From the NCBI GenBank assembly GCA_944367495.1, contig CALVWP010000004.1, positions 6,202 through 70,201 of the forward strand: a stretch of DNA of 64,000 nt, in the 5' to 3' direction. Origin of the DNA: an uncultured Bacilli bacterium (lineage in GTDB: Bacteria; Bacillota_I; Bacilli_A; RF39; UBA660). Positions 1 through 64,000 of the stretch are shown here, piece by piece; within the stretch, counting starts at the first letter, position 1; the number at the start of each line of letters is the position of its first letter. The position numbers and the translations under genes were made by a program. The notes under the pieces were generated by a model, which saw nothing but the letters and a program-made list of their open reading frames with translations, made no database searches and had not been told where the DNA came from.

Positions 1-193
1 CCTTAAGTTGCCTTTTAATGTGATTTCTAGTCACTGCATTACCTATTTTTTTACCGACAGAAAAACCAAAACGGTAAACTGATGGCTCTTTTTTATCTAT
101 ATATATAATAAAATCTTTATACTTAAATGGCCTATTACTGTTAATAATTCTATTATAGTCTCGATTTTCTTTAACAATATTTATTTTTTTCAC
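1..193 (-). CDS. rnpA: Ribonuclease P protein component, partial (gene 3' end lies beyond the window start)
   Basis: Minus-strand translation from a GTG at 191-193 reads VKKINIVKENRDYNRIINSNRPFKYKDFIIYIDKK...GFSVGKKIGNAVTRNHIKRQLK, the conserved RnpA motif. An AGGTGA RBS sits 7 nt upstream. The position immediately downstream of rpmH is canonical. Confidence 0.75.
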   Translation of the reverse strand, partial: MKKINIVKENRDYNRIINSNRPFKYKDFIIYIDKKEPSVYRFGFSVGKKIGNAVTRNHIKRQLK

Positions 194-245
194 TCATATC
201 ACCTATAAACTACTAATAAAGCCACTGCAAGCCAGCAGTGGCAAA

Positions 246-371
246 TTAATGAGATAATACCTTGCGGCCTTTTTTTCTTCTTCTACTTACAATACCAGCT
301 TTCATTCGCGCAAAAAATCCCATTTTTTTACTTCTTTTACGAGTATTTGGTTGAAATGTTCTTTTTGACAT
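246..371 (-). CDS. rpmH: 50S ribosomal protein L34
   Basis: Minus-strand translation gives [41 protein letters not shown] (41 aa), a typical L34. It is divergent from dnaA as in most bacteria. It is shorter than the 60-aa cutoff, so it is absent from the ORF track. Confidence 0.9.
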
Positions 372-499
372 GATTACACCTCCTAATTTCTTTTTGCTTA
401 ATAAATTATATAGATAAAACTACTATTTGTCAATTTATCAAACTTTTTTTTGTTAAAAAATCCTCACAATTATATCAAAAAACAATCTAAAAAGCAATA

Positions 500-735
500 G
501 TCATTTTTTCCACAGTAAAAATATTCATTAAATTTATACACATTTAATATCCACATCAATTTTCATTATATTATAAACTAAATTTTTCATTTTTCAACAT
601 ATGTGTAAAAAAATAAAATATACACAAAAGTGCAAAAGTTTTTTTCCACAATTTATGTGGAAATCTAACACAAATCCAAATATTTCGACAAAAAACGGTT
701 GTTTAAAACTTTTTTGACTTTTTCCACAGTTTTTA
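500..735. promoter_or_regulatory. oriC DnaA-box cluster upstream of dnaA, with TTTTCCACA boxes at 506-514, 642-650 and 720-728 and a reverse-oriented TTTCCACAT-like box at about 655-663
   Basis: Repeated 9-mers close to the DnaA-box consensus TTATCCACA lie in an AT-rich non-coding region between rpmH and dnaA. Confidence 0.7.
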
Positions 736-798
736 TAGAAAAAAATGTAAATTTATTGTAAAATGAATATGTAGATTGTTTAATGTGGGGGTAGTAGT

Positions 799-2139
799 AT
801 GGATTTAGAAAACATGTGGTCTGTTTTTTTGTCTAAAATTGAAATAAAATTAAAACCCGTTTTATTTCAAACTTGGTTTCAAGACACTAAATTAATTGAT
901 TTAAATAACGAATTTGCCATAGTTGAAGTTCCATTAGATGTACACAAAAAACATTTAAGTGAAAATTATGGAGAAATAATAAAAGAAACCTTTATGGAAG
1001 TTACTGGATCAATCTTTAAATTTAAATATGTAACACCAGATGAAATAAATGAAGAAAAAATAGAAAATATAAATGATAATAATGATGCAATTTTTGAAAG
1101 TGGATTAGATAATAAATATACTTTCGATAATTTTGTATCAGGTGAAAGCAATAAATTTGCTAAAGCTATTGCTCTAGCCGTAGCCGAAAAACCGGGAGCT
1201 ATGTATAACCCACTTTTCATATATGGTAATAGTGGTCTTGGAAAAACACATTTAATGCATGCGATTGGAAATTACATTATGGCCACATCAAATAAAAAAG
1301 TCTTATATGTTACAAGTGAAAAATTTGTAGATGATTTTTTAAATATTTATAGAAAAAGTGAAACAAGTAATTTCAAAGCTGTGGATAATTTTAAAAAGAA
1401 ATACCGTGACATTGACGTTTTAATGATTGACGATATTCAATATTTAGAAATTGCCAGTAAAACTCAGCAGGAATTTTTCAACACCTTTAACGAATTACAC
1501 AATAAAAATAAACAAATAATTATTTCATCAGATAGATCACCTGACGATTTAAAAAAATTAGAAGATAGACTTAGAACAAGATTTAATTGGGGATTAACAA
1601 TCGATATTTTACCACCAGATTTCGAACTTAGAATGAAAATATTAAACAAAAAAATTGAAGCACAAGGTATTGGTAGTTATGTGCCTGAAGAAGTTAAAGA
1701 ATACATTGCTAATAACTGTCGCACCGATATAAGAAAACTAGAAGGTGCTTTAACTAGAGTATTTGCTTACGCAACAATAATGAATGGTTCAGAAATTACC
1801 TTAGAACTTGCCATAGAATCATTAAAAGATTATATAGGTAAAAATGTCATTTCAAGAAATAAAATAGATCAAGTCATTCAATTAGTAGCCAATAATTATA
1901 ATATTACTGTCGATGACATTAAATCTAAAAAAAGACTCTCAAAAATAGCTGTTCCAAGACAAATAGGCATGTATATCTGTAGGGTTCATCTAAAAGAATC
2001 ATTGCCCAAAATAGGTAGTGAATTTGGTGGTAAAGACCATACTACCGTTATGCATTCCGTTGCCAAAATAAAAAGAGAGTTAAAAAAAGATAAAAATTTA
2101 GAAGTAGAAATTTCAAAAATTATAAATCAAATAAAATAG
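799..2139 (+). CDS. dnaA: Chromosomal replication initiator protein DnaA
   Basis: 446 aa. AAA+ Walker A motif GNSGLGKTHL, C-terminal DnaA-box binding domain, canonical position. Confidence 0.97.
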   Translation: MDLENMWSVFLSKIEIKLKPVLFQTWFQDTKLIDLNNEFAIVEVPLDVHKKHLSENYGEIIKETFMEVTGSIFKFKYVTPDEINEEKIENINDNNDAIFESGLDNKYTFDNFVSGESNKFAKAIALAVAEKPGAMYNPLFIYGNSGLGKTHLMHAIGNYIMATSNKKVLYVTSEKFVDDFLNIYRKSETSNFKAVDNFKKKYRDIDVLMIDDIQYLEIASKTQQEFFNTFNELHNKNKQIIISSDRSPDDLKKLEDRLRTRFNWGLTIDILPPDFELRMKILNKKIEAQGIGSYVPEEVKEYIANNCRTDIRKLEGALTRVFAYATIMNGSEITLELAIESLKDYIGKNVISRNKIDQVIQLVANNYNITVDDIKSKKRLSKIAVPRQIGMYICRVHLKESLPKIGSEFGGKDHTTVMHSVAKIKRELKKDKNLEVEISKIINQIK

Positions 2140-2204
2140 TGTAAAAAAATAAGTTATCAACAATTTTTCAACACCATATAAGTCCTTAAAAAACAATATA
2201 AACA

Positions 2205-2275
2205 TCTACTTTTCCACACTTATCCACACTTATAATAAAAATAAACTATTAAATAAACAAAAAGGAGGAAACAAT
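2205..2275. promoter_or_regulatory. dnaA-dnaN intergenic DnaA boxes (TTTTCCACA at 2210-2218, perfect TTATCCACA at 2220-2228) followed by an AT-rich candidate unwinding element
   Basis: Tandem boxes are directly followed by the run ATAATAAAAATAAACTATTAAATAAACAAAAA. This resembles the incC part of a bipartite Bacillus-type oriC. Confidence 0.6.
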
Positions 2276-3397
2276 ATGAAATTAGAAATAAAACAAAATA
2301 TTCTTTTAGAACATTTAAATTACGTAATAAGAGGAATTTCAAATAAAAATTTAAGACCAATATTAAATTGTATAAAATTTGATCTAACTGACGAAGGTTT
2401 ATATTTAATGAGTACTGATGGAGATATCTCAATAAAAACTTTTATCGATAAAAAATATATAACTAAAATAGACTCTACTGGCGAAATAGTTGTAGCAGGA
2501 AGATATATTTATGATATTATTAGAAAACTACCTAATGAAATTATTAATTTAGAAGAAGTAATAGACTCTAAACTTTATATTACAACTCATAATTCATCAT
2601 TTACATTAAACTGTAGTAATGTTAATGAATTTCCAGACTTAGAATTAGAGTTCAATACTAATCCTATAATTTTAAATCAAAAACTATTTAAGACAATAAT
2701 AAATCAAACTGCTTTTGCAACATCACTTAGTGAATCAAGACCAGCTTTAACCGGTATAAATTTTAAAATAACAAACGATAATTTAGAATGTACTGCTACT
2801 GATTCATACCGCTTAGCTATTAAAAAAATTAAATTAACAAACAATACTGTAGAAAATTCTAATATAATTATTCCAACTAAAAATTTAAATGAACTAGTAA
2901 AACTAATGAACAATGATGAAGATAATATTGAAATGCATATTTTTGCTAATAAAGTAATATTTAAGTTTGATCAAATAACTATGATGACTAGATTAATTAG
3001 TGGTACTTATCCAGATACATCTAAATTAATCCCTACAACCTACGAATTAACCATGAAAGTAAAATATGATGATTTATACAGTGCTATTGATCGTGCCTCT
3101 TTATTAACAAACGAAAGCGATAAAAATACCATTAAATTTGAAACAAATAAAGATATAGCTATTATCTCTTCAAATATTCCAGAAATAGGAAATGTCGAAG
3201 AAAAGATAAACATAGATAAAAATGAAGATAGTGAAATAAAAATCGCTTTTAATTCAAAATTTATGATGGAAGCTGTTAAAGCTTTAGAATCAGAAGAAAT
3301 AGAACTAATGTTTAATGGTGAAATAAAACCAATAATATTAAAAACTGTTGAAAGCGATGATTTAATTCAATTAATCCTACCTATAAGAACTTATTAA
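2276..3397 (+). CDS. dnaN: DNA polymerase III beta sliding clamp
   Basis: 373 aa. Follows dnaA. A GGAGG RBS is present. Confidence 0.95.
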   Translation: MKLEIKQNILLEHLNYVIRGISNKNLRPILNCIKFDLTDEGLYLMSTDGDISIKTFIDKKYITKIDSTGEIVVAGRYIYDIIRKLPNEIINLEEVIDSKLYITTHNSSFTLNCSNVNEFPDLELEFNTNPIILNQKLFKTIINQTAFATSLSESRPALTGINFKITNDNLECTATDSYRLAIKKIKLTNNTVENSNIIIPTKNLNELVKLMNNDEDNIEMHIFANKVIFKFDQITMMTRLISGTYPDTSKLIPTTYELTMKVKYDDLYSAIDRASLLTNESDKNTIKFETNKDIAIISSNIPEIGNVEEKINIDKNEDSEIKIAFNSKFMMEAVKALESEEIELMFNGEIKPIILKTVESDDLIQLILPIRTY

Positions 3398-3412
3398 ATA
3401 GTTCTTTTTTTT
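3386..3412 (+). terminator. Rho-independent terminator after dnaN
   Basis: AGAACT/AGTTCT stem with an 8-nt loop followed by T8. Confidence 0.6.
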
Positions 3413-3499
3413 AAAATTAACCTTTTCTGACAAAATATGGCAAATTTCGACTATTATTAAGAGTATAAGAGAGTTATCTTTTTTTGAAAGGAAGGTTTT

Positions 3500-3949
3500 A
3501 TGCTTAAAGAATTATATGAAATTAATAGCAAAACGTGTGCTCTTGTCCCAAATGATAACATGTCAGCGCAAATCATTGAAGAAAATAATAATTATAATGT
3601 TTTGAATTCTGTTCAAGATATTTTAAATTATAGTTGTTGTTATTATGGTAGCTCTTTTAAAGGTCGCCAAAGTGCTTCAAAATCCATTTTAGGTAGTAAA
3701 TATAAACTTCCTATTATAATAGAAGAAACAAGAGAAATTGTTTTTTTCCCTACTTCATCATATGAAAATAATAACTGTATATGGATTTCTTTAAAAAACA
3801 TTTCTAACTATCAAAAAAGTGGTAATAGAGTCATGGTTATATTTAAAAATAATACATCTATAACCTTAAATATTTCATATGAATCATTTGAAAATCAAGT
3901 ATTAAGAGCAACAAAACTGCTATTAGTTCTAAAAAGTCGCAAAATTTAA
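3500..3949 (+). CDS. comK: ComK-family competence transcription factor (shortened, 149 aa)
   Basis: Blocks YYGSSFKGRQ, LPIIIEETREIVFFPTSSYENNNCIWIS and ISYESFENQVLRATKL match B. subtilis ComK (FFGSSYAGRK, PPIMVDPSNQIFLFPTLSSTRPQCGWIS, ISYNSFENQVYRTAWL). The C-terminal ~40 residues are missing. Confidence 0.7.
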   Translation: MLKELYEINSKTCALVPNDNMSAQIIEENNNYNVLNSVQDILNYSCCYYGSSFKGRQSASKSILGSKYKLPIIIEETREIVFFPTSSYENNNCIWISLKNISNYQKSGNRVMVIFKNNTSITLNISYESFENQVLRATKLLLVLKSRKI

Positions 3950-4000
3950 TTTAAAATAGCCTAAATATAGGCTATTTCTGCTTAAAAAAGCCTATTTTGT

Positions 4001-4016
4001 GATATAATGGTTATGA
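4001..4016 (+). promoter_or_regulatory. Extended -10 promoter element (TGTGATATAAT) upstream of recF
   Basis: TGnTATAAT motif about 70 nt upstream of the recF start. Confidence 0.35.
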
Positions 4017-4084
4017 GGTATAGGAGTATGTAAAACACTATAATGATTAAAATAGTAGCACCTAAATAGTAAGTGAGGTAAATC

Positions 4085-5203
4085 ATGATAATAAAAACTC
4101 TTGAAATCAAAAATTTTCGAAACTACTCTTCCTTGCTTTTAAATCTATCTGATAAATTAAATATAATTTATGGACTTAATGGACAAGGAAAGACTAATTT
4201 GTTAGAAAGTATATATTTATTAGGTTTTACCACATCTCACCGCTCATTTACATCTGACAATTTAATCAAATCAGGTGAAGAAAAAGCTATTATTAAAGGT
4301 AAATTACAGAAAGATATTTCCTATAATTTAGAAATAAATCTAATGAAAACAAAAAAACAAGTAAAAATTGATGGCAAAATTCAAACAAAATTATCAAACT
4401 ACATTGAAAAAATGAATGTCATAATTTTTTCTTCTGAAGATTTAAATTTAATAAAAGGAAATCCAAATGAAAGAAGAAAATATTTTAATTTGGAATTATC
4501 ACAAATTTCACCCAATTATTATAGTGCTTTAAATGATTATAATAAACTTTTAAAATTGCGAAATGAATATTTAAAAGAATTAAATTTAAATATGCCTATC
4601 GATTTAAACTATTTTAATATTTTAACTGATTATTTAATAAATAAAAGTATTTTTATTTATCAAATGCGTAACAAATATGTGGAAAAGCTAAATAAAATCT
4701 GTCCACCTATCTTTGAAGAAATTGCCGGTATAAAAGGGTTTAATATAAAATATCATCCTTCTATAAATTTGGAAAATTTTGACAAAGAAACCATTAAAAA
4801 AACGTTAGAAAAAGCTTATAAAGATCATTTAGATAAAGAAATACGCTTTAAATCGACATTATATGGCCCTCACAGAGATGATTTTACTTTTGATATAGAT
4901 GATAACAACTTAAGAGAATTTGGCTCTCAGGGGCAGCAAAAAATGGCTATAATAGCTTTAAAATTATCTGAGATAGAAATTTTAAAAGATTTTAAAAGGA
5001 CAAATCCAATCATTTTATTAGATGACATCTTCAGTGATTTAGATAGTAATAAAAAAAACAATCTTTTAAAACATATAACAGGTGATATGCAAGTAATAAT
5101 TACAACAACTGATTTAGACAGCATTGATAAAAAACTCCTAACCACAGCTAAACTCATCCATATAGAAAATGGAAAAATCAAGGAAACAGAGGTGGAAAAA
5201 TGA
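4085..5203 (+). CDS. recF: DNA replication and repair protein RecF
   Basis: 372 aa. Walker A motif [12 protein letters not shown]. In the dnaN-recF-gyrB synteny. Confidence 0.93.
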
Positions 5204-7125
5204 ACGAAAACAATGAACACTACGATGTCTCCGATATACAAGTTTTAGAAGGCTTAGAAGCTGTTAGAAAAAGACCAGGAATGTATATTGGAACAACTGA
5301 TGTTAAAGGACTTCATCATTTAGTATGGGAAATCGTTGATAACAGTATTGATGAAGCCCTAGCGGGCTTTTGTGATGCGATTGAAATCGTTATCAATAAA
5401 GGTAATTCTATAACTGTAAAAGATAATGGTCGTGGAATTCCTGTGGGAATTCACCCTAAGACAGGCTTATCAACGGTTGAAACTGTTTATACTGTTCTCC
5501 ATGCCGGTGGTAAATTCGGTGGTGGCGGGTATAAAGTTTCTGGTGGACTCCACGGTGTTGGAGCATCTGTCGTTAATGCCTTATCTAGCTGGACTGTTGT
5601 AACAGTTTATCATGGTGGCCAAATCTATGAAGCCAAATTTAAAAATGGTGGACACATTGATCAAAAATTAACTGTTATTGGTGAGTGCGATCCAAATAGA
5701 ACTGGAACAACCGTTACTTTTAAACCAGACGCCGATATTTTTGATACAGATATTTTTGATTATGAAACATTAAAAGTCAGAACTAGAGAATTAGCTTTCT
5801 TAAATAGAGGCTTAAAATTAACTTTAAGAGATGACAGAGATGAAGAAGATACAACTGGAGAAACCTTTCATTATGAAGGTGGAATAAGTGAATATGTTAA
5901 ATATTTAAATAAAAATAAAACGCCAATTCAAAATGATATTATTCACCTAGAAGGTGAAGATGAAGGTGTTTTCTTCGAAGTTGCAATGCAGTACAATACT
6001 GGTTACACAAGTAATATTTATTCTTTTGTAAATAATATCAATACTCATGATGGTGGAACTCATGAAGAAGGAGTTAGAAGAGCTCTAACTAGAGTAATTA
6101 ATAGTTATGCCAGGAAAACAGGCATGTTAAAAGAAAAAGATGATTCATTAAGTGGTGACGATGTTAAAGAAGGCTTAACTATGATTGTTTCTTGTAAACA
6201 TCCAAATCCTCAATTTGAAGGTCAAACTAAGGGACGTTTAGGTAATTCTGAAGTTAGAAAACTAGCTGATAAAGTATTTTCAGAAGGTTTTGAAAGATAT
6301 TTATTAGAAAATCCTGACGAAGCTAAAATTATCATTGAAAAAAATATGACTGCCGCTCGTGCTAGAGTTGCTGCCAAAAAAGCTAGAGAATTAACTAGAA
6401 GAAAAAGTGATTTAGACGTTATAAATTTTGGTGGAAAACTAGTAGATTGTAAAGATAAAGATCCATCAAAATGTGAAATTTTCTTAGTCGAGGGAGATTC
6501 AGCTGGCGGGTCAGCTATAAAAGGTAGAGATTCCATGACTCAAGCTATTTTACCTCTTAGAGGAAAAATTTTAAATGTGGAAAAAGCTAGATTAGATAGA
6601 GCCCTATCTAATGAAGAAATAAGAACAATCATCACGGCTTTTGGTACTGGAATAGGTCAAGAATTTGACTTGAATAAACTAAGATATCATAAAATAATAA
6701 TCATGACCGATGCCGATGTTGATGGTTCACACATTAGAGTATTATTACTTACCCTATTTTATCGTTTCTTTAGACCTATTATTGAAGCTGGGCATGTCTA
6801 TGCCGCTCAGCCACCACTTTTCTGCATTAAACATGGAAAAACTATTAAATATGTCTTAAACGAAGAGGAAAGAGATTCATATCTAGCTTCTTTAAACCCA
6901 AATACTAAATATGATTTAATGCGTATGAAAGGTTTAGGTGAAATGGATGCTGAAGAATTAAATGAAACAACCATGGACATAAATACAAGAGTTCTTAGAA
7001 AAATCACACTAGACGATGTTATGGCAGCCGATGAAGCATTTTCAAAACTTATGGGAGAAGAAGTTGCACCAAGAAGAAAATTTATCGAAGAAAATGCTGT
7101 TTATGCTGAAACAATAGATGTATAG
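5200..7125 (+). CDS. gyrB: DNA gyrase subunit B
   Basis: 641 aa. GHKL ATPase and Toprim motifs. Overlaps the recF stop. Confidence 0.97.
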
Positions 7126-7135
7126 GAGGTAACAT

Positions 7136-9586
7136 ATGGATCACACAAGAGATAGATTAGAAGAAAATAATATAGTTAATGAAATTGAAAGCTCATTTAT
7201 TGAATATTCCATGAGTGTTATTAAGTCAAGAGCGCTTCCAGATTTGCGAGACGGACTTAAGCCTGTACATCGTCGTATATTATATTCAATGTATGAATCT
7301 GGTTACACTCCAGATAAACCACATAAGAAAAGTGCGCGTATAGTTGGAGATGTCATGGGTAAATATCACCCACATGGTGATTCAAGTATCTATGAAGCTA
7401 TGGTTCGTATGGCTCAAGATTTTAGCTATCGTTACATGTTAGTTGATGGTCACGGTAACTTTGGAAACATTGAAGGTTACGGTGCCGCAGCCATGCGTTA
7501 TACTGAATCAAGATTATCAAAAATTTCTTTAGAGTTATTAAGAGATATTAATAAAAACACAGTGGATTTTGTTCCAAACTTTGACGAATCTGAAAAAGAA
7601 CCATCTATTCTACCATCTAGATTTCCAAATATATTAGTAAATGGTACCATGGGAATTGCCGTTGGTATGGCAACAAATATTCCACCACATAACTTAGGGG
7701 AAGTAATTGACGGTTGTATCGCCTATATAGATAATCCAGATATAGATGTGGATGGCTTAATGCATTATATCAAAGGGCCAGATTTTCCAACTGGTGCGAC
7801 AATATTAGGTAATAGTGGTATCAAAAAAGCTTATGAAACCGGCCGTGGAACAATCACCATTAGAAGTAAAGCTACCATTGAAGAAAAAAATGGTCGTCAT
7901 TATATAATTATCGACGAAGTGCCTTATGGTGTAAATACTTCAGATTTAAAGGACAAAGTTGCCGAACTAGTTCATACAAAAGTAATTGATGGTATTTCCG
8001 ATTACCACACAGATTTAAAAAATGGCATTAAAATAACCATTACCTTGAAAAAAGATGCCAATCCTCAAGTTGTTTTAAATAACTTATATAAACATACTCA
8101 GTTTCAAACAACATATGGAATTATTCTTTTAATGTTAGATAATAACACACCAAGAACATTAGGATTAAAAAAAATTATATCTAAATACATTGATTATCAA
8201 AAGGAAGTAATTATTCGAAGAACAAAATTCGACTTAGATAAAGCCGAAAAAAGAGTTCACATTTTAGAAGGGTATAAAATAGCTTTAGATAATATTGATG
8301 ACTTTATCAAAATTATCAAAGAAGCTAAAACTGATACCGAAGCTAAAGCTAAATTAGTAGAAAAATATAAATTAACAGAAACCCAAGCAGAAGCTATACT
8401 TGAATTAAAATTACGTAGATTAACTGGTTTAGAAAGAGAAAAAATAGAATCTGAATTAAAAGATTTATTAGAAAAAATAAAATATTATAATGAAATTCTT
8501 GCTTCAGAAGCCAAAGTGCTAGAAATAATTAAAAAAGAAATGTTAGAAATAAAAAATAAATATGGCGATGAAAGAAGAACAAACATCGATATGACAGCTA
8601 TTGATTATATTGAAGATGAATCATTAATTCCTGTGGAAAACATCGTAGTAACTTTAACCAATAAAGGTTATATTAAAAGAATGACCAGTGAAACATATAA
8701 AGCTCAAAATCGTGGTGGAGTTGGTATCAAAGGAATGACCACCAACGAAAATGATTTTGTGGAAAAAATCATCTCCATGACCACCCATGATTATCTAATG
8801 TTCTTTACCAATAAGGGTAAAGTTTACAGAGTAAAAGGTTATGAAATTCCGCAATATAGTCGTCAATCGAAAGGTCTTCCAATCATAAATCTTCTTCCTT
8901 TTGAAAAAAATGAAGAAGTAACAGCCATGTTAAAAATCAATCAAAATGAAGACAGCCATAATATTGTATTTTGTACACAAAACGGTCTAATAAAAAGAAC
9001 AGCCATAGAAGAATTCAAAAATATAAGAAAAAGTGGAAAAATAGCTATTTCTTTAAAAGATGACGATCAATTAATATCTGTCAAAAAAACAACTGGTGAA
9101 AATGAAATCGTTATTGCCGCCTCAAATGGTCGCATGATTAGATTTAATGAGCAAGAAATTAGAATAATGGGTAGATCAGCATCAGGTGTAAAAGGAATAG
9201 AATTAGGTAATGCCAAATGTGTTGGATGTGAAATTGCCGATTCTAATAGTCAAATATTAGTTGTAACAGAAAAAGGCTATGGAAAACGTACAAACATCAA
9301 CGAATACCGTATGACCCATCGTGGAAGTAAAGGAGTAAAAGCCTTAAATATAACTGACAAAAACGGAAACATAGTATCATTTAAAATAGTAAACGGCGAT
9401 GAAGATCTTATGATAATAACAAACAGCGGAATCATTATCAGACTTCCAATTGAACAAATTTCTACAACAGGTAGAATTGCTCAAGGAGTAAGATTAATTA
9501 ATTTAAAAGATAATCAAACTGTTAGTAGTATTGCCTTATTGTCTAAAGAAGAAGCTGACGAAGATCAAGATAATTTAGAAAATTAA
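7136..9586 (+). CDS. gyrA: DNA gyrase subunit A
   Basis: 816 aa. Active-site region AAMRYTE and C-terminal beta-pinwheel repeats. Confidence 0.97.
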
Positions 9587-9589
9587 CTA

Positions 9590-9607
9590 ATGTTTCACGT
9601 GAAACAT
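9590..9607. promoter_or_regulatory. parS site 1 (4 bp after the gyrA stop)
   Basis: Exact ATGTTTCACGTGAAACAT. Confidence 0.8.
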
Positions 9608-9615
9608 TGGATCAA

Positions 9616-9651
9616 AGACTGTAATAATTTAGTTTGTTACAGTCTTTTTTC
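9616..9651 (+). terminator. Rho-independent terminator downstream of gyrA
   Basis: 9-bp stem AGACTGTAA/TTACAGTCT with a 12-nt loop followed by TTTTTT. It lies between parS copies 1 and 2. Confidence 0.6.
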
Positions 9652-9663
9652 ATAAAAAAAGCT

Positions 9664-9681
9664 ATGTTTCACGTGAAACAT
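9664..9681. promoter_or_regulatory. parS site 2
   Basis: Exact palindrome. Confidence 0.8.
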
Positions 9682-9774
9682 AGCTACAAATGAATTAAAA
9701 TCGCAACAAACATATAAAATAGTATAATTTATATAAAGTTTAAAGAACTAAAAATAATGTAATTTGTATTTTCA

Positions 9775-9792
9775 ATGTTTCACGTGAAACAT
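9775..9792. promoter_or_regulatory. parS site 3
   Basis: Exact palindrome. Confidence 0.8.
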
Positions 9793-9845
9793 TGAACTAA
9801 ACTCCAAATAATTTATAAGATTCAATCATTTTTATAAAAACACCT

Positions 9846-9863
9846 ATGTTTCACGTGAAACAT
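9846..9863. promoter_or_regulatory. parS site 4
   Basis: Exact palindrome. Confidence 0.8.
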
Positions 9864-10078
9864 AGAAATAAAAAGATAAAAAAATGTAGAAATAAATAAC
9901 CATATTTAAAAGATTTTTACATTTATAAGGACAAAGAATAAAACACTTTATAAATAATATATTAATTAGAAATATTAAAAGTATAGAATTTTTTAATTTT
10001 GTTACAAGAAAAATTATTGTTAAAATAATCTTATTCACTTTAATATATTTTATAATAAAATATTTTTCCACAGCAGTA

Positions 10079-10096
10079 ATGTTTCACGTGAAACAT
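10079..10096. promoter_or_regulatory. parS site 5, immediately preceded by the DnaA-box 9-mer TTTTCCACA at 10064-10072
   Basis: Exact palindrome. Confidence 0.8.
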
Positions 10097-10209
10097 AGTA
10101 ATAAAAAAGTAATGAAACATCAAATATTCTTAAACATTTAAATTTATTAAAAGAAATGGTGTTATGGTAATATTTTATAAATACCGCCTATGCTTTTAAA
10201 AGTTATCCG

Positions 10210-10227
10210 ATGTTTCACGTGAAACAT
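10210..10227. promoter_or_regulatory. parS site 6
   Basis: Exact palindrome. TTATCCGAT precedes it. Confidence 0.8.
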
Positions 10228-10442
10228 TGCTAAAATTAGTATAAATAATTATAAAATCATTAAAAATGTTTATATTATTAAGAGAAAAAGTTAAAAATAT
10301 AGAAGATTTAATATAATTTAAAGAAAATAAATATAATAAAATTAAGTAGTAAAATTATTATGTTTATTCTATATTATTAAAATAGCATTGCTTACTTTAA
10401 ATATCTCTAGTTTTTATATAAAAATATTTTTCCACAGCAGTA

Positions 10443-10460
10443 ATGTTTCACGTGAAACAT
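10443..10460. promoter_or_regulatory. parS site 7, preceded by TTTTCCACA at 10427-10435
   Basis: Exact palindrome. Confidence 0.8.
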
Positions 10461-10574
10461 AGTGATAAAAAAGTAATGAACACCAAATCTTCTTAAAACA
10501 TTTAAATTTATTAAAAGAAAAAATAATTATGGCAATATTTTATAAATACTGTCTATGCTTTTAAAAGTTATCCA

Positions 10575-10592
10575 ATGTTTCACGTGAAACAT
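10575..10592. promoter_or_regulatory. parS site 8
   Basis: Exact palindrome. TTATCCAAT precedes it. Confidence 0.8.
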
Positions 10593-10745
10593 TAGACTAG
10601 AAAGCACAAAAATAAAGCAGCAAACAAAAACCACATAGCTCAAAAGAAAATATGCTAAAATATATCTTATGTTTTGAATGATGGTTTAAAGTAACTCTAA
10701 TATAATTAATAAATCAAAAAATAAGTTTATTTTATCTATATCAGC

Positions 10746-10763
10746 AATGTTTCACGTGAAACA
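10746..10763. promoter_or_regulatory. parS site 9
   Basis: Exact palindrome. Confidence 0.8.
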
Positions 10764-10980
10764 TTGCTAAAAATTAGTATAAATAATTATAAAATCATTA
10801 AAAATGTTTATATTATTAAGAGAAAAAGTTAAAAATATAGAAGATTTAATATAATTTAAAGAAAATAAGTATAATAAAATTAAGTAGTAAAATTATTATG
10901 TTCATTCTATATTATTAAAATAGCATTGCTTACTTTAAGTATCTCTAGTTTTCATATAAAAATATTTTTCCACAGCAGCA

Positions 10981-10998
10981 ATGTTTCACGTGAAACAT
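10981..10998. promoter_or_regulatory. parS site 10, preceded by TTTTCCACA at 10966-10974
   Basis: Exact palindrome. Confidence 0.8.
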
Positions 10999-11112
10999 AG
11001 TGATAAAAAAGTGATGAACACCAAATTTTCTTAAAACATTTAAATTTATTAAAAGAAAAAATAATTATGGCAATATTTTATAAATACTGTCTATGCTTTT
11101 AAAAGTTATCCA

Positions 11113-11130
11113 ATGTTTCACGTGAAACAT
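11113..11130. promoter_or_regulatory. parS site 11
   Basis: Exact palindrome. Confidence 0.8.
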
Positions 11131-11230
11131 TGATGTAAAAAGATACTAAAAAAATATAAAAATATTTAAAATAGTTATTTTATTATAAAACATATGAAAT
11201 AAATTTGAAATAGTTTGCCAAATTAATCTA

Positions 11231-11248
11231 ATGTTTCACGTGAAACAT
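11231..11248. promoter_or_regulatory. parS site 12, followed by a reverse-oriented DnaA-box 9-mer (TGTGGAAAA at 11266-11274)
   Basis: Exact palindrome. Confidence 0.8.
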
Positions 11249-11320
11249 TGGTACAAAAAAATACTGTGGAAAAAGCCAAAAACTATTGAAAAAAAATAAA
11301 AAATATTATATTATATCAAT

Positions 11321-11393
11321 GGTACAACACTTATGGCTGAACCAGGTCAGAATCGGAAGATAGCAGCCTTAAAGCCCTCTAAGCGTGTGTACC
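11321..11393 (+). ncRNA. ffs: Signal recognition particle RNA (small 4.5S-type scRNA)
   Basis: The conserved domain IV motif ACCAGGUCAGAAUCGGAAGAUAGCAGCC is present. Terminal helix GGUACA...UGUACC, followed by U6. The position is immediately upstream of tadA-dnaX. B. subtilis has scr between tadA and dnaX, so the placement here is shifted by one gene. Confidence 0.75.
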
Positions 11394-11412
11394 TTTTTTG
11401 TAGGTGATTTAT

Positions 11413-11826
11413 ATGAATGAATATATGCTTCTAGCACTCAAAGAGGCTAAAAAAAGTTTAAAAACAGATGATATACCAATAGGCGCAGTAATTGTAGAAA
11501 ATGATAAAATAATAGCTAAAAGCCATAATACAAGAGAAAAAACAAACATAATTACAAAGCATGCTGAAATAAACGCCATTGAAAAAGCTTGTAAAAAGAA
11601 AAAAACATGGCATTTAGATGAATGTGTACTTTATACAACATTAGAACCATGTCCTATGTGCTTAGAAGTAATCAAACAAGCTAGAATCAAAACAGTTTTT
11701 TATTGTGCAAAGCAAACCAAACAAATAAATTATAAAGAAATTAAATTTATTAAAATAGAAGATGTGGAAAACTATAGTGATTTATTGAAAAAATTCTTCA
11801 AAAATAAAAGAAAAAAAATAAAATGA
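11413..11826 (+). CDS. tadA: tRNA-specific adenosine deaminase
   Basis: HAEINAI and PCPMC zinc-binding motifs. Start moved to the ATG 6 nt after an AGGTGA RBS (the ORF track starts at 11404). Confidence 0.88.
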   Translation: MNEYMLLALKEAKKSLKTDDIPIGAVIVENDKIIAKSHNTREKTNIITKHAEINAIEKACKKKKTWHLDECVLYTTLEPCPMCLEVIKQARIKTVFYCAKQTKQINYKEIKFIKIEDVENYSDLLKKFFKNKRKKIK

Positions 11827-11956
11827 TGCGCATTAGAACAAAAAACATTTTTATCACATAAAAAATGTGGAAAACTATTCACAATATACATTAAAAAATC
11901 ATTTTAATCTTATTTAACTAATAAATATGATATAATAAACAAGTAGAGGTGGTAAA

Positions 11957-13660
11957 ATGTATCAAGCCTTATATCGAAAATATAGGCCAAAAACATTAGA
12001 TGATGTATGTGGTCAAGACATAATCGTTAAGATAATTAAAAATTCTATCATAAATGGTCAAATAAATCATGCTTACTTGTTTGCTGGTCCTAGAGGTACT
12101 GGAAAAACCAGTGTAGCTAAAATATTTGCTAAAATAATAAACTGTGAAAATCCCAAAGATTGCCAACCTTGTGGAAAATGTATAAGTTGTACTCAAGAAA
12201 ATAACAGTGATATTATTGAAATTGATGCCGCCAGCAACAATGGTGTTGATGAAATTAGAGAGTTAAAAAATAAAGTTAATCTTTTGCCAGCCTATGGTAA
12301 ATATAAAGTTTATATAATAGACGAAGTTCATATGCTAACTCAAGGTGCATTCAATGCCCTCTTAAAAACATTAGAAGAACCGCCAGAACATGTTATTTTT
12401 ATACTAGCTACCACCGATCCTCATAAAGTCATTGAAACTATATTATCTAGATGTCAACGCTTAGATTTCAAAAAAATAAGTATAAATGACATAGTTAAAA
12501 ATTTAACCAAAATTGCTAAAAAAGAAAAAATTGATATAAACCAAGATGCTATTATAGAAATTGCTAAACAGTCTGACGGTGGAATGCGCGATTCAGTAGG
12601 TTTGTTAGATCAAGCAAGAGCCTATACCGAAAGTAAAATAACTATAAAAGATATACATGATATTACAGGGACATTAACCGAAGAAGATTTAGTCGATATA
12701 TTAGAAAGTATTATTGATGAAAAATTAGATATAATTTTGGAAAAAATTGATAAATTCAATGATCAAGGAAAAAATTTTATTAAATTAATCGAAGAAATGA
12801 TTAATTTTTCAAGAAATATTATTTTATTCAAAGAAGCTCCAAATTATTTTAAAGAAAAAAATGAAAATATAGAAATATATGAACAACTTTCAAAAAAAAT
12901 TACCATCAGTAAGCTATTTAATATAATAGAAATATTAAATAAATATTCTTTTGAAATGAAAAACACAAGTAATAGCAAATTATTATTTGAATTAGCATTT
13001 ATAAAAATAATTTCTGAAAAGAGCAATCAAAATGTGGAAAAATTAGCCGAAAATCCTCAAAAAAATAATGGCAAAGAAAAGCAAATTATTTCATTATCAA
13101 AAGAAAGTGAAAAAAATGAAAAAATCCAGCCAAAAAGCGAACAAAAACCAAACAAAAATCAAGAATCAACACCTAAAAATCATATAAAAAATATCAAAGA
13201 AAACGAAAAAATAAAAGAATTAAAAAAAATAAGAATAGATAACACCCTCGCCTATTTTAATAAACAAGAAATGCGCTCAATTATTCAAAAACTCGAAAAA
13301 TTAAATGACTTATTATTAAATCCAGATTATAGTCATGCTGCCTCTATTTTGTTAGATGGTACCCTAAAAGCTGCTAGTGATAAGTATCTGATATTTATAT
13401 ATAAAACAGATAGATTATCAAACTTATTCAATGAAAATTTATTGGTTTTAGAAGAAACTATTGCCAAAATACTAAATAAAAAATATAATTTAATTGCAAC
13501 TGATATAAACGAATGGGAAACAATAAAAAATGAATTCAATAAAAAATTAAGATCCTTTGTTTATAAAGAAGAACCATATAAACTTGAAGATATTTTCAAA
13601 AACGATGAAAATACTGATAATATTCAATCTATGTTTGAAGATATCATAGAATATAATTAA
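11957..13660 (+). CDS. dnaX: DNA polymerase III subunits gamma/tau
   Basis: 567 aa. GPRGTGKTS Walker A motif, zinc module CQPCGKCISC, and dnaX-ybaB-recR synteny. Confidence 0.95.
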   Translation: MYQALYRKYRPKTLDDVCGQDIIVKIIKNSIINGQINHAYLFAGPRGTGKTSVAKIFAKIINCENPKDCQPCGKCISCTQENNSDIIEIDAASNNGVDEIRELKNKVNLLPAYGKYKVYIIDEVHMLTQGAFNALLKTLEEPPEHVIFILATTDPHKVIETILSRCQRLDFKKISINDIVKNLTKIAKKEKIDINQDAIIEIAKQSDGGMRDSVGLLDQARAYTESKITIKDIHDITGTLTEEDLVDILESIIDEKLDIILEKIDKFNDQGKNFIKLIEEMINFSRNIILFKEAPNYFKEKNENIEIYEQLSKKITISKLFNIIEILNKYSFEMKNTSNSKLLFELAFIKIISEKSNQNVEKLAENPQKNNGKEKQIISLSKESEKNEKIQPKSEQKPNKNQESTPKNHIKNIKENEKIKELKKIRIDNTLAYFNKQEMRSIIQKLEKLNDLLLNPDYSHAASILLDGTLKAASDKYLIFIYKTDRLSNLFNENLLVLEETIAKILNKKYNLIATDINEWETIKNEFNKKLRSFVYKEEPYKLEDIFKNDENTDNIQSMFEDIIEYN

Positions 13661-13678
13661 TAGAAAGAAGGAATAAAA

Positions 13679-13975
13679 ATGAATATACAAGCTATGATGA
13701 AACAAGCTCAAAAATTACAAAATGATATGTTAAATGAAAAAAAGCAAATTGATGAAAAAACATTTGAAGGACATTCTTCCATTGTTACTGTAAAAGTTAA
13801 AGGGACAAAAGAAGTCAGCGAAGTAAAAATAGACGCAGAAAAATTGGAAAAAGATGATATAGAAATGCTAGAAGACATGATTTTAGTTGCTATAAACGAT
13901 GCTAATCATCAAATTGACGAAGAAACTGAACGCAAAATGGGTAAATATACTAAAGGAATGCCAGGTCTTTTCTAA
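13679..13975 (+). CDS. ybaB: Nucleoid-associated protein YbaB/EbfC
   Basis: 98 aa. Typical YbaB N-terminus MNIQAMMKQAQKLQ. Lies between dnaX and recR. Confidence 0.9.
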   Translation: MNIQAMMKQAQKLQNDMLNEKKQIDEKTFEGHSSIVTVKVKGTKEVSEVKIDAEKLEKDDIEMLEDMILVAINDANHQIDEETERKMGKYTKGMPGLF

Positions 13976-14574
13976 TGAATTATCCAAAAACTATATTAAA
14001 TTTAATTGAATGTTTTAAAAAATTTCCCGGTATAGGTGAAAAAACAGCCGAAAGATTAGCTTTAGCAAGCCTAAATATGGATGAAGATATAATAAATCTT
14101 TTTAGCGCTTCCCTAAAAGATGGTAAAGAAAAAATAAAAAAGTGCCAAAAGTGTGGTAGTTTAACTGAAGATGATTTATGCCAAATATGCACTGATTCAT
14201 CTAGAGACATTTCTACTTTATGTGTTGTTGAAGAATGTAAAAATGTAATCTTATTTGAAAAAATAGGATCTTATAAAGGACTATATCATGTATTAGGTGG
14301 TCTAATTTCTCCATTAGATGGCATCAACCCAGAAGATATACATATTGATAAATTAATAGATAGAATAAAAAAAGAAAATATAAAAGAAGTTATATTAGCT
14401 ATAAAACCAAGTGTTGAGGGTGAAACAACCGCTTTATATATTAGAAAAATGTTAGAAGGAACTAATGTAAAAGTTTCTAAAATTGCCCACGGTATACCAA
14501 TGGGTGCTGACATTGATTATATAGATCCTCTAACCCTAGAAATGGCTATCGAAGATCGAACAACAATTTCATAA
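13975..14574 (+). CDS. recR: Recombination protein RecR
   Basis: 199 aa. C4 zinc finger CQKCGSLTEDDLCQIC and a Toprim domain. Confidence 0.95.
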   Translation: MNYPKTILNLIECFKKFPGIGEKTAERLALASLNMDEDIINLFSASLKDGKEKIKKCQKCGSLTEDDLCQICTDSSRDISTLCVVEECKNVILFEKIGSYKGLYHVLGGLISPLDGINPEDIHIDKLIDRIKKENIKEVILAIKPSVEGETTALYIRKMLEGTNVKVSKIAHGIPMGADIDYIDPLTLEMAIEDRTTIS

Positions 14575-14612
14575 AATGACTTTTTTTGCTATATAATTTA
14601 TTGAGGTGTTTC

Positions 14613-14798
14613 ATGCTTAATAAATTATTTAAAATATTCAAAAAATTTATCATGAGTTTTTTCATGCTATACGGTTATAATGTAATTGTCCCAGCCACCG
14701 CTATTATTCCAATTAATTTAATAACTGTATTATTAATCACTCTTTTCAGTATTCCCGCCTTTATTTTTTTAATTGTTATAAGATTAGTTGTATATTAG
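14613..14798 (+). CDS. bofA: Pro-sigma-K processing inhibitor BofA-like small membrane protein
   Basis: IIPINLITV...SIPAFIFLIVIR aligns with B. subtilis BofA HVPINLVTT...GIPGIAALVVIK. The position after recR matches Bacillus. Start moved to the ATG after a GAGGTG RBS (the track starts at a TTG at 14586). Confidence 0.55.
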   Translation: MLNKLFKIFKKFIMSFFMLYGYNVIVPATAIIPINLITVLLITLFSIPAFIFLIVIRLVVY

Positions 14799-14809
14799 GA
14801 GGAATTAAG

Positions 14810-15760
14810 ATGTTAGATAGTTATAAAGGATCACAACCTATCGCATATAAAATTTTAAAAAACGCTATTATAAACGATAAATGTTCTCACGCCTATTTAA
14901 TTGAAACAGGCGGTTTTTATGATTCTTTTGACTTTGTAATGTCTTTTATAAAATCACTCCTTTGTCCATATAATAAAACTCAAAAAGAAGATTGTGGAAA
15001 TTGTCATCAATGTGAGATCATCGATTCTGGAAATTTCCCGGAAATCGAAATCATTGAACCAGATGGTCAGTGGATCAAAAAAGACCAACTTCAAAATTTA
15101 CAAAAAGAATTTAATACTAAAGCTTTAATTGGAAATAAAAGAGTTTATATCATAAAAAAAGCTGATAGATTAAACAAAGCAGCTGCCAATTCCATTTTAA
15201 AGTTTTTAGAAGAACCAGATAATAATATAGTTGCTATTTTAATAACTGATAACATATACAACGTTTTATCGACAATTAGATCAAGGTGTCAAATATTAAA
15301 CTTAAAACCAACTAATATTGCCAAAGAAAACATTTCATGGTTAGAAAAAATAAAACAAATTCTCTTTAATCAAAAAAAAGAACTTCTAGATTTCGAAGAA
15401 ATTGATTTAAAGATTCAAAAAGTTATTGATTTTGTTTGTTATTATGAAAAAAATCATTTAAATACTATTCTTTATATAGGGAAAATATGGAATGATTATA
15501 TAAAAACTAAAGAAGAAATAGATATGTCTTTTGAAATAATGATAAACTATTATAAAGATGTTTTAAATTATATTCTAAATAAACCATTAGAAATATTTGA
15601 AACAAGTAATGAAATAAAAATGATTGCTGAAAAAAACAGTCAAACAGAAATTTGCCGAAAAATTAACGTTTTAGTTGAATTAAAACAATTAATAAAATAT
15701 AATATTAATCAAAGCTTATTAATGGACAAGCTAATTATGCGATTAGAGGAAGTGATATAA
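14810..15760 (+). CDS. holB: DNA polymerase III subunit delta'
   Basis: 316 aa. AAA+-like N-terminus with CGNCHQC zinc module. Follows recR and bofA. Confidence 0.85.
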   Translation: MLDSYKGSQPIAYKILKNAIINDKCSHAYLIETGGFYDSFDFVMSFIKSLLCPYNKTQKEDCGNCHQCEIIDSGNFPEIEIIEPDGQWIKKDQLQNLQKEFNTKALIGNKRVYIIKKADRLNKAAANSILKFLEEPDNNIVAILITDNIYNVLSTIRSRCQILNLKPTNIAKENISWLEKIKQILFNQKKELLDFEEIDLKIQKVIDFVCYYEKNHLNTILYIGKIWNDYIKTKEEIDMSFEIMINYYKDVLNYILNKPLEIFETSNEIKMIAEKNSQTEICRKINVLVELKQLIKYNINQSLLMDKLIMRLEEVI

Positions 15761-16551
15761 TGATAAATGTTGTCGGTGTTAGATTCAAACCGCATGGTCA
15801 AATATATTATTTTGACCCAGGAAAATTAAATTTAAAAAACAACATAACTGTCATCGTTGAGACCGAGCATGGATTGCAATTTGGAACTGTAGTAAATCCA
15901 AACATAGAAATAAATCCAGAAAGAATAACAAATAAATTAAAAAAAGTAATCAAAGTAGCTAATAAAAATGACTACTTAAAGCATAAAAAAAATTTAAAAG
16001 ATGCATCATTCGCTTTAAAAAAATGTCGCCAACTTGTAGAAAAACAAGATTTAAAAATGCATATTATCGATGCGAGCTATACCTTCGATCGCGACAAACT
16101 AATTTTTAGATTCTTTGCTGATAACCGTATCGACTTTAGAGAATTAGCTAAAGAACTTGCTTCAATATATAAAGTCAGAATAGAACTTCGTCAAATAGGA
16201 ATAAGAGATAAAGCTAAAGAAATTGGTGGCTACGGACCATGCGGACAAAAACTTTGCTGTGCCAGATTCTTAAAAGATTTGAATGCCGTTTCGATTAATA
16301 TGGCAAAAAACCAAAATATTGCTTTAAATCCAACTAAAATCAATGGTGTATGTGGTAGATTGATGTGTTGTCTAAAATATGAAGATGAAAACTATGAAGA
16401 AAATCGCCAGCACATGAAAAAAATTGGTGATAAAATAATGACTGAACACGGTGAAGGGACAATCATAAGTTTAGAAGTATTAAATCAAAAATATAAAGTA
16501 GATGTCCCAAACTACGGAATAGTAGAAGTGAATAAAGATGAAAGTAATTAA
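15760..16551 (+). CDS. ricT: PSP1-domain protein RicT (YaaT, stage 0 sporulation/RNase Y regulation)
   Basis: 263 aa. PSP1 C-terminal domain with conserved Cys cluster (GPCGQKLCC, CGRLMCC). Synteny after holB. Confidence 0.85.
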   Translation: MINVVGVRFKPHGQIYYFDPGKLNLKNNITVIVETEHGLQFGTVVNPNIEINPERITNKLKKVIKVANKNDYLKHKKNLKDASFALKKCRQLVEKQDLKMHIIDASYTFDRDKLIFRFFADNRIDFRELAKELASIYKVRIELRQIGIRDKAKEIGGYGPCGQKLCCARFLKDLNAVSINMAKNQNIALNPTKINGVCGRLMCCLKYEDENYEENRQHMKKIGDKIMTEHGEGTIISLEVLNQKYKVDVPNYGIVEVNKDESN

Positions 16552-17257
16552 TTATTTATTGGGTTATGAAAATCTTAAAATAATTCAAGATAATGAAATG
16601 TTTAATTTCTCTTTAGATTCCGTTTTATTACCTAATTTTATTACTATAAATGAAAATGTTAGAAACATATTAGACATAGGTACTGGAAATGCTCCAATAC
16701 CTTTAATACTATCTACAAAAACAAATGCCAATATTATAGGTATAGAAATACAAAAAGAAGTAAGTGAAATGGCTAAAGAGTCAGTAAAAATGAACAATTT
16801 AGAAAATAGAATAACTATAATTAATGAAGATGCCAAAGAATATAGCAAGTCCGCCACTTCAGAATATTTTGATATAATAACTTGTAACCCGCCATATTTT
16901 GAAGTATTAGAAACCTCAAAATTTAATAAAAACGACTATAAAACAATTGCTAGACATGAAGTTAATTTAAATTTAGAAGATATTTTAAAAATAGCGCGAA
17001 AACTTTTAAAAAACGGTGGTACGTTAGGTTTAGTACATAGACCAGAAAGATTAATTGATATTTTAATAACTATGAGAAAATATAACATTGAACCTAAAAA
17101 AATAAGATTAGTTTACCCTAATAAAAATAAAGAGGCCAATATATTATTAATTGAAGGCAAAAAAAATGGTAAAAAGGGATTGAAAATATTACCACCTTTA
17201 TATAGTCATAATAATGATGGCAGTTACACAGATGAAATAAAAAACTATTTTAAGTGA
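16538..17257 (+). CDS. N6-adenine methyltransferase, YabB/TrmN6-like tRNA1(Val) m6A37 MTase
   Basis: 239 aa. NPPY catalytic motif (CNPPYF), SAM-binding glycine-rich region, position before rsmI. Confidence 0.75.
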   Translation: MKVINYLLGYENLKIIQDNEMFNFSLDSVLLPNFITINENVRNILDIGTGNAPIPLILSTKTNANIIGIEIQKEVSEMAKESVKMNNLENRITIINEDAKEYSKSATSEYFDIITCNPPYFEVLETSKFNKNDYKTIARHEVNLNLEDILKIARKLLKNGGTLGLVHRPERLIDILITMRKYNIEPKKIRLVYPNKNKEANILLIEGKKNGKKGLKILPPLYSHNNDGSYTDEIKNYFK

Positions 17258-17267
17258 GATGATATAA

Positions 17268-18104
17268 ATGATACAAAAAAGTTATGATGGATCCCCTACT
17301 TTATATATCGTTCCAACGCCTATTGGAAACTTAGAAGATATAACAATTAGAGCTTTAAACATCTTAAAAGAAGTAGATATTATATTTGCCGAAGATACAA
17401 GAACAACCAAACAATTATTAAATCATTTCGATATAAATAAAAGATTAATATCTAGTCATTTATATAATGAAAATAAAAATGAAACCAAAGAAATTGAATA
17501 TTTAAAAAAAGGCAAAAATGTTGCCATAGTAAGTGATAGAGGAACCCCTGTAATCAGTGACCCCGGTTATATATTAGTAAAAAATGCCATTGAAAATGGT
17601 TATAATGTTGTTTGCTTGCCCGGTCCCACAGCTCTTATACCGGCTTTCGTTATGTCAGGCTTAAGTGGTGGACCGTTTACCTTTTATGGGTTTTTAAACA
17701 GTAAAGAAAGTAAAAGAAAAAAAGAACTAGAAATTTTAAAATCTAACCCCTACCCTATAATATTATACGAAGCACCTCATAGACTAATTAAAACCTTAAA
17801 TAACATTTATGAAATTTTGGGAAATAGAAAGATAGCTATTGTCAGGGAAATAAGTAAGAAATATGAAGAAGTTATAAGAGATAATGTGGAAAACATCCTT
17901 AAAACTGTGGAAAATTTAAAAGGAGAAATTGTAATCGTTGTTGAAGGAAATAAAGAACACCAAACCTTTAGTACTCTATCTATTAAAGATCATGTTAATT
18001 TATACATAGAAGATGGTTTAACCCCGAATGAAGCTATAAAAAAAGTCGCTAAAGAACGTAGTGTTCCTAAAAGCGAAATTTATAATGAATATCATAATTT
18101 ATAA
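17268..18104 (+). CDS. rsmI: 16S rRNA (cytidine1402-2'-O)-methyltransferase
   Basis: 278 aa. Tetrapyrrole-methylase fold motifs YIVPTPIGNLEDIT. Synteny. Confidence 0.9.
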   Translation: MIQKSYDGSPTLYIVPTPIGNLEDITIRALNILKEVDIIFAEDTRTTKQLLNHFDINKRLISSHLYNENKNETKEIEYLKKGKNVAIVSDRGTPVISDPGYILVKNAIENGYNVVCLPGPTALIPAFVMSGLSGGPFTFYGFLNSKESKRKKELEILKSNPYPIILYEAPHRLIKTLNNIYEILGNRKIAIVREISKKYEEVIRDNVENILKTVENLKGEIVIVVEGNKEHQTFSTLSIKDHVNLYIEDGLTPNEAIKKVAKERSVPKSEIYNEYHNL

Positions 18105-18116
18105 GGCTAATAAACC

Positions 18117-18338
18117 TTATTTTTTTGTATCAAATTTATATTCGGTTAATCCTAAAATATAATCAGCAGATACATTAAGTATTTTGCAAATCTTAGGTAA
18201 ATAAGTCACCGGCATAACATTTATTCCCTTTTCGTATCTTGCATACTGTTGCTGTTTAATTCCAAGTTTATAAGCCATTTCTTTTTGAGTAATATTTTGC
18301 TTATCTCTTTCAAATGCGATTTTTTCATTGTAATACAT
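18117..18338 (-). CDS. XRE-family helix-turn-helix transcriptional regulator (74 aa)
   Basis: HTH motif ITQKEMAYKLGIKQQQYARYEKG. Start set to the internal ATG with a GGGGTGATGA RBS. It is divergent from the frameshifted gene at 18441. Confidence 0.7.
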   Translation of the reverse strand: MYYNEKIAFERDKQNITQKEMAYKLGIKQQQYARYEKGINVMPVTYLPKICKILNVSADYILGLTEYKFDTKK

Positions 18339-18440
18339 CTCATCACCCCACGATATCATTTTAAAAATTTTTACAACACAAATGTTGAAAAATGAACACA
18401 TGTGTTGTAAAATATAATTAACAGTAAATGAGGTAAACAT

Positions 18441-19327
18441 ATGAGAAAAGTAAGAAGAAGTAGAAGAAAAAACAAAGAAAAATATTAATTATAGGAACTT
18501 TATCGTTTCTACTATTTTTATGCGGAGGATATGCTGCGTTCAATACTTCCCTATCTTTAAATGCTAAAGGTAATATAAAGCAATTGAATGGCGCTAAAAT
18601 GTTAAGAAAACAATGCAATACAGAAACTGGAGATGGATTATATAAAGATATATATGAAGAAGGTAAATGCACTTATAAAGGAGCCAATCCCAATAACTAC
18701 ATAAAATTTAATAATGAAATATGGAGAATATTATCAGTAGAAGTCGATGGTAGAATAAAAATCATTAGAAATGAAAGTATTGGAAATAGAGCATTTGATT
18801 CAGAAAATAATAACGCATGGGAAGAGTCAGAACTAAAAATATATTTAAATGGTAAATATTTCGAATCTATAATGACAAATCAAGATAAAATAGAATCTAG
18901 TACATGGAGTATTGGGGAAATAAAAGAAAACAATAATAATTTAAATGAACAAATATCGGATGAAAATAAAATTCAATCACAAAATACCAGTGTAGGGTTA
19001 ATTACGGCCAGTGAATATATAAGAGCAAATAATGACATAACAAACTGTGGGAATATGAACCTGAATAATATAAATAGGACAATTTGTAAAGAAAAAATTG
19101 GATTTATACTATTGTCCCTCAAAAAGGTTATTTATGGACAATATCAAATAATATTAATGGTGGTGTTTTTGACATAATTGCTGATATATATAACCCGAGT
19201 TTAATTAATCTACATGATTTTCCATCAACTGATCATGTGGGGGTAGCGCCAAGCATTTATCTTTCAGCAGATGTAACATTATCAGGAACAGGTTCAGAAA
19301 TAGACCCTTATATAATTACAAATTAAA
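18441..19327 (+). pseudogene. Membrane-anchored secreted protein gene broken by two +1 frameshifts at A6 tracts (18467-18472 and 19092-19097)
   Basis: Three frame segments: MRKVRRSRRKNKEKY*, then KKKQRKILIIGTLSFLLFLCGGYAAF...NAWEESELKIYLNGKYF...ICKEK, then NWIYTIVPQKGYLWTISNNINGGVFDIIADIYNPSL...SGTGSEIDPYIITN*. Adding one A at each tract restores a single ORF of about 296 aa. Confidence 0.65.
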
Positions 19328-19338
19328 AAGTATAAAGA

Positions 19339-20283
19339 TTAACCTTTATACTGTCCACCATTGATATGAAATACTTGCCCTGTGGTATAAGAAGCATCAT
19401 CACTAGCTAAATAAACGTAAATTGGTGCAATTTCATATGGATCCGCACATCTTCGCATATCAGAATCTGCTCCTAAAGTTGGAATCTTGTTAGGCATCCA
19501 GCAGCTAGGTTGTAAAGCTGTCCAAAAATAACCCGGTGCGACGGCATTAACCCTAATATTTTTAGTAGCTAAATTAGTCGCCAAAGCTCTAGTAAATCCA
19601 ACAATTGCTCCTTTACTTGTCACATAATCAATCAGTTCTGGTTCTCCATAAAAAGTTGTCACTGAAGTAGTATTAATAATAGATCCGTTTCGCATATATG
19701 GCAAAACAGCTTTAGTTAAATAAAACATAGAATATATATTAGTTTTCATTGTATAGTCAAACTGTTCGTTAGAAATATCTTCTAACTTTTTTTGTTGGAA
19801 TTGTACGCCTGCATTGTTAACTAAAATATCTATATGTCCAAATTTTTCCACAGTATTTTTAGCCACCATTTTACAAAAATCTGCCTCTTTCAAATCCCCA
19901 GAAATAAGCAAACATTCCCCACCTAAAGCTTCAATATATTGTTTTGTATATTCTGCATCCACATGTTCATTATAGTAAACAATAACAACTTTTGCCCCTT
20001 CTTTTGCAAAATAAATAGCTACTGCCCTACCTATTCCTGAATCACCGCCAGTAATAATAGCTACTTTCTCTTTGAGTTTACCACTCCCCTTATAATTAGG
20101 ATTATCAAAAATAGGTTTAGGTTCCATTAAATACTCCATTCCCGGTTGAACACTTTGATATTGCGGGGCTGCTTTTATTTTATATTCTTTTCCCAGCACC
20201 CCCTCATTACATTCATTCACGTATAAAAGTCCATAATTATCATTTAAATTACAACTTTTACATCCAAAATTTTCATTCATCAA
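19339..20283 (-). CDS. Short-chain dehydrogenase/reductase family oxidoreductase (general-stress-protein-39/YhdF-like)
   Basis: 314 aa. TGGDSGIGRAVA Rossmann motif and a catalytic Y-x3-K. Confidence 0.85.
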   Translation of the reverse strand: MMNENFGCKSCNLNDNYGLLYVNECNEGVLGKEYKIKAAPQYQSVQPGMEYLMEPKPIFDNPNYKGSGKLKEKVAIITGGDSGIGRAVAIYFAKEGAKVVIVYYNEHVDAEYTKQYIEALGGECLLISGDLKEADFCKMVAKNTVEKFGHIDILVNNAGVQFQQKKLEDISNEQFDYTMKTNIYSMFYLTKAVLPYMRNGSIINTTSVTTFYGEPELIDYVTSKGAIVGFTRALATNLATKNIRVNAVAPGYFWTALQPSCWMPNKIPTLGADSDMRRCADPYEIAPIYVYLASDDASYTTGQVFHINGGQYKG

Positions 20284-20394
20284 ATCATCCCCATTTCTAA
20301 AATATTCTATTCAAAATTAGAAAAAAGGACTAAATATTTTAAAAAATTTAAAATATGATATAATATTATCGTCGAGACAAAGAAGGTGAAACTC

Positions 20395-20967
20395 ATGAAA
20401 TTAATCGTTGGATTAGGTAATCCGGGAAAAGAATATGAAAACACAAGACATAATGCCGGATTTAAATTTATTGATAAATTTGCTAAAGCTAATGATTTAA
20501 CGTTTGACAAAGAAAAATTTAATGGCTTATATACAAACTTTACACATCAAGGTGAAAAAGTAATTCTATTAAAACCTCAAAAATATATGAATCTATCTGG
20601 AGAAGTACTGATAAAATTTAAAGATTTTTATAAAATAGACACAAAAGATATATTAGTCATATGTGATGATTTAGATACAGAATTAGGAAAAATAAAAATA
20701 AAATATAAAGGAACATCCGGAGGTCACAACGGACTAAAAAATATCGAAAATCATCTTCATACAAATGAATATAAAAGAATTAAAATTGGCATTTCTAGTA
20801 ATAAGAACCATGATATAATTGAATACGTTGTTGGTAAAATGCCACAAGAAGAATTAGAAGAACTAGAAAAAGTAACTGATCAAGCACCCCAAATATTAAA
20901 AGATTATTTAAATATAACTTTTGATAATCTTATGAATAAATATAATAATAAGGAAGTGATAAAATGA
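20395..20967 (+). CDS. pth: Peptidyl-tRNA hydrolase
   Basis: MKLIVGLGNPGKEYENTRHNAGF. The ATG after a GAAGGTGA RBS is preferred over the upstream GTG at 20386. Confidence 0.93.
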   Translation: MKLIVGLGNPGKEYENTRHNAGFKFIDKFAKANDLTFDKEKFNGLYTNFTHQGEKVILLKPQKYMNLSGEVLIKFKDFYKIDTKDILVICDDLDTELGKIKIKYKGTSGGHNGLKNIENHLHTNEYKRIKIGISSNKNHDIIEYVVGKMPQEELEELEKVTDQAPQILKDYLNITFDNLMNKYNNKEVIK

Positions 20968-23900
20968 GCTTCCTAGATAAAATATTTGACAAAGTAGAAA
21001 ATAAAGAATTAATAGGCTTAAATAATGAGTTAAAAAGTATTTATATTTACGAAAAATTTAAAAACTCAAATAAATCAGTTATTTTTGTTACTTCAAATCT
21101 TCATGAAGCGGGAATCATATATAATTCTTTAACTCACTATACTGATAAAGTATGGTTTTTTCCCATGGATGATTTTATAACCAGTGTTGCCATTGCTGTT
21201 TCACCAGAATTCAAAATCACTCGTCTTGAAGCATTAAATTCATCTATTAACGAAGAAAAAGTAATTATTATAACCAACCTTATGGGTTATTTAAGATTTT
21301 TACCATCTAAAACAAAATTTCAAAACAGTAAAATTAATTTAAAAGTTGGTAATTCAATAAACATAGAAACATTAGTTGAAAAATTATTTAATTTAGGTTA
21401 TAAAAGAGAAACGACCGTTAATATGACTGGTGAAATTGCTATTAGAGGTTATGTCATCGATATTTTTCCTATAAATAGTGATAATCCAATCCGCCTAGAA
21501 TTTTGGGGCGATGAAATTGATTCTATTCGTACATTTGATGTTGATTCTCAGCGCACAATTTCTAAAATAAATGAAATTACTATCTTTCCAAATACTGAAA
21601 CTTTACTTGAAAAACACACCTTTGAATCTCGTCATTTAGATATGCAGTATGAAAAAAACATTACTAATATTGCCGGTTATTTAAATAATCCTATAACTAT
21701 TTATAATAATTATCATACACTAATGATAAATTATAATCTGCTTTTAGAAGAAATAAATAACTATAATATAAGTATAAATGTTTCTAAAAAAACAAAATAT
21801 ATGTTTAGTTTTGAAGAAATACAAGATAAAGAAGCTATAATTTTTGAAGAATTTGATAGTCAAAATAAAAATGCAAAAATATATAATAAAGTTGATATTG
21901 AACCATTTCCAAATAATCCAAAACAAATAAACGAAAGATTAAACATTTATTTAAAAAGTGGCAAAACAGTAATCATTTGTTTAAATAATAGGTATCAAAT
22001 AAACAAATTAATTGAGTACTTAGAAAATCCGCAGCTTACATATACAAATGATAATAAATTATTTCCTGGGAAAATCAATTTAATTGTCAAAAAATTAAAT
22101 AGCGGTTTTATTACTAATGATTTTATTGTTATTACCGAAAAAGAACTATTTAATAAAAAAGAAGAAACAAGTTATAAAACTAAATTCAAATATGGAACTA
22201 GAATTAAAGATATAACTAAACTAGAAATTGGCGATTATGTCGTTCACGGAATTCATGGTATTGGTAGATATGAAGGTATAAAAAGCATTATCAAAAATGG
22301 TTTAAAAAAAGACTATTTAGCCATAACCTACCGTGATAATGATAAACTTTATATACCCGTTGAAAAATTAGATTTAATTACCAAATACTCATCTGGTGAT
22401 GGTATCGTTCCTAAATTAAATAAATTAGGTAGTCATGAATGGCAAAAAACTAAAGCTAAAGCTCGAAAACATGCCGAAGATATAGCCGAAGATTTACTTA
22501 AAATGTATGCTATCAGAGAGTCTAAAAAAGGATTTGCTTTTGATAAAGATGGTGAAGAACAACTTGCCTTTGAAAAAGAGTTTGAGCACACCGAAACTAA
22601 AGATCAATTAAGAGTAACCGAAGAAATAAAAAAAGATATGGAATCTGACAAACCAATGGACAGATTACTTTGTGGTGATGTAGGTTATGGAAAAACAGAA
22701 GTTGCTTTTAGAGCCATTTTTAAAGCAATTATTTCTGGCAAACAAGCTGCTATTTTATGCCCTACCACTATTCTCTCTTCCCAGCACTTCAATAATGCAA
22801 TAGAAAGGTTCAAATCATTTCCTATAGATATTGCTCTATTAAATAGATTTGTATCTCCCAAAGACACTAAAGAAACATTAGAAAAATTAGAAAAAGGACA
22901 AATAGATTTATTAATAGGAACTCACCGAATTTTAAGTGATGATGTCAAATTTAAAGATTTAGGTTTACTTATAATTGATGAAGAACAACGTTTTGGTGTC
23001 AAACACAAAGAAAAAATAAAAAAATATAAAAACAACATCGATGTTTTAACCTTATCAGCTACTCCAATTCCTCGAACATTACAAATGTCTATTGCCGGAA
23101 TTAGAAGCTTATCTTTAATAGAAACCCCCCCAATTGATCGATACCCTATTCAAACCTATGTCTTGGCCGAAAACAAACAAATCATTAAAGATGCTATTTA
23201 TAAAGAGTTAGCTAGAGATGGTCAAGTATTTGTCTTATATAACAGAGTAGAAAACATAGAAAGTCAAAAATCAGAGTTACAAAGATTAGTACCAGAAGCT
23301 AAAATTGGTGTTGCTCATGGTCAAATGAATAAAAATACATTAGAAGATGTCATGATCAATTTTACAAATAAAAAATATAATGTTTTGCTATGTACAACTA
23401 TCATTGAAACTGGTATTGATATCGAATCAGCCAACACTTTAATCATCATCGATGCCGACCGTTTTGGGCTATCTCAGTTATACCAAATAAGAGGAAGAAT
23501 TGGTCGAAGTAATAAAATTGCTTATTGCTATCTTATGTATGCTCCAAACAAAATTTTAACAGAAGTTGCTACCAAAAGATTAAAAGTAATTAAAGACTTT
23601 ACCGAACTTGGAAGCGGTTTTGCTATCGCTATGCGTGATTTATCAATCAGAGGTGCCGGTGATATTTTAGGTAGCCAGCAAGCAGGCTTTATTGATAGTA
23701 TAGGAATAGAATTGTTCATGCAAATGATAAATGAAGAAATAAACAAATTAAAAGGTGAACAAAAGGAAGAAAAAAAAGAAGATACAATGCCTCTTATCGA
23801 TGTTGCCACCTCAATTAATGATAACTTTGTTAGCGATGAGGATTTGAAAATAGAAATTCATAAGAAAATTTCTAATATTGATTCTTATAGTTCGTTAAAT

Positions 23901-24248
23901 AAAGTAAAACAAGAATTAGAAGATAGATTTGGTAAATTATCAGATGACTTAATCATTTATATGCATGAAGAATTATTTGAAAAAGAAGCACAGAATTTAA
24001 ATATTAAAAATATAAAGCAAACTAAAAACTCAGTAGAAATAACATTAGACAAAGAACTAACTAATAAAATAGATGGAGAATTTCTATTCTTTGAAACATC
24101 TAAACTATCTAGAATGTTTAGATTTAGTATGAAATTAGATCATCTAATTATTACTTTAGATATAATAAAATTAGATAAACATTTCATATATTATTTATTG
24201 GATTTTCTAAAAATATTAAAAAAGTCAATAAAAAAAGATAATATATAG
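20964..24248 (+). CDS. mfd: Transcription-repair coupling factor
   Basis: 1094 aa. UvrB-homology, RNAP-interacting and superfamily-2 helicase motifs (GDVGYGKTEVA, DEEQRFG). pth-mfd synteny. Confidence 0.95.
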   Translation: MSFLDKIFDKVENKELIGLNNELKSIYIYEKFKNSNKSVIFVTSNLHEAGIIYNSLTHYTDKVWFFPMDDFITSVAIAVSPEFKITRLEALNSSINEEKVIIITNLMGYLRFLPSKTKFQNSKINLKVGNSINIETLVEKLFNLGYKRETTVNMTGEIAIRGYVIDIFPINSDNPIRLEFWGDEIDSIRTFDVDSQRTISKINEITIFPNTETLLEKHTFESRHLDMQYEKNITNIAGYLNNPITIYNNYHTLMINYNLLLEEINNYNISINVSKKTKYMFSFEEIQDKEAIIFEEFDSQNKNAKIYNKVDIEPFPNNPKQINERLNIYLKSGKTVIICLNNRYQINKLIEYLENPQLTYTNDNKLFPGKINLIVKKLNSGFITNDFIVITEKELFNKKEETSYKTKFKYGTRIKDITKLEIGDYVVHGIHGIGRYEGIKSIIKNGLKKDYLAITYRDNDKLYIPVEKLDLITKYSSGDGIVPKLNKLGSHEWQKTKAKARKHAEDIAEDLLKMYAIRESKKGFAFDKDGEEQLAFEKEFEHTETKDQLRVTEEIKKDMESDKPMDRLLCGDVGYGKTEVAFRAIFKAIISGKQAAILCPTTILSSQHFNNAIERFKSFPIDIALLNRFVSPKDTKETLEKLEKGQIDLLIGTHRILSDDVKFKDLGLLIIDEEQRFGVKHKEKIKKYKNNIDVLTLSATPIPRTLQMSIAGIRSLSLIETPPIDRYPIQTYVLAENKQIIKDAIYKELARDGQVFVLYNRVENIESQKSELQRLVPEAKIGVAHGQMNKNTLEDVMINFTNKKYNVLLCTTIIETGIDIESANTLIIIDADRFGLSQLYQIRGRIGRSNKIAYCYLMYAPNKILTEVATKRLKVIKDFTELGSGFAIAMRDLSIRGAGDILGSQQAGFIDSIGIELFMQMINEEINKLKGEQKEEKKEDTMPLIDVATSINDNFVSDEDLKIEIHKKISNIDSYSSLNKVKQELEDRFGKLSDDLIIYMHEELFEKEAQNLNIKNIKQTKNSVEITLDKELTNKIDGEFLFFETSKLSRMFRFSMKLDHLIITLDIIKLDKHFIYYLLDFLKILKKSIKKDNI

Positions 24249-24267
24249 TTAATATAAAAGAAAGGAA

Positions 24268-24552
24268 ATGGATATGAAACAAAAATATACAAATCAAGTA
24301 AATATAAATATTACGAAAAATATAGGAAAAAAATATGATAAATATAATCATCGAAAATTAAAATTATTTACTAATGATATAAAAATAGCTATATTGACGT
24401 TTCCTACCACCTTCTTATTAGCTTCTTTTTTAAGTGAAAATTCAAATTTAAGTAAATGCTTATATATTTTAAGTGGAAGTTCCTTAGTATATGCCACCAC
24501 TAATCTATATTTACATAAAAAAGCAAAACAAAAAAGGTTCACGATCAAGTGA
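24268..24552 (+). CDS. Hypothetical small membrane protein (94 aa)
   Basis: ORF with one predicted TM segment. No recognisable family. Confidence 0.3.
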   Translation: MDMKQKYTNQVNINITKNIGKKYDKYNHRKLKLFTNDIKIAILTFPTTFLLASFLSENSNLSKCLYILSGSSLVYATTNLYLHKKAKQKRFTIK

Positions 24553-24567
24553 ATCTTTTTATGATAA

Positions 24568-24592
24568 AAAGCGATTTATAACAAACCGCTTT
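24568..24592. terminator. Bidirectional terminator hairpin between the convergent 24268 ORF and ppaC
   Basis: AAAGCG...CGCTTT stem flanked by A and T runs. It overlaps the ppaC stop codon. Confidence 0.5.
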
Positions 24593-26207
24593 AATTGTCC
24601 ATATAATTCATAAGTTTTGGTACAATTTGTTTTTTACGGGAAACTAACCCTTCAAAGAAATGACCTTGCTCTATATTCTCTACTCCAAATGAATTTGCAA
24701 AAATCTCTTTAGCTTTATCATTAAAGAATATATAAGATCCGTTCTTTAAAATGTCAGTAACAAATAAGGCAATAGCTGTATAATCTTCATTAGCTTCTTC
24801 GTTTAACTCACTAATAAACTCTTCTTGTTTACTCATAATCTCATCAGTATTCATAGTTGAAACTTGTCCAATTCCCACTTTTTGGTTATCCACCATAAAG
24901 TTTTTAAAATCACCATGAATAATTTCTGAAATAGTTTTACCTTTCATAGAAGAGCCAGCTTTAAACATTTCCATACCATATTCTCTGTAATTAACTCCCG
25001 CAATTTTACTTAATTCTTCTAATGCTTCTTTATCAACTTCAGTAGTTGTTGGGGAAGTTAAAAGTAATGTATCAGAAATAATTCCTGACATCATAAGCCC
25101 TGCATATTTTTTAGGAATTTTAATGTTATGTTCTTTAAACATTAAATATAAAATGGTCTCGGTACAACCTAAAGGCATATTTCGAAAATTAATTGGAACA
25201 TTAGTACCAATATTACCAATTTTATGATGATCGACAACCTCGATAATTTCCGCCTCATCAAGACCAATAACACTCTGCTCTTTTTCATTATGGTCAACCA
25301 ATATAACTTGTTTAGGATGACGGCTATAAGCCATACTGACTCTAAACACGCCCAAACATATACCATCATTATCAACCACAGGGTAATTACTGTACTTTTT
25401 CTTATTAGCTAAATCTAAAACTTCACCCAAGGCATCATTTTCATTAATATAGACAATTTCCTTCGTTTTCATTTTAGTTTTAATATAATTGCTTAAAACT
25501 ACTAAATTAGCTGTCGTAAGTCCGTCATATTTAGTACTAATGACATCCACATGATTTTTCTTAGCTAACTCTAAATGCTCTTTTTTCATTTTTACACCAT
25601 TAGTTAAAATGATTATAGATGCACAATTTTCAACCGCATATTCAATAATACTATGACGGTCACCAGTAATCAAAACACTTTCACTATCAATCTTAATAGT
25701 TTCCTTAAAAGTTGTACTTCTGTAGCTTGGTGAAATAATATTACCTTTGATTTCTTTATCAAACCTTAAAATTTCTTTACCATTTAAAGCTTCAAGTAAA
25801 TTATCATATGAAGTATCAATCTTTCTTAAATCGTTATTGATTAAGTTACTAGCTACATCTTTCATTGAAACCGCACCTTTGTATTTTCCATTCTTATCTA
25901 CAACCGGGATAGTTCCAATACTTGTTTCATTCATGTATTTGTAACCTTTATAAATTGAATCATTTTCATTTAAAAAACAACCCTTAGTATAATCAACATC
26001 TTTAACCTGTAATCTTACATCATTTAAAAATTTAGGCCTATCAAATTTAAAATAATCTAAAACAAATTCTGTTTCATTATTAATTTCTCCTAAAACTCTA
26101 GGTTCACAATCTAAACCAAGTTGATTTTTTAAATAAGATAAAACTAAAGCTGAAGTAACACTATCAGTATCAGGTTTTTGATGTCCAAATATAAGTACTT
26201 TACTCAA
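24591..26207 (-). CDS. ppaC: CBS-domain-containing DHH/DHHA2 family II (Mn-dependent) inorganic pyrophosphatase
   Basis: 538 aa. N-terminus MSKVLIFGHQKPDTDS (DHH motif), inserted CBS pair and a C-terminal DHHA2 domain. Confidence 0.85.
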   Translation of the reverse strand: MSKVLIFGHQKPDTDSVTSALVLSYLKNQLGLDCEPRVLGEINNETEFVLDYFKFDRPKFLNDVRLQVKDVDYTKGCFLNENDSIYKGYKYMNETSIGTIPVVDKNGKYKGAVSMKDVASNLINNDLRKIDTSYDNLLEALNGKEILRFDKEIKGNIISPSYRSTTFKETIKIDSESVLITGDRHSIIEYAVENCASIIILTNGVKMKKEHLELAKKNHVDVISTKYDGLTTANLVVLSNYIKTKMKTKEIVYINENDALGEVLDLANKKKYSNYPVVDNDGICLGVFRVSMAYSRHPKQVILVDHNEKEQSVIGLDEAEIIEVVDHHKIGNIGTNVPINFRNMPLGCTETILYLMFKEHNIKIPKKYAGLMMSGIISDTLLLTSPTTTEVDKEALEELSKIAGVNYREYGMEMFKAGSSMKGKTISEIIHGDFKNFMVDNQKVGIGQVSTMNTDEIMSKQEEFISELNEEANEDYTAIALFVTDILKNGSYIFFNDKAKEIFANSFGVENIEQGHFFEGLVSRKKQIVPKLMNYMDN

Positions 26208-26311
26208 GTTAAATCTCCTCCTTCATAAGGAATTATATCATTTTTTTCTTTATATTTAAAGTATAAATGCGATATTTAAGTACATACTAAAACCTAGAAA
26301 GAAGGGAAAAA

Positions 26312-26836
26312 ATGAAAGTAGCAGGAATTATAAGAAGAATTGATGAACTTGGAAGAATCGTTATTCCTAAAGAAATAAGAAAAACTCTTCATATAAAAAA
26401 TGGTGAAAACTTAGAAATATATATTGAAAATGGAAATGTTGTTTTAAAAAAATATTCAGAATTAAAATCCTTTAAAGAATTAAGTGACACTATAGCTATC
26501 AGTTTAAATCAAATAACAAAATCAAACATTTTAATAAGTGATATGGACAATTTTATAAGCGCTGAAGGATCATTTAAGAAAAAATATTTAAATAAAGAAA
26601 TTAGTGAAGATATTTTAAAAATCATCAACAATCGCAAATCCGTTGTTATAAGCAATAAATCTTTAAACATAACAAAAGAAAATAAAGAAAAATCCAATAT
26701 CATAGTAAACCCAATTATATCTAATGGCGATGCCGTAGGATCAATATTAATCATAAATAAAAATGAAAATGTTGAAGGATATATAGAAAGTATTAATCTT
26801 GCCACTAACATTTTAGCCAAACATATTGAATCATAA
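26312..26836 (+). CDS. spoVT: Stage V sporulation protein T (AbrB-type N-terminal domain plus GAF domain)
   Basis: 174 aa. MKVAGIIRRIDELGRIVIPKEIRKTL is the AbrB/SpoVT swapped-hairpin motif. Its position after mfd matches B. subtilis. Confidence 0.85.
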   Translation: MKVAGIIRRIDELGRIVIPKEIRKTLHIKNGENLEIYIENGNVVLKKYSELKSFKELSDTIAISLNQITKSNILISDMDNFISAEGSFKKKYLNKEISEDILKIINNRKSVVISNKSLNITKENKEKSNIIVNPIISNGDAVGSILIINKNENVEGYIESINLATNILAKHIES

Positions 26837-26855
26837 AAGAAAAAATGTTATAATT
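26826..26855 (+). promoter_or_regulatory. Sigma-A type promoter (TTGAAT-N18-TATAAT with extended -10 TG) driving the T-box leader
   Basis: Sequence motifs. Lies within the 3' end of spoVT. Confidence 0.45.
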
Positions 26856-26861
26856 AAACCG

Positions 26862-27076
26862 TTAAATGCACTGAAAGAAAGAAAAGTAGGTAACTTTATA
26901 GAGAGTTTATGCTTGGTGGAAATAAACAAGGTAACTACTTCGAATGGCTCTGGAGCAGCCTAGCCGATATTTAAGCTAGGCCGGTTAAAACCGTTATATG
27001 TTTAAAGGTAAGCAAAGCTTATAAATTAAGGTGGTACCACGCTCATAAACGTCCTTATTCTAAGGATGTTTTTTTC
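26862..27076 (+). promoter_or_regulatory. T-box riboswitch leader (probable Met specificity) preceding dut-metG
   Basis: AGAGAG box, conserved T-box sequence AATTAAGGTGGTACCACG, and a terminator hairpin CGTCCTTATTCTAAGGATG + T8. AUG-containing candidate specifier sequences are present. The downstream gene is metG. Confidence 0.75.
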
Positions 27077-27095
27077 TATAAAAAAGGAGGATTTT

Positions 27096-27572
27096 ATGCG
27101 AAAATTTGAAAAAATATCTATGTCCGCTTTTACTAAAGAAACCGGATTAACCGAAAAAGAATATAATAATATAATTATGCCTCATCGAGCTACTGAAAAT
27201 AGTGCCGGCTACGACTTTCATCTTTTAGAAGATTTAAGTTTAAAACCGGGAGAAATCAAGAAAATTAAAACAGGAATAAAAGCTGCCATGAATAATAATG
27301 AAGTATTAATGATATATATCAGAAGTAGTTTAGGCTTTAAATATAATTTAAGATTATGTAACGGGACAGGCATTATTGATAGCGATTACTATAACAACGA
27401 AACAAATGAAGGACATATAGTCATAGCTATTCAAAATGAGGGAGAAAAAAACGTAGAATTAAAAGCAAATGATCGTTTTGTTCAAGGCATTTTCATGAAA
27501 TATTTAACTATCGATGACGAAGAACAAGTAAATAATGTTCGACAAGGTGGAATAGGAAGTACAAGGAGGTAA
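27096..27572 (+). CDS. dut: dUTP diphosphatase
   Basis: Motifs PHRATENSAGYDF and C-terminal RQGGIGSTRR. Start set at the ATG after an AAGGAGG RBS (the track starts at 27066). Confidence 0.85.
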   Translation: MRKFEKISMSAFTKETGLTEKEYNNIIMPHRATENSAGYDFHLLEDLSLKPGEIKKIKTGIKAAMNNNEVLMIYIRSSLGFKYNLRLCNGTGIIDSDYYNNETNEGHIVIAIQNEGEKNVELKANDRFVQGIFMKYLTIDDEEQVNNVRQGGIGSTRR

Positions 27573-27576
27573 TAAA

Positions 27577-29136
27577 ATGAAACCAAAATACTATATAACA
27601 ACATCTATTTTTTACGCATCAGCCAAACCTCATATAGGAAATACATATGAGGGAATATTAACTGATGCTATCGCCAGGTATAAAAGATTAATGGGCTATG
27701 ATGTGATTTTTACAACCGGAACAGATGAACACGGTGAAAAAGTTCAAAACAAAGCTAAAGAAGCTGGAAAAACACCGCAAGAATATGTTGACGAAATATC
27801 ATTAGAAGTAAGAAGAATCGATGATATCATGAATATCAGTTATGATAAATTTGTTAGAACAACTAATCCTCACCATAAAGAAATAGTTGCTAAAATATTT
27901 AAAAAACTATATGATAATGGTGATATTTATAAAGGAAAATATGAAGGATTATACTGCACGCCTTGCGAATCATTCTTTACCGAAAAAGAACTAGTAGACG
28001 GAAAATGTCCAGACTGTGGAAGAGAGGTTCATAAAACCAGTGAAGAAGCATATTTTTTAAAACTAAGTAAATACAACAAATGGCTTGAAGAATATATCGA
28101 ATCTCATCCAGATTTCATAATACCTGAAAGCCGAAAAAATGAAATAATGAATAACTTTATAAAAAAAGGTGTTGAAGATTTATGTATATCAAGAACGTCA
28201 TTTGATTGGGGAGTAAAAGTACCAATTGATGACAAACATATTATCTATGTTTGGTTAGATGCCCTAACAAACTATATAACATTTATTGGATATGACCCAG
28301 ATGAAAGCACAGAAGAATTCAAAAAATATTGGCCAGCTGATGTTCATATAATAGGAAAAGATATTTTAAGATTTCATACCATTTATTGGCCGGTAATATT
28401 AAAAGCATTAGACTTGCCAATGCCAAAACATATTTTTGGTCACCCTTGGGTTTTGGCTTCAAATAGTGATAAAATGAGCAAATCAAAAGGAAATGTTTTA
28501 TATGCTGACGATTTAGCCAATCTATTTGGAACTGATGCTATAAGATATTACTGTCTTCATGAAATTCCTTATGGCTATGATGGCAACATCAGTTATGACT
28601 TAATTATCGATAGAGTAAATTCTGATTTGGCTAACACCTTAGGAAACTTAGTCAATAGAACTATTAGTATGACTCATAAATACTTTAATGGTGAAGTATT
28701 TAAACCAACTAGTTTTGAAAGTATCGATAAAGATCTAATCGAAAATGCGAAAACCTTAGGTGATAGAATTGAAGAAAAAATGAATAAATTCAAAATAGCT
28801 GAAGCTATCGAAGAAATAATTGAACTATGCCGTAAAAGTAATAAATATATTGATGAAACAACTCCTTGGATTCTAGCTAAAGACGAAACAAAACAAGAAA
28901 GATTAAAAACCGTTTTATATAATTTACTCGAAACAATAAGAATATCAGCCGTTTATTTAACTGCATTTTTACCAGAAACAGCCGATAAAATATTTAAACA
29001 ATTAAATACACAAAACCGTTTTATAGAATCTACAAAAAATTTTAAAGGTATGGATTCTGGCATTATTTTAAACAAACCTGAAATATTATTTGCCAGAGTT
29101 GATAAAGATGAATTTTCTAAAAAATTACTTTCTTAA
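27577..29136 (+). CDS. metG: Methionyl-tRNA synthetase (short form without C-terminal tRNA-binding domain)
   Basis: 519 aa. HIGN motif (YASAKPHIGNTYE), KMSKS loop KMSKSKGNV, and zinc knuckle CTPCES...CPDCG. Confidence 0.95.
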   Translation: MKPKYYITTSIFYASAKPHIGNTYEGILTDAIARYKRLMGYDVIFTTGTDEHGEKVQNKAKEAGKTPQEYVDEISLEVRRIDDIMNISYDKFVRTTNPHHKEIVAKIFKKLYDNGDIYKGKYEGLYCTPCESFFTEKELVDGKCPDCGREVHKTSEEAYFLKLSKYNKWLEEYIESHPDFIIPESRKNEIMNNFIKKGVEDLCISRTSFDWGVKVPIDDKHIIYVWLDALTNYITFIGYDPDESTEEFKKYWPADVHIIGKDILRFHTIYWPVILKALDLPMPKHIFGHPWVLASNSDKMSKSKGNVLYADDLANLFGTDAIRYYCLHEIPYGYDGNISYDLIIDRVNSDLANTLGNLVNRTISMTHKYFNGEVFKPTSFESIDKDLIENAKTLGDRIEEKMNKFKIAEAIEEIIELCRKSNKYIDETTPWILAKDETKQERLKTVLYNLLETIRISAVYLTAFLPETADKIFKQLNTQNRFIESTKNFKGMDSGIILNKPEILFARVDKDEFSKKLLS

Positions 29137-29239
29137 CGTAAATTGTTGTAAAATGTCGTTTAAAAAAATCTAATATTACTTGTCTATATAATAAGCTATG
29201 TGCTATTCTTAGATTGGACGAATTAGAGAGGACAAAAAC

Positions 29240-29410
29240 ATGACCAAACATATCAGTGGTATTGGTGTGATGTTTGTTTTAATAATAATTTACGTAAGTA
29301 TAAATATTATAGATAAATTTAACTTTCTAGATTTCGCATATCTATTATTTATGATTATATGTTTTATTAAATTTATCTATATAAAGAAAATTGAAACTAA
29401 AGACCTTTAA
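29240..29410 (+). CDS. Hypothetical 56-aa hydrophobic peptide
   Basis: AGAGAGGA RBS 7 nt before the ATG. Two predicted TM helices (MTKHISGIGVMFVLIIIYV...FAYLLFMIICFIKFIY). Followed by the terminator AGACCTTTAATTAGGGTCTTTTTT. Absent from the ORF track because it is shorter than 60 aa. Confidence 0.35.
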   Translation: MTKHISGIGVMFVLIIIYVSINIIDKFNFLDFAYLLFMIICFIKFIYIKKIETKDL

Positions 29411-29443
29411 TTAGGGTCTTTTTTCTTAAAATTAATAAAAAAG

Positions 29444-30211
29444 GTGATAAAAATGATGATTGATACGCATTGCCATTTAAGCGATGAAGATTATGATAAT
29501 AAAGAAGAAATCATAAAACATATGGAAGATAATATAATGATAGTGAGTACTGCTAGTCCAAAAGATATAAATGAAGTAGTAAATCTTTGTAAAAAACATA
29601 AAAATATATATGGTACTATTGGTATTCATCCCGAATTTGCTGATACTTATACTAATGAAGATTTAAAAAATATTGAAAAATATTTAACTTATTCTAAAAT
29701 TGTTGGTATTGGTGAAATAGGATTAGACTATCACTACACCAAAGAAAATAAAGAAAAACAAAAAGAACTATTCATAAAACAAATTAAACTTGCTAATAAA
29801 TATAAAAAAACAATAGTCATCCATAGTAGAGATGCTATTGAAGATACATATAATATAGTAAAACAGTATAAAAATAAAGATATAAAATGCAACATGCACT
29901 GCTTTAGTGGTAGTCTAGAAATGGCAGAAAGATTTATAAAGTTAGGTGTAACTCTTGGTATAGGAGGTGTATTAACCTTTAAAAACGAAAAGAAATTAAA
30001 GGAAATCGTCACCACCTTAGATATACATAATTTTGTCTTAGAAACCGATAGTCCATATCTAACTCCAGAGCCTTTAAGAGGTCATAAAAACGAACCAGTA
30101 AATATTAAATATATTGCTGCCAAAATATCCCAACTAAAGGGTATTTCATACGCAAAAGTCCTTGAAATTACAACGCAAACCGCACATCGTCAATTTGACT
30201 TAAAACTATAA
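29444..30211 (+). CDS. tatD: TatD-family metal-dependent DNase/hydrolase (YabD)
   Basis: 255 aa. N-terminal MIDTHCHL motif. metG-yabD synteny. Confidence 0.9.
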   Translation: MIKMMIDTHCHLSDEDYDNKEEIIKHMEDNIMIVSTASPKDINEVVNLCKKHKNIYGTIGIHPEFADTYTNEDLKNIEKYLTYSKIVGIGEIGLDYHYTKENKEKQKELFIKQIKLANKYKKTIVIHSRDAIEDTYNIVKQYKNKDIKCNMHCFSGSLEMAERFIKLGVTLGIGGVLTFKNEKKLKEIVTTLDIHNFVLETDSPYLTPEPLRGHKNEPVNIKYIAAKISQLKGISYAKVLEITTQTAHRQFDLKL

Positions 30212-30258
30212 ATATGGTATATTTTAAATGGTTTCAATTTTGAAATATGAGGTGAAAT

Positions 30259-30963
30259 ATGAAAAAATATCACCTGCGATATTTAGGCGTTTCATTACTA
30301 GTAAGCATCCTAACTATCACAGGGTTAATAACATCTGGTAACCTAATTTCAGAAAAGAAAATTGAAGTAAAAAATTTAAACCAGACTAAAGACTCAGTGG
30401 CCTTAACGAAAGTCATTGAGTATGATACAGTCGAAACTTATAACAGCAAAATACCTACTGGCGTCACTATAACAAAAGAGAAGGGGCATACTGGACTTGC
30501 TTATATCGATGAAGAAAACAATGAAATAATCATCGAAAGTCCAAAAAATGCAAAAATCGAAATTGGAACTGGAGACGAAGCTGATTATGTAGGTAAAATG
30601 ACAGGTTATGGTGCCGACTGCGCTGGGTGTTCTGGAAATGGAACGCTAGCTTGTAAAACCAAAAACGGAAGTTATCATAGTTTAATCAAAAATGGTACAA
30701 CTTATAACGACGACGAATATGGTGAAGTTAGAATAATAGCTGCTGCTTTAGATAAATTTCCGTGCGGAACAATTATCAAAGTAGAAAATCCAAATTTAGG
30801 CACCTTTAATGCTATTGTATTAGACACTGGTGGAGCAATGAAAAATGCTTGGGAAAATGGTATTGTCCATATGGATTTGGCTTATGTAACCGAAACCGAT
30901 CCAGCAATTCATTTAACTACAAGTTCTAATGTAAAATATAGTGTTCAAAGATGGGGTTATTAA
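30259..30963 (+). CDS. 3D-domain cell-wall-binding protein (YabE-like, RlpA/MltA-type double-psi beta-barrel)
   Basis: 234 aa. Signal anchor, 3D-domain motif GYGADCAGCSGNG...LDTGGA. Lies after tatD as yabE does in Bacillus. Confidence 0.75.
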   Translation: MKKYHLRYLGVSLLVSILTITGLITSGNLISEKKIEVKNLNQTKDSVALTKVIEYDTVETYNSKIPTGVTITKEKGHTGLAYIDEENNEIIIESPKNAKIEIGTGDEADYVGKMTGYGADCAGCSGNGTLACKTKNGSYHSLIKNGTTYNDDEYGEVRIIAAALDKFPCGTIIKVENPNLGTFNAIVLDTGGAMKNAWENGIVHMDLAYVTETDPAIHLTTSSNVKYSVQRWGY

Positions 30964-31081
30964 ACCTCATTTTTTTGTTTTAAAAAGCAATAACCTCTAG
31001 TTATAAAATTATAAAAAATATATATTTTATTTTTCAAGGGTTGCTAGATAAAATATGATTTAACAAAGGAGGGTTTAATAA

Positions 31082-32587
31082 ATGAAATTAGTAAATCCGA
31101 CTATTAAATACAAAGAAACATATTTAAATTTAATTAAAGCCGCACAAAAAAACGGCGATATCAATGAAATGGGTAATGCCTACCGCGAAAATGAAAATTT
31201 TGATGATATGCTTAAACGTTTAAAAGATCGCGCTAGAGGAAAAAACATTTCAAAACTTGATGTTCCATCATCGATGAAATGGGTAATTGAAAACAATGAA
31301 GTAGTTGGCACCATTGATTTGAGGCACATTTTAAACAAAAGTTATTTTGAAAGACTTGGTCACGTTGCTTATTACATTCATCCTAAAAAAAGAAAAAAAG
31401 GTTATGCCACTAAAGCTTTAAACTTAGCCATTAAGTGGTATAAAAAAATGCCAATTAATAAAATTTTAATCACCTGTTATAGTGATAATGAAGCTTCTAA
31501 AAAAGTTATTTTAAATAATGGTGGTGTTTTAGAAAAAACAGTTCAAGATAAACAAAGTGGTAAAACTATCAATCGTTATTTAATAGATATAAGTGATAAA
31601 ATTTTTCCAAGAGTTGCTTGGCTTACGACAAATAGAAGTTGTAATTGTAAATGTGCATGGTGCTATGCTAATGACTATAAAGGAAAAAAAGCTACAATGG
31701 ACTACAATTTAGCCAAAAAATATATAAAAGAATTACCAAAAATTGGTGTTAGAAAAGTTATTTTAATTGGTGGAGAGCCTACTATATATAAAGAAATTAC
31801 TAAAATTATAAAAAAGCTTGCCGATGAGAGAATCACTGTTTCTATGGCCAGTAATGGAATAAAGTTTTCGGATTATAAATTTGCCGAATCATTAGTCTCA
31901 GCAGGACTTAAAAACGTAAATATTTCTTTAAAAGGAACTAATGAAGAAGAATATTTAAAAAGCACTCTAGTATATGGTTTAAAAAAAGCTATTAAAGGTT
32001 ATCACAATTTAAAAAAATTAGGAGCAAACGTCAGTCTTTCATATGTCCTTTGTACAAACGATAAAACCAAAATAGATGAATTGTTAAATTTAATTGAAAA
32101 AAACAAATTAAATAACATTTCTTTCCAATTTTATAAACCATCAATTTTTACAAATGATTATAATACACCTACAATCGATGATTTGGTATCGATTTGTTCA
32201 TATGTATATGATAAATTTGAAAATAGAAATATTAATTACTCTATCGAAATGTCATTACCGCTTTGTCATTTGCCAGATGATTTACTAAATAATTTAATTA
32301 AGAAAAATCGAATTTCTACTTGTTGTCATATTAGTAAAGGTAAAGGCTTAGTTTTCGATACTAATTTTAATATTCTACCTTGTAATCATTTCTTAAACAT
32401 TTCTTTAAATACCAATCCAATAAAACCAAATCAAATAGTTGATTTTTGGAACTCCGCAATACCAAGTGAATTTAGAAAAAAAGTTAATACCTACCCTAAT
32501 GATAAATGCCGTAAATGTGATAAATGGAAAATTTGTGGTGGTGGCTGTTTCTTAAGATTAATTTCACCAAAAAACGAAAGGGGGTGA
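31082..32587 (+). CDS. Fusion protein: N-terminal GNAT N-acetyltransferase, radical SAM core and C-terminal SPASM domain (putative peptide-modifying maturase)
   Basis: 501 aa. GNAT motifs (RHILNKSYFERLGHVAYYIHPKKRKKGYATKAL). The rSAM CX3CX2C is CNCKCAWC, followed by a GGEPT SAM-binding motif. The SPASM motif CX2CX5CX3C is CRKCDKWKICGGGC, with additional upstream Cys. Confidence 0.85.
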   Translation: MKLVNPTIKYKETYLNLIKAAQKNGDINEMGNAYRENENFDDMLKRLKDRARGKNISKLDVPSSMKWVIENNEVVGTIDLRHILNKSYFERLGHVAYYIHPKKRKKGYATKALNLAIKWYKKMPINKILITCYSDNEASKKVILNNGGVLEKTVQDKQSGKTINRYLIDISDKIFPRVAWLTTNRSCNCKCAWCYANDYKGKKATMDYNLAKKYIKELPKIGVRKVILIGGEPTIYKEITKIIKKLADERITVSMASNGIKFSDYKFAESLVSAGLKNVNISLKGTNEEEYLKSTLVYGLKKAIKGYHNLKKLGANVSLSYVLCTNDKTKIDELLNLIEKNKLNNISFQFYKPSIFTNDYNTPTIDDLVSICSYVYDKFENRNINYSIEMSLPLCHLPDDLLNNLIKKNRISTCCHISKGKGLVFDTNFNILPCNHFLNISLNTNPIKPNQIVDFWNSAIPSEFRKKVNTYPNDKCRKCDKWKICGGGCFLRLISPKNERG

Positions 32588-32591
32588 AAAT

Positions 32592-32738
32592 ATGGACGCT
32601 TTAAAATTTGTTAATCAATTTTATAAAAGTACAGATGTTGAAGCCGATTTAACACAAGGAATCAAAAGCATATCAGCCAATGACTTAGATTGTAACTGTG
32701 TAGATGGTGACTGCTCTACTGAAACTTATGAATATTAA
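32592..32738 (+). CDS. Candidate RiPP precursor peptide (48 aa) with a Cys/Asp-rich C-terminal core
   Basis: ATG 4 nt after the maturase stop, with an AAAGGGGG RBS. Sequence MDALKFVNQFYKSTDVEADLTQGIKSISANDLDCNCVDGDCSTETYEY. A terminator follows. Shorter than 60 aa, so absent from the ORF track. Confidence 0.6.
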   Translation: MDALKFVNQFYKSTDVEADLTQGIKSISANDLDCNCVDGDCSTETYEY

Positions 32739-32755
32739 ATAAAATTGATTTTTAA

Positions 32756-32779
32756 GGACTGTTATTCAGCAGTCTTTTT
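32756..32779 (+). terminator. Rho-independent terminator after the precursor peptide gene
   Basis: GACTG...CAGTC hairpin followed by TTTTT. Confidence 0.5.
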
Positions 32780-32836
32780 AAATTTTTAAAAAAAGGGAAA
32801 TAAATGATATAATTAATTCAAACGGAGGTTTTGTAT

Positions 32837-33670
32837 ATGGAATATTCTCCAAAAAAAATAAAAGAGCAGTTAAATCAAACAAATTTTAATTTTAAAAAAA
32901 AGTTTGGACAAAACTTTATTGTTGATAAAAACGTTATCCACAGTATAATTTCCAAATCAGCAATTGATAAAGACACTTTAGTAATTGAAATAGGACCGGG
33001 AGCCGGCTCATTAACGACCGAATTAGATAAAGTAGCAGGCCATGTTTTAGCATACGAAATTGATGTTACTTTAAAACCTATTTTGGAAAAGCAAAATTTA
33101 ACTAATACTACTATAATTTATGAAGATTTTCTAAAAAGAAACATTGAAAAAGATTTAAAAAAATATAATTATAAAAAAGCATACGTCGTGGCCAATCTGC
33201 CCTACTATATCACCACCCCAATTATTATTAAATTAATAGAAGATAAATTAAATATCGATAAAATAGTTGTTATGGTTCAAAAAGAAGTTGGCAATAGATT
33301 TAAAGCCAAACCAAACACCAAAGAATATAATTCCCTTTCAATCTTTTTGAACTATTACTATACTGTGGAAAAACTTTTAGATGTTAGTAAAAACGTCTTT
33401 ATTCCAAAACCCAATGTCGATAGCATAGTAGTATCATTTGTAAAAAAAGAAACCAAAATCAAAGTAGATAATGAACAAATTTTCTTTAAATTAGTTAAGG
33501 ATTCTTTTAAACAAAAAAGAAAAACTTTAAAAAATAATTTAAAAGACTATAACCTAGAAATAATTGAAGAAGTTTTAAAAAAACATAATCTTGATTTAAA
33601 TGTAAGAGCTGAAGCACTACCAATCGAAATATTTGCTGAAATAGCTAATAATCTAAATAAAAAAATGTAA
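32837..33670 (+). CDS. rsmA: 16S rRNA (adenine1518/1519-N6)-dimethyltransferase
   Basis: FKKKFGQNFI motif, SAM-binding EIGPGAG. Start set to the ATG 8 nt after a GGAGG RBS (the track starts at a TTG at 32831). Confidence 0.93.
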   Translation: MEYSPKKIKEQLNQTNFNFKKKFGQNFIVDKNVIHSIISKSAIDKDTLVIEIGPGAGSLTTELDKVAGHVLAYEIDVTLKPILEKQNLTNTTIIYEDFLKRNIEKDLKKYNYKKAYVVANLPYYITTPIIIKLIEDKLNIDKIVVMVQKEVGNRFKAKPNTKEYNSLSIFLNYYYTVEKLLDVSKNVFIPKPNVDSIVVSFVKKETKIKVDNEQIFFKLVKDSFKQKRKTLKNNLKDYNLEIIEEVLKKHNLDLNVRAEALPIEIFAEIANNLNKKM

Positions 33671-33746
33671 AGTTTCATAAATAGTAAATAAATTTATAAA
33701 TAAAAATTATAAAAATGTTAAAATAAAATTAAAAGGGAGTGATTAA

Positions 33747-34373
33747 ATGAATATTGAAAAAAATGAAACACAAATTGATAAACCTACAAACTTAGAAATA
33801 TATAATGATGGTCAACTATATTTAATCGTTGACTTAGAAAGCACAAATATGAATGAATTAATTGAAAGCCTAAAACAAACATATGATGAAAATACTATAA
33901 ATAATGCTTTAATATATAATTTAAATCAAATAGCTGAAAGATTAAATTATATTGACGAAGTAGCTTTAGGAAAAACAGGATTGATTGCTACAAAAGGTAG
34001 CGATGACACATTACATTTTAATAAAAAATCAAAAGAAGACGTTACTGAGAATTTTAATATTCAACCTATAAATAAAAATGAATATGTTATACAACCAAAC
34101 CCTCAAGGTGGCTATGATTTGCTTTTAGGTGGAGTTGGATTAGGTGCTCACGAAATAATTGATTTAATAAATGAATTAAAGCTTAAAGGAATTGTTCCTG
34201 TAAGCGCTGAAGTAACTCCACATATTAATGGAGAGATAGATATGGCAAAGATAAATGAAAATGCTCAAAGATTTACCGACGAAAGATTAGAAAATAATTA
34301 TGACATGTCAGTAAACTCATATTGCGAGATAGGATTAAACCCATCAGAAGAAGATCATCACAAAACAAGATAA
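33747..34373 (+). CDS. Hypothetical protein (208 aa)
   Basis: Intact ORF with a Gly-rich segment GGYDLLLGGVGLGAH. No family recognised. Confidence 0.4.
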   Translation: MNIEKNETQIDKPTNLEIYNDGQLYLIVDLESTNMNELIESLKQTYDENTINNALIYNLNQIAERLNYIDEVALGKTGLIATKGSDDTLHFNKKSKEDVTENFNIQPINKNEYVIQPNPQGGYDLLLGGVGLGAHEIIDLINELKLKGIVPVSAEVTPHINGEIDMAKINENAQRFTDERLENNYDMSVNSYCEIGLNPSEEDHHKTR

Positions 34374-34461
34374 AAGCCCAATAAATTATAAGGTATTTTA
34401 TCTTTTTCTTTTTTTTTACAAGGAAAAATGTTACAATATACCCAAAAGAGGTGCACTAATA

Positions 34462-35127
34462 ATGATTAATAAAAAATGGGATGAAATTTTAAAAGATGAA
34501 TTTCAAAAACCCTACTTTAAAAAATTAGGTGTTTTTGTTAAAAATGAATATGGGAAAAAGATTGTTTACCCTGAATATAAAAACATTTTTAATGCTTTAA
34601 GATTTACAGATTATGATGAAGTAAAAGTAGTTATATTAGGTCAAGATCCATATCATGGTCCAAAAGAGGCCCACGGACTATCATTTTCCGTAGAAGAAGG
34701 AGTCAAAAGACCGCCATCATTAGATAATATTTTTAAAGAACTAAAAAATGATTTAGGAGTAACTAGAAATAACAACAATTTAACCGATTGGGCTAAACAA
34801 GGAGTTTTCTTACTTAACTCTATTATGACAGTCGTCAAAGATACTCCCCTATCACATAAAGATAAAGGATGGGAAACATTTACTGATAATTTAATTAAAC
34901 TATTAAATCAAAGAGAAAAACCAATTGTCTTCATTTTGTGGGGAAGTTATGCTAGAAGTAAAAAAGTTTTAATTACTAATCCTAACCATTATATTGTGGA
35001 AAGTCATCACCCATCTCCCCTATCTGCTCATCGAGGTTTTTTTGGAAGTAAGCCATTTTCCAAAACCAACAACTTTTTAGTTAGCCATGGAATTACACCA
35101 ATCAAATGGGGTGATGAAGATGAATGA
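34462..35127 (+). CDS. ung: Uracil-DNA glycosylase (family 1)
   Basis: 221 aa. Motifs VVILGQDPYHGP and HPSPLS. Confidence 0.93.
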   Translation: MINKKWDEILKDEFQKPYFKKLGVFVKNEYGKKIVYPEYKNIFNALRFTDYDEVKVVILGQDPYHGPKEAHGLSFSVEEGVKRPPSLDNIFKELKNDLGVTRNNNNLTDWAKQGVFLLNSIMTVVKDTPLSHKDKGWETFTDNLIKLLNQREKPIVFILWGSYARSKKVLITNPNHYIVESHHPSPLSAHRGFFGSKPFSKTNNFLVSHGITPIKWGDEDE

Positions 35128-36448
35128 TATTTTAGAAAAATTAAAAAAAGAAATTTCAAATAATTCCACCATTATCATTGCTACATCAGGCGGTCCAGAT
35201 TCTATGGTGTTATTAAATTTACTTTCCACAGTAAAAAAAGAAAAAATTTTAAAATTAGTATGTGCTCATGTCAATCACAAATTAAGAAAAGAAAGTGATA
35301 GCGAAGCTGAAATGGTCAAAAAATACTGTGAAAAAGAAAAAATAACCTTTGAATATATTACTATTGATGAATACAAAGGAAATACTGAAAATTATGCCAG
35401 AGAAAAGCGTTATGATTTTTTTGAACAATTAATAAAAAAATATAATGCTCCCTACCTATTAACAGCTCATCATGGTGATGATTTAATCGAGACAATTATT
35501 ATGCGGTTAATAAGAGGTTCATCTTTAAAAGGTTATTCTGGTTTTAGTGAAGTAACAGAAAAACACAATTATAAAATTATAAGACCATTGATCACCAAAA
35601 CCAAAAGTGATTTATTAAAATATGCTGACGATAATCATATTCCTTATGCTTTAGACAAAACTAATGATAGTGATGTTTTTACAAGAAATCGTATTAGAAA
35701 ATACATTTTACCAAAACTAAAAGACGAAAACAAAAATATACATTTAAAATTTTTAGAATTTAGTAAAACTTTAAATGAAACTGAAGACTATTTTAATCAA
35801 ATATTAGAAAATATCATTCCAAACATTTATCAAAACAAGAAAATAAATGTTCAACTATTTTTAAACCAGCACACCCAAATCCAAAAAAAGATTATTCATT
35901 ATATTTTAAATAAAACATATCAAAATAATATCAGCGCAATAACTGATAAACATGTTAGTAACATTTTAAATGTTTTAAAAAATAACAAACCAAATCAAAA
36001 AATCAATCTTCCTTATAATAAAGTTTTTATAAAATCATATAATAATGCTTGGTTAGAAGAAAGCGAAAAAGTAAAAAAATACGATTTTATTTTAAAAGAA
36101 AAATTAGACTTACCAAACAATTATATAATAGAAATTATTGATAAAATAGATAATAATTCTAATTATATTACTAAGTTAAACTCTAAGGATTTAAAAATGC
36201 CTATTCATGTAAGAAACAGAAAAAAAGGTGATAAATTAACCTTAAAAGGTTCAAATAATACAAAAAAAATTAAAGACATATTCATAAACGAAAAAATACC
36301 ATTAAATGAAAGACAAACATGGCCAATTGTTACTGATAATAATGATGAAATTATTTGGCTCCCTGGCTTAAAAAAAACTAAATTTGATATAGAAAATAAC
36401 CAAAATTATGATATAATAATTAGGTATCGAAAGAAAGGAAGTTTATAA
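35120..36448 (+). CDS. tilS: tRNA(Ile)-lysidine synthetase
   Basis: PP-loop SGGPDSMVL. Start at the ATG 6 nt after a GGGGTGA RBS. Overlaps the ung stop. tilS-ftsH synteny. Confidence 0.9.
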   Translation: MNDILEKLKKEISNNSTIIIATSGGPDSMVLLNLLSTVKKEKILKLVCAHVNHKLRKESDSEAEMVKKYCEKEKITFEYITIDEYKGNTENYAREKRYDFFEQLIKKYNAPYLLTAHHGDDLIETIIMRLIRGSSLKGYSGFSEVTEKHNYKIIRPLITKTKSDLLKYADDNHIPYALDKTNDSDVFTRNRIRKYILPKLKDENKNIHLKFLEFSKTLNETEDYFNQILENIIPNIYQNKKINVQLFLNQHTQIQKKIIHYILNKTYQNNISAITDKHVSNILNVLKNNKPNQKINLPYNKVFIKSYNNAWLEESEKVKKYDFILKEKLDLPNNYIIEIIDKIDNNSNYITKLNSKDLKMPIHVRNRKKGDKLTLKGSNNTKKIKDIFINEKIPLNERQTWPIVTDNNDEIIWLPGLKKTKFDIENNQNYDIIIRYRKKGSL

Positions 36449-38478
36449 TGAATAAAAAAGTTGTTAAAAGAGGACTGTTTCCTTATATATTTCTTATAGT
36501 TTTCTTATTTTGTATGTATGCTTTAGTGGGTACGATGAATACAAAAGTTAATGAAATTACCTATGGTGAATTCATGGAAGCTGTAGAAAACAAAGAAGTA
36601 AAAGAGATAAATGTTGTACCAAATAGTCAAAGCACAGTTTATACTATTAAAGGTAAATTAAAAGATTATGCAGAAAACGAAACATTTTCATTTAATATGC
36701 CACTTACCAATGAAACAATGGTTAAATTGTTAGACGCTGAAGATAAATCAGGTTTTAAATTAACAACCTCAACCGATCCAAGTTCTTCTCCATTCCTATT
36801 ATTTTTAATAAATGTTTTACCAATGGTTATTATTGTCGGAGCTGCTTTCTATTTCATCACTAAACAGATGGGTAGTGGTAGTAAATCTATGGACTTTGGT
36901 CGTTCAAAAGCTAGATTAAGTGGCGGAGAAACCAAAGTAACATTTAAAGATGTTGCTGGTCTAGAAGAAGAAAAAGAAGAAATGTCAGAATTAATTGATT
37001 TCTTAAAAAATCCAAAAAAATTCCAAAAAATGGGTGCTAGAATTCCTAAAGGTGTTCTATTAGTAGGCCCTCCAGGAACTGGTAAAACTTTATTAGCCAA
37101 AGCTGTTGCTGGCGAAGCTAATGTTCCATTTTATTTTATAAGTGGTTCAGAATTCGTCGAATTATTCGTCGGTGTTGGTGCATCACGTGTCAGAGATATG
37201 TTTAAACAAGCTAAACAAAGTGCACCATGTCTAGTATTTATTGATGAAATAGATGCTGTTGGTCGTCAAAGAGGTGCCGGATTAGGTGGTGGCCATGACG
37301 AAAGAGAACAAACATTAAACCAATTATTAACCGAGATGGATGGGTTTGGTGCTAATGAAGGTATAATTATTATTGCGGCAACCAACCGTCCAGATGTCTT
37401 AGATCCAGCCCTACTTAGACCGGGAAGATTTGATAGACAAGTAACTGTTAATTACCCAGATGCAAAAGGAAGAGAAGAAATCTTAGCTGTTCATGCTAAA
37501 GGAAAAACTTTCGCTCCAAATGTCACTTTAACTAATATTGCCAAAAGAACAGTTGGCTTTAGTGGAGCTGATTTAGAAAATTTATTAAATGAAGCGGCCT
37601 TACTTACCGTAAGACGAAACAAAAATGCAATAACTATGGCTGAAATAGATGAAGCTCATGATAGAGTATTGATGGGCCCAGCTAAAAAGAGTCATAAATA
37701 TACCGATAAAGAAAAACGCACAGTAGCTTACCATGAAGCTGGCCATGCAGTTGTTGGTATCAAATTAGACGGCGCTAACGACGTTCAAAAAATCACTATC
37801 ATTCCAAGAGGAAGAGCTGGTGGCTATAACTTAATGCTTCCAAAAGAGGAAACTTACTTAAGAACTAAAAAAGAATTATTAGATTCAATCAGTGGTTTCT
37901 TAGCTGGTCGTGTAGCTGAAGAGTTAATGTTTAACGAAGTAACAACAGGTGCTCAAAACGACTTTGAGCAAGCTACAAAAATTGCTAGAGCAATGGTAAC
38001 AGAATATGGTATGAGCGATTTAGGTCCGATTCAATTTGAAGAACAACAGTCAAGTGTCTTCTTAGGTAGAGATTATAATAAAGCTCAAAACTTCTCACAC
38101 GAAGTAGCTAAACAAATTGATGAAGAAGTTAGAAAAATCATTACTAACCAATATGCTGTAACTAAGAAAATCGTTAAAGAAAACATGGATCTATTAAAAT
38201 TAATCGCTGAAACATTACTTGAGTACGAAACAATTACAAAAGAACAAATTGACTACTTAGTAAAAAATGGCAAAATGCCAGAAGATGATATTAAAGCTCA
38301 TGAAGAATTTGAAAAAGCGGTTAAAGAAGAAACTAAAGAAGAAATTAAAACAGCCAAATTAGAAGACTTAACTTTAGATGATTTAAAAGATATAGCTAAA
38401 GAAGAAGGTATTAAAGAATACTATAAATTAAATAAAAAAGAATTAATTGATAAATTAAAAGAAAAACAGGACAAATAA
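36448..38478 (+). CDS. ftsH: ATP-dependent zinc metalloprotease FtsH
   Basis: 676 aa. Two TM segments, AAA motif [14 protein letters not shown] zinc site, acidic C-terminal tail. Confidence 0.97.
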
Positions 38479-38515
38479 GTTCTGTTTTTTGATATAATTA
38501 AATAGGTGATTAAAA

Positions 38516-39904
38516 ATGTATGATGTAATGATTATTGGTGCTGGTCCAGCTGGCTTATTCACAGCTTATGAATTAATAAAAAATAACCAACATTTAAATA
38601 TTTTACTTATCGATGAAGGAAGATTCGCAAGCAAACGTAACTGTCCAATGAAAAAAACTGGAAAATGTATTAACTGCCATCCTTGCAATATTTTATCTGG
38701 TTATGGTGGTGCTGGAACTTTTTCTGATGGGAAATTAAATTTTATTCCTAAATTAGGTAAAAGTGATTTGTTTAAATATATGGATGAAGAGACAGCTAAC
38801 AAACTAATCGATGATTGTGAAAAGATATTTAATGAATTTGGTATGGACAGCAAAATATACCCATCTAATTTAGATGAGGCCAATCAAATAAAAAGTAAAG
38901 TTGCCTTAACAGGTGCAAGATTACTGTTAATCAAACAAAAACATTTAGGAAGTGATAAATTACCAGGTTATATTGATGAGTTTACTACTTACTTAAAAGA
39001 AAAAGGTGTTCATTTATTAGACCAAACCAAGGTTTTAGATGTAAAAAGTATTTCTAAAGATAATCATGAAATAACTTGTCAAACAAAAAATAAAGAAACA
39101 ATATATAAAGGTAAAAAAGTTGTTATTGCTCCTGGTAGAACCGGTGCTAAATGGGTACAAGAACTTGCTGATAAATATAATATTTCTTATCTTTCACAAA
39201 GCATTGAAATTGGTGTTAGAGTTGAAGTAAGAAAAGAAATACTAGAAGATTTATGTAATGTCATTTATGATCCAACAATTTTTATTAAAACAGATACTTA
39301 TAATGATGAAATAAGAACGTTCTGTACTAACCCTGGTGGCTTTGTAGCTAAAGAAAATTATTATGGTTATATTTGTGTCAATGGCCATGCTTTAAAAGAT
39401 GTTAAATCTAATAATAGTAATTTTGCCTTTATTTCTAAAGTAAACTTAACTGAACCAGTAACTAACACTAGAGAATATGGTGAAAGTATTGCTCATATAG
39501 CTAACGTTTTAGGTGATGGTAAACCGATTATTCAAACATTAAAAGACTTAAAACAAGGTCGTCGTAGTAATTGGGGAAGAATAAACAAAGGCTTTATTAC
39601 TCCTACTTTAAAAGATTGTGTTGCCGGTGATTTAGCTTTAGTTTTACCTTATAGAATTATAACTAATATTATTGAAGGATTAGATAAATTAAATGAAATT
39701 ATTCCGGGTGTTAATAATGGTGAAACATTGTTGTATGGTCCTGAAATAAAATTCTTTAGTAATGAAATTGAAACTGACAATCCTTTTAAATTAAAAGATT
39801 ATGATGTCTACTTTATAGGCGATGGTGCTGGTAAAGCGGGAAATATTGTAACAGCTGCTGCTACTGGATTAGTTGCTGCAAGAGATATATTAGCCAAAAA
39901 TTAA
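38516..39904 (+). CDS. FAD-dependent oxidoreductase of the uncharacterised COG2509 dehydrogenase family
   Basis: 462 aa. N-terminal MIIGAGPAGL dinucleotide-binding motif, Cys cluster CPMKKTGKCINCHPC. Confidence 0.7.
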   Translation: MYDVMIIGAGPAGLFTAYELIKNNQHLNILLIDEGRFASKRNCPMKKTGKCINCHPCNILSGYGGAGTFSDGKLNFIPKLGKSDLFKYMDEETANKLIDDCEKIFNEFGMDSKIYPSNLDEANQIKSKVALTGARLLLIKQKHLGSDKLPGYIDEFTTYLKEKGVHLLDQTKVLDVKSISKDNHEITCQTKNKETIYKGKKVVIAPGRTGAKWVQELADKYNISYLSQSIEIGVRVEVRKEILEDLCNVIYDPTIFIKTDTYNDEIRTFCTNPGGFVAKENYYGYICVNGHALKDVKSNNSNFAFISKVNLTEPVTNTREYGESIAHIANVLGDGKPIIQTLKDLKQGRRSNWGRINKGFITPTLKDCVAGDLALVLPYRIITNIIEGLDKLNEIIPGVNNGETLLYGPEIKFFSNEIETDNPFKLKDYDVYFIGDGAGKAGNIVTAAATGLVAARDILAKN

Positions 39905-39943
39905 TTTTTTTGGTTTTTTTGGATTAAAAAAGGCTTATCGCCT

Positions 39944-40432
39944 TTAAATATAATTTACATCAATAGAATGTTTTATAATATGACTTCCATCCGCATAACC
40001 AAGTCCAATTCCCACAATAGGTACAAATCCTTCAGGTAAACTTAATTTTTTTAAAATATTTTTGTTTTCTTTGATTAAACCAATAACTAAATTTAAATAA
40101 ATAGAACCAAGCCCTAAAGCTGTTGCTGCCAGTAACATATTCATCGCCACACAAGCACTGTTTTCTTTATCTAATCCGTGTCCATCATCACGAGCTGAAA
40201 TAATAACCAAGGTTGGAGCATTATAAAAAACACTTCTATCGGTTAAATTACTTATTTCATCTAACAAAATATTATTTTGAATAACTGTAATATGCATATC
40301 TTCATACTTACCTCTACCAACTGGAGCCTGCATCCCAGCTTTTACAATTTTGTTCAAATCACTATTGCTAATTTGTTTATCTAAAAACTTTCTATTAGAA
40401 AAACGTTTTTCAATTGCCTCAAACAATTCCAT
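39944..40432 (-). CDS. Nitroreductase-family protein
   Basis: MELFEAIEKRFSNRKF N-terminus is typical of nitroreductases. Start set at the ATG 8 nt after an AGGAGAG RBS. Confidence 0.8.
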   Translation of the reverse strand: MELFEAIEKRFSNRKFLDKQISNSDLNKIVKAGMQAPVGRGKYEDMHITVIQNNILLDEISNLTDRSVFYNAPTLVIISARDDGHGLDKENSACVAMNMLLAATALGLGSIYLNLVIGLIKENKNILKKLSLPEGFVPIVGIGLGYADGSHIIKHSIDVNYI

Positions 40433-40521
40433 CGCTATCACTCTCCTACTTTAATTATATTACTAAATTGAAATAAATTCTATATGTATGATATAATTTA
40501 TTATAAGGAGGGTTAAAAATA

Positions 40522-41067
40522 ATGGATTATATTAAAGTAGATGTTGCAAATTATGTTAGACAAGGATTAGAAAATAAGACATTAGAGCCAATAGTTGCCG
40601 AGAAGTTCGCACGAATAATTGCTAAACAAGGAAATGTTGGCGATCAAGTTATTTCTTGGAGTGTTGATAGCCAAGGAAACGAAATACAAGAAAAAGTTGA
40701 CCAAGTAAAACTAGATAAAACTACAAATGAACCCGGGTGGATAGTTACCAAAGTAGATGAGAACGGTGAATTAATTGTTGATAATAATGAACATTTGAAC
40801 CAATGGATAATCGAAGACTCAACATTTAAAAAGAAATATGAAGCAGATTTGGAAAACCCTGGATTGTTTAAACCAACGGGAGGACCTCAAGTCTTTGTTC
40901 AAATAAAAGATAACATCATTTTAAATCAATGGGGTTCAGATATGCAAATAGCGGCCGGTGGGTATATTAATATTACTAATCCTAACGATTTATATGGAAT
41001 AAGTCAAAGAGATTTTGAAGATACTTATAAAATTGTAAGTGAATTAAATAAATCAAAACAAAAATAA
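40522..41067 (+). CDS. Hypothetical protein (181 aa), possibly PGDYG-domain-like
   Basis: Intact ORF with a GGAGG-like RBS. The NPNDLYGIS segment is reminiscent of the PGDYG motif. This is a weak call. Confidence 0.4.
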   Translation: MDYIKVDVANYVRQGLENKTLEPIVAEKFARIIAKQGNVGDQVISWSVDSQGNEIQEKVDQVKLDKTTNEPGWIVTKVDENGELIVDNNEHLNQWIIEDSTFKKKYEADLENPGLFKPTGGPQVFVQIKDNIILNQWGSDMQIAAGGYINITNPNDLYGISQRDFEDTYKIVSELNKSKQK

Positions 41068-41130
41068 AGCCTAATTTTCAAAATTATAGTTTTTTAATAT
41101 ATTAGTTAAAAAGATAAAAGGGTTGATAAA

Positions 41131-41466
41131 ATGCGTGAATACTTAGATGATTATATTAAAAAAATTGATAATAAAATAAAAGATAAAAACATTTCTGAAA
41201 AAGATATAGAAAACCATTTAATAAAAATAAATTTTTTTCAGCACGAACGACTCATTCATCTACTAGTAACTTTATTTTATGGATTATTTTTGTTTGTTTC
41301 TGTTTTAATATCATTTAAAACATGGTTGTTTCTAATTATTACATATATTGTGCTAATAGTATTAATATTTTATGTCAGACATTATTTTTTCTTAGAAAAT
41401 CATGTTCAATATTTATATAAGCAGTATGATCAAATGAAAAATATTATTGAAAAAAATGCTAAATAA
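41131..41466 (+). CDS. Hypothetical membrane protein (111 aa)
   Basis: Two predicted TM helices. No family recognised. Confidence 0.4.
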   Translation: MREYLDDYIKKIDNKIKDKNISEKDIENHLIKINFFQHERLIHLLVTLFYGLFLFVSVLISFKTWLFLIITYIVLIVLIFYVRHYFFLENHVQYLYKQYDQMKNIIEKNAK

Positions 41467-41564
41467 AATAAGGCATTTTTTAATATATATCTTTTTACCA
41501 TAGATTTATTTTATATGTTGTGTTAAAATGTATATAGCTATAAATGTAGAAAATGGTGGTATAA

Positions 41565-42350
41565 ATGGGAAAAATAATTGCACTTGTCAATCAAAAAGGT
41601 GGAGTTGGAAAAACAACTTCCAGCATTAATTTGGCTGCTTCACTAGGTTATCTAGGAAGAAAAACATTACTAATAGATTTAGACCCTCAGGGAAATAGTA
41701 CAACCGGTTTAGGTATTGACAAAGGTGACATAAAAAAAAGCATATATGATTTATTAACCGATGAAGCTGAGTTAAAAGAAGTAATCAAAAAGACTAAATT
41801 TAAAAACCTATACATTATTCCAGCAACTATAAGCTTAGCTGGAGCAGATTTAGAATTAGCCGAAAAAAGCAAATTGGATCCGACTTTTTCTAAAAATAGG
41901 CAATTAAAAACTAAATTAGAAGAAGTAAAAGAAGTCTTTGATTATATAATCATTGATTGTCCGCCCTCACTAGGACTATTAACAACTAATGCTTTAACAG
42001 CGGCCAACTCAGTTATTATTCCAGTACAGTGCGAATTCTTTGCCCTAGAAGGTATTATGCAACTATTAAATTCAATCATGCTGGCGCAAAAAACATTAAA
42101 CCCAACATTAGATATTGAAGGGGTTTTATTAACTATGCTTGATAATAGAACAAATCTTGGCTTAGAAGTTGTTCAAGATATCAAAAGTTATTTCAAAGAA
42201 AGAGTATATGATACAATAATACCAAGACTAGTGAGATTATCAGAAGCTCCAAGTCATGGTAAACCAATAATAAACTATGATCCTAAAAGTCGCGGAGCAG
42301 AAGCATACATTAATTTAGCAAAAGAGGTGATTTATCGAAATGGAAAATAG
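41565..42350 (+). CDS. soj: Chromosome partitioning ATPase ParA/Soj
   Basis: 261 aa. Deviant Walker A motif KGGVGKTT. Immediately upstream of parB. Confidence 0.95.
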   Translation: MGKIIALVNQKGGVGKTTSSINLAASLGYLGRKTLLIDLDPQGNSTTGLGIDKGDIKKSIYDLLTDEAELKEVIKKTKFKNLYIIPATISLAGADLELAEKSKLDPTFSKNRQLKTKLEEVKEVFDYIIIDCPPSLGLLTTNALTAANSVIIPVQCEFFALEGIMQLLNSIMLAQKTLNPTLDIEGVLLTMLDNRTNLGLEVVQDIKSYFKERVYDTIIPRLVRLSEAPSHGKPIINYDPKSRGAEAYINLAKEVIYRNGK

Positions 42351-43215
42351 AAGAGCTTTAGGAAAAGGCTTAGAACAATTATTTGATTTAGATAATTTAA
42401 ATGTAAATAATGTTGGTGACTTTGAAAAAAACATTTATGAAGATACTAAACATGAAGAAATTGTGGAATTAAACATTGATGATTTAAGACCAAATCCATA
42501 CCAACCAAGAACAATCTTTGATGAAGCAGCATTGCAAGAATTAGCTGAATCAATTAAAGAAAACGGTGTTTTCCAACCAATTATTGTTAAAAAAAGTATC
42601 AAAGGTTATGATGTCATTGCTGGTGAAAGAAGACTTAGAGCTAGTAAAATAGCTGGTAAAAAAACTATACCAGCCATCATTAGGCAAATAAGTGATGAAA
42701 AAATGGCGGAAATTGCTTTACTAGAGAACTTACAAAGAGAAAACTTAAATGCCCTAGAAGAAGCAAAAGCTTATAAAAGTTTAATTGAAAAATTAAATCT
42801 AACTCAAGAAGAGTTAGCCAAAAAAGTAAGTAAAAGTAGAAGTCATATTACTAACATGTTAGGTCTTCTCCGTCTTCCTGGTGAAGTTCAAGACATGATT
42901 ACAACCGGGAAAATAACGATGGGTCATGCTAGAGCTTTAAGTAAATTAGAAGATAAAGAAGAAATTGTGAAAATGGCCACCAACATCACCGAAAAAGGTT
43001 TAACCGTAAGAGATGTTGAAGCGCAAAGTGAAGAGGCCCCTAAAATACATCAAACAAATAGAAAAACAAAAAATAACGAATTTAAATATGTTCAAGATTT
43101 ACTTAGGGAAAAATTAGATACAAAAGTAAAAATAAAAGACAAAAAAATTGAAATATCTTTTACTAACACAGCTGATTTGAATAGAATTTTAGAAATTTTA
43201 AATATAAAGGAGTAA
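42340..43215 (+). CDS. spo0J: Chromosome partitioning protein ParB/Spo0J
   Basis: 291 aa. ParB box GERRLRA, HTH, C-terminal dimerisation region. Overlaps the soj stop. Confidence 0.95.
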   Translation: MENRRALGKGLEQLFDLDNLNVNNVGDFEKNIYEDTKHEEIVELNIDDLRPNPYQPRTIFDEAALQELAESIKENGVFQPIIVKKSIKGYDVIAGERRLRASKIAGKKTIPAIIRQISDEKMAEIALLENLQRENLNALEEAKAYKSLIEKLNLTQEELAKKVSKSRSHITNMLGLLRLPGEVQDMITTGKITMGHARALSKLEDKEEIVKMATNITEKGLTVRDVEAQSEEAPKIHQTNRKTKNNEFKYVQDLLREKLDTKVKIKDKKIEISFTNTADLNRILEILNIKE

Positions 43216-43219
43216 AAAA

Positions 43220-44008
43220 ATGGAAACGCTTTTAACTAAAGAAGTTATAACGACAGTATGCATAATCATAGCAGCGTTTGTTATTTATTTTGTTTTAAAA
43301 CAAATCATTACTAATTTTTTTATCAAAAAAGCTAGACATCGTTCTAATAAAAAAGCATTAACCCTCCTCACCATTTTAAATAATGTTATAAAATATATTA
43401 TCTTAATTATAGCTTTACTTACTATATTAGCTACTTGGGGTGTTGACACTAAAGCCTTAATTGCCTCTTTAGGAGTGGCTGGTGCTGTTGCTGGTTTAGC
43501 TATGCAAGATATGATAAAAGATTTTATAGGCGGAGCTGATATTTTAACTGAAGATCAATTTAAAGTAGGTGACAACATTAAAGTTGGAAACTTTCGTGGT
43601 ACTGTTATTTATCTTGGAATGAAAACAACAAAAATAAGAGCTTATACTGGTGAAGTAAAAATAATTGCTAACCGAAATATTAACGATGTTATAAACTATA
43701 GTATAATGCCAGCTGTTTGTGTAATCGATATTGAACTTTCATATGAAAATAAAACAGATGAAGCTGAAAAAGTATTAAAAACAGTTGTTGAACGGGTTAG
43801 TAAAATGGTTACCTATTTAAAAAGACCAATTCTTATTTTAGGAATTGAAGAATTAAAGGTAAATTCCGTTGTCTACCGAATAGAAGCTGAAGTGGCTCCT
43901 ATGAAAGATTTTGAATTTAATCGAATCTTTTTAAAAGAAATAAAAAAAGAAGCTGAAGCGAACAACCTAACCCTATCTTATAATAAGGTGGATGTACATA
44001 ATGTCTGA
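43220..44008 (+). CDS. MscS-family small-conductance mechanosensitive channel
   Basis: 262 aa. Three TM helices followed by the conserved beta-domain (GDNIKVGNFRGTV). Confidence 0.75.
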   Translation: METLLTKEVITTVCIIIAAFVIYFVLKQIITNFFIKKARHRSNKKALTLLTILNNVIKYIILIIALLTILATWGVDTKALIASLGVAGAVAGLAMQDMIKDFIGGADILTEDQFKVGDNIKVGNFRGTVIYLGMKTTKIRAYTGEVKIIANRNINDVINYSIMPAVCVIDIELSYENKTDEAEKVLKTVVERVSKMVTYLKRPILILGIEELKVNSVVYRIEAEVAPMKDFEFNRIFLKEIKKEAEANNLTLSYNKVDVHNV

Positions 44009-44183
44009 ATATAAATTAGGAAGTATTGTTATCATGAAAAAGCCCCATCCATGTGGACATAACGAATGGGAAATCACAAGAATGGGAGCAGACATAAAAA
44101 TAAAATGTTTAGGTTGTAGCAGAAGCATCATGCTTTCAAGAGTAGATTTTAATAAAAAAATAAAAAAAATAGTTAAAATATAA
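44001..44183 (+). CDS. DUF951-family small protein (YyzM-like)
   Basis: KKPHPCGHNEWEITRMGADIKIKCLGC Cys/His module. Start set to the ATG 10 nt after an AAGGTGGA RBS. Overlaps the mscS stop. Confidence 0.7.
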   Translation: MSEYKLGSIVIMKKPHPCGHNEWEITRMGADIKIKCLGCSRSIMLSRVDFNKKIKKIVKI

Positions 44184-44195
44184 AGGAGGACATCT

Positions 44196-45707
44196 ATGAA
44201 AAAGAAGAAAATATTGTTAGGACCTGTTATAACAATTATTATATTAACCATTATAATTATGATAGTAAGTGCTATTTGCGCTGCTCTAGGCGTTCAAGGT
44301 GAAATTACTAGTATTTCTAATCAATCATTAGAAACATCTATGGTTACTGTCAGAAGCATTTTTTCAAAAGAAGGATTGTCTTACTTTTTCTCATCACCAG
44401 TTGATACCTTTAAAAACTTTGAACCTTTAGTTTTATTAATTATTTCATTGATGGCAGTATCAATAGGTAAAGCAAGTGGTTTATTCAAAGCCATGTTTAC
44501 TCCCTTGCGTAGTTTAAAACCAGGAGTAGTAACTTTCTTTACTTTATTTGCCGGAATTGTATCTTCGTTTTTAGGAGAATATGGTTTTATCTTAGTTTTA
44601 CCATTAACCGCTGTCATTTATCAATATTTAGGTCGTAATTCAGTATTAGGAATTTTAACTGCTTTTATTGGTGTTAGTATGGGATATGGTGCCGGCTTAG
44701 TCTTTAATTACGATGACTATCAATTAGGATTATTGACCAAAGCAGCTGCCACCGTTGATGTTGATAAAGATTATGTCTTTAACGCATGGTCTAACTCTTA
44801 TGCCATGGTTGCCGCTACTTTTATCTTATCTATTATAGGAACTTTAATTGTTGAAAACATTCTAAGACCTAAAGTAAAAGAATCTATCAAAGAAGAAGAC
44901 GATTTAGTTATTTCAAAAAAAGGCTTGTTATTTAGCAGCATCGCTTTTGTGATTTTAATTTTAATATTTATTTATACCATTATTCCAGGTTTACCAGGTT
45001 CAGGAATTTTATTAGATAATAGTCAAAGTGATTATGTAGCTCAATTGCTAGGGCCAAAAGCTCCATTTAATGATTCATTTGCTTTTGTATTTTTGATTAT
45101 TATGATGATCTGCTCTGGTATTTATGGATTCATTTCCAAAAATATTAAAAACACAAATGATTTCAGTGTGGGTTTATCTAAAGAATTTGATAATTTAGGT
45201 TACATGTTCATCTTAATGTTCTTTGCCTCATTACTTGTAAGCGTTTTAAACTGGACTAACTTAGGAACTGTTGTGGCTTCTTGGTTAATATCATTTATGA
45301 GTACACTAGAGTTCACTGGATTACCTTTAATTATTACTATGTTCTTAATAATAATATTAATGTCATTCTTAATTCCCGATGCTATTACAAAATGGACTCT
45401 CGCCTCCCCTATTTTAGTTCCTTTATTTATGAAAGCCAATATCACCCCAGATTTCACTCAATTTATTTTTAAAGCAGCTGATAGTGTTGGTAAAGGCATA
45501 ACTCCATTTTTCGTATACTTTATTGTTATGTTAGCATTCTTAGAAAAATATAATAATAGAGAAAGCAATAAAATAACGGTCTTTGGAACTTTAAAATTGT
45601 TAAGACCAACAGCTTTAATATTTGCCGTAGTTTGGTTTATAATTGTTATTGGTTTCTTTGTTATTGGTTTGCCTTTAGGACCAACCGCCACTGCTCCAAC
45701 TTTATAG
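44196..45707 (+). CDS. AbgT-family transporter (p-aminobenzoyl-glutamate/antimetabolite exporter family)
   Basis: 503 aa polytopic protein. SKEGLSYFFSSPVDTFKNF and the C-terminal VWFIIVIGFFVIGLPLGP align with E. coli AbgT. Confidence 0.7.
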   Translation: MKKKKILLGPVITIIILTIIIMIVSAICAALGVQGEITSISNQSLETSMVTVRSIFSKEGLSYFFSSPVDTFKNFEPLVLLIISLMAVSIGKASGLFKAMFTPLRSLKPGVVTFFTLFAGIVSSFLGEYGFILVLPLTAVIYQYLGRNSVLGILTAFIGVSMGYGAGLVFNYDDYQLGLLTKAAATVDVDKDYVFNAWSNSYAMVAATFILSIIGTLIVENILRPKVKESIKEEDDLVISKKGLLFSSIAFVILILIFIYTIIPGLPGSGILLDNSQSDYVAQLLGPKAPFNDSFAFVFLIIMMICSGIYGFISKNIKNTNDFSVGLSKEFDNLGYMFILMFFASLLVSVLNWTNLGTVVASWLISFMSTLEFTGLPLIITMFLIIILMSFLIPDAITKWTLASPILVPLFMKANITPDFTQFIFKAADSVGKGITPFFVYFIVMLAFLEKYNNRESNKITVFGTLKLLRPTALIFAVVWFIIVIGFFVIGLPLGPTATAPTL

Positions 45708-45756
45708 TTGGAGTTTTTAACATTATTTGGTAAAATAATTTAAAGGGTGTGATTAA

Positions 45757-46995
45757 ATGTTTAAAAGAATAAATAAAAAAGTAATATTTATAATCTTGTT
45801 AGTAATCATATCTGTTATTAGTTTAGTAATTTATTTAAATAATAAAGTAGTAGACGATAATAGTGGCTTTACCTTAAAAAAAGACCTGCAAGCTGAAATA
45901 TATACAAAAACAAATATAAATGACTACATAGATAGCATTGAAGGTAAAATTTTAGAAAAGCCGGCCATAAACACTAAAAAATTAGGTAAACAGAAACTAG
46001 AATTTATTTATTTAAATAAAGACAATAGAAAAAGAAGAGGTACCTTTGAAATTGAAATAGTTGATACTGAAAAACCTTTAGTTTGGTTAAGCAATAACTA
46101 TAAAACTAAAGTTGGAACAGATATAAATTTAAAAGACAAAATTATATGTGTTGATAATTATGATAATAAACCATCATGTGAAATCATAGGAAATTACGAT
46201 ATCAACACCCCAGGTGTTTACCCCTTAAAATATGTGGCTAAAGATAGTAGTGAAAATGTTTTTGAAAAAGAATTTACTTTAACGGTTTATGAGCCAACAT
46301 CATCAGAAAGTAGTTCTAATCAAACACAATCAGAATCATCTGATCCACAATATACTGATTTTAAAATAGTTTTAAATAAGTATAAAAACGAAAACACTGA
46401 AATTGGCATCGATGTATCTAAATGGCAAGGGAATGTTGATTTTAATAAAGTAAAAAATGCTGGTGCTACCTTTGTTATGATAAGAGTAGGAAGTCAAAAA
46501 GGTGTTGGTGGTGAATACATTTTAGATTCAAACTTTAAGCAAAACATTGAAAACGCTTTACAAAATAATTTAAAAGTTGGTATTTACTTCTATTCATATG
46601 CCGATAGTCAAAAAGAAGCAACAAAACAAGCAAATTGGGTAATTAAACAAATAAAAAAATATGATATATCTTTACCTATTGTCTTCGATTTTGAAAGTTT
46701 TGATGCTTTTGATGATATGCAGTTAAGTATATTTGGTCTAAATGAAGTTGCTAATTCATTTATAAAAAAGGTTAACGAATCTGGTTATACTGGAGTATTA
46801 TATGGCAGTAAAAATTATTTAAATGCTATATGGAAATACCATACATCTCCAGTATGGCTCGCTCACTATACTGATCAAACTAATTATGATGGCGAATACT
46901 TTATGTGGCAAATGTGTGATGATGGTAAAATAGATGGTATAGAAGGCTTTGTCGACATAAATATTTTATACAAAAATAGTTCTAGTGAAAGCTAG
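45757..46995 (+). CDS. Membrane-anchored GH25 muramidase (lysozyme) with N-terminal Ig-like domain
   Basis: 412 aa. Signal anchor, then GH25 motifs IDVSKWQGNVDFNKVKNAGATFVMIRVG...YFYSY...DFE. Confidence 0.8.
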   Translation: MFKRINKKVIFIILLVIISVISLVIYLNNKVVDDNSGFTLKKDLQAEIYTKTNINDYIDSIEGKILEKPAINTKKLGKQKLEFIYLNKDNRKRRGTFEIEIVDTEKPLVWLSNNYKTKVGTDINLKDKIICVDNYDNKPSCEIIGNYDINTPGVYPLKYVAKDSSENVFEKEFTLTVYEPTSSESSSNQTQSESSDPQYTDFKIVLNKYKNENTEIGIDVSKWQGNVDFNKVKNAGATFVMIRVGSQKGVGGEYILDSNFKQNIENALQNNLKVGIYFYSYADSQKEATKQANWVIKQIKKYDISLPIVFDFESFDAFDDMQLSIFGLNEVANSFIKKVNESGYTGVLYGSKNYLNAIWKYHTSPVWLAHYTDQTNYDGEYFMWQMCDDGKIDGIEGFVDINILYKNSSSES

Positions 46996-47039
46996 ACTTT
47001 TTTCTTATAATAACTTATAATACATATTGGTGATGAATA

Positions 47040-48137
47040 ATGAGTTTAACCGCAGGAATCGTTGGATTACCTAATGTTGGTAAATCAACTTTATTTAATG
47101 CTATAACAAAACAAAATATTTTGGCAGCTAATTACCCTTTTGCCACCATCGAACCTAATGTTGGGATGGTTACAGTTCCAGATGAAAGAGTAGCTTTTTT
47201 AGAAAATTTATATAAACCCAAAAAAACAATTCCTGCAACTTTTGAATTTACAGATATTGCTGGTTTAGTAGCAGGAGCATCTAAAGGTGAAGGATTGGGC
47301 AATAAATTTTTATCACATATCAGAGAAGTAGATGCTATATGTGAAGTGGTTAGATGTTTTGAAGATCAAAACGTTACCCATGTTTCTGGTAACGTCGATC
47401 CAATTAGAGATGTAGAAGTAATTAATGTAGAATTAGAATTAGCTGATTTAGAAATAATTGAAAATAGATTGGGCAGAATGGGGAAAAAAGCAAGATTAGC
47501 CAATGATAAAGAAGCTATAAAAGAAGCTGAACTATTAGAAAAACTAAAAGAAAATTTAGAAAAAAATATTAATCCAAGAAACTTAGATTTAACTGAAGAA
47601 GAATTAAAAATTCTAAAACCATTTAATTTATTAACTTTAAAGCCCATCATCTATGTCGCAAATGTCAACGAAGATGAAATAAATTCTGAAAATGAATATG
47701 TTCAAAAATTAAGAGAATATGCCGACAAAGAACAAGCTGAAGTTGTTGTCATATGTGCCAAAATAGAAGCTGAATTAGCCGAATTAGATGATAATGATAA
47801 AAAAGAATTATTAAATGATTTAGGCATTGAAGAAAGTGGTTTAGATAAATTAATTAAATCATCTTATAAATTATTAGGTTTATCAACTTATTTAACAGCT
47901 GGCCCAGATGAAGTTAGAGCTTGGACATATAAACAAGGAATGAAAGCTCCACAGTGTGCAGGTATAATCCATACCGATTTTCAAAAAGGTTTTATTAAAG
48001 CAGAAATTATGAGTTTTGCTGATTTAAAAAAATATGGAACAGAGATAAAAGTCAAAGAAGCAGGTAAACTAAGACTAGAAGGTAAAGACTATGTTATGCA
48101 AGATGGCGATATCTGTCATTTTAGATTTAACGTTTAA
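47040..48137 (+). CDS. ychF: Ribosome-binding ATPase YchF
   Basis: 365 aa. G1 motif GLPNVGKST, TGS domain. Lies before rpsF-ssb-rpsR as yyaF does in Bacillus. Confidence 0.95.
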   Translation: MSLTAGIVGLPNVGKSTLFNAITKQNILAANYPFATIEPNVGMVTVPDERVAFLENLYKPKKTIPATFEFTDIAGLVAGASKGEGLGNKFLSHIREVDAICEVVRCFEDQNVTHVSGNVDPIRDVEVINVELELADLEIIENRLGRMGKKARLANDKEAIKEAELLEKLKENLEKNINPRNLDLTEEELKILKPFNLLTLKPIIYVANVNEDEINSENEYVQKLREYADKEQAEVVVICAKIEAELAELDDNDKKELLNDLGIEESGLDKLIKSSYKLLGLSTYLTAGPDEVRAWTYKQGMKAPQCAGIIHTDFQKGFIKAEIMSFADLKKYGTEIKVKEAGKLRLEGKDYVMQDGDICHFRFNV

Positions 48138-48163
48138 AAACAGTTAAAAAAGACATATTAATA

Positions 48164-49130
48164 ATGGTGAATAATATGTACTTTCTTAATTGTTTTTTTA
48201 TATACTCTATTTTAGGATTTATCTTAGAATGCTTATTTACTTTAATAACAAAAAATCACTTCGCTAGTGGAATTTTATACGGTCCTTGGACTCCAGTTTA
48301 TGGTTTTGGAGCTATATTTGTTAATGGAGGAGAAGAAAGAGAAGATTTGGATTGGGAAAAAGGCACTTTAAATATAAATGGTGGCACTTTTAAAAATAAC
48401 GTTGCAGGTGGTAATGGTGGAGCTATTATAGTTGGATGTTATTATAACAATTGTACAGACGTTAATATAACTGGTGGAAATATTACTAATAATATTGCAG
48501 GAAATCTTGATGGAGGCATTGCGGTTACCTCACAAGCAACAATTAAAATAAGTGGTGGTACTATAGATAACAACTCTAGTGGTTATGAAAGTGCACCTTA
48601 CAGATTTGAAAATTTATATCTAGCTACTGGTCTTTCTTTAAATGAAGATAAAAATGGAATGGTCGTAACAAGAGGTGAGTATTATAAAATAGTTTCAGCA
48701 CTTAATAATAGTAGTGCTATTACCTTAAAAAACAGTACTGTTTCTAACGGTAATGATGTAATTTTATACTCCCCTATTACAAGTAGTTCGCAGCAGTGGA
48801 CAATTTTCCCAAGAAAAGTTATTGATGGCCACGTATATCATATTTTTGAACTTAAAGGTAATTATTATTATATGAATTTATATGGACAGCCTTATGAGGT
48901 GGCAGCAGTGCGTGTTGCCGAAATATGACAGTGGCAAGATCACTCTGATTATCATTGGGTTTTTGAAAGTGCTGGAAACAATAAATATTATATAAAAACA
49001 TATAACAGTGAAAGCAATGAAGAATTTTGTTTAGGTGTTACAGATGGAGCTACAACCAATAATACAACTATTAAATCAGAAGTATGTAATAAAAAAACAT
49101 CACAGCAGTGGACATTTGTTCAGCAATAAT
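48164..49130 (+). pseudogene. Chimeric/decayed surface-protein gene: membrane N-terminus, Pmp-like beta-helix repeats and ricin-B (QxW) lectin repeats, interrupted by an in-frame TGA at 48926-48928
   Basis: N-terminus LYGPWTPVYGFG resembles small PF06541-like membrane proteins. FKNNVAGGNGGAIIV has Pmp-type FxxN/GGAI motifs. SQQWTIFP and the post-stop QWQDHSDYHWVFE...CNKKTSQQWTFVQQ* are beta-trefoil lectin repeats. The same frame continues through the TGA. Confidence 0.5.
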
Positions 49131-49166
49131 CCATTATACTTTATTTAAGAAAGGAACCATAATTAG

Positions 49167-49195
49167 TTTACATTTATCATAAATTTTGTTATAAT
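49167..49195 (+). promoter_or_regulatory. Sigma-A promoter TTTACA-N17-TATAAT for rpsF-ssb-rpsR, followed by a tight leader hairpin (GAGTAATT/AATTACTC)
   Basis: Near-consensus hexamers with ideal spacing about 65 nt upstream of rpsF. Confidence 0.55.
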
Positions 49196-49261
49196 CTTAA
49201 GCGAGTAATTAAATTACTCCTTGCTTTTTAAAAGCCGGTAAGACCATAAGGAGGTGTAAAA

Positions 49262-49552
49262 ATGAAAAACTATGAAATCATGTTTATCGTAAGACCAACA
49301 TTAGGTGAGGATGAAGTAAAGAAAGTCGTTAAAGATTTTTCCGCCATCATCAAAAATAATGGTGGTAAAGTAACTAAAGAAGAAAACATGGGACAAAGAG
49401 AATTAGCTTATGAAATTAAAGATTTCAAAAGTGGCTATTATTTCGTTTTTGAAGTTGAAGCTAATGACGACAAAGCAATTAAAGAATTTGACCGTTTAGC
49501 TCTTATCAATAATGACATTGTCCGCCATTTAATTACAAAAGTCGAAAAGTAA
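49262..49552 (+). CDS. rpsF: 30S ribosomal protein S6
   Basis: 96 aa. N-terminus [12 protein letters not shown]. Confidence 0.95.
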
Positions 49553-49568
49553 GAAAAGAGGTAGTTTT

Positions 49569-50027
49569 ATGAACAGAGTATGTTTAGTTGGTAGACTAAC
49601 GGCAAAACCAGAATTAAGGTATACAGGAGGAAATGTTCCTTATACTAGATTTTCTTTAGCTGTTGACCGAACTTTTAATAATGCCCAAGGCGAAAGGGAA
49701 ACTGATTTTATTAACATTATTGTTTGGCGTCGTCAAGCTGAAAATGTCGCAAATTATTTAGATAAAGGAAGTAGAGTTTCTATTGATGGAAGAATTCAAA
49801 CAGGAAGCTATACAGCCGCTGACGGAAGTAAAAGATATACAACTGATGTTGTCGCAGATAATGTTCAATTCTTAGAAACAAGAAGAGAATCACAAGCTAG
49901 AGCAAACACTCAAACACCATATGATTATAATGATGCCCCAGCTCAAACTAATAGTGTTGATGTCGATGATGATCCTTTTGCTGATTTTGGAGACAATGTA
50001 TCAATTGATGATAATTTCTTAGAATAG
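49569..50027 (+). CDS. ssb: Single-stranded DNA-binding protein
   Basis: 152 aa. OB fold, acidic C-terminal tail DDDPFADF...DDNFLE. Confidence 0.93.
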
Positions 50028-50037
50028 GAGGATTGAC

Positions 50038-50253
50038 ATGGCAGAATATCGTAGAAAAAGAAAAAAAGTATGTCAAATGTGTGCAGGAAAGCACGTAAGC
50101 TATAAAGATGATACTGTAAAAAAATATGTCAGTTTAGATAAAGGTAAAATATTACCAAGAAGAATTACAGGTGCTTGTGCTAGACATCAAAGACATATTG
50201 CAAATGAAGTAAAAAAAGCTAGATTCATGGCCTTACTTCCATTTGTTAAATAA
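50038..50253 (+). CDS. rpsR: 30S ribosomal protein S18
   Basis: 71 aa. Arg/Lys-rich. Synteny. Confidence 0.93.
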
Positions 50254-50285
50254 AACATTTACAAAAACAAGTAAATGTTTTTTTC
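50254..50285 (+). terminator. Rho-independent terminator after rpsR
   Basis: AACATTTAC/GTAAATGTT 9-bp stem followed by T6. Confidence 0.7.
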
Positions 50286-50338
50286 TTAAACTTTTCACAA
50301 ATTAATGTTATAATGAACATAAAAGGGAGGTTAGTCAC

Positions 50339-50860
50339 ATGGAAGAAAAAGAAGCATCTTTAAAAGATATTGTAAAAAATGATTACCAAGAACAAACCAT
50401 TTTAAACCTAAACATTCCAGACAATAAAATTGGTTTAGCTAGTGATCATAGAGGTTTTAAATTAAAACAAAAACTAACAAAATATTTAATTAAAAAAGGT
50501 TATACTGTCATTGACTATGGTTGTGATGATAAAACCAGTCATGACTACCCAGAATATGGTTTTAAACTAGGACAAGCTATTCGCGATGGCAAAATCGAAA
50601 AAGGTATTGCCATATGCGGTAGTGGTATTGGTATTAGTATGGCATGCAATAAAGTGGAAAAAGTAAGATGTGCTAAAGTAAATAATATTAAAGAGACAAA
50701 ATACACGAGAAAAGATAACGATGCCAATATCATTGCTATTAATGGAAACATGCCACTATTTAGAGCTAAAGACATTACCGATGTGTTTTTAAAAACACCT
50801 TTTAGCGCGGAAAACCGTCATCAAAGACGAATAGAAATGTTAAATAATTACAAAAATTAA
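50339..50860 (+). CDS. rpiB: Ribose-5-phosphate isomerase B (RpiB/LacAB family) with a ~28-aa N-terminal extension
   Basis: GLASDHRGFKLKQ, CGSGIGISMACNKV and NRHQRRIEML motifs match RpiB. GGGAGG RBS. Confidence 0.8.
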   Translation: MEEKEASLKDIVKNDYQEQTILNLNIPDNKIGLASDHRGFKLKQKLTKYLIKKGYTVIDYGCDDKTSHDYPEYGFKLGQAIRDGKIEKGIAICGSGIGISMACNKVEKVRCAKVNNIKETKYTRKDNDANIIAINGNMPLFRAKDITDVFLKTPFSAENRHQRRIEMLNNYKN

Positions 50861-51057
50861 TGTTTCTTAAAGGCTTTATTTATATTGTTACGGTAATTAT
50901 AACCATTTGGTCTTTAGAAAGCCTAAATATTTCTGGCATATTTAAAAAAAATAGATATTATTCATCTAGGGTATTATATCTAATAGTCGCTATGGCTTTA
51001 TCATACTTAGTCGTAAATTTTTTATATGATTTTTTTGAAAGTACAAGATTTATATAG
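50860..51057 (+). CDS. Hypothetical small membrane protein (65 aa)
   Basis: ORF with two hydrophobic segments. No strong start signal was evaluated. Confidence 0.25.
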   Translation: MFLKGFIYIVTVIITIWSLESLNISGIFKKNRYYSSRVLYLIVAMALSYLVVNFLYDFFESTRFI

Positions 51058-51071
51058 AAAGGAACTAAGAT

Positions 51072-51980
51072 ATGAAAAAGTTTATAGTAGTAACTTTATT
51101 AGTTATTATAATCCCTTTTTTATTTGTAACAATTTTTGTAAAAACAGATGACATAAAATTCAAATATAAAACAAATAATATTATCAGAGTCAAAGATGAA
51201 AAAACAAATAATATAAAAGAAATACCATTCGAAGAATATATTAAAGGAGTTGTCGCTGGCGAAATGCCAGCCACCTTTGAATTAGAAGCTTTAAAAGCCC
51301 AAGCAGTAGCTTCAAGAAGTTATGCCATGTATCAAATGACCAATAAAAATAAAGATTACGATGTCTTAAATACTACGGCCAATCAAGTTTATTTAACTGA
51401 TGAAGAGTTAAAAGAAAATTGGAAAGAAGATTACCCTACAAAAATAAATAAAATAAAAAAAGCTATTGCCCAAACAAGCGGTGAATACTTAACCTATAAT
51501 GGAGAAATAGTCAATGCCATGTTTTTCTCAACTAGTGTTGGAGCTACCGAAAATAGTGAAGAAGTATTTGTCTCTGCCCTACCTTATTTAAGAAGTGTCG
51601 ATAGCAAATGGGATGAAGCCTCACCAGCTTATAGCGATACATATACGTTTACCTTAGAAGATTTTTATAGCAAATTATCTTTACCTTATAACAAAAAATT
51701 AACTATCGAAGTAACATCAAAAACATCGACCGGCCGCACTAGAACTTTAAAAATAAATGGAACTGAACTAAATGGTAGAGATGTCGCCACAAAACTTTCA
51801 TTAAGATCAAATTATTTTGATATAATTCAAAACGAAAACCATATAACCATTACTACAAAAGGATTTGGTCATGGTGTTGGTATGAGCCAATATGGTGCGA
51901 ACGGAATGGCTAAAGAAGGTTATACATATGATCAAATTTTAAAACATTACTACAAAAACACAGAAATTCAAAAAAAATAG
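51072..51980 (+). CDS. spoIID: Stage II sporulation protein D (SpoIID/LytB-family lytic transglycosylase)
   Basis: 302 aa. SpoIID-domain block VVAGEMPATFELEALKAQAVASRSYAM. Confidence 0.85.
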   Translation: MKKFIVVTLLVIIIPFLFVTIFVKTDDIKFKYKTNNIIRVKDEKTNNIKEIPFEEYIKGVVAGEMPATFELEALKAQAVASRSYAMYQMTNKNKDYDVLNTTANQVYLTDEELKENWKEDYPTKINKIKKAIAQTSGEYLTYNGEIVNAMFFSTSVGATENSEEVFVSALPYLRSVDSKWDEASPAYSDTYTFTLEDFYSKLSLPYNKKLTIEVTSKTSTGRTRTLKINGTELNGRDVATKLSLRSNYFDIIQNENHITITTKGFGHGVGMSQYGANGMAKEGYTYDQILKHYYKNTEIQKK

Positions 51981-52005
51981 TATAAAAACCTCAAAATCAA
52001 CCAAA

Positions 52006-52668
52006 ATGATAGTAGAGGTGAAAAAAATGGAAAAATTAAAGTTAAAAAAACCAGTTATCTATGGAATGTGCTTTGGTATTGGTACTTTACTATTAGGTGG
52101 ACTATGGTATGCTGATATATCGCAAAAGTCATTAAAAAACAATGAAGATGATCTTATCTATGTTTCAAAACTATTTGATGATGGTATTCAATCAGTTGTT
52201 AGTACACAAAATACTATAATTAAACCATATAATAATACTTCAGTCAAAGCTTTAAACAACTTCTATGATTATAAAGCCGATGAAAAGACACAACAAAATT
52301 CCATCATAAATTACGAAACCACATATATTCAAAATAGCGGGATAGCTTATGGCGGAATCAACGATACCTTTGATGTTATAAGTGTTTTGCCGGGAACTGT
52401 CGCATCAGTAAAAGAAGATAAATTAGTAGGTAAAATAGTTACTGTTGAACATGACTCAAACATTGTTACTATATATCAAAGTTTAAGTGAAGTTACTGTC
52501 AAAGAAGGTGATGTCGTCGCTCAAGGAACCATCATAGGAAAAGCCGGCGAATCAAATTTGGAAAAAGACTTGGGTAATCATGTTTTATTTGAAATAACAA
52601 TTAACGGAAAATATGTAAATCCAGACAACTGTTATAATAAAAAAATAGAACAGTTAAAGAGTAATTAA
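52006..52668 (+). CDS. LytM/M23-domain membrane protein, SpoIIQ-like
   Basis: 220 aa. N-terminal TM segment and a C-terminal M23 fold retaining a His (GNHVLFEITINGKYVNP). The position between spoIID and spoIIID matches clostridial spoIIQ loci. Confidence 0.6.
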   Translation: MIVEVKKMEKLKLKKPVIYGMCFGIGTLLLGGLWYADISQKSLKNNEDDLIYVSKLFDDGIQSVVSTQNTIIKPYNNTSVKALNNFYDYKADEKTQQNSIINYETTYIQNSGIAYGGINDTFDVISVLPGTVASVKEDKLVGKIVTVEHDSNIVTIYQSLSEVTVKEGDVVAQGTIIGKAGESNLEKDLGNHVLFEITINGKYVNPDNCYNKKIEQLKSN

Positions 52669-52757
52669 AACTCTTTTTTTCTATTCTTAAATTTTTTCCG
52701 GCAACTTTTTCATGTTTCTAAACTGAAATTTATATACTTAAATTAGAGGGAGATTTC

Positions 52758-53030
52758 ATGGAAAAACATATCAAAGAAAGAATATATAAAGAGGCAAATT
52801 ACCTTCTAAAGACAAATAAAACTTTAAGACAGTTAGCTAAAATATTTAATTTATCAAAAAGTAGTATTCATAAAGACTTAAAAGAACGTTTAAAAACCGT
52901 CGATATTAACCTTTATCATAAGGTACAAATAGTTTTTCAAAACCACATAAAAACAAGACATCTAAAAGGCGGTGAATCAACGAAAAAAAAGTACCAAAAA
53001 AAGGCAATATTATTATCAAAAATAAAATAG
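52758..53030 (+). CDS. spoIIID: Sporulation transcriptional regulator SpoIIID
   Basis: 90 aa. IKERIYKEANYLLKTNKTLRQLAKIFNLSKSSIHKDL...IKTRHLKGGESTKKKY aligns closely with B. subtilis SpoIIID. Upstream of mbl as in Bacillus. Confidence 0.9.
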   Translation: MEKHIKERIYKEANYLLKTNKTLRQLAKIFNLSKSSIHKDLKERLKTVDINLYHKVQIVFQNHIKTRHLKGGESTKKKYQKKAILLSKIK

Positions 53031-53065
53031 GTATGGTATAATATTTTAAGAAAAAGGGTGATAAT

Positions 53066-54073
53066 ATGTTTTCAAAAGATATTGGAATAGATTTAGGAAC
53101 AGCAAACGTTTTAATTTATATTAAAGGTCAAGGAATAGTTTTAAATGAGCCTAGCGTGGTTGCTATTGATGAAGAAACAAAAAGGCCAGTAGCGGTTGGT
53201 ACAACAGCTAAAGAAATGCTTGGAAGAACACCTGGCCAAGTAAAAGCTATAAGACCAATGAAAGATGGTGTCATTGCTGATTTTGAAATAACTGAAATCA
53301 TGTTAAATAATTTTATCAGAAAAGTTAATGGAAAAAGTTTTTTTGGTCGTCCAAGAATTTTAATTTGTTGTCCATCTAACATTACTCAAGTAGAAAAGAA
53401 TGCTATTAGAGAAGCTGCTGAAAAAACCGGAGCCAGAAAAGTATATTTAGAAGAAGAACCTAAAGTAGCCGCTGTAGGTGCCGGCATGGACATATCAAAA
53501 CCGAGTGGCAACATGGTTATTGATATTGGTGGAGGTACAACTGACGTTGCTGTTTTATCTTTAGGTGGTATAGTAACTTCTTCATCAATTAAAATAGCCG
53601 GTAATGTATTTGATAACGATATTATTAAATATATCAGAGAAAAATATAAATTATTAATTGGTGATAGAACGGCTGAAGAAATAAAATTTGAAATTGGAAC
53701 TGTTTTCCCAGGATCTAGAGATGAAAAAATGGAAGTTAGGGGGCGTGATTTAGTCACCGGACTTCCTCACACAATAACATTAACTTCTGAAGAAGTTGAA
53801 GAAGCCTTAAGAGAGAGTGCTTACATCATTGTAAATACTGCTAAATCAGTTTTAGAACAAACGCCACCAGAATTATCAGCAGATATAATTGATAAAGGTA
53901 TTGTAATCACTGGTGGAGGAGCTTTATTAAATGGTATCGATCAACTGCTAAGTCATGAATTAAAAGTTCCTGTATTTGTTGCCGAAAGTCCATTAACTTG
54001 TGTCGTTGAAGGAACCGGTGTACTACTTGAAAATATACCATTATTAGAAAGTGGTTTAAATAAAAATTATTAG
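53066..54073 (+). CDS. mbl: Rod-shape-determining actin homologue MreB/Mbl
   Basis: 335 aa. MFSKDIGIDLGTANVLIY N-terminus and actin-fold phosphate loops. Confidence 0.93.
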   Translation: MFSKDIGIDLGTANVLIYIKGQGIVLNEPSVVAIDEETKRPVAVGTTAKEMLGRTPGQVKAIRPMKDGVIADFEITEIMLNNFIRKVNGKSFFGRPRILICCPSNITQVEKNAIREAAEKTGARKVYLEEEPKVAAVGAGMDISKPSGNMVIDIGGGTTDVAVLSLGGIVTSSSIKIAGNVFDNDIIKYIREKYKLLIGDRTAEEIKFEIGTVFPGSRDEKMEVRGRDLVTGLPHTITLTSEEVEEALRESAYIIVNTAKSVLEQTPPELSADIIDKGIVITGGGALLNGIDQLLSHELKVPVFVAESPLTCVVEGTGVLLENIPLLESGLNKNY

Positions 54074-54102
54074 GCCATAATATAATTAGAAAGGGGTCAA
54101 GT

Positions 54103-55503
54103 ATGGAAGCTAAAGAACTAGAAAAGAAATTGTTTAGACCGATAAAAAACGGTTGGCAAAGTATAGACGAAGAAGAAAGAAAAAATATATTTGATTTTTC
54201 TAAAGAGTATATTAATTTTATCAATAAAGCAAAAACCGAAAGAGAATGCGTTAAAGAAATTGTTAAAATATTAAAAGCAAATAATTTTCAAAACATAGAA
54301 GAAAAGGAATCTTTAAAAGCTGGTGATAAAGTATATTATATTAATAGAGAAAAAAATATATATGCTGCCGTCATAGGTGAAGAAGATTTAAGTAAAGGTT
54401 TTAATATAATAGGTGCTCATATCGATAGCCCAAGATTAGATTTAAAACCAAATCCTTTATATGAAAGCAAAGAATTAGCTCTCTTCAAAACTCATTATTA
54501 TGGTGGAATAAAGAAATACCAATGGGTAAACATACCATTGAGTATGCATGGAGTAGTAGTTACAAAAGATAAAAAAATCGAAATAAATATTGGAGAAAAA
54601 GAAGAAGAACCAGTATTTACAATTGCCGACTTGCTTCCGCATTTAGCTAAAAAACAAGAAGAAAAAAAATTAGAAGAAGCTATTGAAGGAGAAGATTTAA
54701 ATATTTTAGTTGGAAGTATGCCTTATGCTGCCGAAGATATAAAAGAAAAAGTAAAATTAAACATTCTAAATATTTTAAATCAAAAATATGGTATAACCGA
54801 AAGAGACTTTGTCAGTAGTGAAATTGAATTTGTACCAGCTATGAAAGCCAAAAATTTAGGGTTTGACGAAAGTTTAGTGGCCGGTTATGGTCAAGATGAT
54901 AGAGTGTGTGCATATACCAGTTTAAAAGCCTTAACTAAAATAGATAAAGTTAAACAAACAGCCATATGTTTACTAGCTGATAAAGAAGAAATAGGAAGTA
55001 TGGGAAACACAGGTATGTCATCAAAAGTCTTTGAACATTTTATAAATGAACTATTAGAAAAAACCATAGGAAATAAAGCTGGCCTAATAGATAAATGCTT
55101 GAAAAACACCAAAGTACTTTCAGCCGATGTTACTGCAGGTTATAACCCAAATTTCCCTAGTATTTATGAAGAAAATAATGAATCATATATAGGATATGGG
55201 ATATCTATAATAAAATATACCGGTAGCGCTTCTAAAGGTGGGGCATCAGACGCCAATGCTGAATTTGTAGGTTATGTTCGCAATCTTTTTGAAAAAAATA
55301 ATATAGCTTATCAAAATAGTGAAATGGGAAAAATAGGAATTGGTGGTGGTGGAACCATAGCTTATATTTTAGCCGATAGAGGCTCTGATGTATTAGACTG
55401 TGGTGTTCCAGTATTATCAATGCATTCACCATATGAAATAACAAGTAAATTTGATATATATAATGCTTATAAAGCATATAAAGTTTTCTATAAAGGCGAA
55501 TAA
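54103..55503 (+). CDS. M18-family aminopeptidase
   Basis: 466 aa. GAHIDSPRLDLKPNP block and C-terminal metal-ligand regions typical of M18 (ApeA-like). Confidence 0.7.
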   Translation: MEAKELEKKLFRPIKNGWQSIDEEERKNIFDFSKEYINFINKAKTERECVKEIVKILKANNFQNIEEKESLKAGDKVYYINREKNIYAAVIGEEDLSKGFNIIGAHIDSPRLDLKPNPLYESKELALFKTHYYGGIKKYQWVNIPLSMHGVVVTKDKKIEINIGEKEEEPVFTIADLLPHLAKKQEEKKLEEAIEGEDLNILVGSMPYAAEDIKEKVKLNILNILNQKYGITERDFVSSEIEFVPAMKAKNLGFDESLVAGYGQDDRVCAYTSLKALTKIDKVKQTAICLLADKEEIGSMGNTGMSSKVFEHFINELLEKTIGNKAGLIDKCLKNTKVLSADVTAGYNPNFPSIYEENNESYIGYGISIIKYTGSASKGGASDANAEFVGYVRNLFEKNNIAYQNSEMGKIGIGGGGTIAYILADRGSDVLDCGVPVLSMHSPYEITSKFDIYNAYKAYKVFYKGE

Positions 55504-55587
55504 TTCGTCTTTTTTTGCCTTAAAAACATGTAAGCTAGCTATTATATACAAAATATGATACAATAAAACCATAAGAGGTGAGATTTC

Positions 55588-56643
55588 ATGGGACAATCAG
55601 AAATAATCAAAATATTTCTCATGATTATGACAACATTCTTATTTGTTGTATTTTTAATTCCGTTTATTAAAAAAATCGCTATTCATGTTGGTGCGTTAGA
55701 TATACCAAACAAACGAAAAGTTCACAGTAAACCCATGCCAAGATTAGGTGGACTTGCCATATTCTTAGGTTTCTTATTTGGTTATATGCTTTTTGGAGAA
55801 CCAAGTAGTACTATGAATTCTATTTTAATCGGTAGTTTCATCATAGTACTAACTGGAGCTATTGATGATATTAAACCATTAAAAGCTTCAGTCAAATTTG
55901 TATCACAGTTAATGGCTGCTATTGTAGTAACCTGTTATGGGAAATTATTAATCCAAGATATTACAGCCTTTGGTATTTACCATGATTTGGGAATATTCGC
56001 CTACCCTATTACAATATTTTTTATCTTAGGTTGTTTAAACTGTATTAATTTAATTGATGGATTAGATGGTTTAGCTGCTGGAATCAGTTCAATTTATTTT
56101 GCTACTGTTGGAATTATAGCTATCATAATGGGAAAAACAGGCTTAGATTTCATTTTAACCTTTATTATGTTAGGTTCAGTTTTAGGATTTCTAGTTCATA
56201 ATTTTCATCCAGCCAGTATTTTTGCCGGAGATTCCGGATCTCTATTCATGGGCTTTATGATAGCTGTAATAGCCCTACTTGGTTTTAAAAGTGTTACATT
56301 AACATCTTTAATCATTCCTTTACTTATATTAGCAATTCCAATATTAGATACTATATTTGCTATTATTAGAAGGATTTTAAAAGGTGAAAAAATTTCAAAA
56401 CCCGACAAATCACACTTACATCATCAGCTATTAAACAAAAATTTTTCTCATCGTACAACAGTGTTAATCATATATGCCATTGATATTTTATTTGCTATAG
56501 CCTCAATTATTTATGCACTTCACGATCAAAAATTAGGATATGTTATATATGCAATATTAACTATTATTGTAGTAGTGTTTGTATTAAAAACAGATATTAT
56601 TGTTGATAAAGCCGCATTTCATAAGAAACATAAAGAAAAATAA
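55588..56643 (+). CDS. tagO: Undecaprenyl-phosphate N-acetylglucosaminyl-1-phosphate transferase (TagO/WecA, glycosyltransferase family 4)
   Basis: 351 aa. IPNKRKVHSKPMPRLGGLAIFLGF and DDxxD-like NLIDGLDGLA motifs. Confidence 0.85.
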   Translation: MGQSEIIKIFLMIMTTFLFVVFLIPFIKKIAIHVGALDIPNKRKVHSKPMPRLGGLAIFLGFLFGYMLFGEPSSTMNSILIGSFIIVLTGAIDDIKPLKASVKFVSQLMAAIVVTCYGKLLIQDITAFGIYHDLGIFAYPITIFFILGCLNCINLIDGLDGLAAGISSIYFATVGIIAIIMGKTGLDFILTFIMLGSVLGFLVHNFHPASIFAGDSGSLFMGFMIAVIALLGFKSVTLTSLIIPLLILAIPILDTIFAIIRRILKGEKISKPDKSHLHHQLLNKNFSHRTTVLIIYAIDILFAIASIIYALHDQKLGYVIYAILTIIVVVFVLKTDIIVDKAAFHKKHKEK

Positions 56644-56695
56644 TTATCACAAGCATAATTATTTTTTTAATGACAATAATATAAATGGTGATTTT

Positions 56696-57415
56696 ATGAC
56701 AAAAGAAATAATAGAAATATTAGATGTAATTTTAAGGTGTTTACTGTCTTTAATTACCTTGTTTTTTGTCACTAAAATGATTGGTAAAAAACAAGTATCT
56801 CAGTTTAGCTTATTTGATTACGTCATTGGAATTTCTATAGGTAATTTTGCCGCTGAAATGGCTTTAAATTTAGATTCAGATTACTTACACGGAATCGTCG
56901 CTGTAGTTGTTTTTGGCTTAGTCGCCTATTTAGTTTCCCTTATAACTTTAAAAAACTTAAAAGCCAGAAAATTTTTTATAGGCGATCCTACTATTATTAT
57001 AGAAGATGGCAAAATTTTATATAAAAACTTAAAACAAACAAAATTTGATATTAATGATTTATTAGAAGAATGCCGAATAAATGGTTACTTTGATATATCG
57101 CAAATTGACTATGCTTTAATGGAAGCTAATGGTAAAGTAAGTTTTTTAGCAAAACCAGATTATCAAACTCCAAGTAACAAAGATTTAAAAATAAAAAAAG
57201 ATAAAACAGGATTATGCGCAAATCTAATCATAGATGGACAAATAATTTATGAATCTTTAAAAACAATGCATAAAGATGAAGCTTGGTTAATGCATGAATT
57301 AAAAGTTCAAGGTTATAAAAAAGAAGACGTAATTTTAGCTACTTTGGATTTAAAAGAAACTTTTAAAGTTTACGGAAAAAACGTCAACTCTAAAAGCTAT
57401 GACATTTTAAACTAG
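56696..57415 (+). CDS. DUF421-family membrane protein (YetF/YdfS-like)
   Basis: Start at the ATG after an AATGGTGA RBS (the track starts at 56600 and overlaps tagO). Conserved FDYVIGISIGNFAAEMAL block. Confidence 0.65.
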   Translation: MTKEIIEILDVILRCLLSLITLFFVTKMIGKKQVSQFSLFDYVIGISIGNFAAEMALNLDSDYLHGIVAVVVFGLVAYLVSLITLKNLKARKFFIGDPTIIIEDGKILYKNLKQTKFDINDLLEECRINGYFDISQIDYALMEANGKVSFLAKPDYQTPSNKDLKIKKDKTGLCANLIIDGQIIYESLKTMHKDEAWLMHELKVQGYKKEDVILATLDLKETFKVYGKNVNSKSYDILN

Positions 57416-57457
57416 CTTTACCACCACATGTCTGTTATAATTATCTAGGTGATAAAA

Positions 57458-57913
57458 ATGAGACATTTTTGTGCATCTGCATACGTTGTTAATCCAGAAA
57501 ATAAAAAAGTACTACTCGTAAAACATAAAAAATATAATAAATGGCTTCAACCAGGAGGACATATTGAAGATAATGAAACTCCGGAAGAAGCAGCAGTTAG
57601 AGAAGTATATGAAGAAACTGGTATAAAAACAACTTTGATTGGTGAACATTTTCCAAGAGAAGACGACTTAGTAAGACCGCTTGGTATTCAATATAACCGT
57701 AAGGAAAATGGAGATCGAATGGTTGATATTGTTTATGCTGCTAAACCAAATAACCCAGAAGAACCTTTAAAAGTAAGTGATGAAAGTAATGACATCGGCT
57801 GGTTTTCAAGAAGAGAATTAGAAGAAATGTCCGTATTTCCGGATGTAAAAATATCTTTTGATTATATACTTAGAAATTACTTTGGAGTAACCGATGTATA
57901 TAAAGATAAATAG
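57458..57913 (+). CDS. NUDIX hydrolase
   Basis: Nudix box GGHIEDNETPEEAAVREVYEETGI. Start at the ATG 5 nt after a TAGGTGA RBS. Confidence 0.85.
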   Translation: MRHFCASAYVVNPENKKVLLVKHKKYNKWLQPGGHIEDNETPEEAAVREVYEETGIKTTLIGEHFPREDDLVRPLGIQYNRKENGDRMVDIVYAAKPNNPEEPLKVSDESNDIGWFSRRELEEMSVFPDVKISFDYILRNYFGVTDVYKDK

Positions 57914-58081
57914 CCGATAGATTTGTATCATCGGCTTTTATAAAGGTTTTATTTAAAAAACAAAATTAGAGCGCTCAACAAATTTTATACTTTAAAACAT
58001 AAGTAAATCAATTTTTTTAAATATTTACAATTGAATACAATAGTGCTATAATTGTTCCTGATGCAAAGAGAGGTAGTAAAC

Positions 58082-59893
58082 ATGAAACAAAGAAATATAG
58101 CTATAATTGCCCATGTTGACCATGGAAAAACCACTTTAGTTGATGAATTATTAAAACAATCAGGCACATTTAGAGATAATGAAACAGTTCAAATAAGAGC
58201 TATGGATTCCAATGCTTTAGAAAGAGAAAGAGGCATTACCATTTTAGCTAAGACTACATCTATTCATTATAAAGATTATCGTATAAATATATTAGATACC
58301 CCAGGTCATGCGGATTTTGGTGGCGAAGTAGAACGTATCATGAATATGGTTGATGGTGTGTTATTAGTTGTTGATGCCTATGAAGGAACCATGCCTCAGA
58401 CGAGATTTGTCTTAAAAAAAGCTTTAGAAGCTGGTGTTACCCCAATAGTTGTGGTTAATAAAATAGATAAACCATCGGCTAGACCAGTTCAAGTTGTTGA
58501 TGAAGTTATGGATTTATTTATCGAATTAGGAGCTTCATTAGAACAACTAGAATTTCCGGTTTTATATGCCTCAGCTTTAAATGGTACGTCTAGTACTTCA
58601 CCAAATATTACTACTCAAGAAAAAACTATGACCCCAATATTAGATGCAGTTATTGAAAACATCCCTGCCCCTAAAGTGGAAGAAAATGGTCCATTTCAAT
58701 TCCAACCAGCTCTTTTAGATTACAATGATTATGTTGGTAGAATTGGTATCGGATTAGTCAAAAGAGGTAACATAAAAGTAAATTCAACTGTAACCTGTAT
58801 GCGTTTAGATGGCAGCACTAAGCAATTTAGAATTCAAAAAATATTTGGGTTTCTTGGTTTAAATAAAGTTGAAATAGATGAAGCCCGTGCTGGAGATATA
58901 GTTGCCATTGCCGGACTACCAGATATTTCTGTTGGAGAAACGGTATGTGCAGTCGGCCATGAAGAAGCTTTACCACCACTTAGAATTGATGAGCCAACTT
59001 TACAAATGACTTTTGGCGTTAACACCAGTCCATTCAGTGGTAAAGATGGTAAGTTTTTAACAGCTAGACAAATTGAAGATAGATTAATGAAAGAAAAAGA
59101 TGTTTCTCTAAAAGTAAAACAAATAGATTCTGAAACTTGGATGGTCTCAGGTCGTGGAGAACTACATCTATCAATATTAATTGAAACTATGCGAAGAGAA
59201 GGTTACGAAATAGAGGTTTCAAAACCTCAAATCATTGTTAAAGAAATAAATGGTGTTAAATGCGAACCTTATGAAGATGTAGAAATAGAAGTTCCAGAAG
59301 AATATGTTGGTTCAGTGATTGAAGCATTAGGTAATCGTGGTGGCGCCATGGAAAATATGAAAGCCTTTGATAATCAAACCAAATTATTATACACCGTTCC
59401 CTCAAGAGGTTTAATTGGTTTTACTACCGAATTTATGACACTAACAAAGGGTTATGGAATTTTATCGCATGCTTTTAAATCTTATGAACCATTATCAAAT
59501 GGTAATATTGGTGAACGAAAAGCTGGTGTTTTAGTTTCTATTGATAATGGTAAAGCTACAGCATATGCTTTAGGTTCTTTAGAAGATAGAGGTGTTATGT
59601 TTGTATCTCCTGGCACTGATGTTTATGAGGGCATGATAGTTGGTGAAAATAATCATGAAAATGATTTAGCCGTAAACGTTACTAAAGGAAAACAGTTAAC
59701 TAACACAAGAAGTGCTAATAAAGATCATACAGTAGTTTTAAAAAGACCAAGAGAGATGAGTTTAGAAGTTTGCCTAGACTATATTAATGAAGATGAATTG
59801 GTTGAAGTAACTCCGTTAACTTATAGATTAAGAAAAAAAATATTAAACACTAATGAAAGAAAAAAACACGAAAACAAAAAAATTTCAAAATAA
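58082..59893 (+). CDS. typA: Translational GTPase TypA/BipA
   Basis: MKQRNIAIIAHVDHGKTTLVD G1 motif and EF-G-like domains. Start at the ATG after an AGAGAGG RBS. A terminator hairpin follows at about 59897-59920. Confidence 0.93.
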   Translation: MKQRNIAIIAHVDHGKTTLVDELLKQSGTFRDNETVQIRAMDSNALERERGITILAKTTSIHYKDYRINILDTPGHADFGGEVERIMNMVDGVLLVVDAYEGTMPQTRFVLKKALEAGVTPIVVVNKIDKPSARPVQVVDEVMDLFIELGASLEQLEFPVLYASALNGTSSTSPNITTQEKTMTPILDAVIENIPAPKVEENGPFQFQPALLDYNDYVGRIGIGLVKRGNIKVNSTVTCMRLDGSTKQFRIQKIFGFLGLNKVEIDEARAGDIVAIAGLPDISVGETVCAVGHEEALPPLRIDEPTLQMTFGVNTSPFSGKDGKFLTARQIEDRLMKEKDVSLKVKQIDSETWMVSGRGELHLSILIETMRREGYEIEVSKPQIIVKEINGVKCEPYEDVEIEVPEEYVGSVIEALGNRGGAMENMKAFDNQTKLLYTVPSRGLIGFTTEFMTLTKGYGILSHAFKSYEPLSNGNIGERKAGVLVSIDNGKATAYALGSLEDRGVMFVSPGTDVYEGMIVGENNHENDLAVNVTKGKQLTNTRSANKDHTVVLKRPREMSLEVCLDYINEDELVEVTPLTYRLRKKILNTNERKKHENKKISK

Positions 59894-59914
59894 AAGCTCC
59901 GCAAGGGAGTTTTT

Positions 59915-60625
59915 TTATTCTAAATTATCAATCGCATATTGCGCTTCTTCTTCAGTGAACTGTCCACCATATTCTGAAATTAGTTGATCATAAATGTCCG
60001 CTTTAGACATGTGTAAAGTTTCCTGATAAGACTTAGCTGAAGCAAGTGCATTAGCATTCCAATCAGCCTCAATATTATCGATTGCATATTGTGCAGCATC
60101 TGCTTCAAATTGTCCACCATACTCTGAAACTAGTTGATCATAAATAGCTGCTTTGGACATATGTAAATTTTTAGAATATGATTCAGCTTGAGCCAAAGCA
60201 TTTTTTTGTTCTGTAGTAGGTTCTTTACCTAGTGAAAATTTAATTGTAATTGTCTCATTTTCATAAACGTTTTTATCGGCATCTACACTTTGACTAATAA
60301 ATGATCCTTTAGCCACACTATCAGAATATTCTTCTTCAATCTTACAAGTGACTTTATTTTCTTCACACCAAGTATCGATATCTGCTTTTGTCATATCGCT
60401 AAAATCTGTAACCGTAACCTTGTTTTTAGAAGTAGAAGCATTATCTTCGCTTGTGCCTTCACCAAAAACTAGTCCAATTACGATAATTACAGCTAATACA
60501 ATAAGAACAATTTGCCAAACCGGCATACTCTGTTTTGCATTACATTCTGGACAAAATTTAGCATTTTTGTCTATTTCCTTTCCACATTTTTTACATATTT
60601 TTGTATTTTTCATTTCATACTTCAC
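59915..60625 (-). CDS. Zinc-ribbon/TM protein with two tandem Ltp-family (host cell surface-exposed lipoprotein) repeats
   Basis: 236 aa. N-terminal CKKCGKEIDKNAKFCPEC zinc ribbon, one TM helix, and a duplicated ~44-aa Ltp motif (SKxxIYDQLxSEYGGQFxxxxAQYAIDN). Confidence 0.7.
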   Translation of the reverse strand: MKYEMKNTKICKKCGKEIDKNAKFCPECNAKQSMPVWQIVLIVLAVIIVIGLVFGEGTSEDNASTSKNKVTVTDFSDMTKADIDTWCEENKVTCKIEEEYSDSVAKGSFISQSVDADKNVYENETITIKFSLGKEPTTEQKNALAQAESYSKNLHMSKAAIYDQLVSEYGGQFEADAAQYAIDNIEADWNANALASAKSYQETLHMSKADIYDQLISEYGGQFTEEEAQYAIDNLE

Positions 60626-60769
60626 TCCTTTACTACAAAAATATATATTAAAACTTCTGTACTAGCAAGTCTTAATTGCAATTAAGGTGTTTATAATAAA
60701 CGATTAATCTATTTTAATTATATAACTAAGATTAAAAAAAGTAAATATGAAAAAAACGTGAAAAAAACA

Positions 60770-61441
60770 TTATTTTGTTTCACCTGTATTTTTAAATTCA
60801 ACTATATCTTTATCATTATTATAAATTGGAACAATTGAAATAACATAACCATATTTATTTTCAAAAGAAATTCTAATATCCGTTTCATTACTTATACTTT
60901 TTCGAATAATAATCTGTCTTTTATTTACATTTTCTTCACTATAAAGTAAATCGACATCAGTAAATTTGCCATTTTCCATCTCTATTTCATTAATTTTAAA
61001 ATTAATTACCTTTTCGCCAAAATTTATAACAATATAATTAGATGTTTTATCAAGTATAATAATTTCATCATCACCATCAGTTTCAAAATTTTTCATATAA
61101 TCTATCGTATAAAAGTCTGTATTTGTATATTTTTTAGTCAATTTTTGTAAATATGTGTTTAATTTTGTGTTCTCCCCTACTTTACCATCATATTTAATTT
61201 CATCATCACTTAAAGAAAAATAATATATTTCATCAGTTGTTTTTATAGTCAATTTATTAGCTAAATCCTTATCTTCTTTCTTACTGTAACGTGTATTAAT
61301 TAAGTTTTTAACATTATTAAAATCATCTTCATTTATATAAATGTCATTATATTTTATTTCCGTAATTTCTCCTTGAATATTTAATGATTTTGAACAACCA
61401 CATAACAAAAAAACTAAAAATAAAGTAACAAACTTTCGCAT
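60770..61441 (-). CDS. Hypothetical lipoprotein
   Basis: MRKFVTLFLVFLLCGC lipobox. Start set at the ATG after an AGGTGA RBS. Confidence 0.6.
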   Translation of the reverse strand: MRKFVTLFLVFLLCGCSKSLNIQGEITEIKYNDIYINEDDFNNVKNLINTRYSKKEDKDLANKLTIKTTDEIYYFSLSDDEIKYDGKVGENTKLNTYLQKLTKKYTNTDFYTIDYMKNFETDGDDEIIILDKTSNYIVINFGEKVINFKINEIEMENGKFTDVDLLYSEENVNKRQIIIRKSISNETDIRISFENKYGYVISIVPIYNNDKDIVEFKNTGETK

Positions 61442-61535
61442 ACTATCACCTATCATTATTATTATGTGTTATTTTTATAAAAAAATACTTGTAAAAACAA
61501 GTATAAAAACATTAAATATATTTTAAATAACAATT

Positions 61536-62105
61536 TTATTTTAAACTTTCATTTTTTATTTTCAAATAATAATCTCTTAGTTCCTTAAATCTTTGATAAT
61601 GAACGATTTCCCTTTCTCTTAAAAAAGATAGTGGACCTAAAATATCAGGATCATCAGTTAAATCCATTAAGTGCTCATAAGTAGCTCTTGCCCTTTGTTC
61701 AGCGCCCATATCACTTTCAATATCAGCAATATAATCACCAGCAACCTTAATATGTGTCATGTTAAATGGATTACCAAAAGCATCTGATGGGAATAAATCC
61801 ATGCCAAACTGCGCATACTGACTGTCTAAACCAGCCTCTTTTAACTCTTCCTTAGTTGCTCCTTTCATAAGTTGATAAAGCATAGCAGATATAATTTCTA
61901 CATGGGCCAGCTCTTCTGTACCAATATCAGTAAGTAATGCTTTTCCCCTATCATCAGGCATAATATATCTTTGGTCTAAATATTGCCATGCAGCTGCGAG
62001 CTCTCCAGCTGGACCGCCATATTGCGTCAAAATACATTTTGCCATCTTTAAATTTTTTTTCTTAATATTTACAGGATACTGTAATTTTTTTTCATATTTC
62101 CACAT
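61536..62105 (-). CDS. cotJC: Spore coat protein CotJC (manganese-catalase-like ferritin fold)
   Basis: MWKYEKKLQYPVNIKKKNLKMAKCILTQYGGPAGELAA closely matches B. subtilis CotJC. GGAGG RBS. Confidence 0.9.
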   Translation of the reverse strand: MWKYEKKLQYPVNIKKKNLKMAKCILTQYGGPAGELAAAWQYLDQRYIMPDDRGKALLTDIGTEELAHVEIISAMLYQLMKGATKEELKEAGLDSQYAQFGMDLFPSDAFGNPFNMTHIKVAGDYIADIESDMGAEQRARATYEHLMDLTDDPDILGPLSFLREREIVHYQRFKELRDYYLKIKNESLK

Positions 62106-62114
62106 ATAAACCTC

Positions 62115-62639
62115 CTACTTATTCTCCCATGGCCAAGGTGTATTATTCCAAGTCCAAGGATACCCTTCATTAGAATTTACAAAAAGCGGTCCAAATTTAC
62201 TTTCATATTCATTTTTTGCGGTCCACGCATCCGCACTATACTGATTGTATAAATCAATCATCGCTCTATCGTTTGGATGAGTATCTAAATATAGATTAAT
62301 ATCATGAGCTGCAAAAGAATAAGCATCTACCTTAGTTAAAAGTTCCGCTTGTTCATTCATCCCTTTTACATCATAAGGTCTAGCAAGTTTATATTGATTA
62401 AATAAATCTGGAAACATATTACCTCTGATAAAACCATTATAAACATCATATAATTGATTTGGATTGCTTTTGCCATCATATCCGCACTTATTAAAATTCA
62501 TATTGTCCCCTGCTTGTTTACTAAGCTTCTTACTAAGTTCAATGTTTTTAACCGGTTTTTTAGCTTGCGGTATTGCTTCTGGATAAGTCATCATAAACTC
62601 ATTTGGAAACATATTTCCCATATTCACATAATTATTCAT
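62115..62639 (-). CDS. cotJB: Translationally fused CotJA-CotJB spore coat protein
   Basis: N-terminal half carries CotJA motifs (PNQLY...GFIRGNMFPDLFNQY...PY). C-terminal half carries CotJB motifs (NLYLDTHPND, FGPL, PWTW...PWPWE). There is no stop codon between them. Start at the ATG after an AAGGGGAAG RBS. Confidence 0.75.
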   Translation of the reverse strand: MNNYVNMGNMFPNEFMMTYPEAIPQAKKPVKNIELSKKLSKQAGDNMNFNKCGYDGKSNPNQLYDVYNGFIRGNMFPDLFNQYKLARPYDVKGMNEQAELLTKVDAYSFAAHDINLYLDTHPNDRAMIDLYNQYSADAWTAKNEYESKFGPLFVNSNEGYPWTWNNTPWPWENK

Positions 62640-62747
62640 TGTTCTTCCCCTTTCGTGATATATTATGAAATAAACTTTCCAAAGTATAGGCAAAAATATT
62701 GTATTTATAAAAAAACTTTAGTATCATAAATTATTGAGGTGAAAAGT

Positions 62748-64000
62748 ATGAGCTTATATGATAAAGTAATCAGAATTTGTGGAACCACTGATTTTATGAA
62801 AGGATTAAATTACCAAGCTAACAAAGTAAAATTAATAAAAACAATAGATGAAGATTATTATCGCCATGCCTACTTTAATATAACCTCAGAAAGAATAGAT
62901 AAAGACTACAAAGTAGAAGTACTAATAGATAAAGAAGATGCAACTATCGAAGACTTTTTCTGTACTTGTCCACAGTATGAAAAAATGGATACATGTAAAC
63001 ACATAGCTGCCTGCATTTTAAAATACGAAGATGCTTTATTTAATGATGAAGAAGTAGACCCCATAGAATATCAGTTAAATATAGGTTCACAAATCCTAGA
63101 TAAATTTTATGAACCAAAAAAATCTACCATAAAAAAGAAATTAAATCTAGAAGTTGAACTTGAACCTACTGATAGTTATTACTATGATAACTATATTAAA
63201 GTAAAATATAAAATAGGTTTAGATAGACTATACACCTTAAATAATAAATATCATAATTTCATGTATGCTTATTCTCAAAAAAGGCCATATAAATTATCTA
63301 CAAAATTAACTTATGATCCAGACGAATACTATTTTGATAAAATAGATAAAGAAATATTAGATTATAATGTTCACATCTTTCAAAGAGGTTACTATGAATG
63401 CATTATTAGAAAAAGTGATTTAGATGGTTTTATGGATCTTTTACAAGATAAAGATTTTACTTTAAATCATAGTAAATATATTGGTTATACCTTAGAAAAT
63501 CCTTTTAATATAAGTCTTACTAAGGAAAATAATAACTATACCCTAACCATCGATAATTTAAAAGATTATGAACAATTACTTGAAGGTACTCCATATTTTT
63601 ATGATGATAAAAAAATATATAAAGTAGATGATAACATATATAAACTATATAAATTACTCGTAGATAATGATTTGGATAGTTTCATGTTCTCTAAAAAAGA
63701 CTTAGGAAAATTTACAGGTGGCCTACTTTCTTTATTAAAAGAAAATATTCATTTAGATGAAAACATAACTGAAATTACCATACCAACAGCACCTAAAGCC
63801 AAACTATACTTTGACTTTTATTATAGTGCCATTGAGTGTCAAATCAAGTTAACCTATGGAAATAAAGAAATAGATTACTTTTCTAATGACCCTGGAGTTC
63901 CAAGAGATACTGAATACGAAAGTAATATTCTCCAAAGATTATCAAATTTTGGCTTCATTGTAAATCAAACGCACATAACTTTAGAAGACATAGATGAAGT
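62748..64000 (+). CDS. SWIM zinc-finger N-terminal region of a probable SNF2-family helicase-associated protein, partial (continues past the window end)
   Basis: GAGGTGA RBS then ATG. SWIM motif FCTCPQYEKMDTCKHIAAC. The open frame runs to the window edge and resembles YwqA-like N-termini. Confidence 0.6.
   Translation, partial: MSLYDKVIRICGTTDFMKGLNYQANKVKLIKTIDEDYYRHAYFNITSERIDKDYKVEVLIDKEDATIEDFFCTCPQYEKMDTCKHIAACILKYEDALFNDEEVDPIEYQLNIGSQILDKFYEPKKSTIKKKLNLEVELEPTDSYYYDNYIKVKYKIGLDRLYTLNNKYHNFMYAYSQKRPYKLSTKLTYDPDEYYFDKIDKEILDYNVHIFQRGYYECIIRKSDLDGFMDLLQDKDFTLNHSKYIGYTLENPFNISLTKENNNYTLTIDNLKDYEQLLEGTPYFYDDKKIYKVDDNIYKLYKLLVDNDLDSFMFSKKDLGKFTGGLLSLLKENIHLDENITEITIPTAPKAKLYFDFYYSAIECQIKLTYGNKEIDYFSNDPGVPRDTEYESNILQRLSNFGFIVNQTHITLEDIDE

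What the first reader, a model, noticed from the sequence alone, without database searches (positions are those of the whole stretch)
9590..11248. Dense array of 12 perfect parS centromere sites in 1.66 kb beside oriC
The 18-bp perfect palindrome ATGTTTCACGTGAAACAT occurs 12 times between the gyrA stop and the SRP RNA. Its 16-bp core TGTTTCACGTGAAACA is exactly the palindromic form of the Bacillus parS consensus TGTTNCACGTGAAACA bound by Spo0J/ParB. In B. subtilis and most Firmicutes, parS sites are single copies scattered over the origin-proximal fifth of the chromosome, often inside genes. Twelve identical sites spaced 70-235 bp apart in a non-coding block are therefore highly unusual. Such an array would be expected to nucleate a very large ParB/SMC-loading complex. 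The cognate soj and spo0J genes lie at 41565-43215 in this window, and no parS lies inside spo0J. The arrangement may serve as a super-centromere or SMC loading platform, or reflect a recent expansion.
Basis: partly seen in the sequence, partly recalled or inferred. Interest (0 to 1): 0.85.

Follow-up and report, generated by a model that had tools for sequence, protein, structure and literature searches.

The report
Conserved dense parS centromere array
Twelve identical docking sites for the chromosome-partitioning protein ParB are packed into 1.66 kb of non-coding DNA next to the replication origin of an uncultured gut bacterium, and related species all carry such an array at the same spot, so it is a real but not unprecedented bacterial centromere.

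Summary
ATGTTTCACGTGAAACAT occurs 12 times at 9590-11248, where chance expects none. All 12 lie between the gyrA stop and the SRP RNA, and no other parS occurs in the 64 kb window.

It is most likely a chromosomal ParB-loading centromere. The core is the consensus parS. The window's ParB has parS-type specificity residues and CTP-clamp motifs, and ParA is present. oriC lies about 7.4 kb away.

The array is ancient and clade-wide, not a one-off. All 60 complete gyrA-dnaX intervals from related uncultured gut Bacilli carry 2-16 parS at this locus. Spacers between sites are unconstrained. Copy number changes by tandem duplication, and one 384-bp unit with three sites was duplicated recently in the window.

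The density, one site per 138 bp, equals the known Myxococcus xanthus cluster of 22 sites in about 3 kb. It is therefore a new member of a known kind, unusual mainly for a member of the Bacilli.

More novel side findings:
- DnaA boxes sit at a fixed offset from some parS sites.
- In more distant relatives, perfect Noc-binding sites are interleaved with parS.
- In two relatives, parS repeats lie in frame inside dnaX.

ParB binding and SMC loading are untested.

The parts
9590..9607 (.). parS S1. It starts 3 nt after the gyrA stop codon and lies upstream of the gyrA terminator.
   Evidence: Exact 18-bp palindrome. The position of the first site directly after gyrA is conserved in relatives.
9614..9651 (+). 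gyrA intrinsic-terminator-like hairpin plus U run, between S1 and S2.
   Evidence: RNA fold gives -18.4 kcal/mol with z = -6.5. An equivalent hairpin lies between the first two parS in L001, L005, L007 and L011.
9664..9681 (.). parS S2, part of a 26-bp perfect palindrome (AGCT flanks).
9775..9792 (.). parS S3, part of a 26-bp perfect palindrome.
9846..9863 (.). parS S4.
10064..10072 (+). DnaA-box consensus TTTTCCACA, 7 nt upstream of the 18-bp parS S5.
10079..10096 (.). parS S5, first site of the oldest copy of repeat unit A.
10210..10227 (.). parS S6, preceded by the degenerate box GTTATCCG.
10210..10593 (.). Source copy of the recent 384-bp segmental duplication, carrying S6, S7 and S8.
   Evidence: About 97% identical to 10747-11131 at an offset of 538.
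10428..10436 (+). DnaA box TTTTCCACA, 7 nt upstream of S7.
10443..10460 (.). parS S7.
10575..10592 (.). parS S8.
10747..10764 (.). parS S9, part of a 26-bp perfect palindrome.
10747..11131 (.). Second copy of the recent duplication, carrying S9, S10 and S11.
10966..10974 (+). DnaA box TTTTCCACA, 7 nt upstream of S10.
10981..10998 (.). parS S10.
11113..11130 (.). parS S11.
11231..11248 (.). parS S12, the last site, 63 nt before ffs.
   Evidence: A terminal site followed by a reverse DnaA box is conserved in L001, L003, L004, L005 and L011.
11265..11273 (-). Reverse-oriented DnaA box (TGTGGAAAA on the + strand) between S12 and ffs.
7136..9586 (+). gyrA, the left boundary of the array.
   Evidence: NCBIfam NF004043, 1171 bits.
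11311..11408 (+). SRP RNA (ffs), the right boundary of the array.
   Evidence: Rfam RF00169, 60.1 bits.
41565..42350 (+). parA/soj. Deviant Walker A motif KGGVGKT.
42340..43215 (+). parB/spo0J, the presumed binder of the array. It has N-terminal LGKGL, GERRLRA and ENLQRE motifs, and helix-turn-helix residues R173, M179, R184 and G201 (Caulobacter numbering).
506..2228 (+). oriC region: DnaA-box clusters at 506-728 and 2210-2228, flanking dnaA (799-2139).

Best explanation
The 1.66-kb block is the chromosomal centromere (the parS cluster) of this organism.

Proposed mechanism:
- Each of the 12 palindromes is a loading site where a dimer of the ParB encoded at 42340-43215 binds through its helix-turn-helix domain.
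- The dimer closes into a CTP-dependent clamp and slides onto flanking DNA.
- Twelve loaders within 1.66 kb should build one dense ParB partition complex about 7-9 kb from oriC.
- ParA/Soj (41565-42350) acts on that complex to segregate the origin region.
- If the organism has SMC-ScpAB, condensin would be loaded from what is effectively a single point.

The array is ancestral to a whole clade of uncultured, AT-rich, small-genome gut Bacilli. It is maintained by selection on the sites themselves, while its copy number turns over by tandem or segmental duplication.

What is shown:
- motif identity, position and conservation;
- the ParB/ParA motifs and specificity residues;
- the duplications.

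What is inferred:
- actual ParB binding;
- clamp loading and spreading;
- ParA-driven segregation;
- SMC loading;
- any selective benefit of high copy number.
For: (1) Twelve exact copies of the consensus parS are present where none is expected, and there are none elsewhere in 64 kb. The 16-bp core equals the consensus used experimentally, TGTTTCAC-GTGAAACA (PMC7383237).

(2) The ParB is Spo0J-like.
- Its best solved relative is B. subtilis Spo0J 6SDK (212 bits), ahead of Noc 7NFU (162 bits).
- It falls below the NCBIfam Noc cutoff (250 vs 315 bits) and far above the ParB domain cutoff.
- Counted from the conserved Q162, it has R173, M179, R184 and G201. This is the 'RXXG' class that Jalal et al. 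found to be parS-specific.
- GERRLRA, ENLQRE and the N-terminal LGKGL motif are present.
- 113 of 120 orthologue clusters share RMRG, and all have GERR and ENLQRE.

(3) ParA has the KGGVGKT Walker A motif.

(4) The array is origin-proximal. DnaA-box clusters flank dnaA at 506-728 and 2210-2228.

(5) The array is conserved across the clade.
- In 80 loci from related genomes (GyrA 72-92% identical), 362 of 370 parS-like sites lie in the gyrA-ffs-tadA-dnaX spacers.
- Six more lie inside dnaX, and only 2 lie elsewhere in about 1.28 Mb.
- All 60 complete intervals have at least 2 sites.
- dnaA synteny is kept.

(6) Selection acts on the sites, not the spacers. Across 363 unique sites, the 18-bp positions are 94-100% conserved, apart from the two tolerated variable positions 5 and 12 (74% and 82%). 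Information content beyond +/-3 nt is about 0. Spacers of the closest relatives barely align.

(7) Common variants are asymmetric (TGTTCCACGTGAAACA x52, TGTTTCACGTGGAACA x16). They hit the position that the parS consensus tolerates, not positions that would preserve a hairpin.

(8) A HiFi-assembled complete chromosome (L004, OZ007022.1) has 9 sites at the same locus, so the array is not a short-read artefact.
Against: There is no binding or localisation data, and the organism is uncultured.

Only 64 kb of the source genome was available, plus 8-22 kb from each relative. Other parS sites elsewhere in the genome cannot be excluded, nor can a second ParB-like protein.

Presence of SMC/ScpAB was not testable.

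parAB lies 30 kb from the array, and no parS sits in or near parB. This differs from model Firmicutes.

Some of the 12 copies are recent duplicates, so their perfection says nothing about selection.

About a quarter of sites clade-wide carry extended palindromic flanks that co-vary. ParB binding alone does not explain this.
Confidence: 0.85

Rival explanations
1. Only one or a few sites matter. The high copy number is a neutral by-product of slippage or unequal recombination in an AT-rich spacer and confers no 'super-centromere' function.
For: Copy number ranges from 2 to 16 among relatives. Many arrays are regular tandem repeats with periods of 36-84 bp and genome-specific homogenised variants. 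The window has a 97%-identical triple-site duplication. A same-species metagenome contig shows a different unit arrangement. The literature notes that a single parS is often sufficient (PMC7333895).
Against: No genome among the 60 complete intervals has fewer than 2 sites, and 52 of 60 have at least 3. Sites with unrelated flanks (S1-S4, S12) are all perfect. Site sequences stay invariant while spacers are randomised. This argues that each site is under purifying selection.
Confidence: 0.3
2. The palindromes act as DNA or RNA hairpins, like REP elements, terminators or cruciform elements, and not as protein-binding sites.
For: Three of the 12 score as terminator-like on the minus strand. Clade-wide, 86 of 359 unique sites have at least 5 extra complementary flank nucleotides on each side, against about 7.5 expected, and those flanks vary in sequence. 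The hairpins fold at -4 to -10 kcal/mol.
Against: The sequence, not just the pairing, is invariant and equals parS. The commonest variants break the symmetry. The motif is confined to one locus rather than dispersed. Most sites lack a T run. The extended palindromy can arise by template-switch 'correction' around a strong palindrome without any function (inference).
Confidence: 0.04
3. The block is a composite regulatory platform in which DnaA, not only ParB, is a key ligand. It would be a DnaA-titrating or DnaA/ParB crosstalk locus, and the parS sites serve replication control as much as segregation.
For: Four exact TTWTCCACA boxes lie in the array. Three are at a fixed 7-nt gap from the 18-bp parS. 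The same phasing recurs in L001-L005, L007 and L011 with different gap bases, and the box abuts parS in L027, L029 and L052. An unbiased 6-mer scan ranks CCACAG, TCCACA and TTCCAC as the most enriched words next to parS, at 34-113x. DnaA binding at the Caulobacter centromere is a documented precedent (PMC6399470).
Against: Only 3-4 of the 12 sites in the window, and about 10-15% of genomes, have the box. The three phased boxes in the window are copies of one duplicated unit. Overall DnaA-box density in arrays (0.64/kb) is not much above the surrounding origin-proximal DNA (0.41/kb). This reading adds to the centromere explanation rather than replacing it.
Confidence: 0.3
4. The array is an assembly artefact or a remnant of an integrated plasmid or phage centromere.
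For: Repeats are hard to assemble, and about 19 of the 80 related contigs end within 1.5 kb after gyrA.
Against: The same locus carries arrays in independent assemblies, including a HiFi complete chromosome. There are no mobile-element genes in the block. The neighbours are core genes with conserved synteny. There is no similarity to any PLSDB plasmid.
Confidence: 0.01

Closest known systems
Myxococcus xanthus chromosomal parS cluster (22-24 sites; Iniesta 2014, PMC3899335)
   Same: Both are dense origin-region arrays of chromosomal parS. M. xanthus has 22 sites in about 3.05 kb, one per roughly 139 bp. The window has 12 in 1.66 kb, one per 138 bp. M. xanthus ParB was shown to bind its cluster in vitro.
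   Different: The phylum differs. The M. xanthus cluster lies about 4 kb upstream of parA, whereas here parAB is 30 kb away and the array sits between gyrA and ffs. The M. xanthus sites are variants around TGTTCCACGTGGAACG, whereas here all 12 are identical 18-mers. Binding here is untested.
Bacillus subtilis Spo0J-parS system
   Same: Same 16-bp motif. The closest solved ParB is 6SDK. A Soj-type ParA is present. The gene order dnaA-dnaN-recF-gyrB-gyrA is shared.
   Different: B. subtilis sites are single and scattered over the origin-proximal part of the chromosome, with one inside spo0J. That scattering is described as a peculiarity of Bacilli (PMC8357415). Here all detected sites are packed in one non-coding spacer and none is in parB.
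Caulobacter crescentus parS cluster with DnaA boxes (Tran 2018, PMC5815017; Mera 2014 via PMC6399470)
   Same: Several parS lie clustered about 8 kb from ori. DnaA boxes sit within the centromere region, with a proposed replication-segregation crosstalk.
   Different: Caulobacter has 5-7 sites of unequal strength next to parAB. Here there are 12 identical sites, with boxes at a fixed 7-nt gap from some of them. DnaA binding here is untested.
F-plasmid sopC and similar plasmid centromere repeat arrays
   Same: Multiple tandem binding sites for a ParB-family protein form one partition complex. From my own knowledge, sopC has 12 x 43-bp repeats. Some relatives have strictly periodic arrays of 36-84 bp.
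   Different: This is a chromosomal parS motif with a chromosomal ParB. Spacing in the window is irregular (71-234 bp). The array is not adjacent to the par operon and has no plasmid similarity.
Noc-NBS nucleoid occlusion system of Firmicutes
   Same: In more distant relatives, perfect consensus NBS (TATTTCCCGGGAAATA) sits interleaved with parS in the same spacer. ParB and Noc are paralogous CTP clamps.
   Different: The window and its close subclade have no NBS, and the window ParB has parS-type residues. Known NBS are spread over the chromosome except near ter (PMC7383237). They are not known in arrays alternating with parS.

Membership tests
Chromosomal parS centromere (Spo0J/ParB type) | 16-bp palindrome matching tGTTNCACGTGAAACa | tested here: met
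   12 of 12 sites match exactly, with none expected by chance. The core is identical to the experimental consensus in PMC7383237.
Chromosomal parS centromere (Spo0J/ParB type) | Origin-proximal location | tested here: met
   DnaA-box clusters flank dnaA at 506-728 and 2210-2228. The array starts about 7.4 kb downstream. The same synteny holds in 60 relatives.
Chromosomal parS centromere (Spo0J/ParB type) | Cognate ParB with parS-specific recognition residues (R173 and G/S/T/C at 201, not Q173/R201) | tested here: met
   The sequence SKSR...ITNM...LLRL...TMGHAR gives R173, M179, R184 and G201. 113 of 120 orthologue clusters share these residues.
Chromosomal parS centromere (Spo0J/ParB type) | ParB CTP-clamp motifs (GERRxR, ENLQRE) and N-terminal ParA-stimulating LG(K/R)GL motif, plus a Walker-type ParA | tested here: met
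   GERRLRA, ENLQRE and ALGKGLEQLF are present. ParA has KGGVGKT. Pfam ParB_N and HTH_ParB domains are detected.
Chromosomal parS centromere (Spo0J/ParB type) | Restriction of the motif to the centromere region, i.e. not a genome-wide repeat | tested here: inconclusive
   There are none elsewhere in the 64 kb window. Only 2 of 370 sites lie outside the gyrA-dnaX region in about 1.28 Mb of relatives' flanks, and none lie near parAB in four related contigs. No whole genome could be scanned.
Chromosomal parS centromere (Spo0J/ParB type) | Demonstrated ParB binding or spreading at the sites, and a segregation phenotype | not testable with these tools
   Requires ChIP, EMSA or BLI, or genetics.
ParB-dependent SMC loading site | SMC-ScpAB encoded in the genome, and arm alignment emanating from parS | not testable with these tools
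   No SMC is in the window; the 1094-aa ORF at 20964-24248 is Mfd/TRCF. No whole genome or Hi-C data were available.
Noc-binding site (NBS) cluster | Motif tATTTCCCGGGAAATa and a Noc with Q173/K179/K184/R201 | tested here: not met
   The window has no NBS within 1 mismatch. The window protein has R173/G201 and scores below the NCBIfam Noc cutoff.
Plasmid-type tandem centromere (sopC-like) | Regular head-to-tail repeat units adjacent to the par operon on a mobile replicon | tested here: not met
   Spacing is irregular at 71-234 bp. TRF finds no array-wide period. parAB is 30 kb away. The neighbours are core genes and there is no plasmid similarity.
REP/MITE/terminator hairpin repeats | Dispersed copies, with conservation of pairing rather than of sequence | tested here: not met
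   The motif is confined to a single locus. The sequence is invariant, and the common variants are asymmetric. Flank covariation exists at a minority of sites.
DnaA-box cluster (DBC/datA-like) | Several consensus DnaA boxes in one intergenic region that bind or titrate DnaA | tested here: inconclusive
   Four exact TTWTCCACA boxes lie in the array, three from one duplicated unit. Their phasing to parS is conserved in the close clade. Binding is untested.

The most novel reading that the evidence does not exclude
The gyrA-dnaX spacer of this clade may be a dedicated 'origin organiser'. Loading sites for the two paralogous CTP clamps, ParB (parS) and Noc (NBS), and boxes for the initiator DnaA would be physically phased. 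Examples are the NBS - DnaA box - parS triple modules in L027 and L045, the alternating NBS/parS tandem units in L079, L058, L073 and L060, and the DnaA box + parS modules in the window.

On this reading, replication initiation, origin segregation and nucleoid occlusion or membrane tethering are mechanically coupled at one locus. The window's subclade would have lost the NBS component (and perhaps Noc) and amplified parS instead.
Probability: 0.3. Interest if true: 0.75.

Novelty: new member of a known kind. Interest (0 to 1): 0.45.

Why it matters
Reviews list as open questions why parS copy number varies, why sites cluster, and how centromere regions expand (PMC7333895; PMC5815017). This clade offers a natural series for studying them:
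- copy number ranges from 2 to 16 at one fixed locus;
- tandem and segmental duplication is visible;
- variants are homogenised within each genome;
- selection is visible on the sites but not the spacers.

The array also shows that Bacilli are not uniformly 'scattered-parS' organisms. Practically, these arrays break short-read assemblies just after gyrA, and they mark the origin region in metagenome-assembled genomes of this group.

If the phased DnaA-box and NBS modules are functional, they would be a compact and testable case of coupling between initiation, segregation and nucleoid occlusion.

Tried and rejected
- BLAST of the array against PLSDB plasmids found no match.
- Rfam at gathering and at permissive E-value thresholds found only ffs in the block. 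The remaining hits were chance microRNA/snoRNA matches far below threshold.
- An ORF scan of the block found only short low-complexity ORFs, several starting at the ATG of the palindrome itself.
- TRF found no array-wide period.
- Exact-protein look-ups of the window ParB, and of its 100%-identical cluster representative P0001, were not on record, so the source record was not identified. ParA and YbaB look-ups gave only short same-species contigs.
- Livny et al. 2007 (PMC2168934) is not held. The arrangement of the roughly 22 Listeria innocua sites quoted in reviews therefore could not be checked.
- A literature search for the clade name (CAG-710/RF39) found nothing. The GTDB order is not asserted.
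- A tblastn search for noc in the relatives' loci found it only in L044. Presence or absence of Noc in the window's subclade is unresolved.
- The single metagenome-contig scan, the structure prediction tools and the RNA-model tools were not used. They would not have changed the verdict.
- The Noc/NBS reading of the window array was considered and rejected.
Full report
OBSERVATION

The 18-bp palindrome ATGTTTCACGTGAAACAT occurs exactly 12 times, at 9590-11248. None of 100 dinucleotide-preserving shuffles gave any match.

Allowing two mismatches to TGTTNCACGTGAAACA adds only one weak match, at 1308. None lies in parB.

Start-to-start spacings are 74, 111, 71, 233, 131, 233, 132, 172, 234, 132 and 118 bp.

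The block lies between the gyrA stop codon (9586) and the SRP RNA (11311-11408), which is followed by tadA and dnaX. It is about 22% G+C. It has no credible ORF and no Rfam match apart from ffs.

ANATOMY

- S1 starts 3 nt after the gyrA stop codon.
- A strong terminator-like hairpin with a U run (9614-9651; -18.4 kcal/mol, z = -6.5) separates S1 from S2.
- S1-S4 and S12 have unrelated flanks.
- S5-S11 are built from repeat units. A unit 'A' (two parS 131 bp apart) is present three times. A 233-bp unit 'B' is present twice.
- The segment 10210-10593 (S6-S8) is duplicated at 10747-11131 (S9-S11) with about 97% identity. The older A copy at 10048-10229 is 90-91% identical.
- So three of the 12 sites stem from a recent duplication and two more from an older one.

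THE PROTEINS

ORF 42340-43215 is a ParB.
- Pfam detects ParB_N and HTH_ParB domains. TIGR00180 scores 212 bits. The Noc model scores 250 bits, below its 315-bit cutoff.
- Its best solved relative is B. subtilis Spo0J (6SDK, 212 bits), ahead of Noc structures (about 160 bits).
- Counting from the conserved Q162 in 'LTQEELAKKVSKSRSHITNMLGLLRLPGEVQDMITTGKITMGHARAL' gives R173, M179, R184 and G201.
- Jalal et al. 2020 showed that parS-specific variants have an invariant R173 and G (or C/S/T) at 201, with almost any residue at 179 and 184. Noc has Q173/K179/K184/R201 (PMC7383237).
- The CTP-binding GERRLRA motif, ENLQRE and the N-terminal LGKGL motif are present.
- Of 120 orthologue clusters (81-100% identical), 113 are RMRG, and all have GERR and ENLQRE.

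ParA (41565-42350) has the deviant Walker A motif KGGVGKT.

oriC-type DnaA-box clusters flank dnaA at 506-728 and 2210-2228. The array therefore begins about 7.4 kb from oriC on the right arm.

COMPARATIVE EVIDENCE

A GyrA-based scan of one genome per species returned 80 loci from uncultured gut Bacilli (GyrA 72-92% identical). They are variously labelled 'Bacilli', 'Tenericutes', 'Clostridium sp. CAG:710', 'Ca. Faecimonas', 'Ca. Onthousia' and 'Ca. Coprovivens'. One is a HiFi-assembled 1.52-Mb chromosome.

parS sites cluster immediately downstream of gyrA in almost all of them. Of 370 sites with at most 2 mismatches:
- 235 lie between gyrA and ffs;
- 28 lie between ffs and tadA;
- 38 lie between tadA and dnaX;
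- 61 lie just after gyrA on truncated contigs;
- 6 lie inside dnaX;
- only 2 lie elsewhere in about 1.28 Mb.

All 60 complete gyrA-dnaX intervals (59 relatives plus the window) have at least 2 sites. The median is 4.5 and the maximum is 16. The window's 12 is the second highest. dnaA synteny is conserved.

About 19 contigs end within 1.5 kb after gyrA. This is consistent with assembly breaks at the repeats, so the counts are lower bounds.

Across 363 unique sites, the 18-bp element is essentially invariant. The flanking A and T are 98% and 94% conserved, and there is weaker conservation out to CAATGTTTCACGTGAAACATTG. Positions beyond that carry no information.

The spacers of even the closest relatives (GyrA 90-92%) barely align with the window.

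Arrays in different genomes have their own periods (36, 39, 44, 54, 62, 64, 74 and 84 bp) and their own homogenised site variants. Examples are 15 x ATGTTCCACGTGTAACAT in L033 and 7 x TGTTTCACGTGAAACT in L008. This indicates repeated local amplification.

A same-species metagenome contig (L081) shows a different order of units. That is either strain polymorphism or short-read misassembly.

No parS lies near parAB in four related contigs.

INTERPRETATION

The simplest reading is that this is the organism's chromosomal centromere: a cluster of ParB loading sites near oriC. It was inherited from the ancestor of the clade and has been remodelled by duplication.

The following steps are inferred from established knowledge of ParABS (PMC7333895) and are not shown here:
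- ParB nucleation;
- CTP-clamp closure and sliding;
- ParA-driven segregation;
- SMC loading.

A tight cluster behaves as a single SMC entry point. Anchimiuk et al. argue that this avoids SMC collisions, which become a problem with dispersed sites (PMC8357415).

Whether 12 sites give any advantage over 2-3 is open. The neutral-amplification rival gets appreciable weight. Against it, no genome has a single site, and sites with unrelated flanks are all perfect.

HOW NOVEL

Dense chromosomal parS arrays are known. M. xanthus has 22 sites in about 3.05 kb, the same density as here, and its ParB binds the cluster (PMC3899335).

Reviews state that one to about 20 sites occur, and that most bacteria cluster them within 5-40 kb. 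Scattering is restricted to a few lineages including Bacilli.

The array is therefore a new member of a known kind. It is notable for four reasons:
- it is in a Bacilli lineage;
- it is fixed between gyrA and ffs/tadA/dnaX;
- it is separated by 30 kb from parAB;
- its expansion by duplication is visible.

A Caulobacter Tn-seq hot spot for ectopic parS at recF-gyrB, of unknown cause (PMC5815017), is a curious parallel to this natural location.

SIDE FINDINGS

(a) DnaA boxes. TTWTCCACA occurs 23 times in the window, against about 2 expected.
- Three copies sit 7 nt upstream of the 18-bp parS S5, S7 and S10. A reverse copy follows S12.
- The same box-parS phasing occurs in L001-L005, L007 and L011 with different gap bases. 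The box abuts parS in L027, L029 and L052.
- An unbiased 6-mer scan ranks the box core as the most enriched word next to parS.

(b) Noc-binding sites. In more distant relatives, perfect consensus NBS (TATTTCCCGGGAAATA) are concentrated in the same spacers, at 1.08/kb against 0.029/kb outside.
- They often alternate with parS in tandem units. L079 has 8 x 64 bp, L058 has 6 x 84 bp, L073 has 4 x 62 bp and L060 has 3 x 76 bp.
- L027 and L045 carry NBS - DnaA box - parS triple modules.
- The window and its subclade have none.
- L044 encodes a Noc (Q173, K179, R201) between rsmG and dnaA.
- Known NBS are dispersed around the chromosome. I found no description of NBS/parS alternation in the searchable literature.

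(c) parS inside dnaX. L026 and L039 carry three parS in frame inside the dnaX linker, read as NV(S/P)RET peptide repeats.

(d) Extended palindromes. About a quarter of sites are 26-42-bp perfect palindromes whose extra flanks vary in sequence: 86 observed against about 7.5 expected. This fits either template-switch 'correction' around a strong palindrome or selection for extrusion. It remains unexplained.

LIMITS

- There is no whole genome for the source or for relatives beyond the fetched flanks.
- The presence of SMC, and of Noc in the window's subclade, is unknown.
- There is no experimental evidence of binding.
- The taxonomic order is not established from the tools.

Noticed in passing
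window 10064-10096, 10428-10460, 10966-10998, 11231-11273; also L001-L005, L007, L011, L027, L029, L045, L052, L078: Consensus DnaA boxes (TTWTCCACA) sit at a fixed short distance from a subset of parS sites: a 7-nt gap from the 18-bp parS in the window and its close relatives, and directly abutting in L027, L029 and L052. The gap bases differ between genomes. An unbiased 6-mer scan ranks the box core as the most enriched word next to parS.
   Followed up: partly
L079 3819-4310; L058 12671-13155; L073 2695-2935; L060 12585-12800; L027 12489-12534, 12885-12931, 13305-13350; L045 12697-12744: Perfect consensus Noc-binding sites (TATTTCCCGGGAAATA) are interleaved with parS in the gyrA-downstream arrays of more distant relatives. 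Some form tandem NBS+parS units and some form NBS - DnaA box - parS triple modules. NBS density is 1.08/kb in these spacers against 0.029/kb outside. The window and its subclade have none.
   Followed up: partly
L026 14456-14561; L039 14376-14487: Three parS sites lie in frame inside the dnaX coding region at a 45- or 48-nt period. They are translated as NV(S/P)RET peptide repeats in the DnaX linker.
   Followed up: partly
window 9660-9685, 9771-9796, 10743-10768; clade-wide: Many parS sites are embedded in longer perfect palindromes (26-42 bp) whose extra flanks differ from site to site but stay complementary. 86 of 359 unique sites have at least 5 extra pairs on each side, against about 7.5 expected. 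The cause is unknown: template-switch correction or selection for extrusion.
   Followed up: partly
L033 12500-14860; L008 12279-12516; L012 12499-12745; L079: Each genome's array is homogenised to its own parS variant. Examples are 15 x TGTTCCACGTGTAACA in L033 and 7 x TGTTTCACGTGAAACT in L008. Each also has its own period, which suggests concerted evolution by tandem amplification.
   Followed up: partly
L081 1-1400 vs window 9664-11250: A same-species metagenome contig has 9 parS in a different order of repeat units than the window. This is either strain-level structural variation or short-read misassembly.
   Followed up: partly
window 32831-45707; L087, L093-L095: parAB is not next to rsmG/noc upstream of dnaA as in model Firmicutes. 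It lies about 40 kb downstream of dnaA on the same strand, after ksgA-udg-tilS-ftsH, and is followed by mscS. This synteny is conserved in relatives, and there is no parS nearby.
   Followed up: partly
L044 839-3166: One relative keeps the canonical rsmG-noc-dnaA arrangement. The Noc-like ORF has Q173/K179/R201, a long low-complexity N/S-rich C-terminal extension, and an NBS at 1592 at its 5' end.
   Followed up: no
L009 12700-14538: An IS200/IS605-type TnpB-like ORF is inserted directly downstream of gyrA, where the other genomes have the parS array. The contig ends before any parS.
   Followed up: no
L006, L030, L042, L043, L067 (record titles): Contigs with GyrA 74-90% identical to this Bacilli clade and carrying the same parS arrays are deposited under Sphaerochaetaceae, Methanobacteriaceae, Lachnospiraceae, Muribaculaceae and Bacteroidaceae bins. 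These are probably mis-binned contigs.
   Followed up: no
window 1-20000: DnaA-box consensus words are strongly over-represented across the first 20 kb of the window: 21 of the 23 TTWTCCACA matches, against about 2 expected for the whole window. Those between dnaN and dnaX are mostly on the minus strand.
   Followed up: no
window 26862-27059: A T-box leader (Rfam RF00230, 120.7 bits) lies upstream of the ORF at 27066.
   Followed up: no

Follow-up and report, generated by a model that had tools for sequence, protein, structure and literature searches.

A repeat-built parS array with adjoining candidate DnaA boxes downstream of gyrA in an uncultured Bacilli genome

The gap between gyrA and the SRP RNA gene in this uncultured Bacilli bacterium is predicted to be a chromosomal ParABS centromere, formed by an array of parS sites that turns over by duplication and gene conversion. 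Our preferred reading, which we consider probable, is that it is the main chromosomal ParABS centromere, a self-duplicating array in which a subset of the units carries a DnaA box that would place DnaA in the partition complex. Judging from the genomes and metagenomes compared below, a DnaA box next to parS is a recurring arrangement, not an obligatory part of the centromere.

Genomic setting of the parS array

The window (the whole 64-kb stretch of DNA that was analyzed) begins with rnpA and rpmH on the − strand, followed by dnaA, dnaN, an ORF of the ComK family, recF, gyrB and gyrA. A non-coding stretch of 1.7 kb lies 3' of gyrA, and after it come the SRP RNA gene, tadA and dnaX. The main features of the window are the following.

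506–728, + strand: part of oriC 5' of dnaA, with TTTTCCACA boxes at 506, 642 and 720
799–2139: dnaA
2154–2228, + strand: part of oriC between dnaA and dnaN, with TTTTCCACA (2210) adjoining TTATCCACA (2220), plus TTATCAACA (2154)
2276–3397: dnaN
7136–9586, + strand: gyrA, the conserved left border of the parS array
9591–11247: twelve perfect parS 16-mers in 1.66 kb of non-coding DNA
9614–9652, + strand: gyrA terminator hairpin, then a U run (folding −18.3 kcal/mol, z −6.6)
11311–11408, + strand: SRP RNA gene, the right border of the parS array
41565–42350, + strand: parA (soj-like ATPase gene)
42340–43215, + strand: parB, encoding ParB_N and HTH_ParB domains and a GERRLRA motif

A normal bipartite oriC flanks dnaA, with weaker DnaA boxes at 534 and 547 inside its 5' part, and the GC skew changes sign to positive just 5' of dnaA. 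The parS sites start at 9591, 9665, 9776, 9847, 10080, 10211, 10444, 10576, 10748, 10982, 11114 and 11232. They are thus origin-proximal, at 7.4–9.0 kb downstream of the oriC boxes of dnaA and dnaN. All twelve are exact matches to the 16-bp palindromic consensus TGTTNCACGTGAAACA, and the exact 16-mer TGTTTCACGTGAAACA occurs 12 times in the 64 kb, each time within 9591–11247, where 0.01 copies would be expected. Their spacing is irregular (71–234 bp), and TRF did not detect any tandem repeat running through the whole array of the window. The gyrA stop codon and the terminator hairpin enclose the first parS, and the other 11 lie 3' of the hairpin.

The DNA of the gap is 80% A+T. Promoter-like sites in the array are not in excess (25, against 20 in shuffles), and Rfam matches within it are at chance level only, the SRP RNA at the border being the sole RNA family. 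Predicted 'terminators' in the array are the parS palindromes themselves. No Noc sites were found within the 64-kb window. An exact look-up of the GyrA protein found no record; the closest GyrA proteins, at most 92% identical, come from MAGs of uncultured gut 'Bacilli', some of them under the labels Tenericutes, Mollicutes and Clostridium sp. CAG:710. This marks the source as an AT-rich gut bacterium that has a small genome and lacks cultured relatives.

A parA-parB operon is situated 31 kb from the array. The ParB sequence matches PF02195 and PF17762 and scores above the cut-off of TIGR00180, and it falls below the cut-off of the Noc model (250 < 315). Its residues equivalent to R173 and G201 are R and G, the combination of parS-type specificity; according to Jalal et al., these two positions contact parS in ParB and are changed to Q and R in Noc. 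GERRLRA is the CTP motif of ParB. The twelve parS would, by established ParABS biology, load the ParB encoded at 42340–43215, which would act with ParA, and by analogy with SMC, in segregating and organizing the origin region.

Most of 80 related loci carry several parS directly after gyrA, and the order dnaA, dnaN, gyrA, array, tadA, dnaX is kept in most of these relatives. Across the 58 loci with at least 3 kb of downstream sequence, the first 3 kb after gyrA hold a median of 4 and a maximum of 11 parS; the 12 in the window are the highest count among the loci examined. In many relatives the array is strictly periodic, its sites recurring at intervals of about 36, 38, 54, 62, 64, 74, 84 or 106 bp. 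Head-to-tail short units with one palindrome each, as in plasmid sopC, are absent from the window and present in loci L008, L030, L058 and L079. From the parS sites, parAB, the ParB residues and the syntenic arrays, we infer that this locus is the chromosomal centromere of the lineage and has been repeatedly rebuilt by local amplification.

Two further observations concern the relatives. An NBS (Noc-binding-site) palindrome is found in the arrays of many of them, and in some it alternates with parS. A 'GTGTGTGCTT' motif near their parS is no binding site but the SRP RNA gene's 3' end.

Repeat units and their turnover

Much of the array is accounted for by repeats of two ages, all of which are given here on the + strand.

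9589–9865, + strand: older duplicated pair of two-parS segments (9589–9683 against 9774–9865, 81% identical)
10046–10227, + strand: copy C, a half unit with a DnaA box, a parS and a second parS (131 nt from start to start)
10210–10592, + strand: copy A, a full unit of 383 bp
10593–10745, + strand: unique spacer of 153 bp between copies A and B
10746–11130, + strand: copy B, a full unit of 385 bp, 97.7% identical to copy A

A preliminary description of this DNA had reported near-identical segments at 10210–10592 and 10746–11130, with three parS in each, and a partial third copy at 10046–10227 joined to the first through a common parS. Our self-alignment reproduces this structure and adds the older duplication, which accounts for the first four parS. 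Globally aligned, A and B match in 376 of 385 columns, with seven mismatches, all of them transitions, and two gap columns; the longest identical stretch that they have in common is about 104 nt, and the similarity stops sharply at both unit ends. Compared with the right halves of A and B, copy C is 90.2% and 88.6% identical, respectively. Because the parS at 10211–10226 is both the end of C and the start of A, these two form a 1.5-copy tandem repeat with a period of 364, and B is a further copy 538 bp downstream of A. The count of three parS holds for the units as delimited, two of the sites being terminal and one internal, so that one repeat period adds two parS.

The exact TadA protein is present on four further contigs from other samples, and all same-species contigs are short-read assemblies. 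Two of them, L081 and L082, from two other samples, span the whole gap, are 99.7% identical to the window, and have 12 parS each with the same spacing. Another, L083, which has low coverage and was recovered from two samples, contains only one unit and 9 parS; the difference of 538 bp may be a real contraction or a collapsed assembly. In a sister species with a 1.52-Mb HiFi chromosome (L004, OZ007022.1), a 332-bp tandem repeat is found at the corresponding position; each of its two copies contains boxes and parS, and over 300 nt they are 100% identical.

An assembly duplication might be suspected, given that the same-species data are all short-read, that L083 has one unit, and that 21 of the 80 related contigs end within 2 kb 3' of gyrA. 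Twelve of those 21 contigs have a parS or NBS-like site in their final 120 nt, as expected if such repeats break short-read assemblies; in practical terms, the repeats interrupt short-read MAG assemblies right after gyrA. The repeats in the window are nevertheless not an assembly artefact, an explanation that is extremely improbable and is ruled out by the seven SNPs and the 1-nt indel that distinguish A from B, the short extent of their longest identical stretch, the unique spacer, the same layout in L081 and L082, and the same kind of repeat in the HiFi sister chromosome.

Comparison between strains shows how the copies are kept alike. A and B differ by a single 1-nt indel in L081 and L082. 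Relative to these contigs, all seven A/B SNPs of the window sit in copy A as one tract (10331–10489), and the remainder of the 3–4.5 kb compared contains only 1–8 differing positions. In L081, a private G-to-T change recurs in the two copies (10437 and 10975). Such a pattern, a SNP tract together with a doubled private SNP, is the signature of gene conversion between copies, with the reservation that a short-read consensus could blur them. The switching of the A/B SNPs as one tract between strains supports the recent duplication or concerted evolution that had been suggested for the units. Under our preferred reading, segmental duplication, unequal recombination and gene conversion among the units have built the array and hold it uniform, and this process has given rise to the near-identical 385-bp copies.

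Between species of the clade, only about 45–65 nt around the box and parS can be aligned, the rest of the unit being species-specific, and unit length also differs from species to species (for example L007, about 300 nt; L004, 332 nt; L002, about 400 nt).

DnaA boxes beside parS

Four putative DnaA boxes lie within the array or at its end.

10064–10072, + strand: putative DnaA box TTTTCCACA, 7 nt before parS 10080 (copy C)
10428–10436, + strand: putative DnaA box TTTTCCACA, 7 nt before parS 10444 (copy A)
10966–10974, + strand: putative DnaA box TTTTCCACA, 7 nt before parS 10982 (copy B)
11265–11273, − strand: inverted putative DnaA box, 17 nt after the last parS

Schaper and Messer are said to have given TT(A/T)TNCACA as the DnaA-box consensus, and TTTTCCACA fits this class. 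It is the dominant oriC box in the window organism and most relatives, and the earlier remark that the array and oriC share the same box variant is correct, as the TTTTCCACA copies at 506, 642, 720 and 2210 attest. A reverse-oriented box after the last parS had also been noted; it is indeed present on the − strand, at 11265 and not at 11266. A promoter-like site for the SRP RNA follows this inverted box after about 13 nt, and the box is kept in six of nine clade species.

There are 20 copies of TTTTCCACA in the window, against 1.2 expected, and 19 of them fall within the origin-proximal 20 kb, some inside genes, so that part of the association between box and parS may be regional. The strand bias is opposite in the two sets: array and oriC boxes are on the + strand, whereas the other copies are nearly all on the − strand. 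With spacings of 364, 538 and 299 bp, the four array boxes do not form a DnaA-box cluster of the datA type. Moreover, the three + strand boxes are copies of a single unit, and the window alone therefore provides one independent case.

Conservation was assessed by an unbiased count of 6-mers in the parS flanks of nine species of the clade (clade 1), set against control windows. TCCACA or CCACAG are the top non-AT 6-mers on the gyrA side of parS in 9/9 species, compared with 2/9 in the control windows, and on the other side of parS the top 6-mer is TGTGGA in 6/9 species, which corresponds to the terminal inverted box. The DnaA box beside parS is the only other conserved motif common to all nine species, and it is found at a gap of 6–8 nt from 28 of the 73 parS in the clade. 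Sequence upstream of the boxes contains almost no information. Between box and parS, the composites of the clade have a conserved linker, G-Y-A-Y-T-A-A; the clade-1 composites therefore share ancestry, which weakens the count of independent events. One species (L006) has TAATCCACA in its array and TTTTCCACA at oriC, so that covariation of the box variant between oriC and the array is not supported.

Outside the clade, the gap between box and parS is 1 nt in L027, L029 and L052 and 5 nt in L045, and other arrangements occur in L059, L062 and L078; by GyrA, all seven loci belong to separate groups. Of 39 groups, 8 have a strong box no more than 12 nt from a parS, where 3.2 would be expected (P ~0.007). 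The remaining 31 have parS arrays without a nearby strong box, from which it follows that the box is not needed for centromere function. That gap and orientation vary by lineage (1, 5 or 7 nt; some inverted) argues against one fixed protein–protein geometry. The idea of a combined module of DnaA box and parS is thus upheld for the box–parS core, which is kept in all nine species and enriched across lineages; it does not extend to the remaining unit, which cannot be aligned between species.

When metagenome contigs were searched for TCCACA-N7-parS, 57 matches turned up, which group into 24 sequence clusters and range in G+C from 0.23 to 0.70. In 6 of the 24 clusters, against 1.16 expected (P ~7e-4), the three bases left free on the upstream side make up a full TT[A/T/G]TCCACA, and many of the sites adjoin parA-parB. 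A metagenome scan for the exact box-plus-parS 36-mer of the window gave 0 matches.

We interpret the boxes as follows. A subset of units would carry a canonical DnaA box (TT[A/T]TNCACA class) at a fixed 6–8 nt from parS, with the inverted box closing the array, and these boxes would be held by selection in the genus-level clade. Most likely, they bring a small number of DnaA molecules into the partition complex. As to function, they could mediate crosstalk between centromere and initiator of the Caulobacter type, or the locus, which is duplicated soon after initiation, could titrate DnaA. ParB binding, DnaA binding and a regulatory consequence at the array are predictions from the DNA sequence.

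Known systems and alternative readings

In B. subtilis, about ten parS are scattered across a large origin-proximal domain, and several lie within genes. With this and other Firmicutes parS–Spo0J–Soj systems the window shares the identical 16-bp parS consensus, the origin-proximal position, the GERRxRA CTP motif and parS-type residues in ParB, and a ParA encoded beside ParB. It differs in having 12 perfect parS in 1.66 kb of non-coding DNA, recent repeats, and parAB 31 kb away. Many ParB-family sites set as direct repeats in one short non-coding block recall sopC of plasmid F, which PMC3177203 describes as twelve 43-bp direct repeats that each contain a 16-bp inverted repeat. The strict periodicity of sopC is seen in the arrays of relatives (periods of 36–107 bp), whereas the window array is chromosomal, has the chromosomal parS sequence, and combines irregular spacing with units of 364–385 bp.

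The preliminary description took the coupling of initiator and partition sites to be undescribed. This is wrong, because initiator binding at centromeres has been described in Caulobacter, on V. cholerae chromosome II and in D. radiodurans. In Caulobacter, the parS centromere contains DnaA boxes to which DnaA binds, and translocation of this centromere requires DnaA (Mera, Kalogeraki and Shapiro 2014, as reviewed in PMC6399470). The likeness to the window is that boxes lie within a centromere about 8 kb from the origin and that sites for initiator and ParB share one locus; Caulobacter crescentus differs in belonging to another phylum, and in the window the box belongs to a repeated unit, has a fixed distance of 6–8 nt from parS, and is a prediction from sequence. 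The centromere locus in rctA of V. cholerae chromosome II is bound by ParB2 and RctB (PMC3688505; PMC6399470), and D. radiodurans has direct repeat arrays with ori and parS-like functions (PMC7671480). Both resemble the window in interleaving initiator and partition sites in one repeat-containing locus, but they concern secondary replicons with plasmid-like initiators or iterons, whereas the window represents a primary chromosome with canonical DnaA boxes and parS.

A natural, sequence-defined composite of DnaA box and parS in a Firmicute-type lineage would extend the single experimental precedent for DnaA at a centromere, that of Caulobacter. Constructs that keep, lack or shift the box would also offer a simple way to ask whether initiator binding affects ParB loading, or the reverse. 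In B. subtilis, control of DnaA by ParA is independent of parS position (PMC7614844); together with the related arrays that lack boxes and the variable gap and orientation, this argues against a strict need for adjacency of box and parS.

It is somewhat unlikely, in our judgment, that the array is the centromere and its DnaA boxes are passengers, i.e. a chance neighbor of parS that was copied with the unit and has no ParB-linked function. The richness of the origin region in boxes, including those inside genes, would fit such an origin, as would the membership of the three + strand boxes in one repeat family, the lack of boxes in most related arrays and the single ancestor of the clade-1 composites. 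Passengers do not readily account for a box that is kept in every one of the nine species although neither the AT-rich flanks nor the remainder of the unit can still be aligned, nor for its recurrence above expectation at parS in seven other lineages and, with a 7-nt gap, in unrelated metagenome bacteria. We regard as unlikely a further possibility, that the boxes are mainly an origin-proximal DnaA sink which damps re-initiation after replication of the locus, with adjacency to parS secondary. Consensus boxes near but outside oriC could bind DnaA after duplication, as could E. coli datA or the B. subtilis clusters, and unit duplication would scale their number; PMC3245932 reports that deleting six DnaA-box clusters outside oriC in B. 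subtilis leads to early initiation, with a further effect upon added inactivation of spo0J. The window has four consensus-class boxes within 1.2 kb, 8–9 kb from oriC, but they are single, hundreds of bp apart (299–538 bp) without a tight cluster, and each tied to parS. Arrays contain few boxes (1–6), whose number does not grow with array size, and titration would leave the fixed 6–8 nt gap to parS unexplained.

Box-bound DnaA could instead be a roadblock to ParB sliding clamps that makes spreading one-sided, with the first + strand box and the terminal inverted box bracketing the main array. In six of the nine clade species a + strand box precedes an internal parS and an inverted box follows the last parS, with the CACA ends facing parS. 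This reading is nonetheless very unlikely, as the argument is purely geometric, four parS (9591–9847) lie outside the bracket, internal boxes would divide the array, and orientations differ in other lineages. We attach practically no probability to the region being a plasmid or phage partition-site remnant or a second replication origin. Plasmids typically have dense repeated centromeres, and DnaA boxes in DNA so rich in A+T look superficially origin-like; however, blastn found no match in 72,556 plasmid and 50,697 phage records, synteny of the site between gyrA and ffs/tadA/dnaX extends to most of the 80 relatives, the boxes occur singly and far apart whereas dnaA is flanked by a normal oriC, and no mobile-element genes were found in the window.

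Besides the preferred reading of a centromere with DnaA boxes in a subset of its units, we tentatively raise a broader one, which is possible but doubtful: in this order of gut Bacilli, the gap between gyrA and dnaX may be a modular 'origin-organizing array' in which short units of parS plus a site for a second origin-acting protein are amplified together and homogenized, with the box–parS pair as a functional composite. The second site would be the DnaA box in this clade and the Noc-binding-site palindrome in many relatives, with all three sites in some. Were this true, expansion and contraction of the repeats would jointly set how many ParB, DnaA and Noc sites the origin carries, DnaA occupancy at the composite would gate or sense ParB loading, and the fixed 6–8 nt composite would also occur beside parAB in unrelated phyla.

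Clusters of parS near the origin are well known, with up to 20–23 sites in some species, and ParABS reviews still ask why the number of parS varies and what makes the sites cluster (PMC7333895). We found no description of 12 perfect parS at this density in 1.66 kb of non-coding chromosomal DNA, of an array visibly built and homogenized by repeats, or of a conserved fixed-gap unit of DnaA box plus parS in a Firmicute-type lineage. The lineage shows the process behind parS number directly, with 0–12 sites at one syntenic position that are rebuilt in each species by duplication and gene conversion, and with copy-to-copy conversion visible between strains.

Array length and contig ends

The array of 12 parS sites in the window is shorter in L083, a contig of the same species recovered from two samples. 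Compared over its whole length with window positions 9529-11948, L083 is without one repeat unit and its spacer (538 bp) and has nine parS sites. Because coverage is about 2x, this shorter array may either have truly contracted or have been collapsed by the assembly. Among the 80 related gyrA loci, 21 contigs stop less than 2 kb beyond gyrA; a parS or a site resembling a Noc-binding site (NBS) lies in the last 120 nt of 12 of these 21. The arrays after gyrA are a systematic break point of short-read MAGs.

Companions of parS in the window and elsewhere

In each array unit of the window, the second type of parS is immediately preceded by GTTATCC(A/G)A.

GTTATCC(A/G)A before the second parS type
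window 10202-10210
window 10567-10575
window 11105-11113

This motif resembles TTATCCACAaTGTTTCAC, the composite of DnaA box and parS with a gap of 1 nt found in related loci L027 and L052, minus two bases, and could represent a DnaA box that is weak or has decayed.

In many relatives, the NBS palindrome ATTTCCCGGGAAAT and parS alternate 1:1 in tandem units with periods of 62-84 bp.

Example loci with NBS/parS alternation
L058, 12671-13150
L079, 3819-4310
L073, 2695-2935
L027, 12489-12532

The related loci hold 98 ATTTCCCGGGAAAT sites in their gyrA-dnaX gaps (1.09 per kb) and 40 in the remaining 1.36 Mb (0.03 per kb). We found none in the window and its nine-species clade. NBS, DnaA box and parS occur together in L027, L045 and L078.

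Complete DnaA boxes also lie at exactly 7 nt from parS in unrelated bacteria, represented by metagenome contigs (L085-L138). At this spacing, the box variant TTGTCCACA, which is typical of actinobacteria, occurs among the high-GC contigs, and parA-parB often adjoin the sites or sit just downstream of them.

DnaA boxes and other features around the origin

Nineteen of the 20 window copies of the DnaA box TTTTCCACA fall within the first 20 kb. Beyond oriC and the array, nearly every copy is on the minus strand, and the majority lie inside recF, gyrB, gyrA, tadA or dnaX.

TTTTCCACA copies outside oriC and the array, minus strand almost throughout
window 4678, 6576, 8632, 8758, 11763, 11866, 12170, 13033, 17885, 17906

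The copies in recF, gyrB and gyrA have matching positions in most of the related loci L002-L005. This pattern could be due to constraint on the coding sequence or to a DnaA-binding landscape of the region.

Two 47-nt direct repeats (family D6; 72% identical) each end with ATGTGGAAAACTAT, an inverted DnaA box.

47-nt direct repeats, covering the end of tadA and the tadA-dnaX gap
window 11729-11775
window 11832-11878

In two related loci, three parS sites within dnaX are in frame, so that the linker region of DnaX contains repeated NV(S/P)RET peptides encoded by them.

parS sites within dnaX
L039, 14374-14487 (dnaX ORF 13300-14973)
L026, 14456-14561

Between dnaN and recF, an interval usually occupied in Firmicutes by the small S4-like gene yaaA, the window has a ComK-family ORF (3500-3949; PF06338, E 3e-42).

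Follow-up and report, generated by a model that had tools for sequence, protein, structure and literature searches.

A GNAT, radical SAM and SPASM fusion enzyme paired with a small cysteine-rich peptide in a putative RiPP-type cassette of an uncultured Bacilli bacterium

Pairs of radical SAM/SPASM enzymes and small peptides are a main source of new peptide chemistry, but large surveys have relied on the RRE, a leader-binding domain. A gene in an uncultured Bacilli bacterium (RF39; UBA660; assembly GCA_944367495.1, contig CALVWP010000004.1), found in the 64,000-nt stretch of DNA analyzed here (the window), joins such an enzyme to a GNAT acetyltransferase domain and raises the question of what the fused protein acts on and what each of its domains contributes. 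The answer that we favor, with a probability of roughly 0.6, is that it is the enzyme half of a two-gene RiPP-type cassette, the peptide of which would be cross-linked and then acetylated.

Three modules in one reading frame

The enzyme gene (31082..32587, on the + strand, as are all features of the cassette described below) begins with ATG, encodes 501 aa and is preceded by a ribosome-binding site, AAAGGAGGG (31065..31073), read straight from the sequence 8 nt 5' of the start codon. An earlier note on this DNA had described a single open reading frame combining GNAT, radical SAM and SPASM modules, and this was borne out, as HMMs, profile alignment to PDB entries and a confident structure model agree on all three. 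The RimJ/RimL-like GNAT domain spans aa 1-175 (31082..31606), the radical SAM core aa 176-380 (31607..32221) and the SPASM-type auxiliary-cluster domain aa 381-501 (32222..32584); the pTM of 0.88 suggests a fixed arrangement between the modeled domains. Pfam Acetyltransf_3 (PF13302) matched aa 50-147 (E=3e-12, 47.7 bits versus a cut-off of 25.4) and Acetyltransf_1 matched at E=1.5e-9. Together with a Q/RxxGxG/A acetyl-CoA motif (R104-K-K-G107-Y-A109, 31391-31408) and a GNAT fold, these matches identify the N terminus as a GNAT. Among the fused proteins, conservation of this domain equals or exceeds that of the radical SAM domain (for example, 82.9% versus 69.8% for L012).

Pfam Radical_SAM (PF04055) matched aa 184-337 (E=4e-23, 82.8 bits versus a cut-off of 29.5), and the motifs quoted in the earlier note are real and conserved across 110 aligned homologues. 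In the SAM-binding [4Fe-4S] motif CX3CX2C (CNCKCAWC, 31640-31663), C191 and C194 never vary, C187 is kept in at least 90% of the sequences, and C189 within "CNCKC" shows no conservation; G230-G231-E232 of the GGEP motif (aa 230-233, within GGEPT) is likewise conserved. Within CX2CX5CX3C (C476/C479/C485/C489, 32507-32548), the first three Cys do not vary across a 25-sequence alignment and reach at least 90% conservation in the set of 110 homologues, a level that C489 attains in both sets. The claim of a full SPASM motif held in part. The C-terminal 117 aa, which carry CX2CX5CX3C, passed TIGR04085 (SPASM; 39.6 bits versus a cut-off of 27, E=5e-10). In contrast, Pfam PF13186 (SPASM) gave 16.1 bits, below a cut-off of 21.5 that homologues P0024 (25.3 bits) and P0075 (26.2 bits) exceed, and the canonical last SPASM Cys, about 18 residues after CX3C and an Aux II ligand in anSME, is absent: the enzyme ends 12 residues past C489 with no Cys, and a conserved Cys is likewise missing there from all 25 aligned homologues. 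Four further conserved Cys upstream of the motif (C395, C414, C415, and C434) bring the total to eight, and through them two auxiliary clusters would still be possible.

The best full-length PDB matches were peptide-modifying SPASM enzymes, namely, SuiB, anSME, ChlB, SkfB, and CteB. No specific NCBIfam family was reached at its cut-off, either among the best 25 of 75 matches to the enzyme or by its C-terminal part. Furthermore, no PqqD or RRE Pfam match was found on the enzyme at E<=1, its N-terminal domain being the GNAT, and no RRE family was found among the called genes neighboring enzyme homologues.

A peptide gene beside the enzyme and the limits of the cassette

Four nucleotides separate the stop codon of the enzyme gene (TGA, 32585-32587) from the ATG at 32592 of a precursor-peptide gene (32592..32738; 48 aa, MDALKFVNQFYKSTDVEADLTQGI followed by KSISANDLDCNCVDGDCSTETYEY). 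Its ribosome-binding site, AAAGGGGG (32577..32584), lies within the final codons of the enzyme gene and, like that of the enzyme, is strong. The peptide gene was recognized from homologous peptides beside relatives of the enzyme, from a leader HMM (E=1.7e-10 on the window peptide) and from codon changes. A conserved leader motif marks approximately aa 1-24 (32592-32663), and composition marks the Cys/Asp-rich core, approximately aa 25-48 (32664-32735). The peptide is intact, with a core conserved relative to L010-L012; between the window and L011, the core codons differ by 6 synonymous and 0 non-synonymous changes, and by this measure the core is under purifying selection. Gene calls on 21 public contigs include the identical peptide. 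Four close relatives, none of them named, were all that a word-indexed search with the 48 aa retrieved, and the peptides gave zero matches to Pfam and NCBIfam at E<=10.

An adjacent homologous peptide was present in about 53 of 57 loci (about 9 in 10) with an enzyme at least 36% identical to that of the window. Every one of the fused loci L001, L004, L010-L019, and L092 has a 48-54-aa open reading frame 0-60 nt downstream, and homologous peptides also lie beside stand-alone enzymes of Clostridia, CPR, and other groups. The leader HMM finds matches solely beside the enzyme, always on its strand. The peptides share a leader, ..Y.GT.I.AP.A.G[VIL], which is kept while the core is hypervariable in length and repeat number; the cores contain 17.9% Cys and 17.7% Asp, and CxC is present in 35 of 39. 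A constant leader joined to a hypervariable core, as read from these alignments, is typical RiPP anatomy, and the features by which a RiPP cassette is recognized, namely a short gene for a precursor whose leader is conserved and whose core varies, lying beside a modifying enzyme across lineages, are all found here. The two points on which the earlier note had made its reading depend also came out in its favor, since the Radical SAM and TIGR04085 thresholds were passed and the homologues almost always lie beside one homologous peptide family. The peptide tail after the last Cys (CST..YEY, CSTPW) was considered as a marker of GNAT-containing cassettes; it is typical of them, but was set aside given the small sample and an exception at L025.

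Most members of the enzyme family, which comprises about 180 clusters at 50% identity, are 335-aa enzymes of Clostridia, CPR bacteria, and DPANN archaea that have neither GNAT nor RRE and begin at the first radical SAM strand. In a neighbor-joining tree drawn without support values, the GNAT fusions of "Bacilli" MAGs from the gut fall into one clade, which suggests a single origin. Within a widespread, putatively peptide-modifying family lacking prior description, the window enzyme represents one of the rare fused forms. The earlier note had called the fusion an undescribed architecture, and absences speak for this: no curated family covers it, the database names of relatives are uninformative ("predicted protein," "radical SAM protein"), no description of the GNAT-radical SAM/SPASM fusion or of the peptide family was found in the literature searched, and nothing relevant was found in that on radical SAM RiPPs in Patescibacteria and on ChlB/ChlA.

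The enzyme gene lies, as the earlier note placed it, between a 3D-domain yabE-like gene (30259-30963) and ksgA (32831-33670); in the wider neighborhood, tatD/yabE-like genes precede the cassette and tilS follows ksgA. The upstream boundary is a terminator-like hairpin with a T-run (30947..30974; a 12-pair stem followed by TTGTTTT; minimum free energy [MFE], -13.2 kcal/mol; z = -3.15 versus shuffles), which overlaps the end of the 3D-domain gene (stop at 30963). A promoter-like site 5' of the enzyme gene (TTTTCA, 17 nt, TATGAT; 31031..31059) is a consensus match alone, at 9/12 positions, which is weak evidence in AT-rich DNA. Directly past the peptide stop, a second terminator-like hairpin with a T-run (32754..32777; MFE, -13.3 kcal/mol; z = -3.88; 0/200 shuffles fold as well) forms the downstream boundary, and a further promoter-like site (TTTAAA, 17 nt, TATAAT, with TG; 32785..32813), again a consensus match alone, would restart transcription for ksgA. 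The two genes would constitute an autonomous cassette, promoter to terminator, of about 1.7 kb (~31031-32787). In other lineages the cassette lies after rel, after a yabG-like gene, or beside a NUDIX gene, and in L018 it lies elsewhere and the 3D gene is directly followed by ksgA. Insertion of an accessory cassette into a housekeeping operon, as had been proposed, is supported by the hairpins on both sides, the promoter-like site of its own, the differing loci, and the direct joining of the 3D gene to ksgA in L018. The cassette had also been said to occupy the place of rnmV in Bacillus. None of the eight window open reading frames of about rnmV size (ten scanned) is rnmV-like, a Toprim domain occurring only in RecR; because no such frame was found and L018 has no rnmV between its 3D gene and ksgA, displacement of rnmV cannot be shown. 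No protease, exporter, or immunity gene was found in the window, and only in some other lineages is the peptide followed by a small HExxH protein. In plasmid and phage collections the only matches were to stand-alone GNATs, at 31-35% identity, with no sign of carriage on known plasmids or phages.

Proposed chemistry and its alternatives

In the mechanism that we propose, the 48-aa product of 32592-32738 would be the substrate, and its leader of about 24 aa would be recognized directly by the radical SAM/SPASM body; there is no RRE, and the 335-aa relatives without an N-terminal domain use the same leader. SAM would be cleaved at the CX3CX2C cluster to give a 5'-deoxyadenosyl radical, which would take hydrogen from the C-terminal core DLDCNCVDGDCSTETYEY. 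The eight conserved Cys would hold two auxiliary clusters, and the enzyme would install intramolecular cross-links, the likeliest being thioethers that join the three Cys to carbons of Asp or Asn, in the manner of PapB, QhpD, or NxxcB-type chemistry. The fused RimJ/RimL-like GNAT would then acetylate an amine of the same peptide using acetyl-CoA, most likely at an alpha-amino terminus. The chemistry would probably be Cys-Asp/Asn thioether formation plus N-acetylation. Several observations weigh against this reading. Every specific thioether-maturase model scores far below its cut-off (PapB, 46.8 versus 340; SCIFF, 16.4 versus 425). The spacing from Cys to acceptor (CX3D or [DN]xxC) holds in window-type cores but is inconsistent across the family and was for that reason not used to assign cross-links, and some CPR cores contain almost no Asp. 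In addition, the window has no protease or exporter to account for leader removal, export, or a free core N terminus.

The GNAT may have another role. The radical SAM/SPASM part would then mature the peptide while the GNAT does not act on it, being a self-protection or unrelated acetyltransferase, like MccE in microcin C producers, or a non-catalytic docking domain in place of an RRE. MccE is indeed among the closest GNAT structures, with the N-alpha-acetyltransferases RimJ and RimL. The GNAT is also promiscuous in these genomes: at 75-80% identity it occurs alone (P0157) or fused to an unrelated C-terminal domain (P0090, P0097, and P0158), the latter at another locus with no peptide nearby, and it outlives decay of the cassette, its motifs being intact where the radical SAM domain is dead (P0037 and P0056) or deleted (L095-97). 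Moreover, near-identical core types occur with GNAT-less enzymes (L025, L036, and L099), so the GNAT is not required for core chemistry. Against this, the same GNAT subfamily is held in the cassette in three independent arrangements, namely, the fusion, L023 (separate genes in the order radical SAM, GNAT, peptide) and L044 (radical SAM, peptide, GNAT, with the GNAT frame split by a frameshift), which supports a functional link; the conserved acetyl-CoA motif argues against a purely structural role, and recognition of the same leader by 335-aa relatives with no extra domain leaves a docking domain unneeded. On balance, we consider it rather unlikely that the GNAT leaves the peptide alone. A possibility of slightly greater weight, although we would still bet against it, is that radical chemistry other than thioether formation is at work, such as C-C or C-O cross-links at the C-terminal Tyr/Trp tail, epimerization, or Cys oxidation, with a product that would serve inside the cell, in metal binding or as a redox peptide, and not as a secreted antibiotic. 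Enzymes that do not form thioethers are among the best matches in sequence and structure: SuiB (Lys-Trp), ChlB, anSME (Cys oxidation), and PqqE. Moreover, the reduced genomes of CPR and DPANN retain the family, the acidic CxC-rich cores resemble metal-binding sequences, fused-type cores end in an aromatic-acidic tail (YEY, PW, or YES), and the missing exporter, protease, and immunity gene would suit such a product. However, Cys and Asp/Asn are the sole core features common to the whole family, and SPASM enzymes acting on Cys-rich substrates usually form thioethers (AlbA, CteB, PapB, and QhpD). The cassette is also dispensable: in one species most strains carry it in decayed form, as would be expected of an accessory product more than of a housekeeping cofactor.

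Such decay is common in the family (a nonsense mutation and 1-kb deletion in L095-97, dead motifs in P0037 and P0056, truncation in L020, frameshifts in L044 and L068) and could in principle have made the window copy a non-functional remnant; its full-length frame with all conserved Cys, the intact GGEP and GNAT motifs, the intact peptide with its conserved core, and the strong ribosome-binding sites of both genes make this very improbable. Equally improbable is a housekeeping RNA- or protein-modifying role of Elp3 type, with the small open reading frame incidental. The position between tatD/yabE-like genes and ksgA, with tilS downstream, is compatible with such a role, and Elp3 likewise joins radical SAM and GNAT domains. 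Yet no Elp3 model was among the matches listed (best 25 of 75 for NCBIfam, and Pfam), the domain order is opposite and a SPASM domain is present, the terminator-like hairpins set the cassette apart from its neighbors, and the peptide core bears the mark of purifying selection. We rejected this reading since the flanking genes vary by lineage while the peptide partner is constant.

Returning to the cross-linking and acetylation of the neighboring peptide, a broader and more tentative proposal is that the 335-aa RRE-less SPASM enzymes and the CxC/Asp-rich peptides with a "Y.GT.I.AP.A.GV" leader could together be an unrecognized RiPP class across Clostridia, gut Bacilli, CPR, and DPANN, with CxC/Asp cross-linking unlike sacti- and ranthipeptide patterns; the window would hold its only bifunctional form, which both cross-links and acetylates. 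According to a passage in one publication, radical SAM enzymes without an RRE may hide more RiPP enzymes (PMC10288494). The family described here has no RRE, no curated model, and precursors outside Pfam and NCBIfam, yet it is large and reaches CPR and DPANN. Its fused form is a compact, clonable 1.7-kb unit (31031-32787) for probing the chemistry of the family and RRE-free leader recognition, and it could reveal if one protein can serve both as primary maturase and as tailoring acetyltransferase, with the three natural arrangements (fused, radical SAM-GNAT-peptide, and radical SAM-peptide-GNAT) as ready-made controls.

Comparison with known systems

The earlier note had linked the enzyme to sactipeptide and ranthipeptide maturases, and this link stands as an analogy and not as membership. 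Like the ranthipeptide maturases PapB (freyrasin) and CteB/Tte1186 (SCIFF) and like QhpD, the window enzyme combines radical SAM and SPASM domains and would act on the product of a neighboring gene, a small Cys-rich peptide that contains Asp/Thr. PapB and QhpD form Cys-to-Asp/Glu thioethers, and SCIFF, too, is a minimal system of two genes in which no exporter is obvious. In contrast, the window enzyme is not a member of the PapB family (NF047865), and it reaches only 13.2 bits versus a cut-off of 453 for QhpD; the SCIFF maturase model (TIGR03974) scored as given above on the C-terminal part and lies outside the best 25 of 75 matches for the whole enzyme, and the window-family peptides do not match the SCIFF peptide (TIGR03973), having no NCBIfam match at E<=10. 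Sactipeptide and ranthipeptide synthases have an RRE (PqqD-like) domain fused or nearby, whereas none was found here, and SCIFF maturases such as CteB are about 450 aa long versus 335 aa for the stand-alone relatives. Here, too, the gene order is enzyme then peptide, a GNAT is fused at the N terminus, and no Pfam or NCBIfam model is related to the precursors.

SuiB, the streptide Lys-Trp enzyme (PDB 5v1q), is the best PDB profile match (E=1.7e-19, from CX3CX2C through CX2CX5CX3C) and the top Foldseek match as well. It shares only 18-20% identity with the window enzyme, however, and has an N-terminal RRE where the window enzyme has a GNAT; its substrate and C-C bond chemistry have no counterpart in the Cys/Asp core. 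ChlB (PDB 9gm3), also among the best full-length matches, has been solved with the leader of its precursor. anSME (PDB 4k36) differs in its full 7/8-Cys SPASM pattern, which includes the last downstream Cys missing here, and in oxidizing Cys or Ser in sulfatases with no dedicated small peptide. Among the NCBIfam matches listed, GeoRSP (TIGR04303) gave the best end-to-end alignment (aa 182-493 versus 10-310 of 325) and belongs to the same short, RRE-less length class, but at 85 bits versus a cut-off of 400 the window enzyme is not a member.

Elp3, a tRNA wobble-uridine modifying enzyme, carries radical SAM and KAT/GNAT domains in one chain. There, the radical SAM domain comes first and the KAT/GNAT domain is C-terminal, with no SPASM domain, a tRNA substrate, and no partner peptide; the order GNAT, radical SAM, SPASM in the window enzyme confirms the reversal, with SPASM added, that the earlier note had described. 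Finally, the GNAT can be set beside the ribosomal-protein N-alpha-acetyltransferases RimJ/RimL, MccE, and RiPP tailoring GNATs such as the lasso-peptide acetyltransferase (9iy3). It scores far below all equivalog cut-offs (28.8 versus 184), and in the window enzyme it is covalently fused to the primary maturase.

Domain architecture of the fusion enzyme

The ORF at 31082-32587 (+), with AAAGGAGGG standing eight bases before its start, encodes a 501-aa protein that had been read from sequence alone as a GNAT/radical SAM/SPASM fusion. Pfam searches placed Acetyltransf_3 at aa 50-147 (47.7 bits; cut-off, 25.4) and Radical_SAM at aa 184-337 (82.8 bits; cut-off, 29.5), with Acetyltransf_1 as a further match, confirming that an ORF with both modules is real. 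The claim of a full SPASM motif held in part. TIGR04085, the SPASM model named in the earlier note, scored 39.6 against a cut-off of 27 (E = 5e-10) and the CX2CX5CX3C motif is conserved, whereas the Pfam SPASM model stayed under threshold (16.1 versus 21.5) and the textbook Cys after CGGGC is absent, the chain ending 12 residues on. The eight C-terminal Cys are therefore arranged unlike those of anSME. Two homologues, P0024 and P0075, did reach the threshold of that Pfam model (PF13186). Furthermore, a profile of 25 homologues aligned SuiB end to end (E = 1.7e-19), and anSME likewise, in both cases through the CX2CX5CX3C motif.

AlphaFold2, with 110 homologues as input, returned a confident model (pLDDT, 93.1; pTM, 0.88). 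In an alignment of 110 sequences, C191 and C194 of the radical SAM motif, G230, G231, E232, C395, C415, and C434 are invariant, and C187, C414, C476, C479, C485, and C489 are each at least 90% conserved. It is plausible that the enzyme holds two auxiliary clusters.

The adjoining peptide and its family

A 48-aa peptide ORF (32592-32738, +) begins with an ATG four bases past the enzyme TGA (32585-32587), and its ribosome-binding site, AAAGGGGG, lies within the final codons of the enzyme gene. Downstream of the peptide stop lies a T-run hairpin (32754-32777; -13.3 kcal/mol, z = -3.9), and a second one overlaps the 3D-domain gene upstream at its 3' end (30947-30974; z = -3.2). Hexamers resembling promoters stand ahead of the enzyme gene and of ksgA, although these are weak evidence in DNA of only 28% G+C. 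Given this placement, the flanking hairpins, and the hexamers, the cassette looks like a separate transcription unit set between the yabE-like gene and ksgA, the interval to which it had been assigned.

A small same-strand ORF adjoins the enzyme at every fused locus examined and at nearly all loci of the short form (335-aa relatives lacking the GNAT) at least 36% identical, mostly 0-100 nt downstream and upstream in two cases. An HMM built from only the first 32 residues of 18 peptides picked out the family peptides and essentially nothing else among all small ORFs of ~100 loci. Counting three added by eye (L014, L033, and L099), the peptide is present at ~53 of 57 loci, so the expected tie between homologues and small peptide genes was borne out. 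No Pfam or NCBIfam model matched any of these peptides.

The leader consensus is ..LL..Y.GT.I.AP.A.G[VIL], and the region after it is hypervariable in repeat number and length. Cores consist of 17.9% Cys, 17.7% Asp, 10% Ser, and 8.5% Asn, with CxC in 35 of 39. The window core is DLDCNCVDGDCSTETYEY; others include three CHCSSDDC repeats, CDCDCDCECDCDCD, and CPCKCVCQCDCVCK. Over 19 codons, the window core differs from that of relative L011 by 6 synonymous changes and no non-synonymous one, and the leader carries 12 non-synonymous changes; within the window's genus, the core is under purifying selection. Leader, core, and adjacent maturase together are RiPP anatomy. In L007 (4497-7511), and likewise in L008, L009, and L039, two enzyme-peptide pairs with very unlike cores (SEYCQ repeats versus CDNDCNCNCSDCDC) stand in tandem, and a third Cys-rich ORF of 40 aa is present.

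Distribution, placement, and the GNAT link

A search of 5.8 billion proteins recovered ~27 clusters of GNAT-fused full-length proteins (50-84% identity) and many 335-aa proteins comprising only the radical SAM/SPASM part (40-55%). When 1.84 billion representatives clustered at 50% identity were scanned exhaustively with HMMER, 180 clusters passed E <= 1e-30; fused proteins represented only two of these, P0019 (intact) and P0056 (degenerate). Among GTDB species genomes, fused proteins come from gut 'uncultured Bacilli' MAGs and from Clostridium sp. CAG:594 and CAG:710, and short ones from Clostridia, Lachnospiraceae, Mollicutes-like MAGs, several CPR phyla, and DPANN archaea; one more fused-form contig, L019, is labelled Agathobacter sp. 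Where relatives are named in databases, they are called 'predicted protein' or 'radical SAM protein'.

In the nearest relatives, L010 and L012, the cassette likewise lies between yabE and ksgA; in L010 it is separated from yabE by a VanY-like peptidase, a two-component system, and a LysR regulator. In L018, ksgA directly follows the 3D gene and the cassette instead follows a yabG-like gene. In three separate lineages it lies 6-12 bp downstream of a rel-type gene (~480 aa; HD, RelA_SpoT, and TGS domains; L004 4543-5988, L092 3555-4994, and L099 2553-3989), which suggests that it is transcribed together with a stringent-response gene. Its neighbours in L001 are a NUDIX gene and two additional GNATs. 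Most strains of one gut species carry a wrecked cassette (L095-L097 4001-4862, versus L092 3309-6705), in which a Trp codon at the GNAT/rSAM junction has become a stop and the loss of ~1 kb has joined the N-terminus of rSAM with the peptide gene's end. These contigs also lack the upstream rel gene, and the 182-aa product appears in 138 blocks of the collection. The varied sites and decayed copies show that the cassette is accessory, as the earlier note had proposed, and frequently lost. The note also placed it where Bacillus carries rnmV; displacement of rnmV found no support. The 3D gene-ksgA junction of L018 has no rnmV, and no RNase M5-like product was found among the window ORFs tested. 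The cassette was not found in known plasmids and phages.

Elsewhere in the window, a T-box leader (26862-27059, +; RF00230, 120.7 bits) precedes a dUTPase-like ORF (27066-27572), with MetRS (27577-29136) starting 5 nt after, an unusual head for a dut-metS operon. Past ksgA, a 208-aa ORF (33747-34373, +) has no significant Pfam or NCBIfam match, and tblastn found no copy after ksgA in L010 (~1 kb covered) or L012. The uracil-DNA glycosylase (34462-35127) and tilS-like (35087-36448) ORFs, both (+), share 41 nt in their listed extents; tilS may really begin further downstream. CotJC-like Mn-catalase and CotJB genes (61536-62693, -), with a SpoVT/AbrB-like gene (26312-26836), point to a lineage that forms spores.

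A rough NJ tree built on the radical SAM parts (no support values) places all fused proteins in a single clade, within which GNAT-less P0028 is nested; its locus keeps the peptide and follows rel. Just outside, L023 encodes enzyme, GNAT, and peptide separately in that order, with a GNAT of the same subfamily, and L044, a distant locus from Clostridia, has the enzyme first, then the peptide, and then a GNAT whose reading frame is broken by a frameshift. Three arrangements of the same three parts make a Rosetta-stone argument for a shared function. Among fused proteins, conservation of the GNAT equals or exceeds that of the rSAM part, and its RxxG[YIF]A acetyl-CoA motif is retained.

Other evidence points away from such a link. 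A module 75-80% identical to the window's stands alone in P0157 (176 aa), and in P0090, P0097, and P0158 it is joined to an unrelated ~185-aa C-terminal domain without a Pfam match, at another locus, away from any Cys-rich peptide (L090 2142-3224; L091 1633-2715). The GNAT also outlasts rSAM in decayed copies, and cores of similar type are found without any GNAT. Against this, the subfamily stays within the cassette as the fusion and in L023 and L044. Full-length fused but degenerate homologues also occur (P0037, L098 4001-5560; P0056 alike) that lack CX3CX2C and several SPASM Cys; they retain the GNAT motif and have no downstream peptide gene.

Proposed product and comparison with known maturases

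The leader would be bound by the rSAM/SPASM body itself, since the enzyme has no RRE (leader-binding domain) and short relatives, likewise without one, use the same leader. The C187/C191/C194 cluster would cleave SAM, leading to H abstraction within the core, auxiliary clusters would help to form cross-links, and the fused GNAT would finally acetylate the peptide. The product most likely contains Cys-to-Asp/Asn thioethers, because Cys and Asp/Asn are the sole features common to all cores and because PapB, QhpD, and NxxcB are precedents for such bonds. Window-type cores contain C-X3-D (C34-D38 and C36-D40) and D-x-x-C (D31-C34, D33-C36, and D38-C41) spacings; neither is kept family-wide, so bond assignment from them was dropped. 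RimJ, RimL, and MccE, the nearest relatives of the GNAT domain, acetylate alpha-amino groups, and we therefore infer that the peptide may be N-acetylated.

The window contains no protease or exporter, nor a small HExxH protein after the peptide. Some CPR and Clostridia loci do encode such a protein after the peptide (L046 1707-2084; L050 1675-2043; L036 6218-6592; L029 and L031 ~6270-6620), a candidate for removing the leader. These proteins share 31% identity with the product of a Peptidase_MA_2 gene situated 2.2 kb downstream of a fused cassette (L004 9852-10487). L023 encodes an ABC ATPase ~0.8 kb past the peptide gene, with one ORF in between.

Membership in curated maturase families was rejected, each specific model tested falling far under its cut-off. 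Among the 25 best of 75 NCBIfam matches, no family cut-off was approached, the best full-length alignment being GeoRSP (85; cut-off, 400). The fused architecture had been called undescribed, and we found no description of a GNAT-rSAM/SPASM fusion in the literature searched. The compendium of RiPP radical SAM enzymes that was built on the RRE itself names enzymes independent of an RRE as a blind spot (PMC10288494). The short-enzyme family may prove to be a new RiPP class. The window system differs from curated RiPP maturase systems in its RRE-less enzyme and uncatalogued precursor family; in its working, the cassette would resemble sacti-/ranthipeptide and SCIFF-type cassettes.

Follow-up and report, generated by a model that had tools for sequence, protein, structure and literature searches.

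A candidate two-gene cassette pairing a GNAT–radical-SAM/SPASM fusion enzyme with a Cys/Asp-rich peptide in an uncultured Bacilli bacterium

The small open reading frame at 32592-32738 of the window (the whole 64,000-nucleotide stretch of DNA that was analysed) directly follows a gene encoding a radical-SAM/SPASM enzyme with an N-terminally fused GNAT domain, and its 48-aa product is almost certainly a ribosomal substrate that the neighbouring enzyme modifies, to judge from the genomic associations described below. The reading that is somewhat favoured here is that 31082-32738 constitutes a self-contained two-gene cassette, in which a peptide-modifying enzyme is followed by its own substrate; by sequence, the two genes form one transcription unit flanked by terminators, and the ribosome-binding site of the peptide lies within the last part of the enzyme's coding sequence (Table 1). 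A first-pass annotation of this DNA had proposed the ORF as the precursor of the adjacent enzyme, and that proposal is upheld because the two strictly co-occur and are lost together, because their translation appears tightly coupled, and because a conserved leader is joined to a variable core.

Table 1. Features of the putative cassette and its boundaries (positions in the window)
Feature	Position	Strand	Basis or remark
Terminator-like hairpin, 12-pair stem and T-run	30947..30974	+	Ends the YabE-like upstream gene and delimits the unit on its 5' side
Putative intergenic cassette promoter	30980..31059	+	Sigma-70-like hexamer pairs at 30980-31009 and 31031-31059
GNAT–radical-SAM/SPASM fusion gene	31082-32587	+	Directly upstream of the peptide gene
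GNAT domain (RimJ/RimL-like, Acetyltransf_3), residues 1-172	31082..31597	+	R-x-x-G-x-A acetyl-CoA motif, present as RKKGYA
Radical-SAM/SPASM domain, residues 173-501 plus stop	31598..32587	+	CX3CX2C motif and SPASM Cys residues
Ribosome-binding site AAAGGGGG	32577..32584	+	Inside the enzyme gene (3' end), 7 nt upstream of the peptide start codon
Peptide gene, 48 codons	32592..32738	+	Translation MDALKFVNQFYKSTDVEADLTQGIKSISANDLDCNCVDGDCSTETYEY
Leader part, residues 1-30 (boundary approximate)	32592..32681	+	M-D-A-L-x-F-V...Y-x-S/G-T...T-x-G23-I-K
Core part, residues 31-48, DLDCNCVDGDCSTETYEY, plus stop	32682..32738	+	Residue conservation and codon differences
Intrinsic-terminator-like hairpin and T-run	32754..32785 (hairpin 32754-32777)	+	Closes the unit on its 3' side, ahead of the ksgA/rsmA promoter

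Everything that the first-pass annotation had stated about the sequence of the small ORF holds, including its length, its start 4 nt after the stop codon of the enzyme gene (TGA, 32585-32587), its ribosome-binding site and the terminator that follows it. The spacing of the two genes in relatives ranges from an overlap of at most 4 nt to a separation of about 18 nt. The downstream hairpin (-13.3 kcal/mol, z = -3.9) was equalled by none of 200 shuffled sequences; both sigma-70-like hexamer pairs upstream of the enzyme gene are weak, with 9 of 12 consensus matches each, and were located by consensus matching only. No in-frame ATG lies upstream of 32592 in the window, and the same peptide was predicted by independent gene callers on 21 contigs. 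Some peptides of relatives were called as 54-aa forms (MKGGE[IK]MDAL...) that start inside the ribosome-binding site, so the Met of MDAL is probably the true start in these relatives as well. Substitutions in the peptide gene among relatives fall mostly at third codon positions, the core codons showing 1-9 synonymous versus 0-2 nonsynonymous differences, and the amino-acid changes among close relatives are mostly in the leader. Judged by this pattern of substitution, the ORF is a real, conserved gene under protein-level purifying selection. That it might instead be a chance frame, or an untranslated one, in the 3' UTR that follows the enzyme's coding sequence, as could be supposed for a short frame that has no model in Pfam or NCBIfam, is barely credible when the frame is conserved with predominantly synonymous substitutions, the ribosome-binding site is strong and well spaced, the terminator comes after the ORF and not before it, and the peptide is present with all intact homologues of the enzyme, even those at 40% identity, and is missing otherwise.

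A hidden Markov model of the peptide family matched one peptide, and no more, next to every one of 13 intact enzyme homologues (13 sources scanned: 12 loci and the window, duplicate samplings included), and matched none at six loci without an intact enzyme. These six are five GNAT-only relatives (L004-L008) and one locus (L017) at which the radical-SAM Cys motif has been lost and the peptide is also missing. Later look-ups placed a fused enzyme upstream of the peptide at two more loci (L018 and L019) and a standalone enzyme at two others (L020 and L022), and a tandem pair (L016) still has one peptide per enzyme. Distant standalone homologues from Clostridia and Lachnospiraceae (40-55% identity) also adjoin family peptides; in these the leader is shared, and the Cys/Asp-rich cores differ greatly, some containing repeats. 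The GNAT–radical-SAM–peptide unit has been retained in at least five different genomic contexts. The search for paralogous peptides that the first-pass annotation had recommended yielded no second copy within the 64-kb window.

The peptide family, gathered by exhaustive profile search, consists of 39 clusters at 50% identity, all of 41-81 aa. Homologous members of the peptide and enzyme families are labelled only 'hypothetical protein' and 'radical SAM protein' at NCBI, the peptide of the window has no Pfam match and seven family peptides (this one and six others) no NCBIfam match, in both cases at E <= 1, and the peptide family is described in no database or literature searched. Among 28 cluster representatives, G23 is invariant and L4 near-invariant in the leader; C34 and C36 are invariant and D33, D40 and C41 near-invariant in the core, which bears the family signature L-D-C-[N/D]-C-V-D. 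Sixty-two peptides share the leader motif Y-x-G-T...G-I/L but differ in the length, Cys count and repeats of their cores, some of which end ...DCNCVDD, ...DCSI or ...DCSNCD. A leader that is conserved and a Cys/Asp-rich core that varies are together the pattern expected of a RiPP precursor, and from this conservation pattern the N-terminal residues (approximately 30) would serve as a recognition leader and the C-terminal residues (approximately 18) as the modified core. The terms leader and core are operational labels only, because no cleavage motif, protease or exporter was found.

The enzyme is a member of the radical SAM superfamily (PF04055, 82.8 bits versus a cut-off of 29.5) with a full SPASM domain (TIGR04085, 38.8 bits versus a cut-off of 27). 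The residues C187-x3-C191-x2-C194 (nt 31640-31663) are all near-invariant in 53 homologues, and eight conserved SPASM cysteines (C395, C414, C415, C434, C476, C479, C485 and C489) are encoded at nt 32264-32548, a SPASM domain being characterised by 7-8 Cys that hold two auxiliary [4Fe-4S] clusters. Only generic radical-SAM, SPASM and GNAT models of Pfam and NCBIfam are passed, and no curated equivalog is reached. The maturase types that the first-pass annotation had invoked do not fit: the enzyme falls far below the cut-offs of the PapB family (NF047865, 46.8 bits versus 340) and, in its SPASM region, of the SCIFF or thermocellin-type maturases (TIGR03974, 17.3 bits versus 425). It is also below the cut-offs for StsB (51.3 bits versus 625), QhpD (12.3 versus 453), PqqE (53.8 versus 381.35), MftC (51.9 versus 265) and StrB (TIGR04080, 65.5 versus 500); the best SPASM-domain match among equivalog families is to anSME. 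The nearest solved structures include the peptide-modifying enzymes SuiB, ChlB, anSME, SkfB, PqqE and CteB as well as the non-peptide enzymes BlsE and MoaA, the best of them being SuiB at 18% identity. RiPP recognition elements (RREs) are common in RiPP enzymes but not obligatory, and none was detected here: there is no match to PF05402 or any other wHTH model at E <= 0.01, and the AF2 model (compact two-domain, pTM 0.87) passes from the GNAT (residues 1-170) directly to a radical-SAM barrel that begins at residue 178. Because the enzyme has no RRE, the leader would have to be bound by the body of the radical-SAM domain or, in the clade with the fusion, by the GNAT. Homologues of the enzyme comprise more than 200 clusters, in which the standalone (GNAT-less) forms are only 331-340 aa long.

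The peptide could be genuine and tied to the enzyme and nevertheless be unmodified, acting as a Cys/Asp-rich metal or Fe-S accessory, a chaperone or a regulator of an enzyme that works on another substrate. The C-x-C and Asp-rich motifs of the peptide are typical metal ligands, and housekeeping surroundings, an enzyme without an RRE and the lack of a protease or exporter would suit such a partner; but a constant N-terminal segment attached to a core of changing length, Cys number and repeat structure is RiPP-like and would be unexpected of a structural partner, each enzyme has a single peptide even in the tandem pair, and several structural neighbours of the enzyme modify peptides, all of which makes an unmodified partner highly unlikely.

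If the peptide is the substrate, the cluster held by C187, C191 and C194 would cleave SAM, two auxiliary SPASM clusters would handle Cys thiols, and the invariant D-C-x-C-V-D block would receive intramolecular cross-links. The most likely products would be thioethers from Cys sulfur to Asp or Asn side-chain carbons in the manner of ranthipeptides, C34 to D38 first, with a linkage of Cys sulfur to C-alpha (as in sactipeptides) as a close alternative; for the formation of some thioether, as predicted from these motifs, the balance is about even, with at most a slight lean in its favour. The spacings from which the first-pass annotation had argued for Cys-Asp and Cys-Thr links (C34-x3-D38, C36-x3-D40 and C41-x3-T45) are indeed present in the translation, and the first of them is largely conserved in the family: of 54 cluster representatives, 46 have Asp, Asn or Glu at C34+4. 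The second is less so, with Asp at C36+4 in only 34 of the 54 and Gly in the 'CSTPW' subtype, and the Cys-x3-Thr pattern fails as a family trait, being retained in just 15 of 29 type-A clusters; the variation in the second and third spacings counts against the thioether reading. A D-x-x-C register (D31-C34, D33-C36 and D38-C41) fits type A as well as Cx3D does. PapB links Cys to Asp or Glu in Cx3D/E motifs, accepts CxnD spacings of n = 0-6 and does not process the transposed order in which Asp precedes Cys (PMC9413430). A pure Cys-Asp model also leaves unexplained a conserved aromatic residue 4-5 positions past the last Cys, which is Tyr in type A (at C41+5 in 21 of 29 clusters) and Trp in type B, which ends CSTPW, and in the 'DW' cores with their repeated D-W. 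Further points against a thioether are that the enzyme scores far below the cut-offs of known thioether formers (PapB, StsB, SCIFF and QhpD) and that SuiB, the closest relative of known structure, forms a C-C bond between Lys and Trp.

These points give some weight, less than to a thioether, to the possibility that the peptide is a substrate for other chemistry, either a C-C or C-O cross-link on the aromatic and acidic tail (E44, Y46 and Y48; Trp in other subtypes), for which PqqE (Glu-Tyr), MftC (C-terminal Tyr), streptide and the triceptides are models, or a Cys oxidation like that of anSME. The Lys-Trp cross-linker SuiB/StrB is both the closest solved structure and one of the better full-length HMM matches, anSME provides the best SPASM-domain match among equivalog families, aromatic residues occur in all three core types as described above, and the peptide of the window has a C-terminal Tyr, as in MftA, and the PqqA-like spacing E44-x3-Y48. 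Yet in the core only C34 and C36 are invariant throughout the family (D33 nearly so); many members lack the tail or have a different one, E44-x3-Y48 is confined to the subgroup of the present peptide, the scores for PqqE and MftC are far below cut-off, and no pqqB/C/D or mftB/D/E-like genes are nearby. Chemistry other than a thioether is on this evidence unlikely. A PQQ- or mycofactocin-like cofactor precursor, suggested by E-x3-Y and the C-terminal Tyr, was set aside because the family does not conserve these features, and neither the enzyme nor the pathway genes match.

The putative thioether cassette can be compared with several known systems. Like the system of freyrasin (PapA/PapB), a ranthipeptide in which Cys sulfur is joined to Asp C-beta within Cx3D motifs, it combines a radical-SAM/SPASM enzyme with a small precursor that has a Cys/Asp-rich core, and the peptide has two Cx3D spacings, the first largely family-conserved; unlike PapA, with its six in-line Cx3D repeats, the present core has three cysteines in a C-x-C arrangement, and the enzyme is outside the PapB family, has no detected RRE, is fused to a GNAT and is without a protease or exporter. 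SCIFF systems (CteB/Tte1186; thermocellin, with a Cys-Thr thioether) are two-gene cassettes that lie among Firmicutes housekeeping genes without a transporter or protease, and are similar in pairing a Cys-rich peptide of approximately 45-50 aa with a radical-SAM/SPASM enzyme. Neither the maturase score given above nor the peptide supports membership in the SCIFF (six Cys in forty-five) system, since none of the seven family peptides matched the SCIFF peptide model, TIGR03973, in NCBIfam at E <= 1. SuiB/StrB differs in possessing an RRE and in forming a Lys-Trp C-C bond at a KxxxW substrate motif, whereas the present core is based on Cys and Asp. QhpD, another radical-SAM/SPASM enzyme, makes thioethers between Cys and Asp or Glu side chains in a small, Cys/Asp-rich polypeptide that is retained in the cell; compared with QhpC/QhpD, the present peptide is much shorter, the enzyme is far from the QhpD model, and there are no qhpA/B/E/G genes nearby. 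A literature search on acetyltransferase fusions of ranthipeptide or radical-SAM RiPP enzymes and on the core motifs of the family found nothing relevant.

The fused GNAT has the GNAT fold with the acetyl-CoA motif R/Q-x-x-G-x-G/A, and from its conserved motifs it looks active. The fusion has been retained from 100% to approximately 50% identity in about 30 clusters. GNAT-less enzymes serve the same peptide family, type-A cores included, and the GNAT is therefore regarded as accessory; it also persists alone in relatives without the enzyme domain and the peptide, and elsewhere is fused to an unrelated domain. One speculation is that it holds the conserved leader N-terminus, M-[D/N/T/S]-A-L, or N-acetylates it. 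All eight examined peptides beside fused enzymes start M-[D/N/T]-A-L and five peptides beside standalone enzymes of 331-337 aa have other N-termini, a correlation that is confounded by phylogeny and has an exception (L013). One locus (L021) has a separate GNAT gene after the peptide, but this is a hint only, because its product shares just 30% identity with the fused GNAT and such genes are common in the neighbourhood of these loci. The GNAT-only relatives have equidistant GNAT identities (81-85%), which do not decide between insertion and deletion as the origin of their state; deletion in the CAG:822 lineage is more parsimonious, because the fused unit occurs in at least five contexts.

RiPP tailoring GNATs such as microviridin MdnD, goadsporin GodH and the lasso-peptide acetyltransferases are separate enzymes that act after the main modification, whereas the present GNAT is fused to the N-terminus of a radical-SAM enzyme, where an RRE usually sits, and also occurs alone in relatives without the pathway. 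The only well-known single chain with radical-SAM and GNAT domains is, to our knowledge, Elp3, which modifies tRNA U34. Elp3 has an N-terminal radical-SAM domain, a Radical_SAM_C domain and a C-terminal KAT domain; an Elp3-like reading of the present enzyme was rejected because its domain order is reversed, its radical-SAM half is of the SPASM type, and it has no match to PF16199 (Radical_SAM_C). More generally, the two halves might act jointly on one substrate, either with acetyl-CoA chemistry coupled to radical chemistry, as in Elp3, or by obligatory N-acetylation of the peptide, to give an acetylated or carboxymethylated cross-linked peptide. The long retention of the fusion across contexts, the conserved GNAT motifs, the compact two-domain model, the distinctive leader start beside fused enzymes and the separate GNAT gene of L021 are consistent with joint action, which is nonetheless quite unlikely in view of the GNAT-less enzymes that pair with the same peptides, the GNATs that survive alone or in another fusion, the domain order opposite to that of Elp3, and the reservations about the leader correlation and L021 noted above. 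It is an equally doubtful idea that the fused GNAT replaces the missing RRE by recognising, and perhaps N-alpha-acetylating, the M-[D/N/T/S]-A-L-E start of the leader and feeding the core to the radical-SAM site, the product being a new class of Cys/Asp cross-linked peptide that is not an antibiotic but is retained by genome-reduced gut Bacilli for cell physiology (signalling, redox or metal). If true, leaders would here be recognised in a new way.

The cassette lies among origin-proximal housekeeping genes, next to ksgA and metG, at the local GC content of approximately 27%, with no compositional sign of foreign origin, and its flanking genes include no dedicated protease, transporter or exporter. 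The host belongs to a low-GC lineage of uncultured gut Bacilli whose genomes are probably small (approximately 1.3-1.5 Mb, sizes taken from the GNAT-only relatives). Because of the housekeeping surroundings and the lack of a protease or exporter, a cell-associated or signalling product, comparable to SCIFF, is more probable than a bacteriocin of the classical, exported kind.

Radical-SAM-modified peptides are a main source of new peptide chemistry. A compendium based on RREs would by design not capture an enzyme that lacks one (PMC10288494), and mining pipelines are likely to miss this pair because most require an RRE or curated enzyme families and the pair has neither. With 39 peptide clusters, more than 200 enzyme clusters and the very short invariant core D-C-x-C-V-D, the family is compact and testable, and its natural variants (GNAT-fused enzyme, standalone enzyme, decayed enzyme without a peptide, and GNAT-only locus) offer a ready-made comparison for leader recognition without an RRE and for the contribution of a covalently attached acetyltransferase. 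Retention of the cassette next to ksgA and metG in genomes that are probably small suggests a physiological role, comparable to the one that SCIFF peptides may have.

Translation confirmed the small ORF and the 48-aa peptide that the first-pass annotation had read directly downstream of the enzyme gene, from which 4 nt separate it (TGA to ATG), and independent pipelines predict the identical peptide on 21 contigs. Hairpins bound the enzyme and peptide genes on both sides, which thus form a bounded two-gene unit; the stability of the downstream hairpin (-13.3 kcal/mol, z = -3.9) was equalled by none of 200 shuffles. When the window was compared with three relatives (L001-L003; enzymes 74-84% identical), third codon positions dominated the substitutions in the ORF, the core codons (31-48) showed 1-9 synonymous versus 0-2 nonsynonymous codon differences per pair, and most amino-acid changes fell in the leader. 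Judged from these sequence features, the ORF is a gene and not a chance reading frame.

Features of the cassette, its surroundings and homologous loci (L) in relatives
Feature	Source	Position	Strand	Remark
Bacterial small SRP RNA, RF00169	window	11311-11408	+	60.1 bits
T-box leader, RF00230	window	26862-27059	+	120.7 bits; directly 5' of dUTPase-like ORF
dUTPase-like ORF	window	27066-27572		
metG	window	27577-29136		
234-aa ORF	window	30259-30963	+	no Pfam match
Terminator-like hairpin	window	30947-30974		end of gene preceding enzyme
Enzyme gene	window	31082-32587	+	stop TGA 32585-32587
AAAGGGGG	window	32577-32584	+	7 nt 5' of peptide ATG
Peptide ORF	window	32592-32738	+	translation MDALKFVNQFYKSTDVEADLTQGIKSISANDLDCNCVDGDCSTETYEY
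Hairpin and T-run	window	32754-32777 (hairpin)		downstream of peptide ORF
208-aa protein	window	33747-34373	+	no Pfam match; C-terminus ...EEDHHKTR
Paralogues of 208-aa protein	L004	5492-5956, 6065-7270		C-terminus ...EEGHHKTR
GNAT gene	L008	4001-4515		GNAT-only relative
Tandem standalone radical-SAM genes	L016	2497-5511		
P0041	L017	3001-4560		
RimJ/L-type GNAT gene	L021	358-915		starts 9 nt after family peptide

The enzyme is a two-part fusion of 501 aa, of which residues 173-501 constitute a radical-SAM/SPASM enzyme with a PF04055 score of 82.8 bits, the radical-SAM motif C187-x3-C191-x2-C194, eight conserved SPASM Cys, and a score of 38.8 bits with the SPASM model TIGR04085 (cut-off 27). 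None of the curated enzyme families scored has its cut-off reached: GeoRSP (85 against 400), WgkB (74/650), StrB (65.5/500), anSME (56.9/349), PqqE (53.8/381), MftC (51.9/265), StsB (51.3/625), PapB (46.8/340) and SCIFF maturase (17/425). The specific PapB-like and thermocellin-like assignments suggested from sequence earlier are not supported. Membership was tested for PapB, SCIFF, StrB, PqqE, MftC and QhpD, and failed for every one. No RiPP recognition element (RRE) was found in the enzyme, in which the GNAT passes straight into the radical-SAM barrel, and the GNAT-less standalone homologues are just 331-340 aa long.

The strongest evidence linking enzyme and peptide is, from comparison of loci, their co-inheritance. 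Among eight loci from species-representative genomes, three have the full fusion with the 48-aa peptide directly 3', followed by ksgA in the order seen in the window, and five have the GNAT alone (L004-L007 of the CAG:822 lineage, and L008); in L004 a stop-terminated 178-aa GNAT, with neither radical-SAM part nor peptide, lies directly 5' of ksgA. A peptide HMM built from 28 family peptides and run on all stop-to-stop ORFs of the loci scanned found exactly one family peptide adjoining each of 13 intact enzymes (12 loci and the window, some being duplicate samplings of one cassette), whereas the five loci with the GNAT alone yielded no hit. Nor was there one downstream of P0041 in L017, a GNAT joined to a radical-SAM-like domain in which the CX3CX2C motif and several SPASM Cys are gone, so that decay of the enzyme coincides with loss of the peptide. 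Further pairs involve fused enzymes in L018 and L019 and standalone enzymes in L020 and L022, and within the fused clade the two genes lie close together, overlapping by 4 nt at one extreme and 18 nt apart at the other. The comparative evidence strongly supports the precursor reading of the first-pass annotation, and the peptide is very probably a translated substrate of the adjacent enzyme.

The fused proteins form about 30 clusters, from 100% down to ~50% identity, and standalone enzyme homologues (40-55% identity) were found in Clostridia and Lachnospiraceae MAGs. Peptides beside the latter have in common the leader …Y-x-G-T-x-I-x-A-P-I-x-x-G-I/V… and strongly divergent cores (FDCDCGDWSSDW…, CDNDCNCNCSDCDCETEGY…, a four-fold SEYCQ repeat). 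When 1.84 billion representatives were searched exhaustively with a profile, 39 peptide clusters, all of 41-81 aa, came out at E < 1e-3, and the core signature is L-D-C-[N/D]-C-V-D in 54 representatives anchored on D-C-x-C. The fused clade has two main core types, type A, to which the window's belongs (…DCNCVD[G/S]DCS[T/I]E[T]Y[E/C][Y/E/S]), and type B (…DCNCVDCGD[S/D][A/S]DCSTPW). Leader conservation coupled with core variability is the hallmark of RiPP precursors. In L016, each of the two tandem radical-SAM genes has one 70-aa family peptide, the cores being very unlike (SEYCQ x4 and CNCNCSDCDC), and there is an additional 40-aa Cys-rich ORF.

In the core, C34 and C36 are invariant, and D33, D40 and C41 near-invariant. 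All three spacings noted earlier (C34-x3-D38, C36-x3-D40 and C41-x3-T45) are present in the window peptide, and they differ in how far they extend to the family. At C34+4, 41 of the 54 clusters have D, 4 have N and 1 has E, which makes the first Cx3D a family feature; C36+4 is D in 34/54 and G in type B; and C41-x3-Thr proved not to be conserved, just 15 of the 29 type-A clusters having T there. PapB bonds Cys sulfur to Asp C-beta or Glu C-gamma, and accepts C-xn-D with n = 0-6 while rejecting the transposed D…C order (PMC9413430). Type A is fitted just as well by an alternative D-x-x-C register (D31-C34, D33-C36, D38-C41). After the last Cys an aromatic residue recurs (in type A it is Y at +5, in 21/29 clusters; in type B, W at +4), D-W motifs occur in other cores of the family, and this recurrence is not explained by a pure Cys-Asp model. 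The Cys/Asp conservation and the PapB precedent make a thioether joining the invariant Cys pair to neighbouring Asp/Asn, at C-alpha or C-beta, the most economical prediction; such chemistry is plausible, at about an even chance.

Retention of the fusion across wide divergence in at least five genomic contexts (beside ksgA; NUDIX; relA; nrdD/nrdG/dut; gyrA/Ku-LigD), conserved GNAT motifs including R-x-x-G-x-A, a compact predicted model, and M-[D/N/T]-A-L starts in 8/8 examined peptides beside fused enzymes, versus different N-termini in five peptides beside 331-337-aa standalone enzymes, would favour a functional link between GNAT and peptide. Against such a link may be set the pairing of the same peptide family, type-A cores included, with standalone enzymes, an M-N-A-L peptide beside a 361-aa enzyme without GNAT in L013, the GNAT kept on its own in the CAG:822 lineage, and the proteins P0094, P0101 and P0108 of relatives, in which this GNAT (69-79% identity) reappears as a fusion module, joined to an unrelated ~190-aa C-terminal domain (…YVYHGS…KSTHG…WVYA…) in place of radical-SAM. 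We conclude from these comparisons that the GNAT is probably accessory to a self-sufficient enzyme-peptide pair; the N-acetylation of the peptide proposed earlier is possible but unproven. The separate GNAT in L021 is just 30% identical to the fused one, and GNAT genes are common near other cassette loci too (L009, L011, L013). In L008 the GNAT frame breaks after about residue 66 and appears frameshifted, by pseudogene formation or assembly error.

The cassette has the local composition (window GC ~27%) and lies in an origin-proximal housekeeping block, with pth, mfd, a spoVT/abrB-like gene, a T-box, a dUTPase-like gene, metG, tatD and a YabE-like gene upstream, and ksgA, further on tilS and ftsH, and later a parA-like gene downstream. 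Relatives carry the annotation of uncultured Bacilli MAGs or of 'Firmicutes bacterium CAG:822'; the two complete chromosomes among them measure 1.34 and 1.52 Mb, and both are GNAT-only. The T-box appears by its position to control the dut-like/metG pair rather than metG alone. The 234-aa ORF (GC 0.35 versus ~0.27 around it) begins with a signal-like N-terminus, and its C-terminal region, GYGADCAGCSG..., looks like that of a YabE/3D-domain protein, which would fit the Bacillus gene order metS-yabD-yabE-ksgA. The two L004 paralogues of the 208-aa protein have a 'NEY[VI]VQPN.QGGYDL.LGGVGL' block in common, and the C-terminal tag ending in HHKTR is conserved.

None of the cassette contexts examined includes a protease, exporter, immunity or regulator gene dedicated to it, a setting closer to that of SCIFF (six Cys in forty-five) genes than to a bacteriocin locus. 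In NCBI, homologous family members go only by 'hypothetical protein' or 'radical SAM protein'; neither the peptide nor the enzyme of the window has a name in the sequence collection, and a literature search found neither the motif nor a GNAT-fused peptide radical-SAM enzyme described. By analogy, the cassette would work like a thioether-type (ranthi/sacti) radical-SAM/SPASM RiPP system. The general arrangement, in which a Cys-rich peptide accompanies a SPASM enzyme, is ordinary, many such uncharacterised families existing; the novelty lies in an architecture that lacks an RRE, in the fused GNAT and in the D-C-x-C-V-D core.
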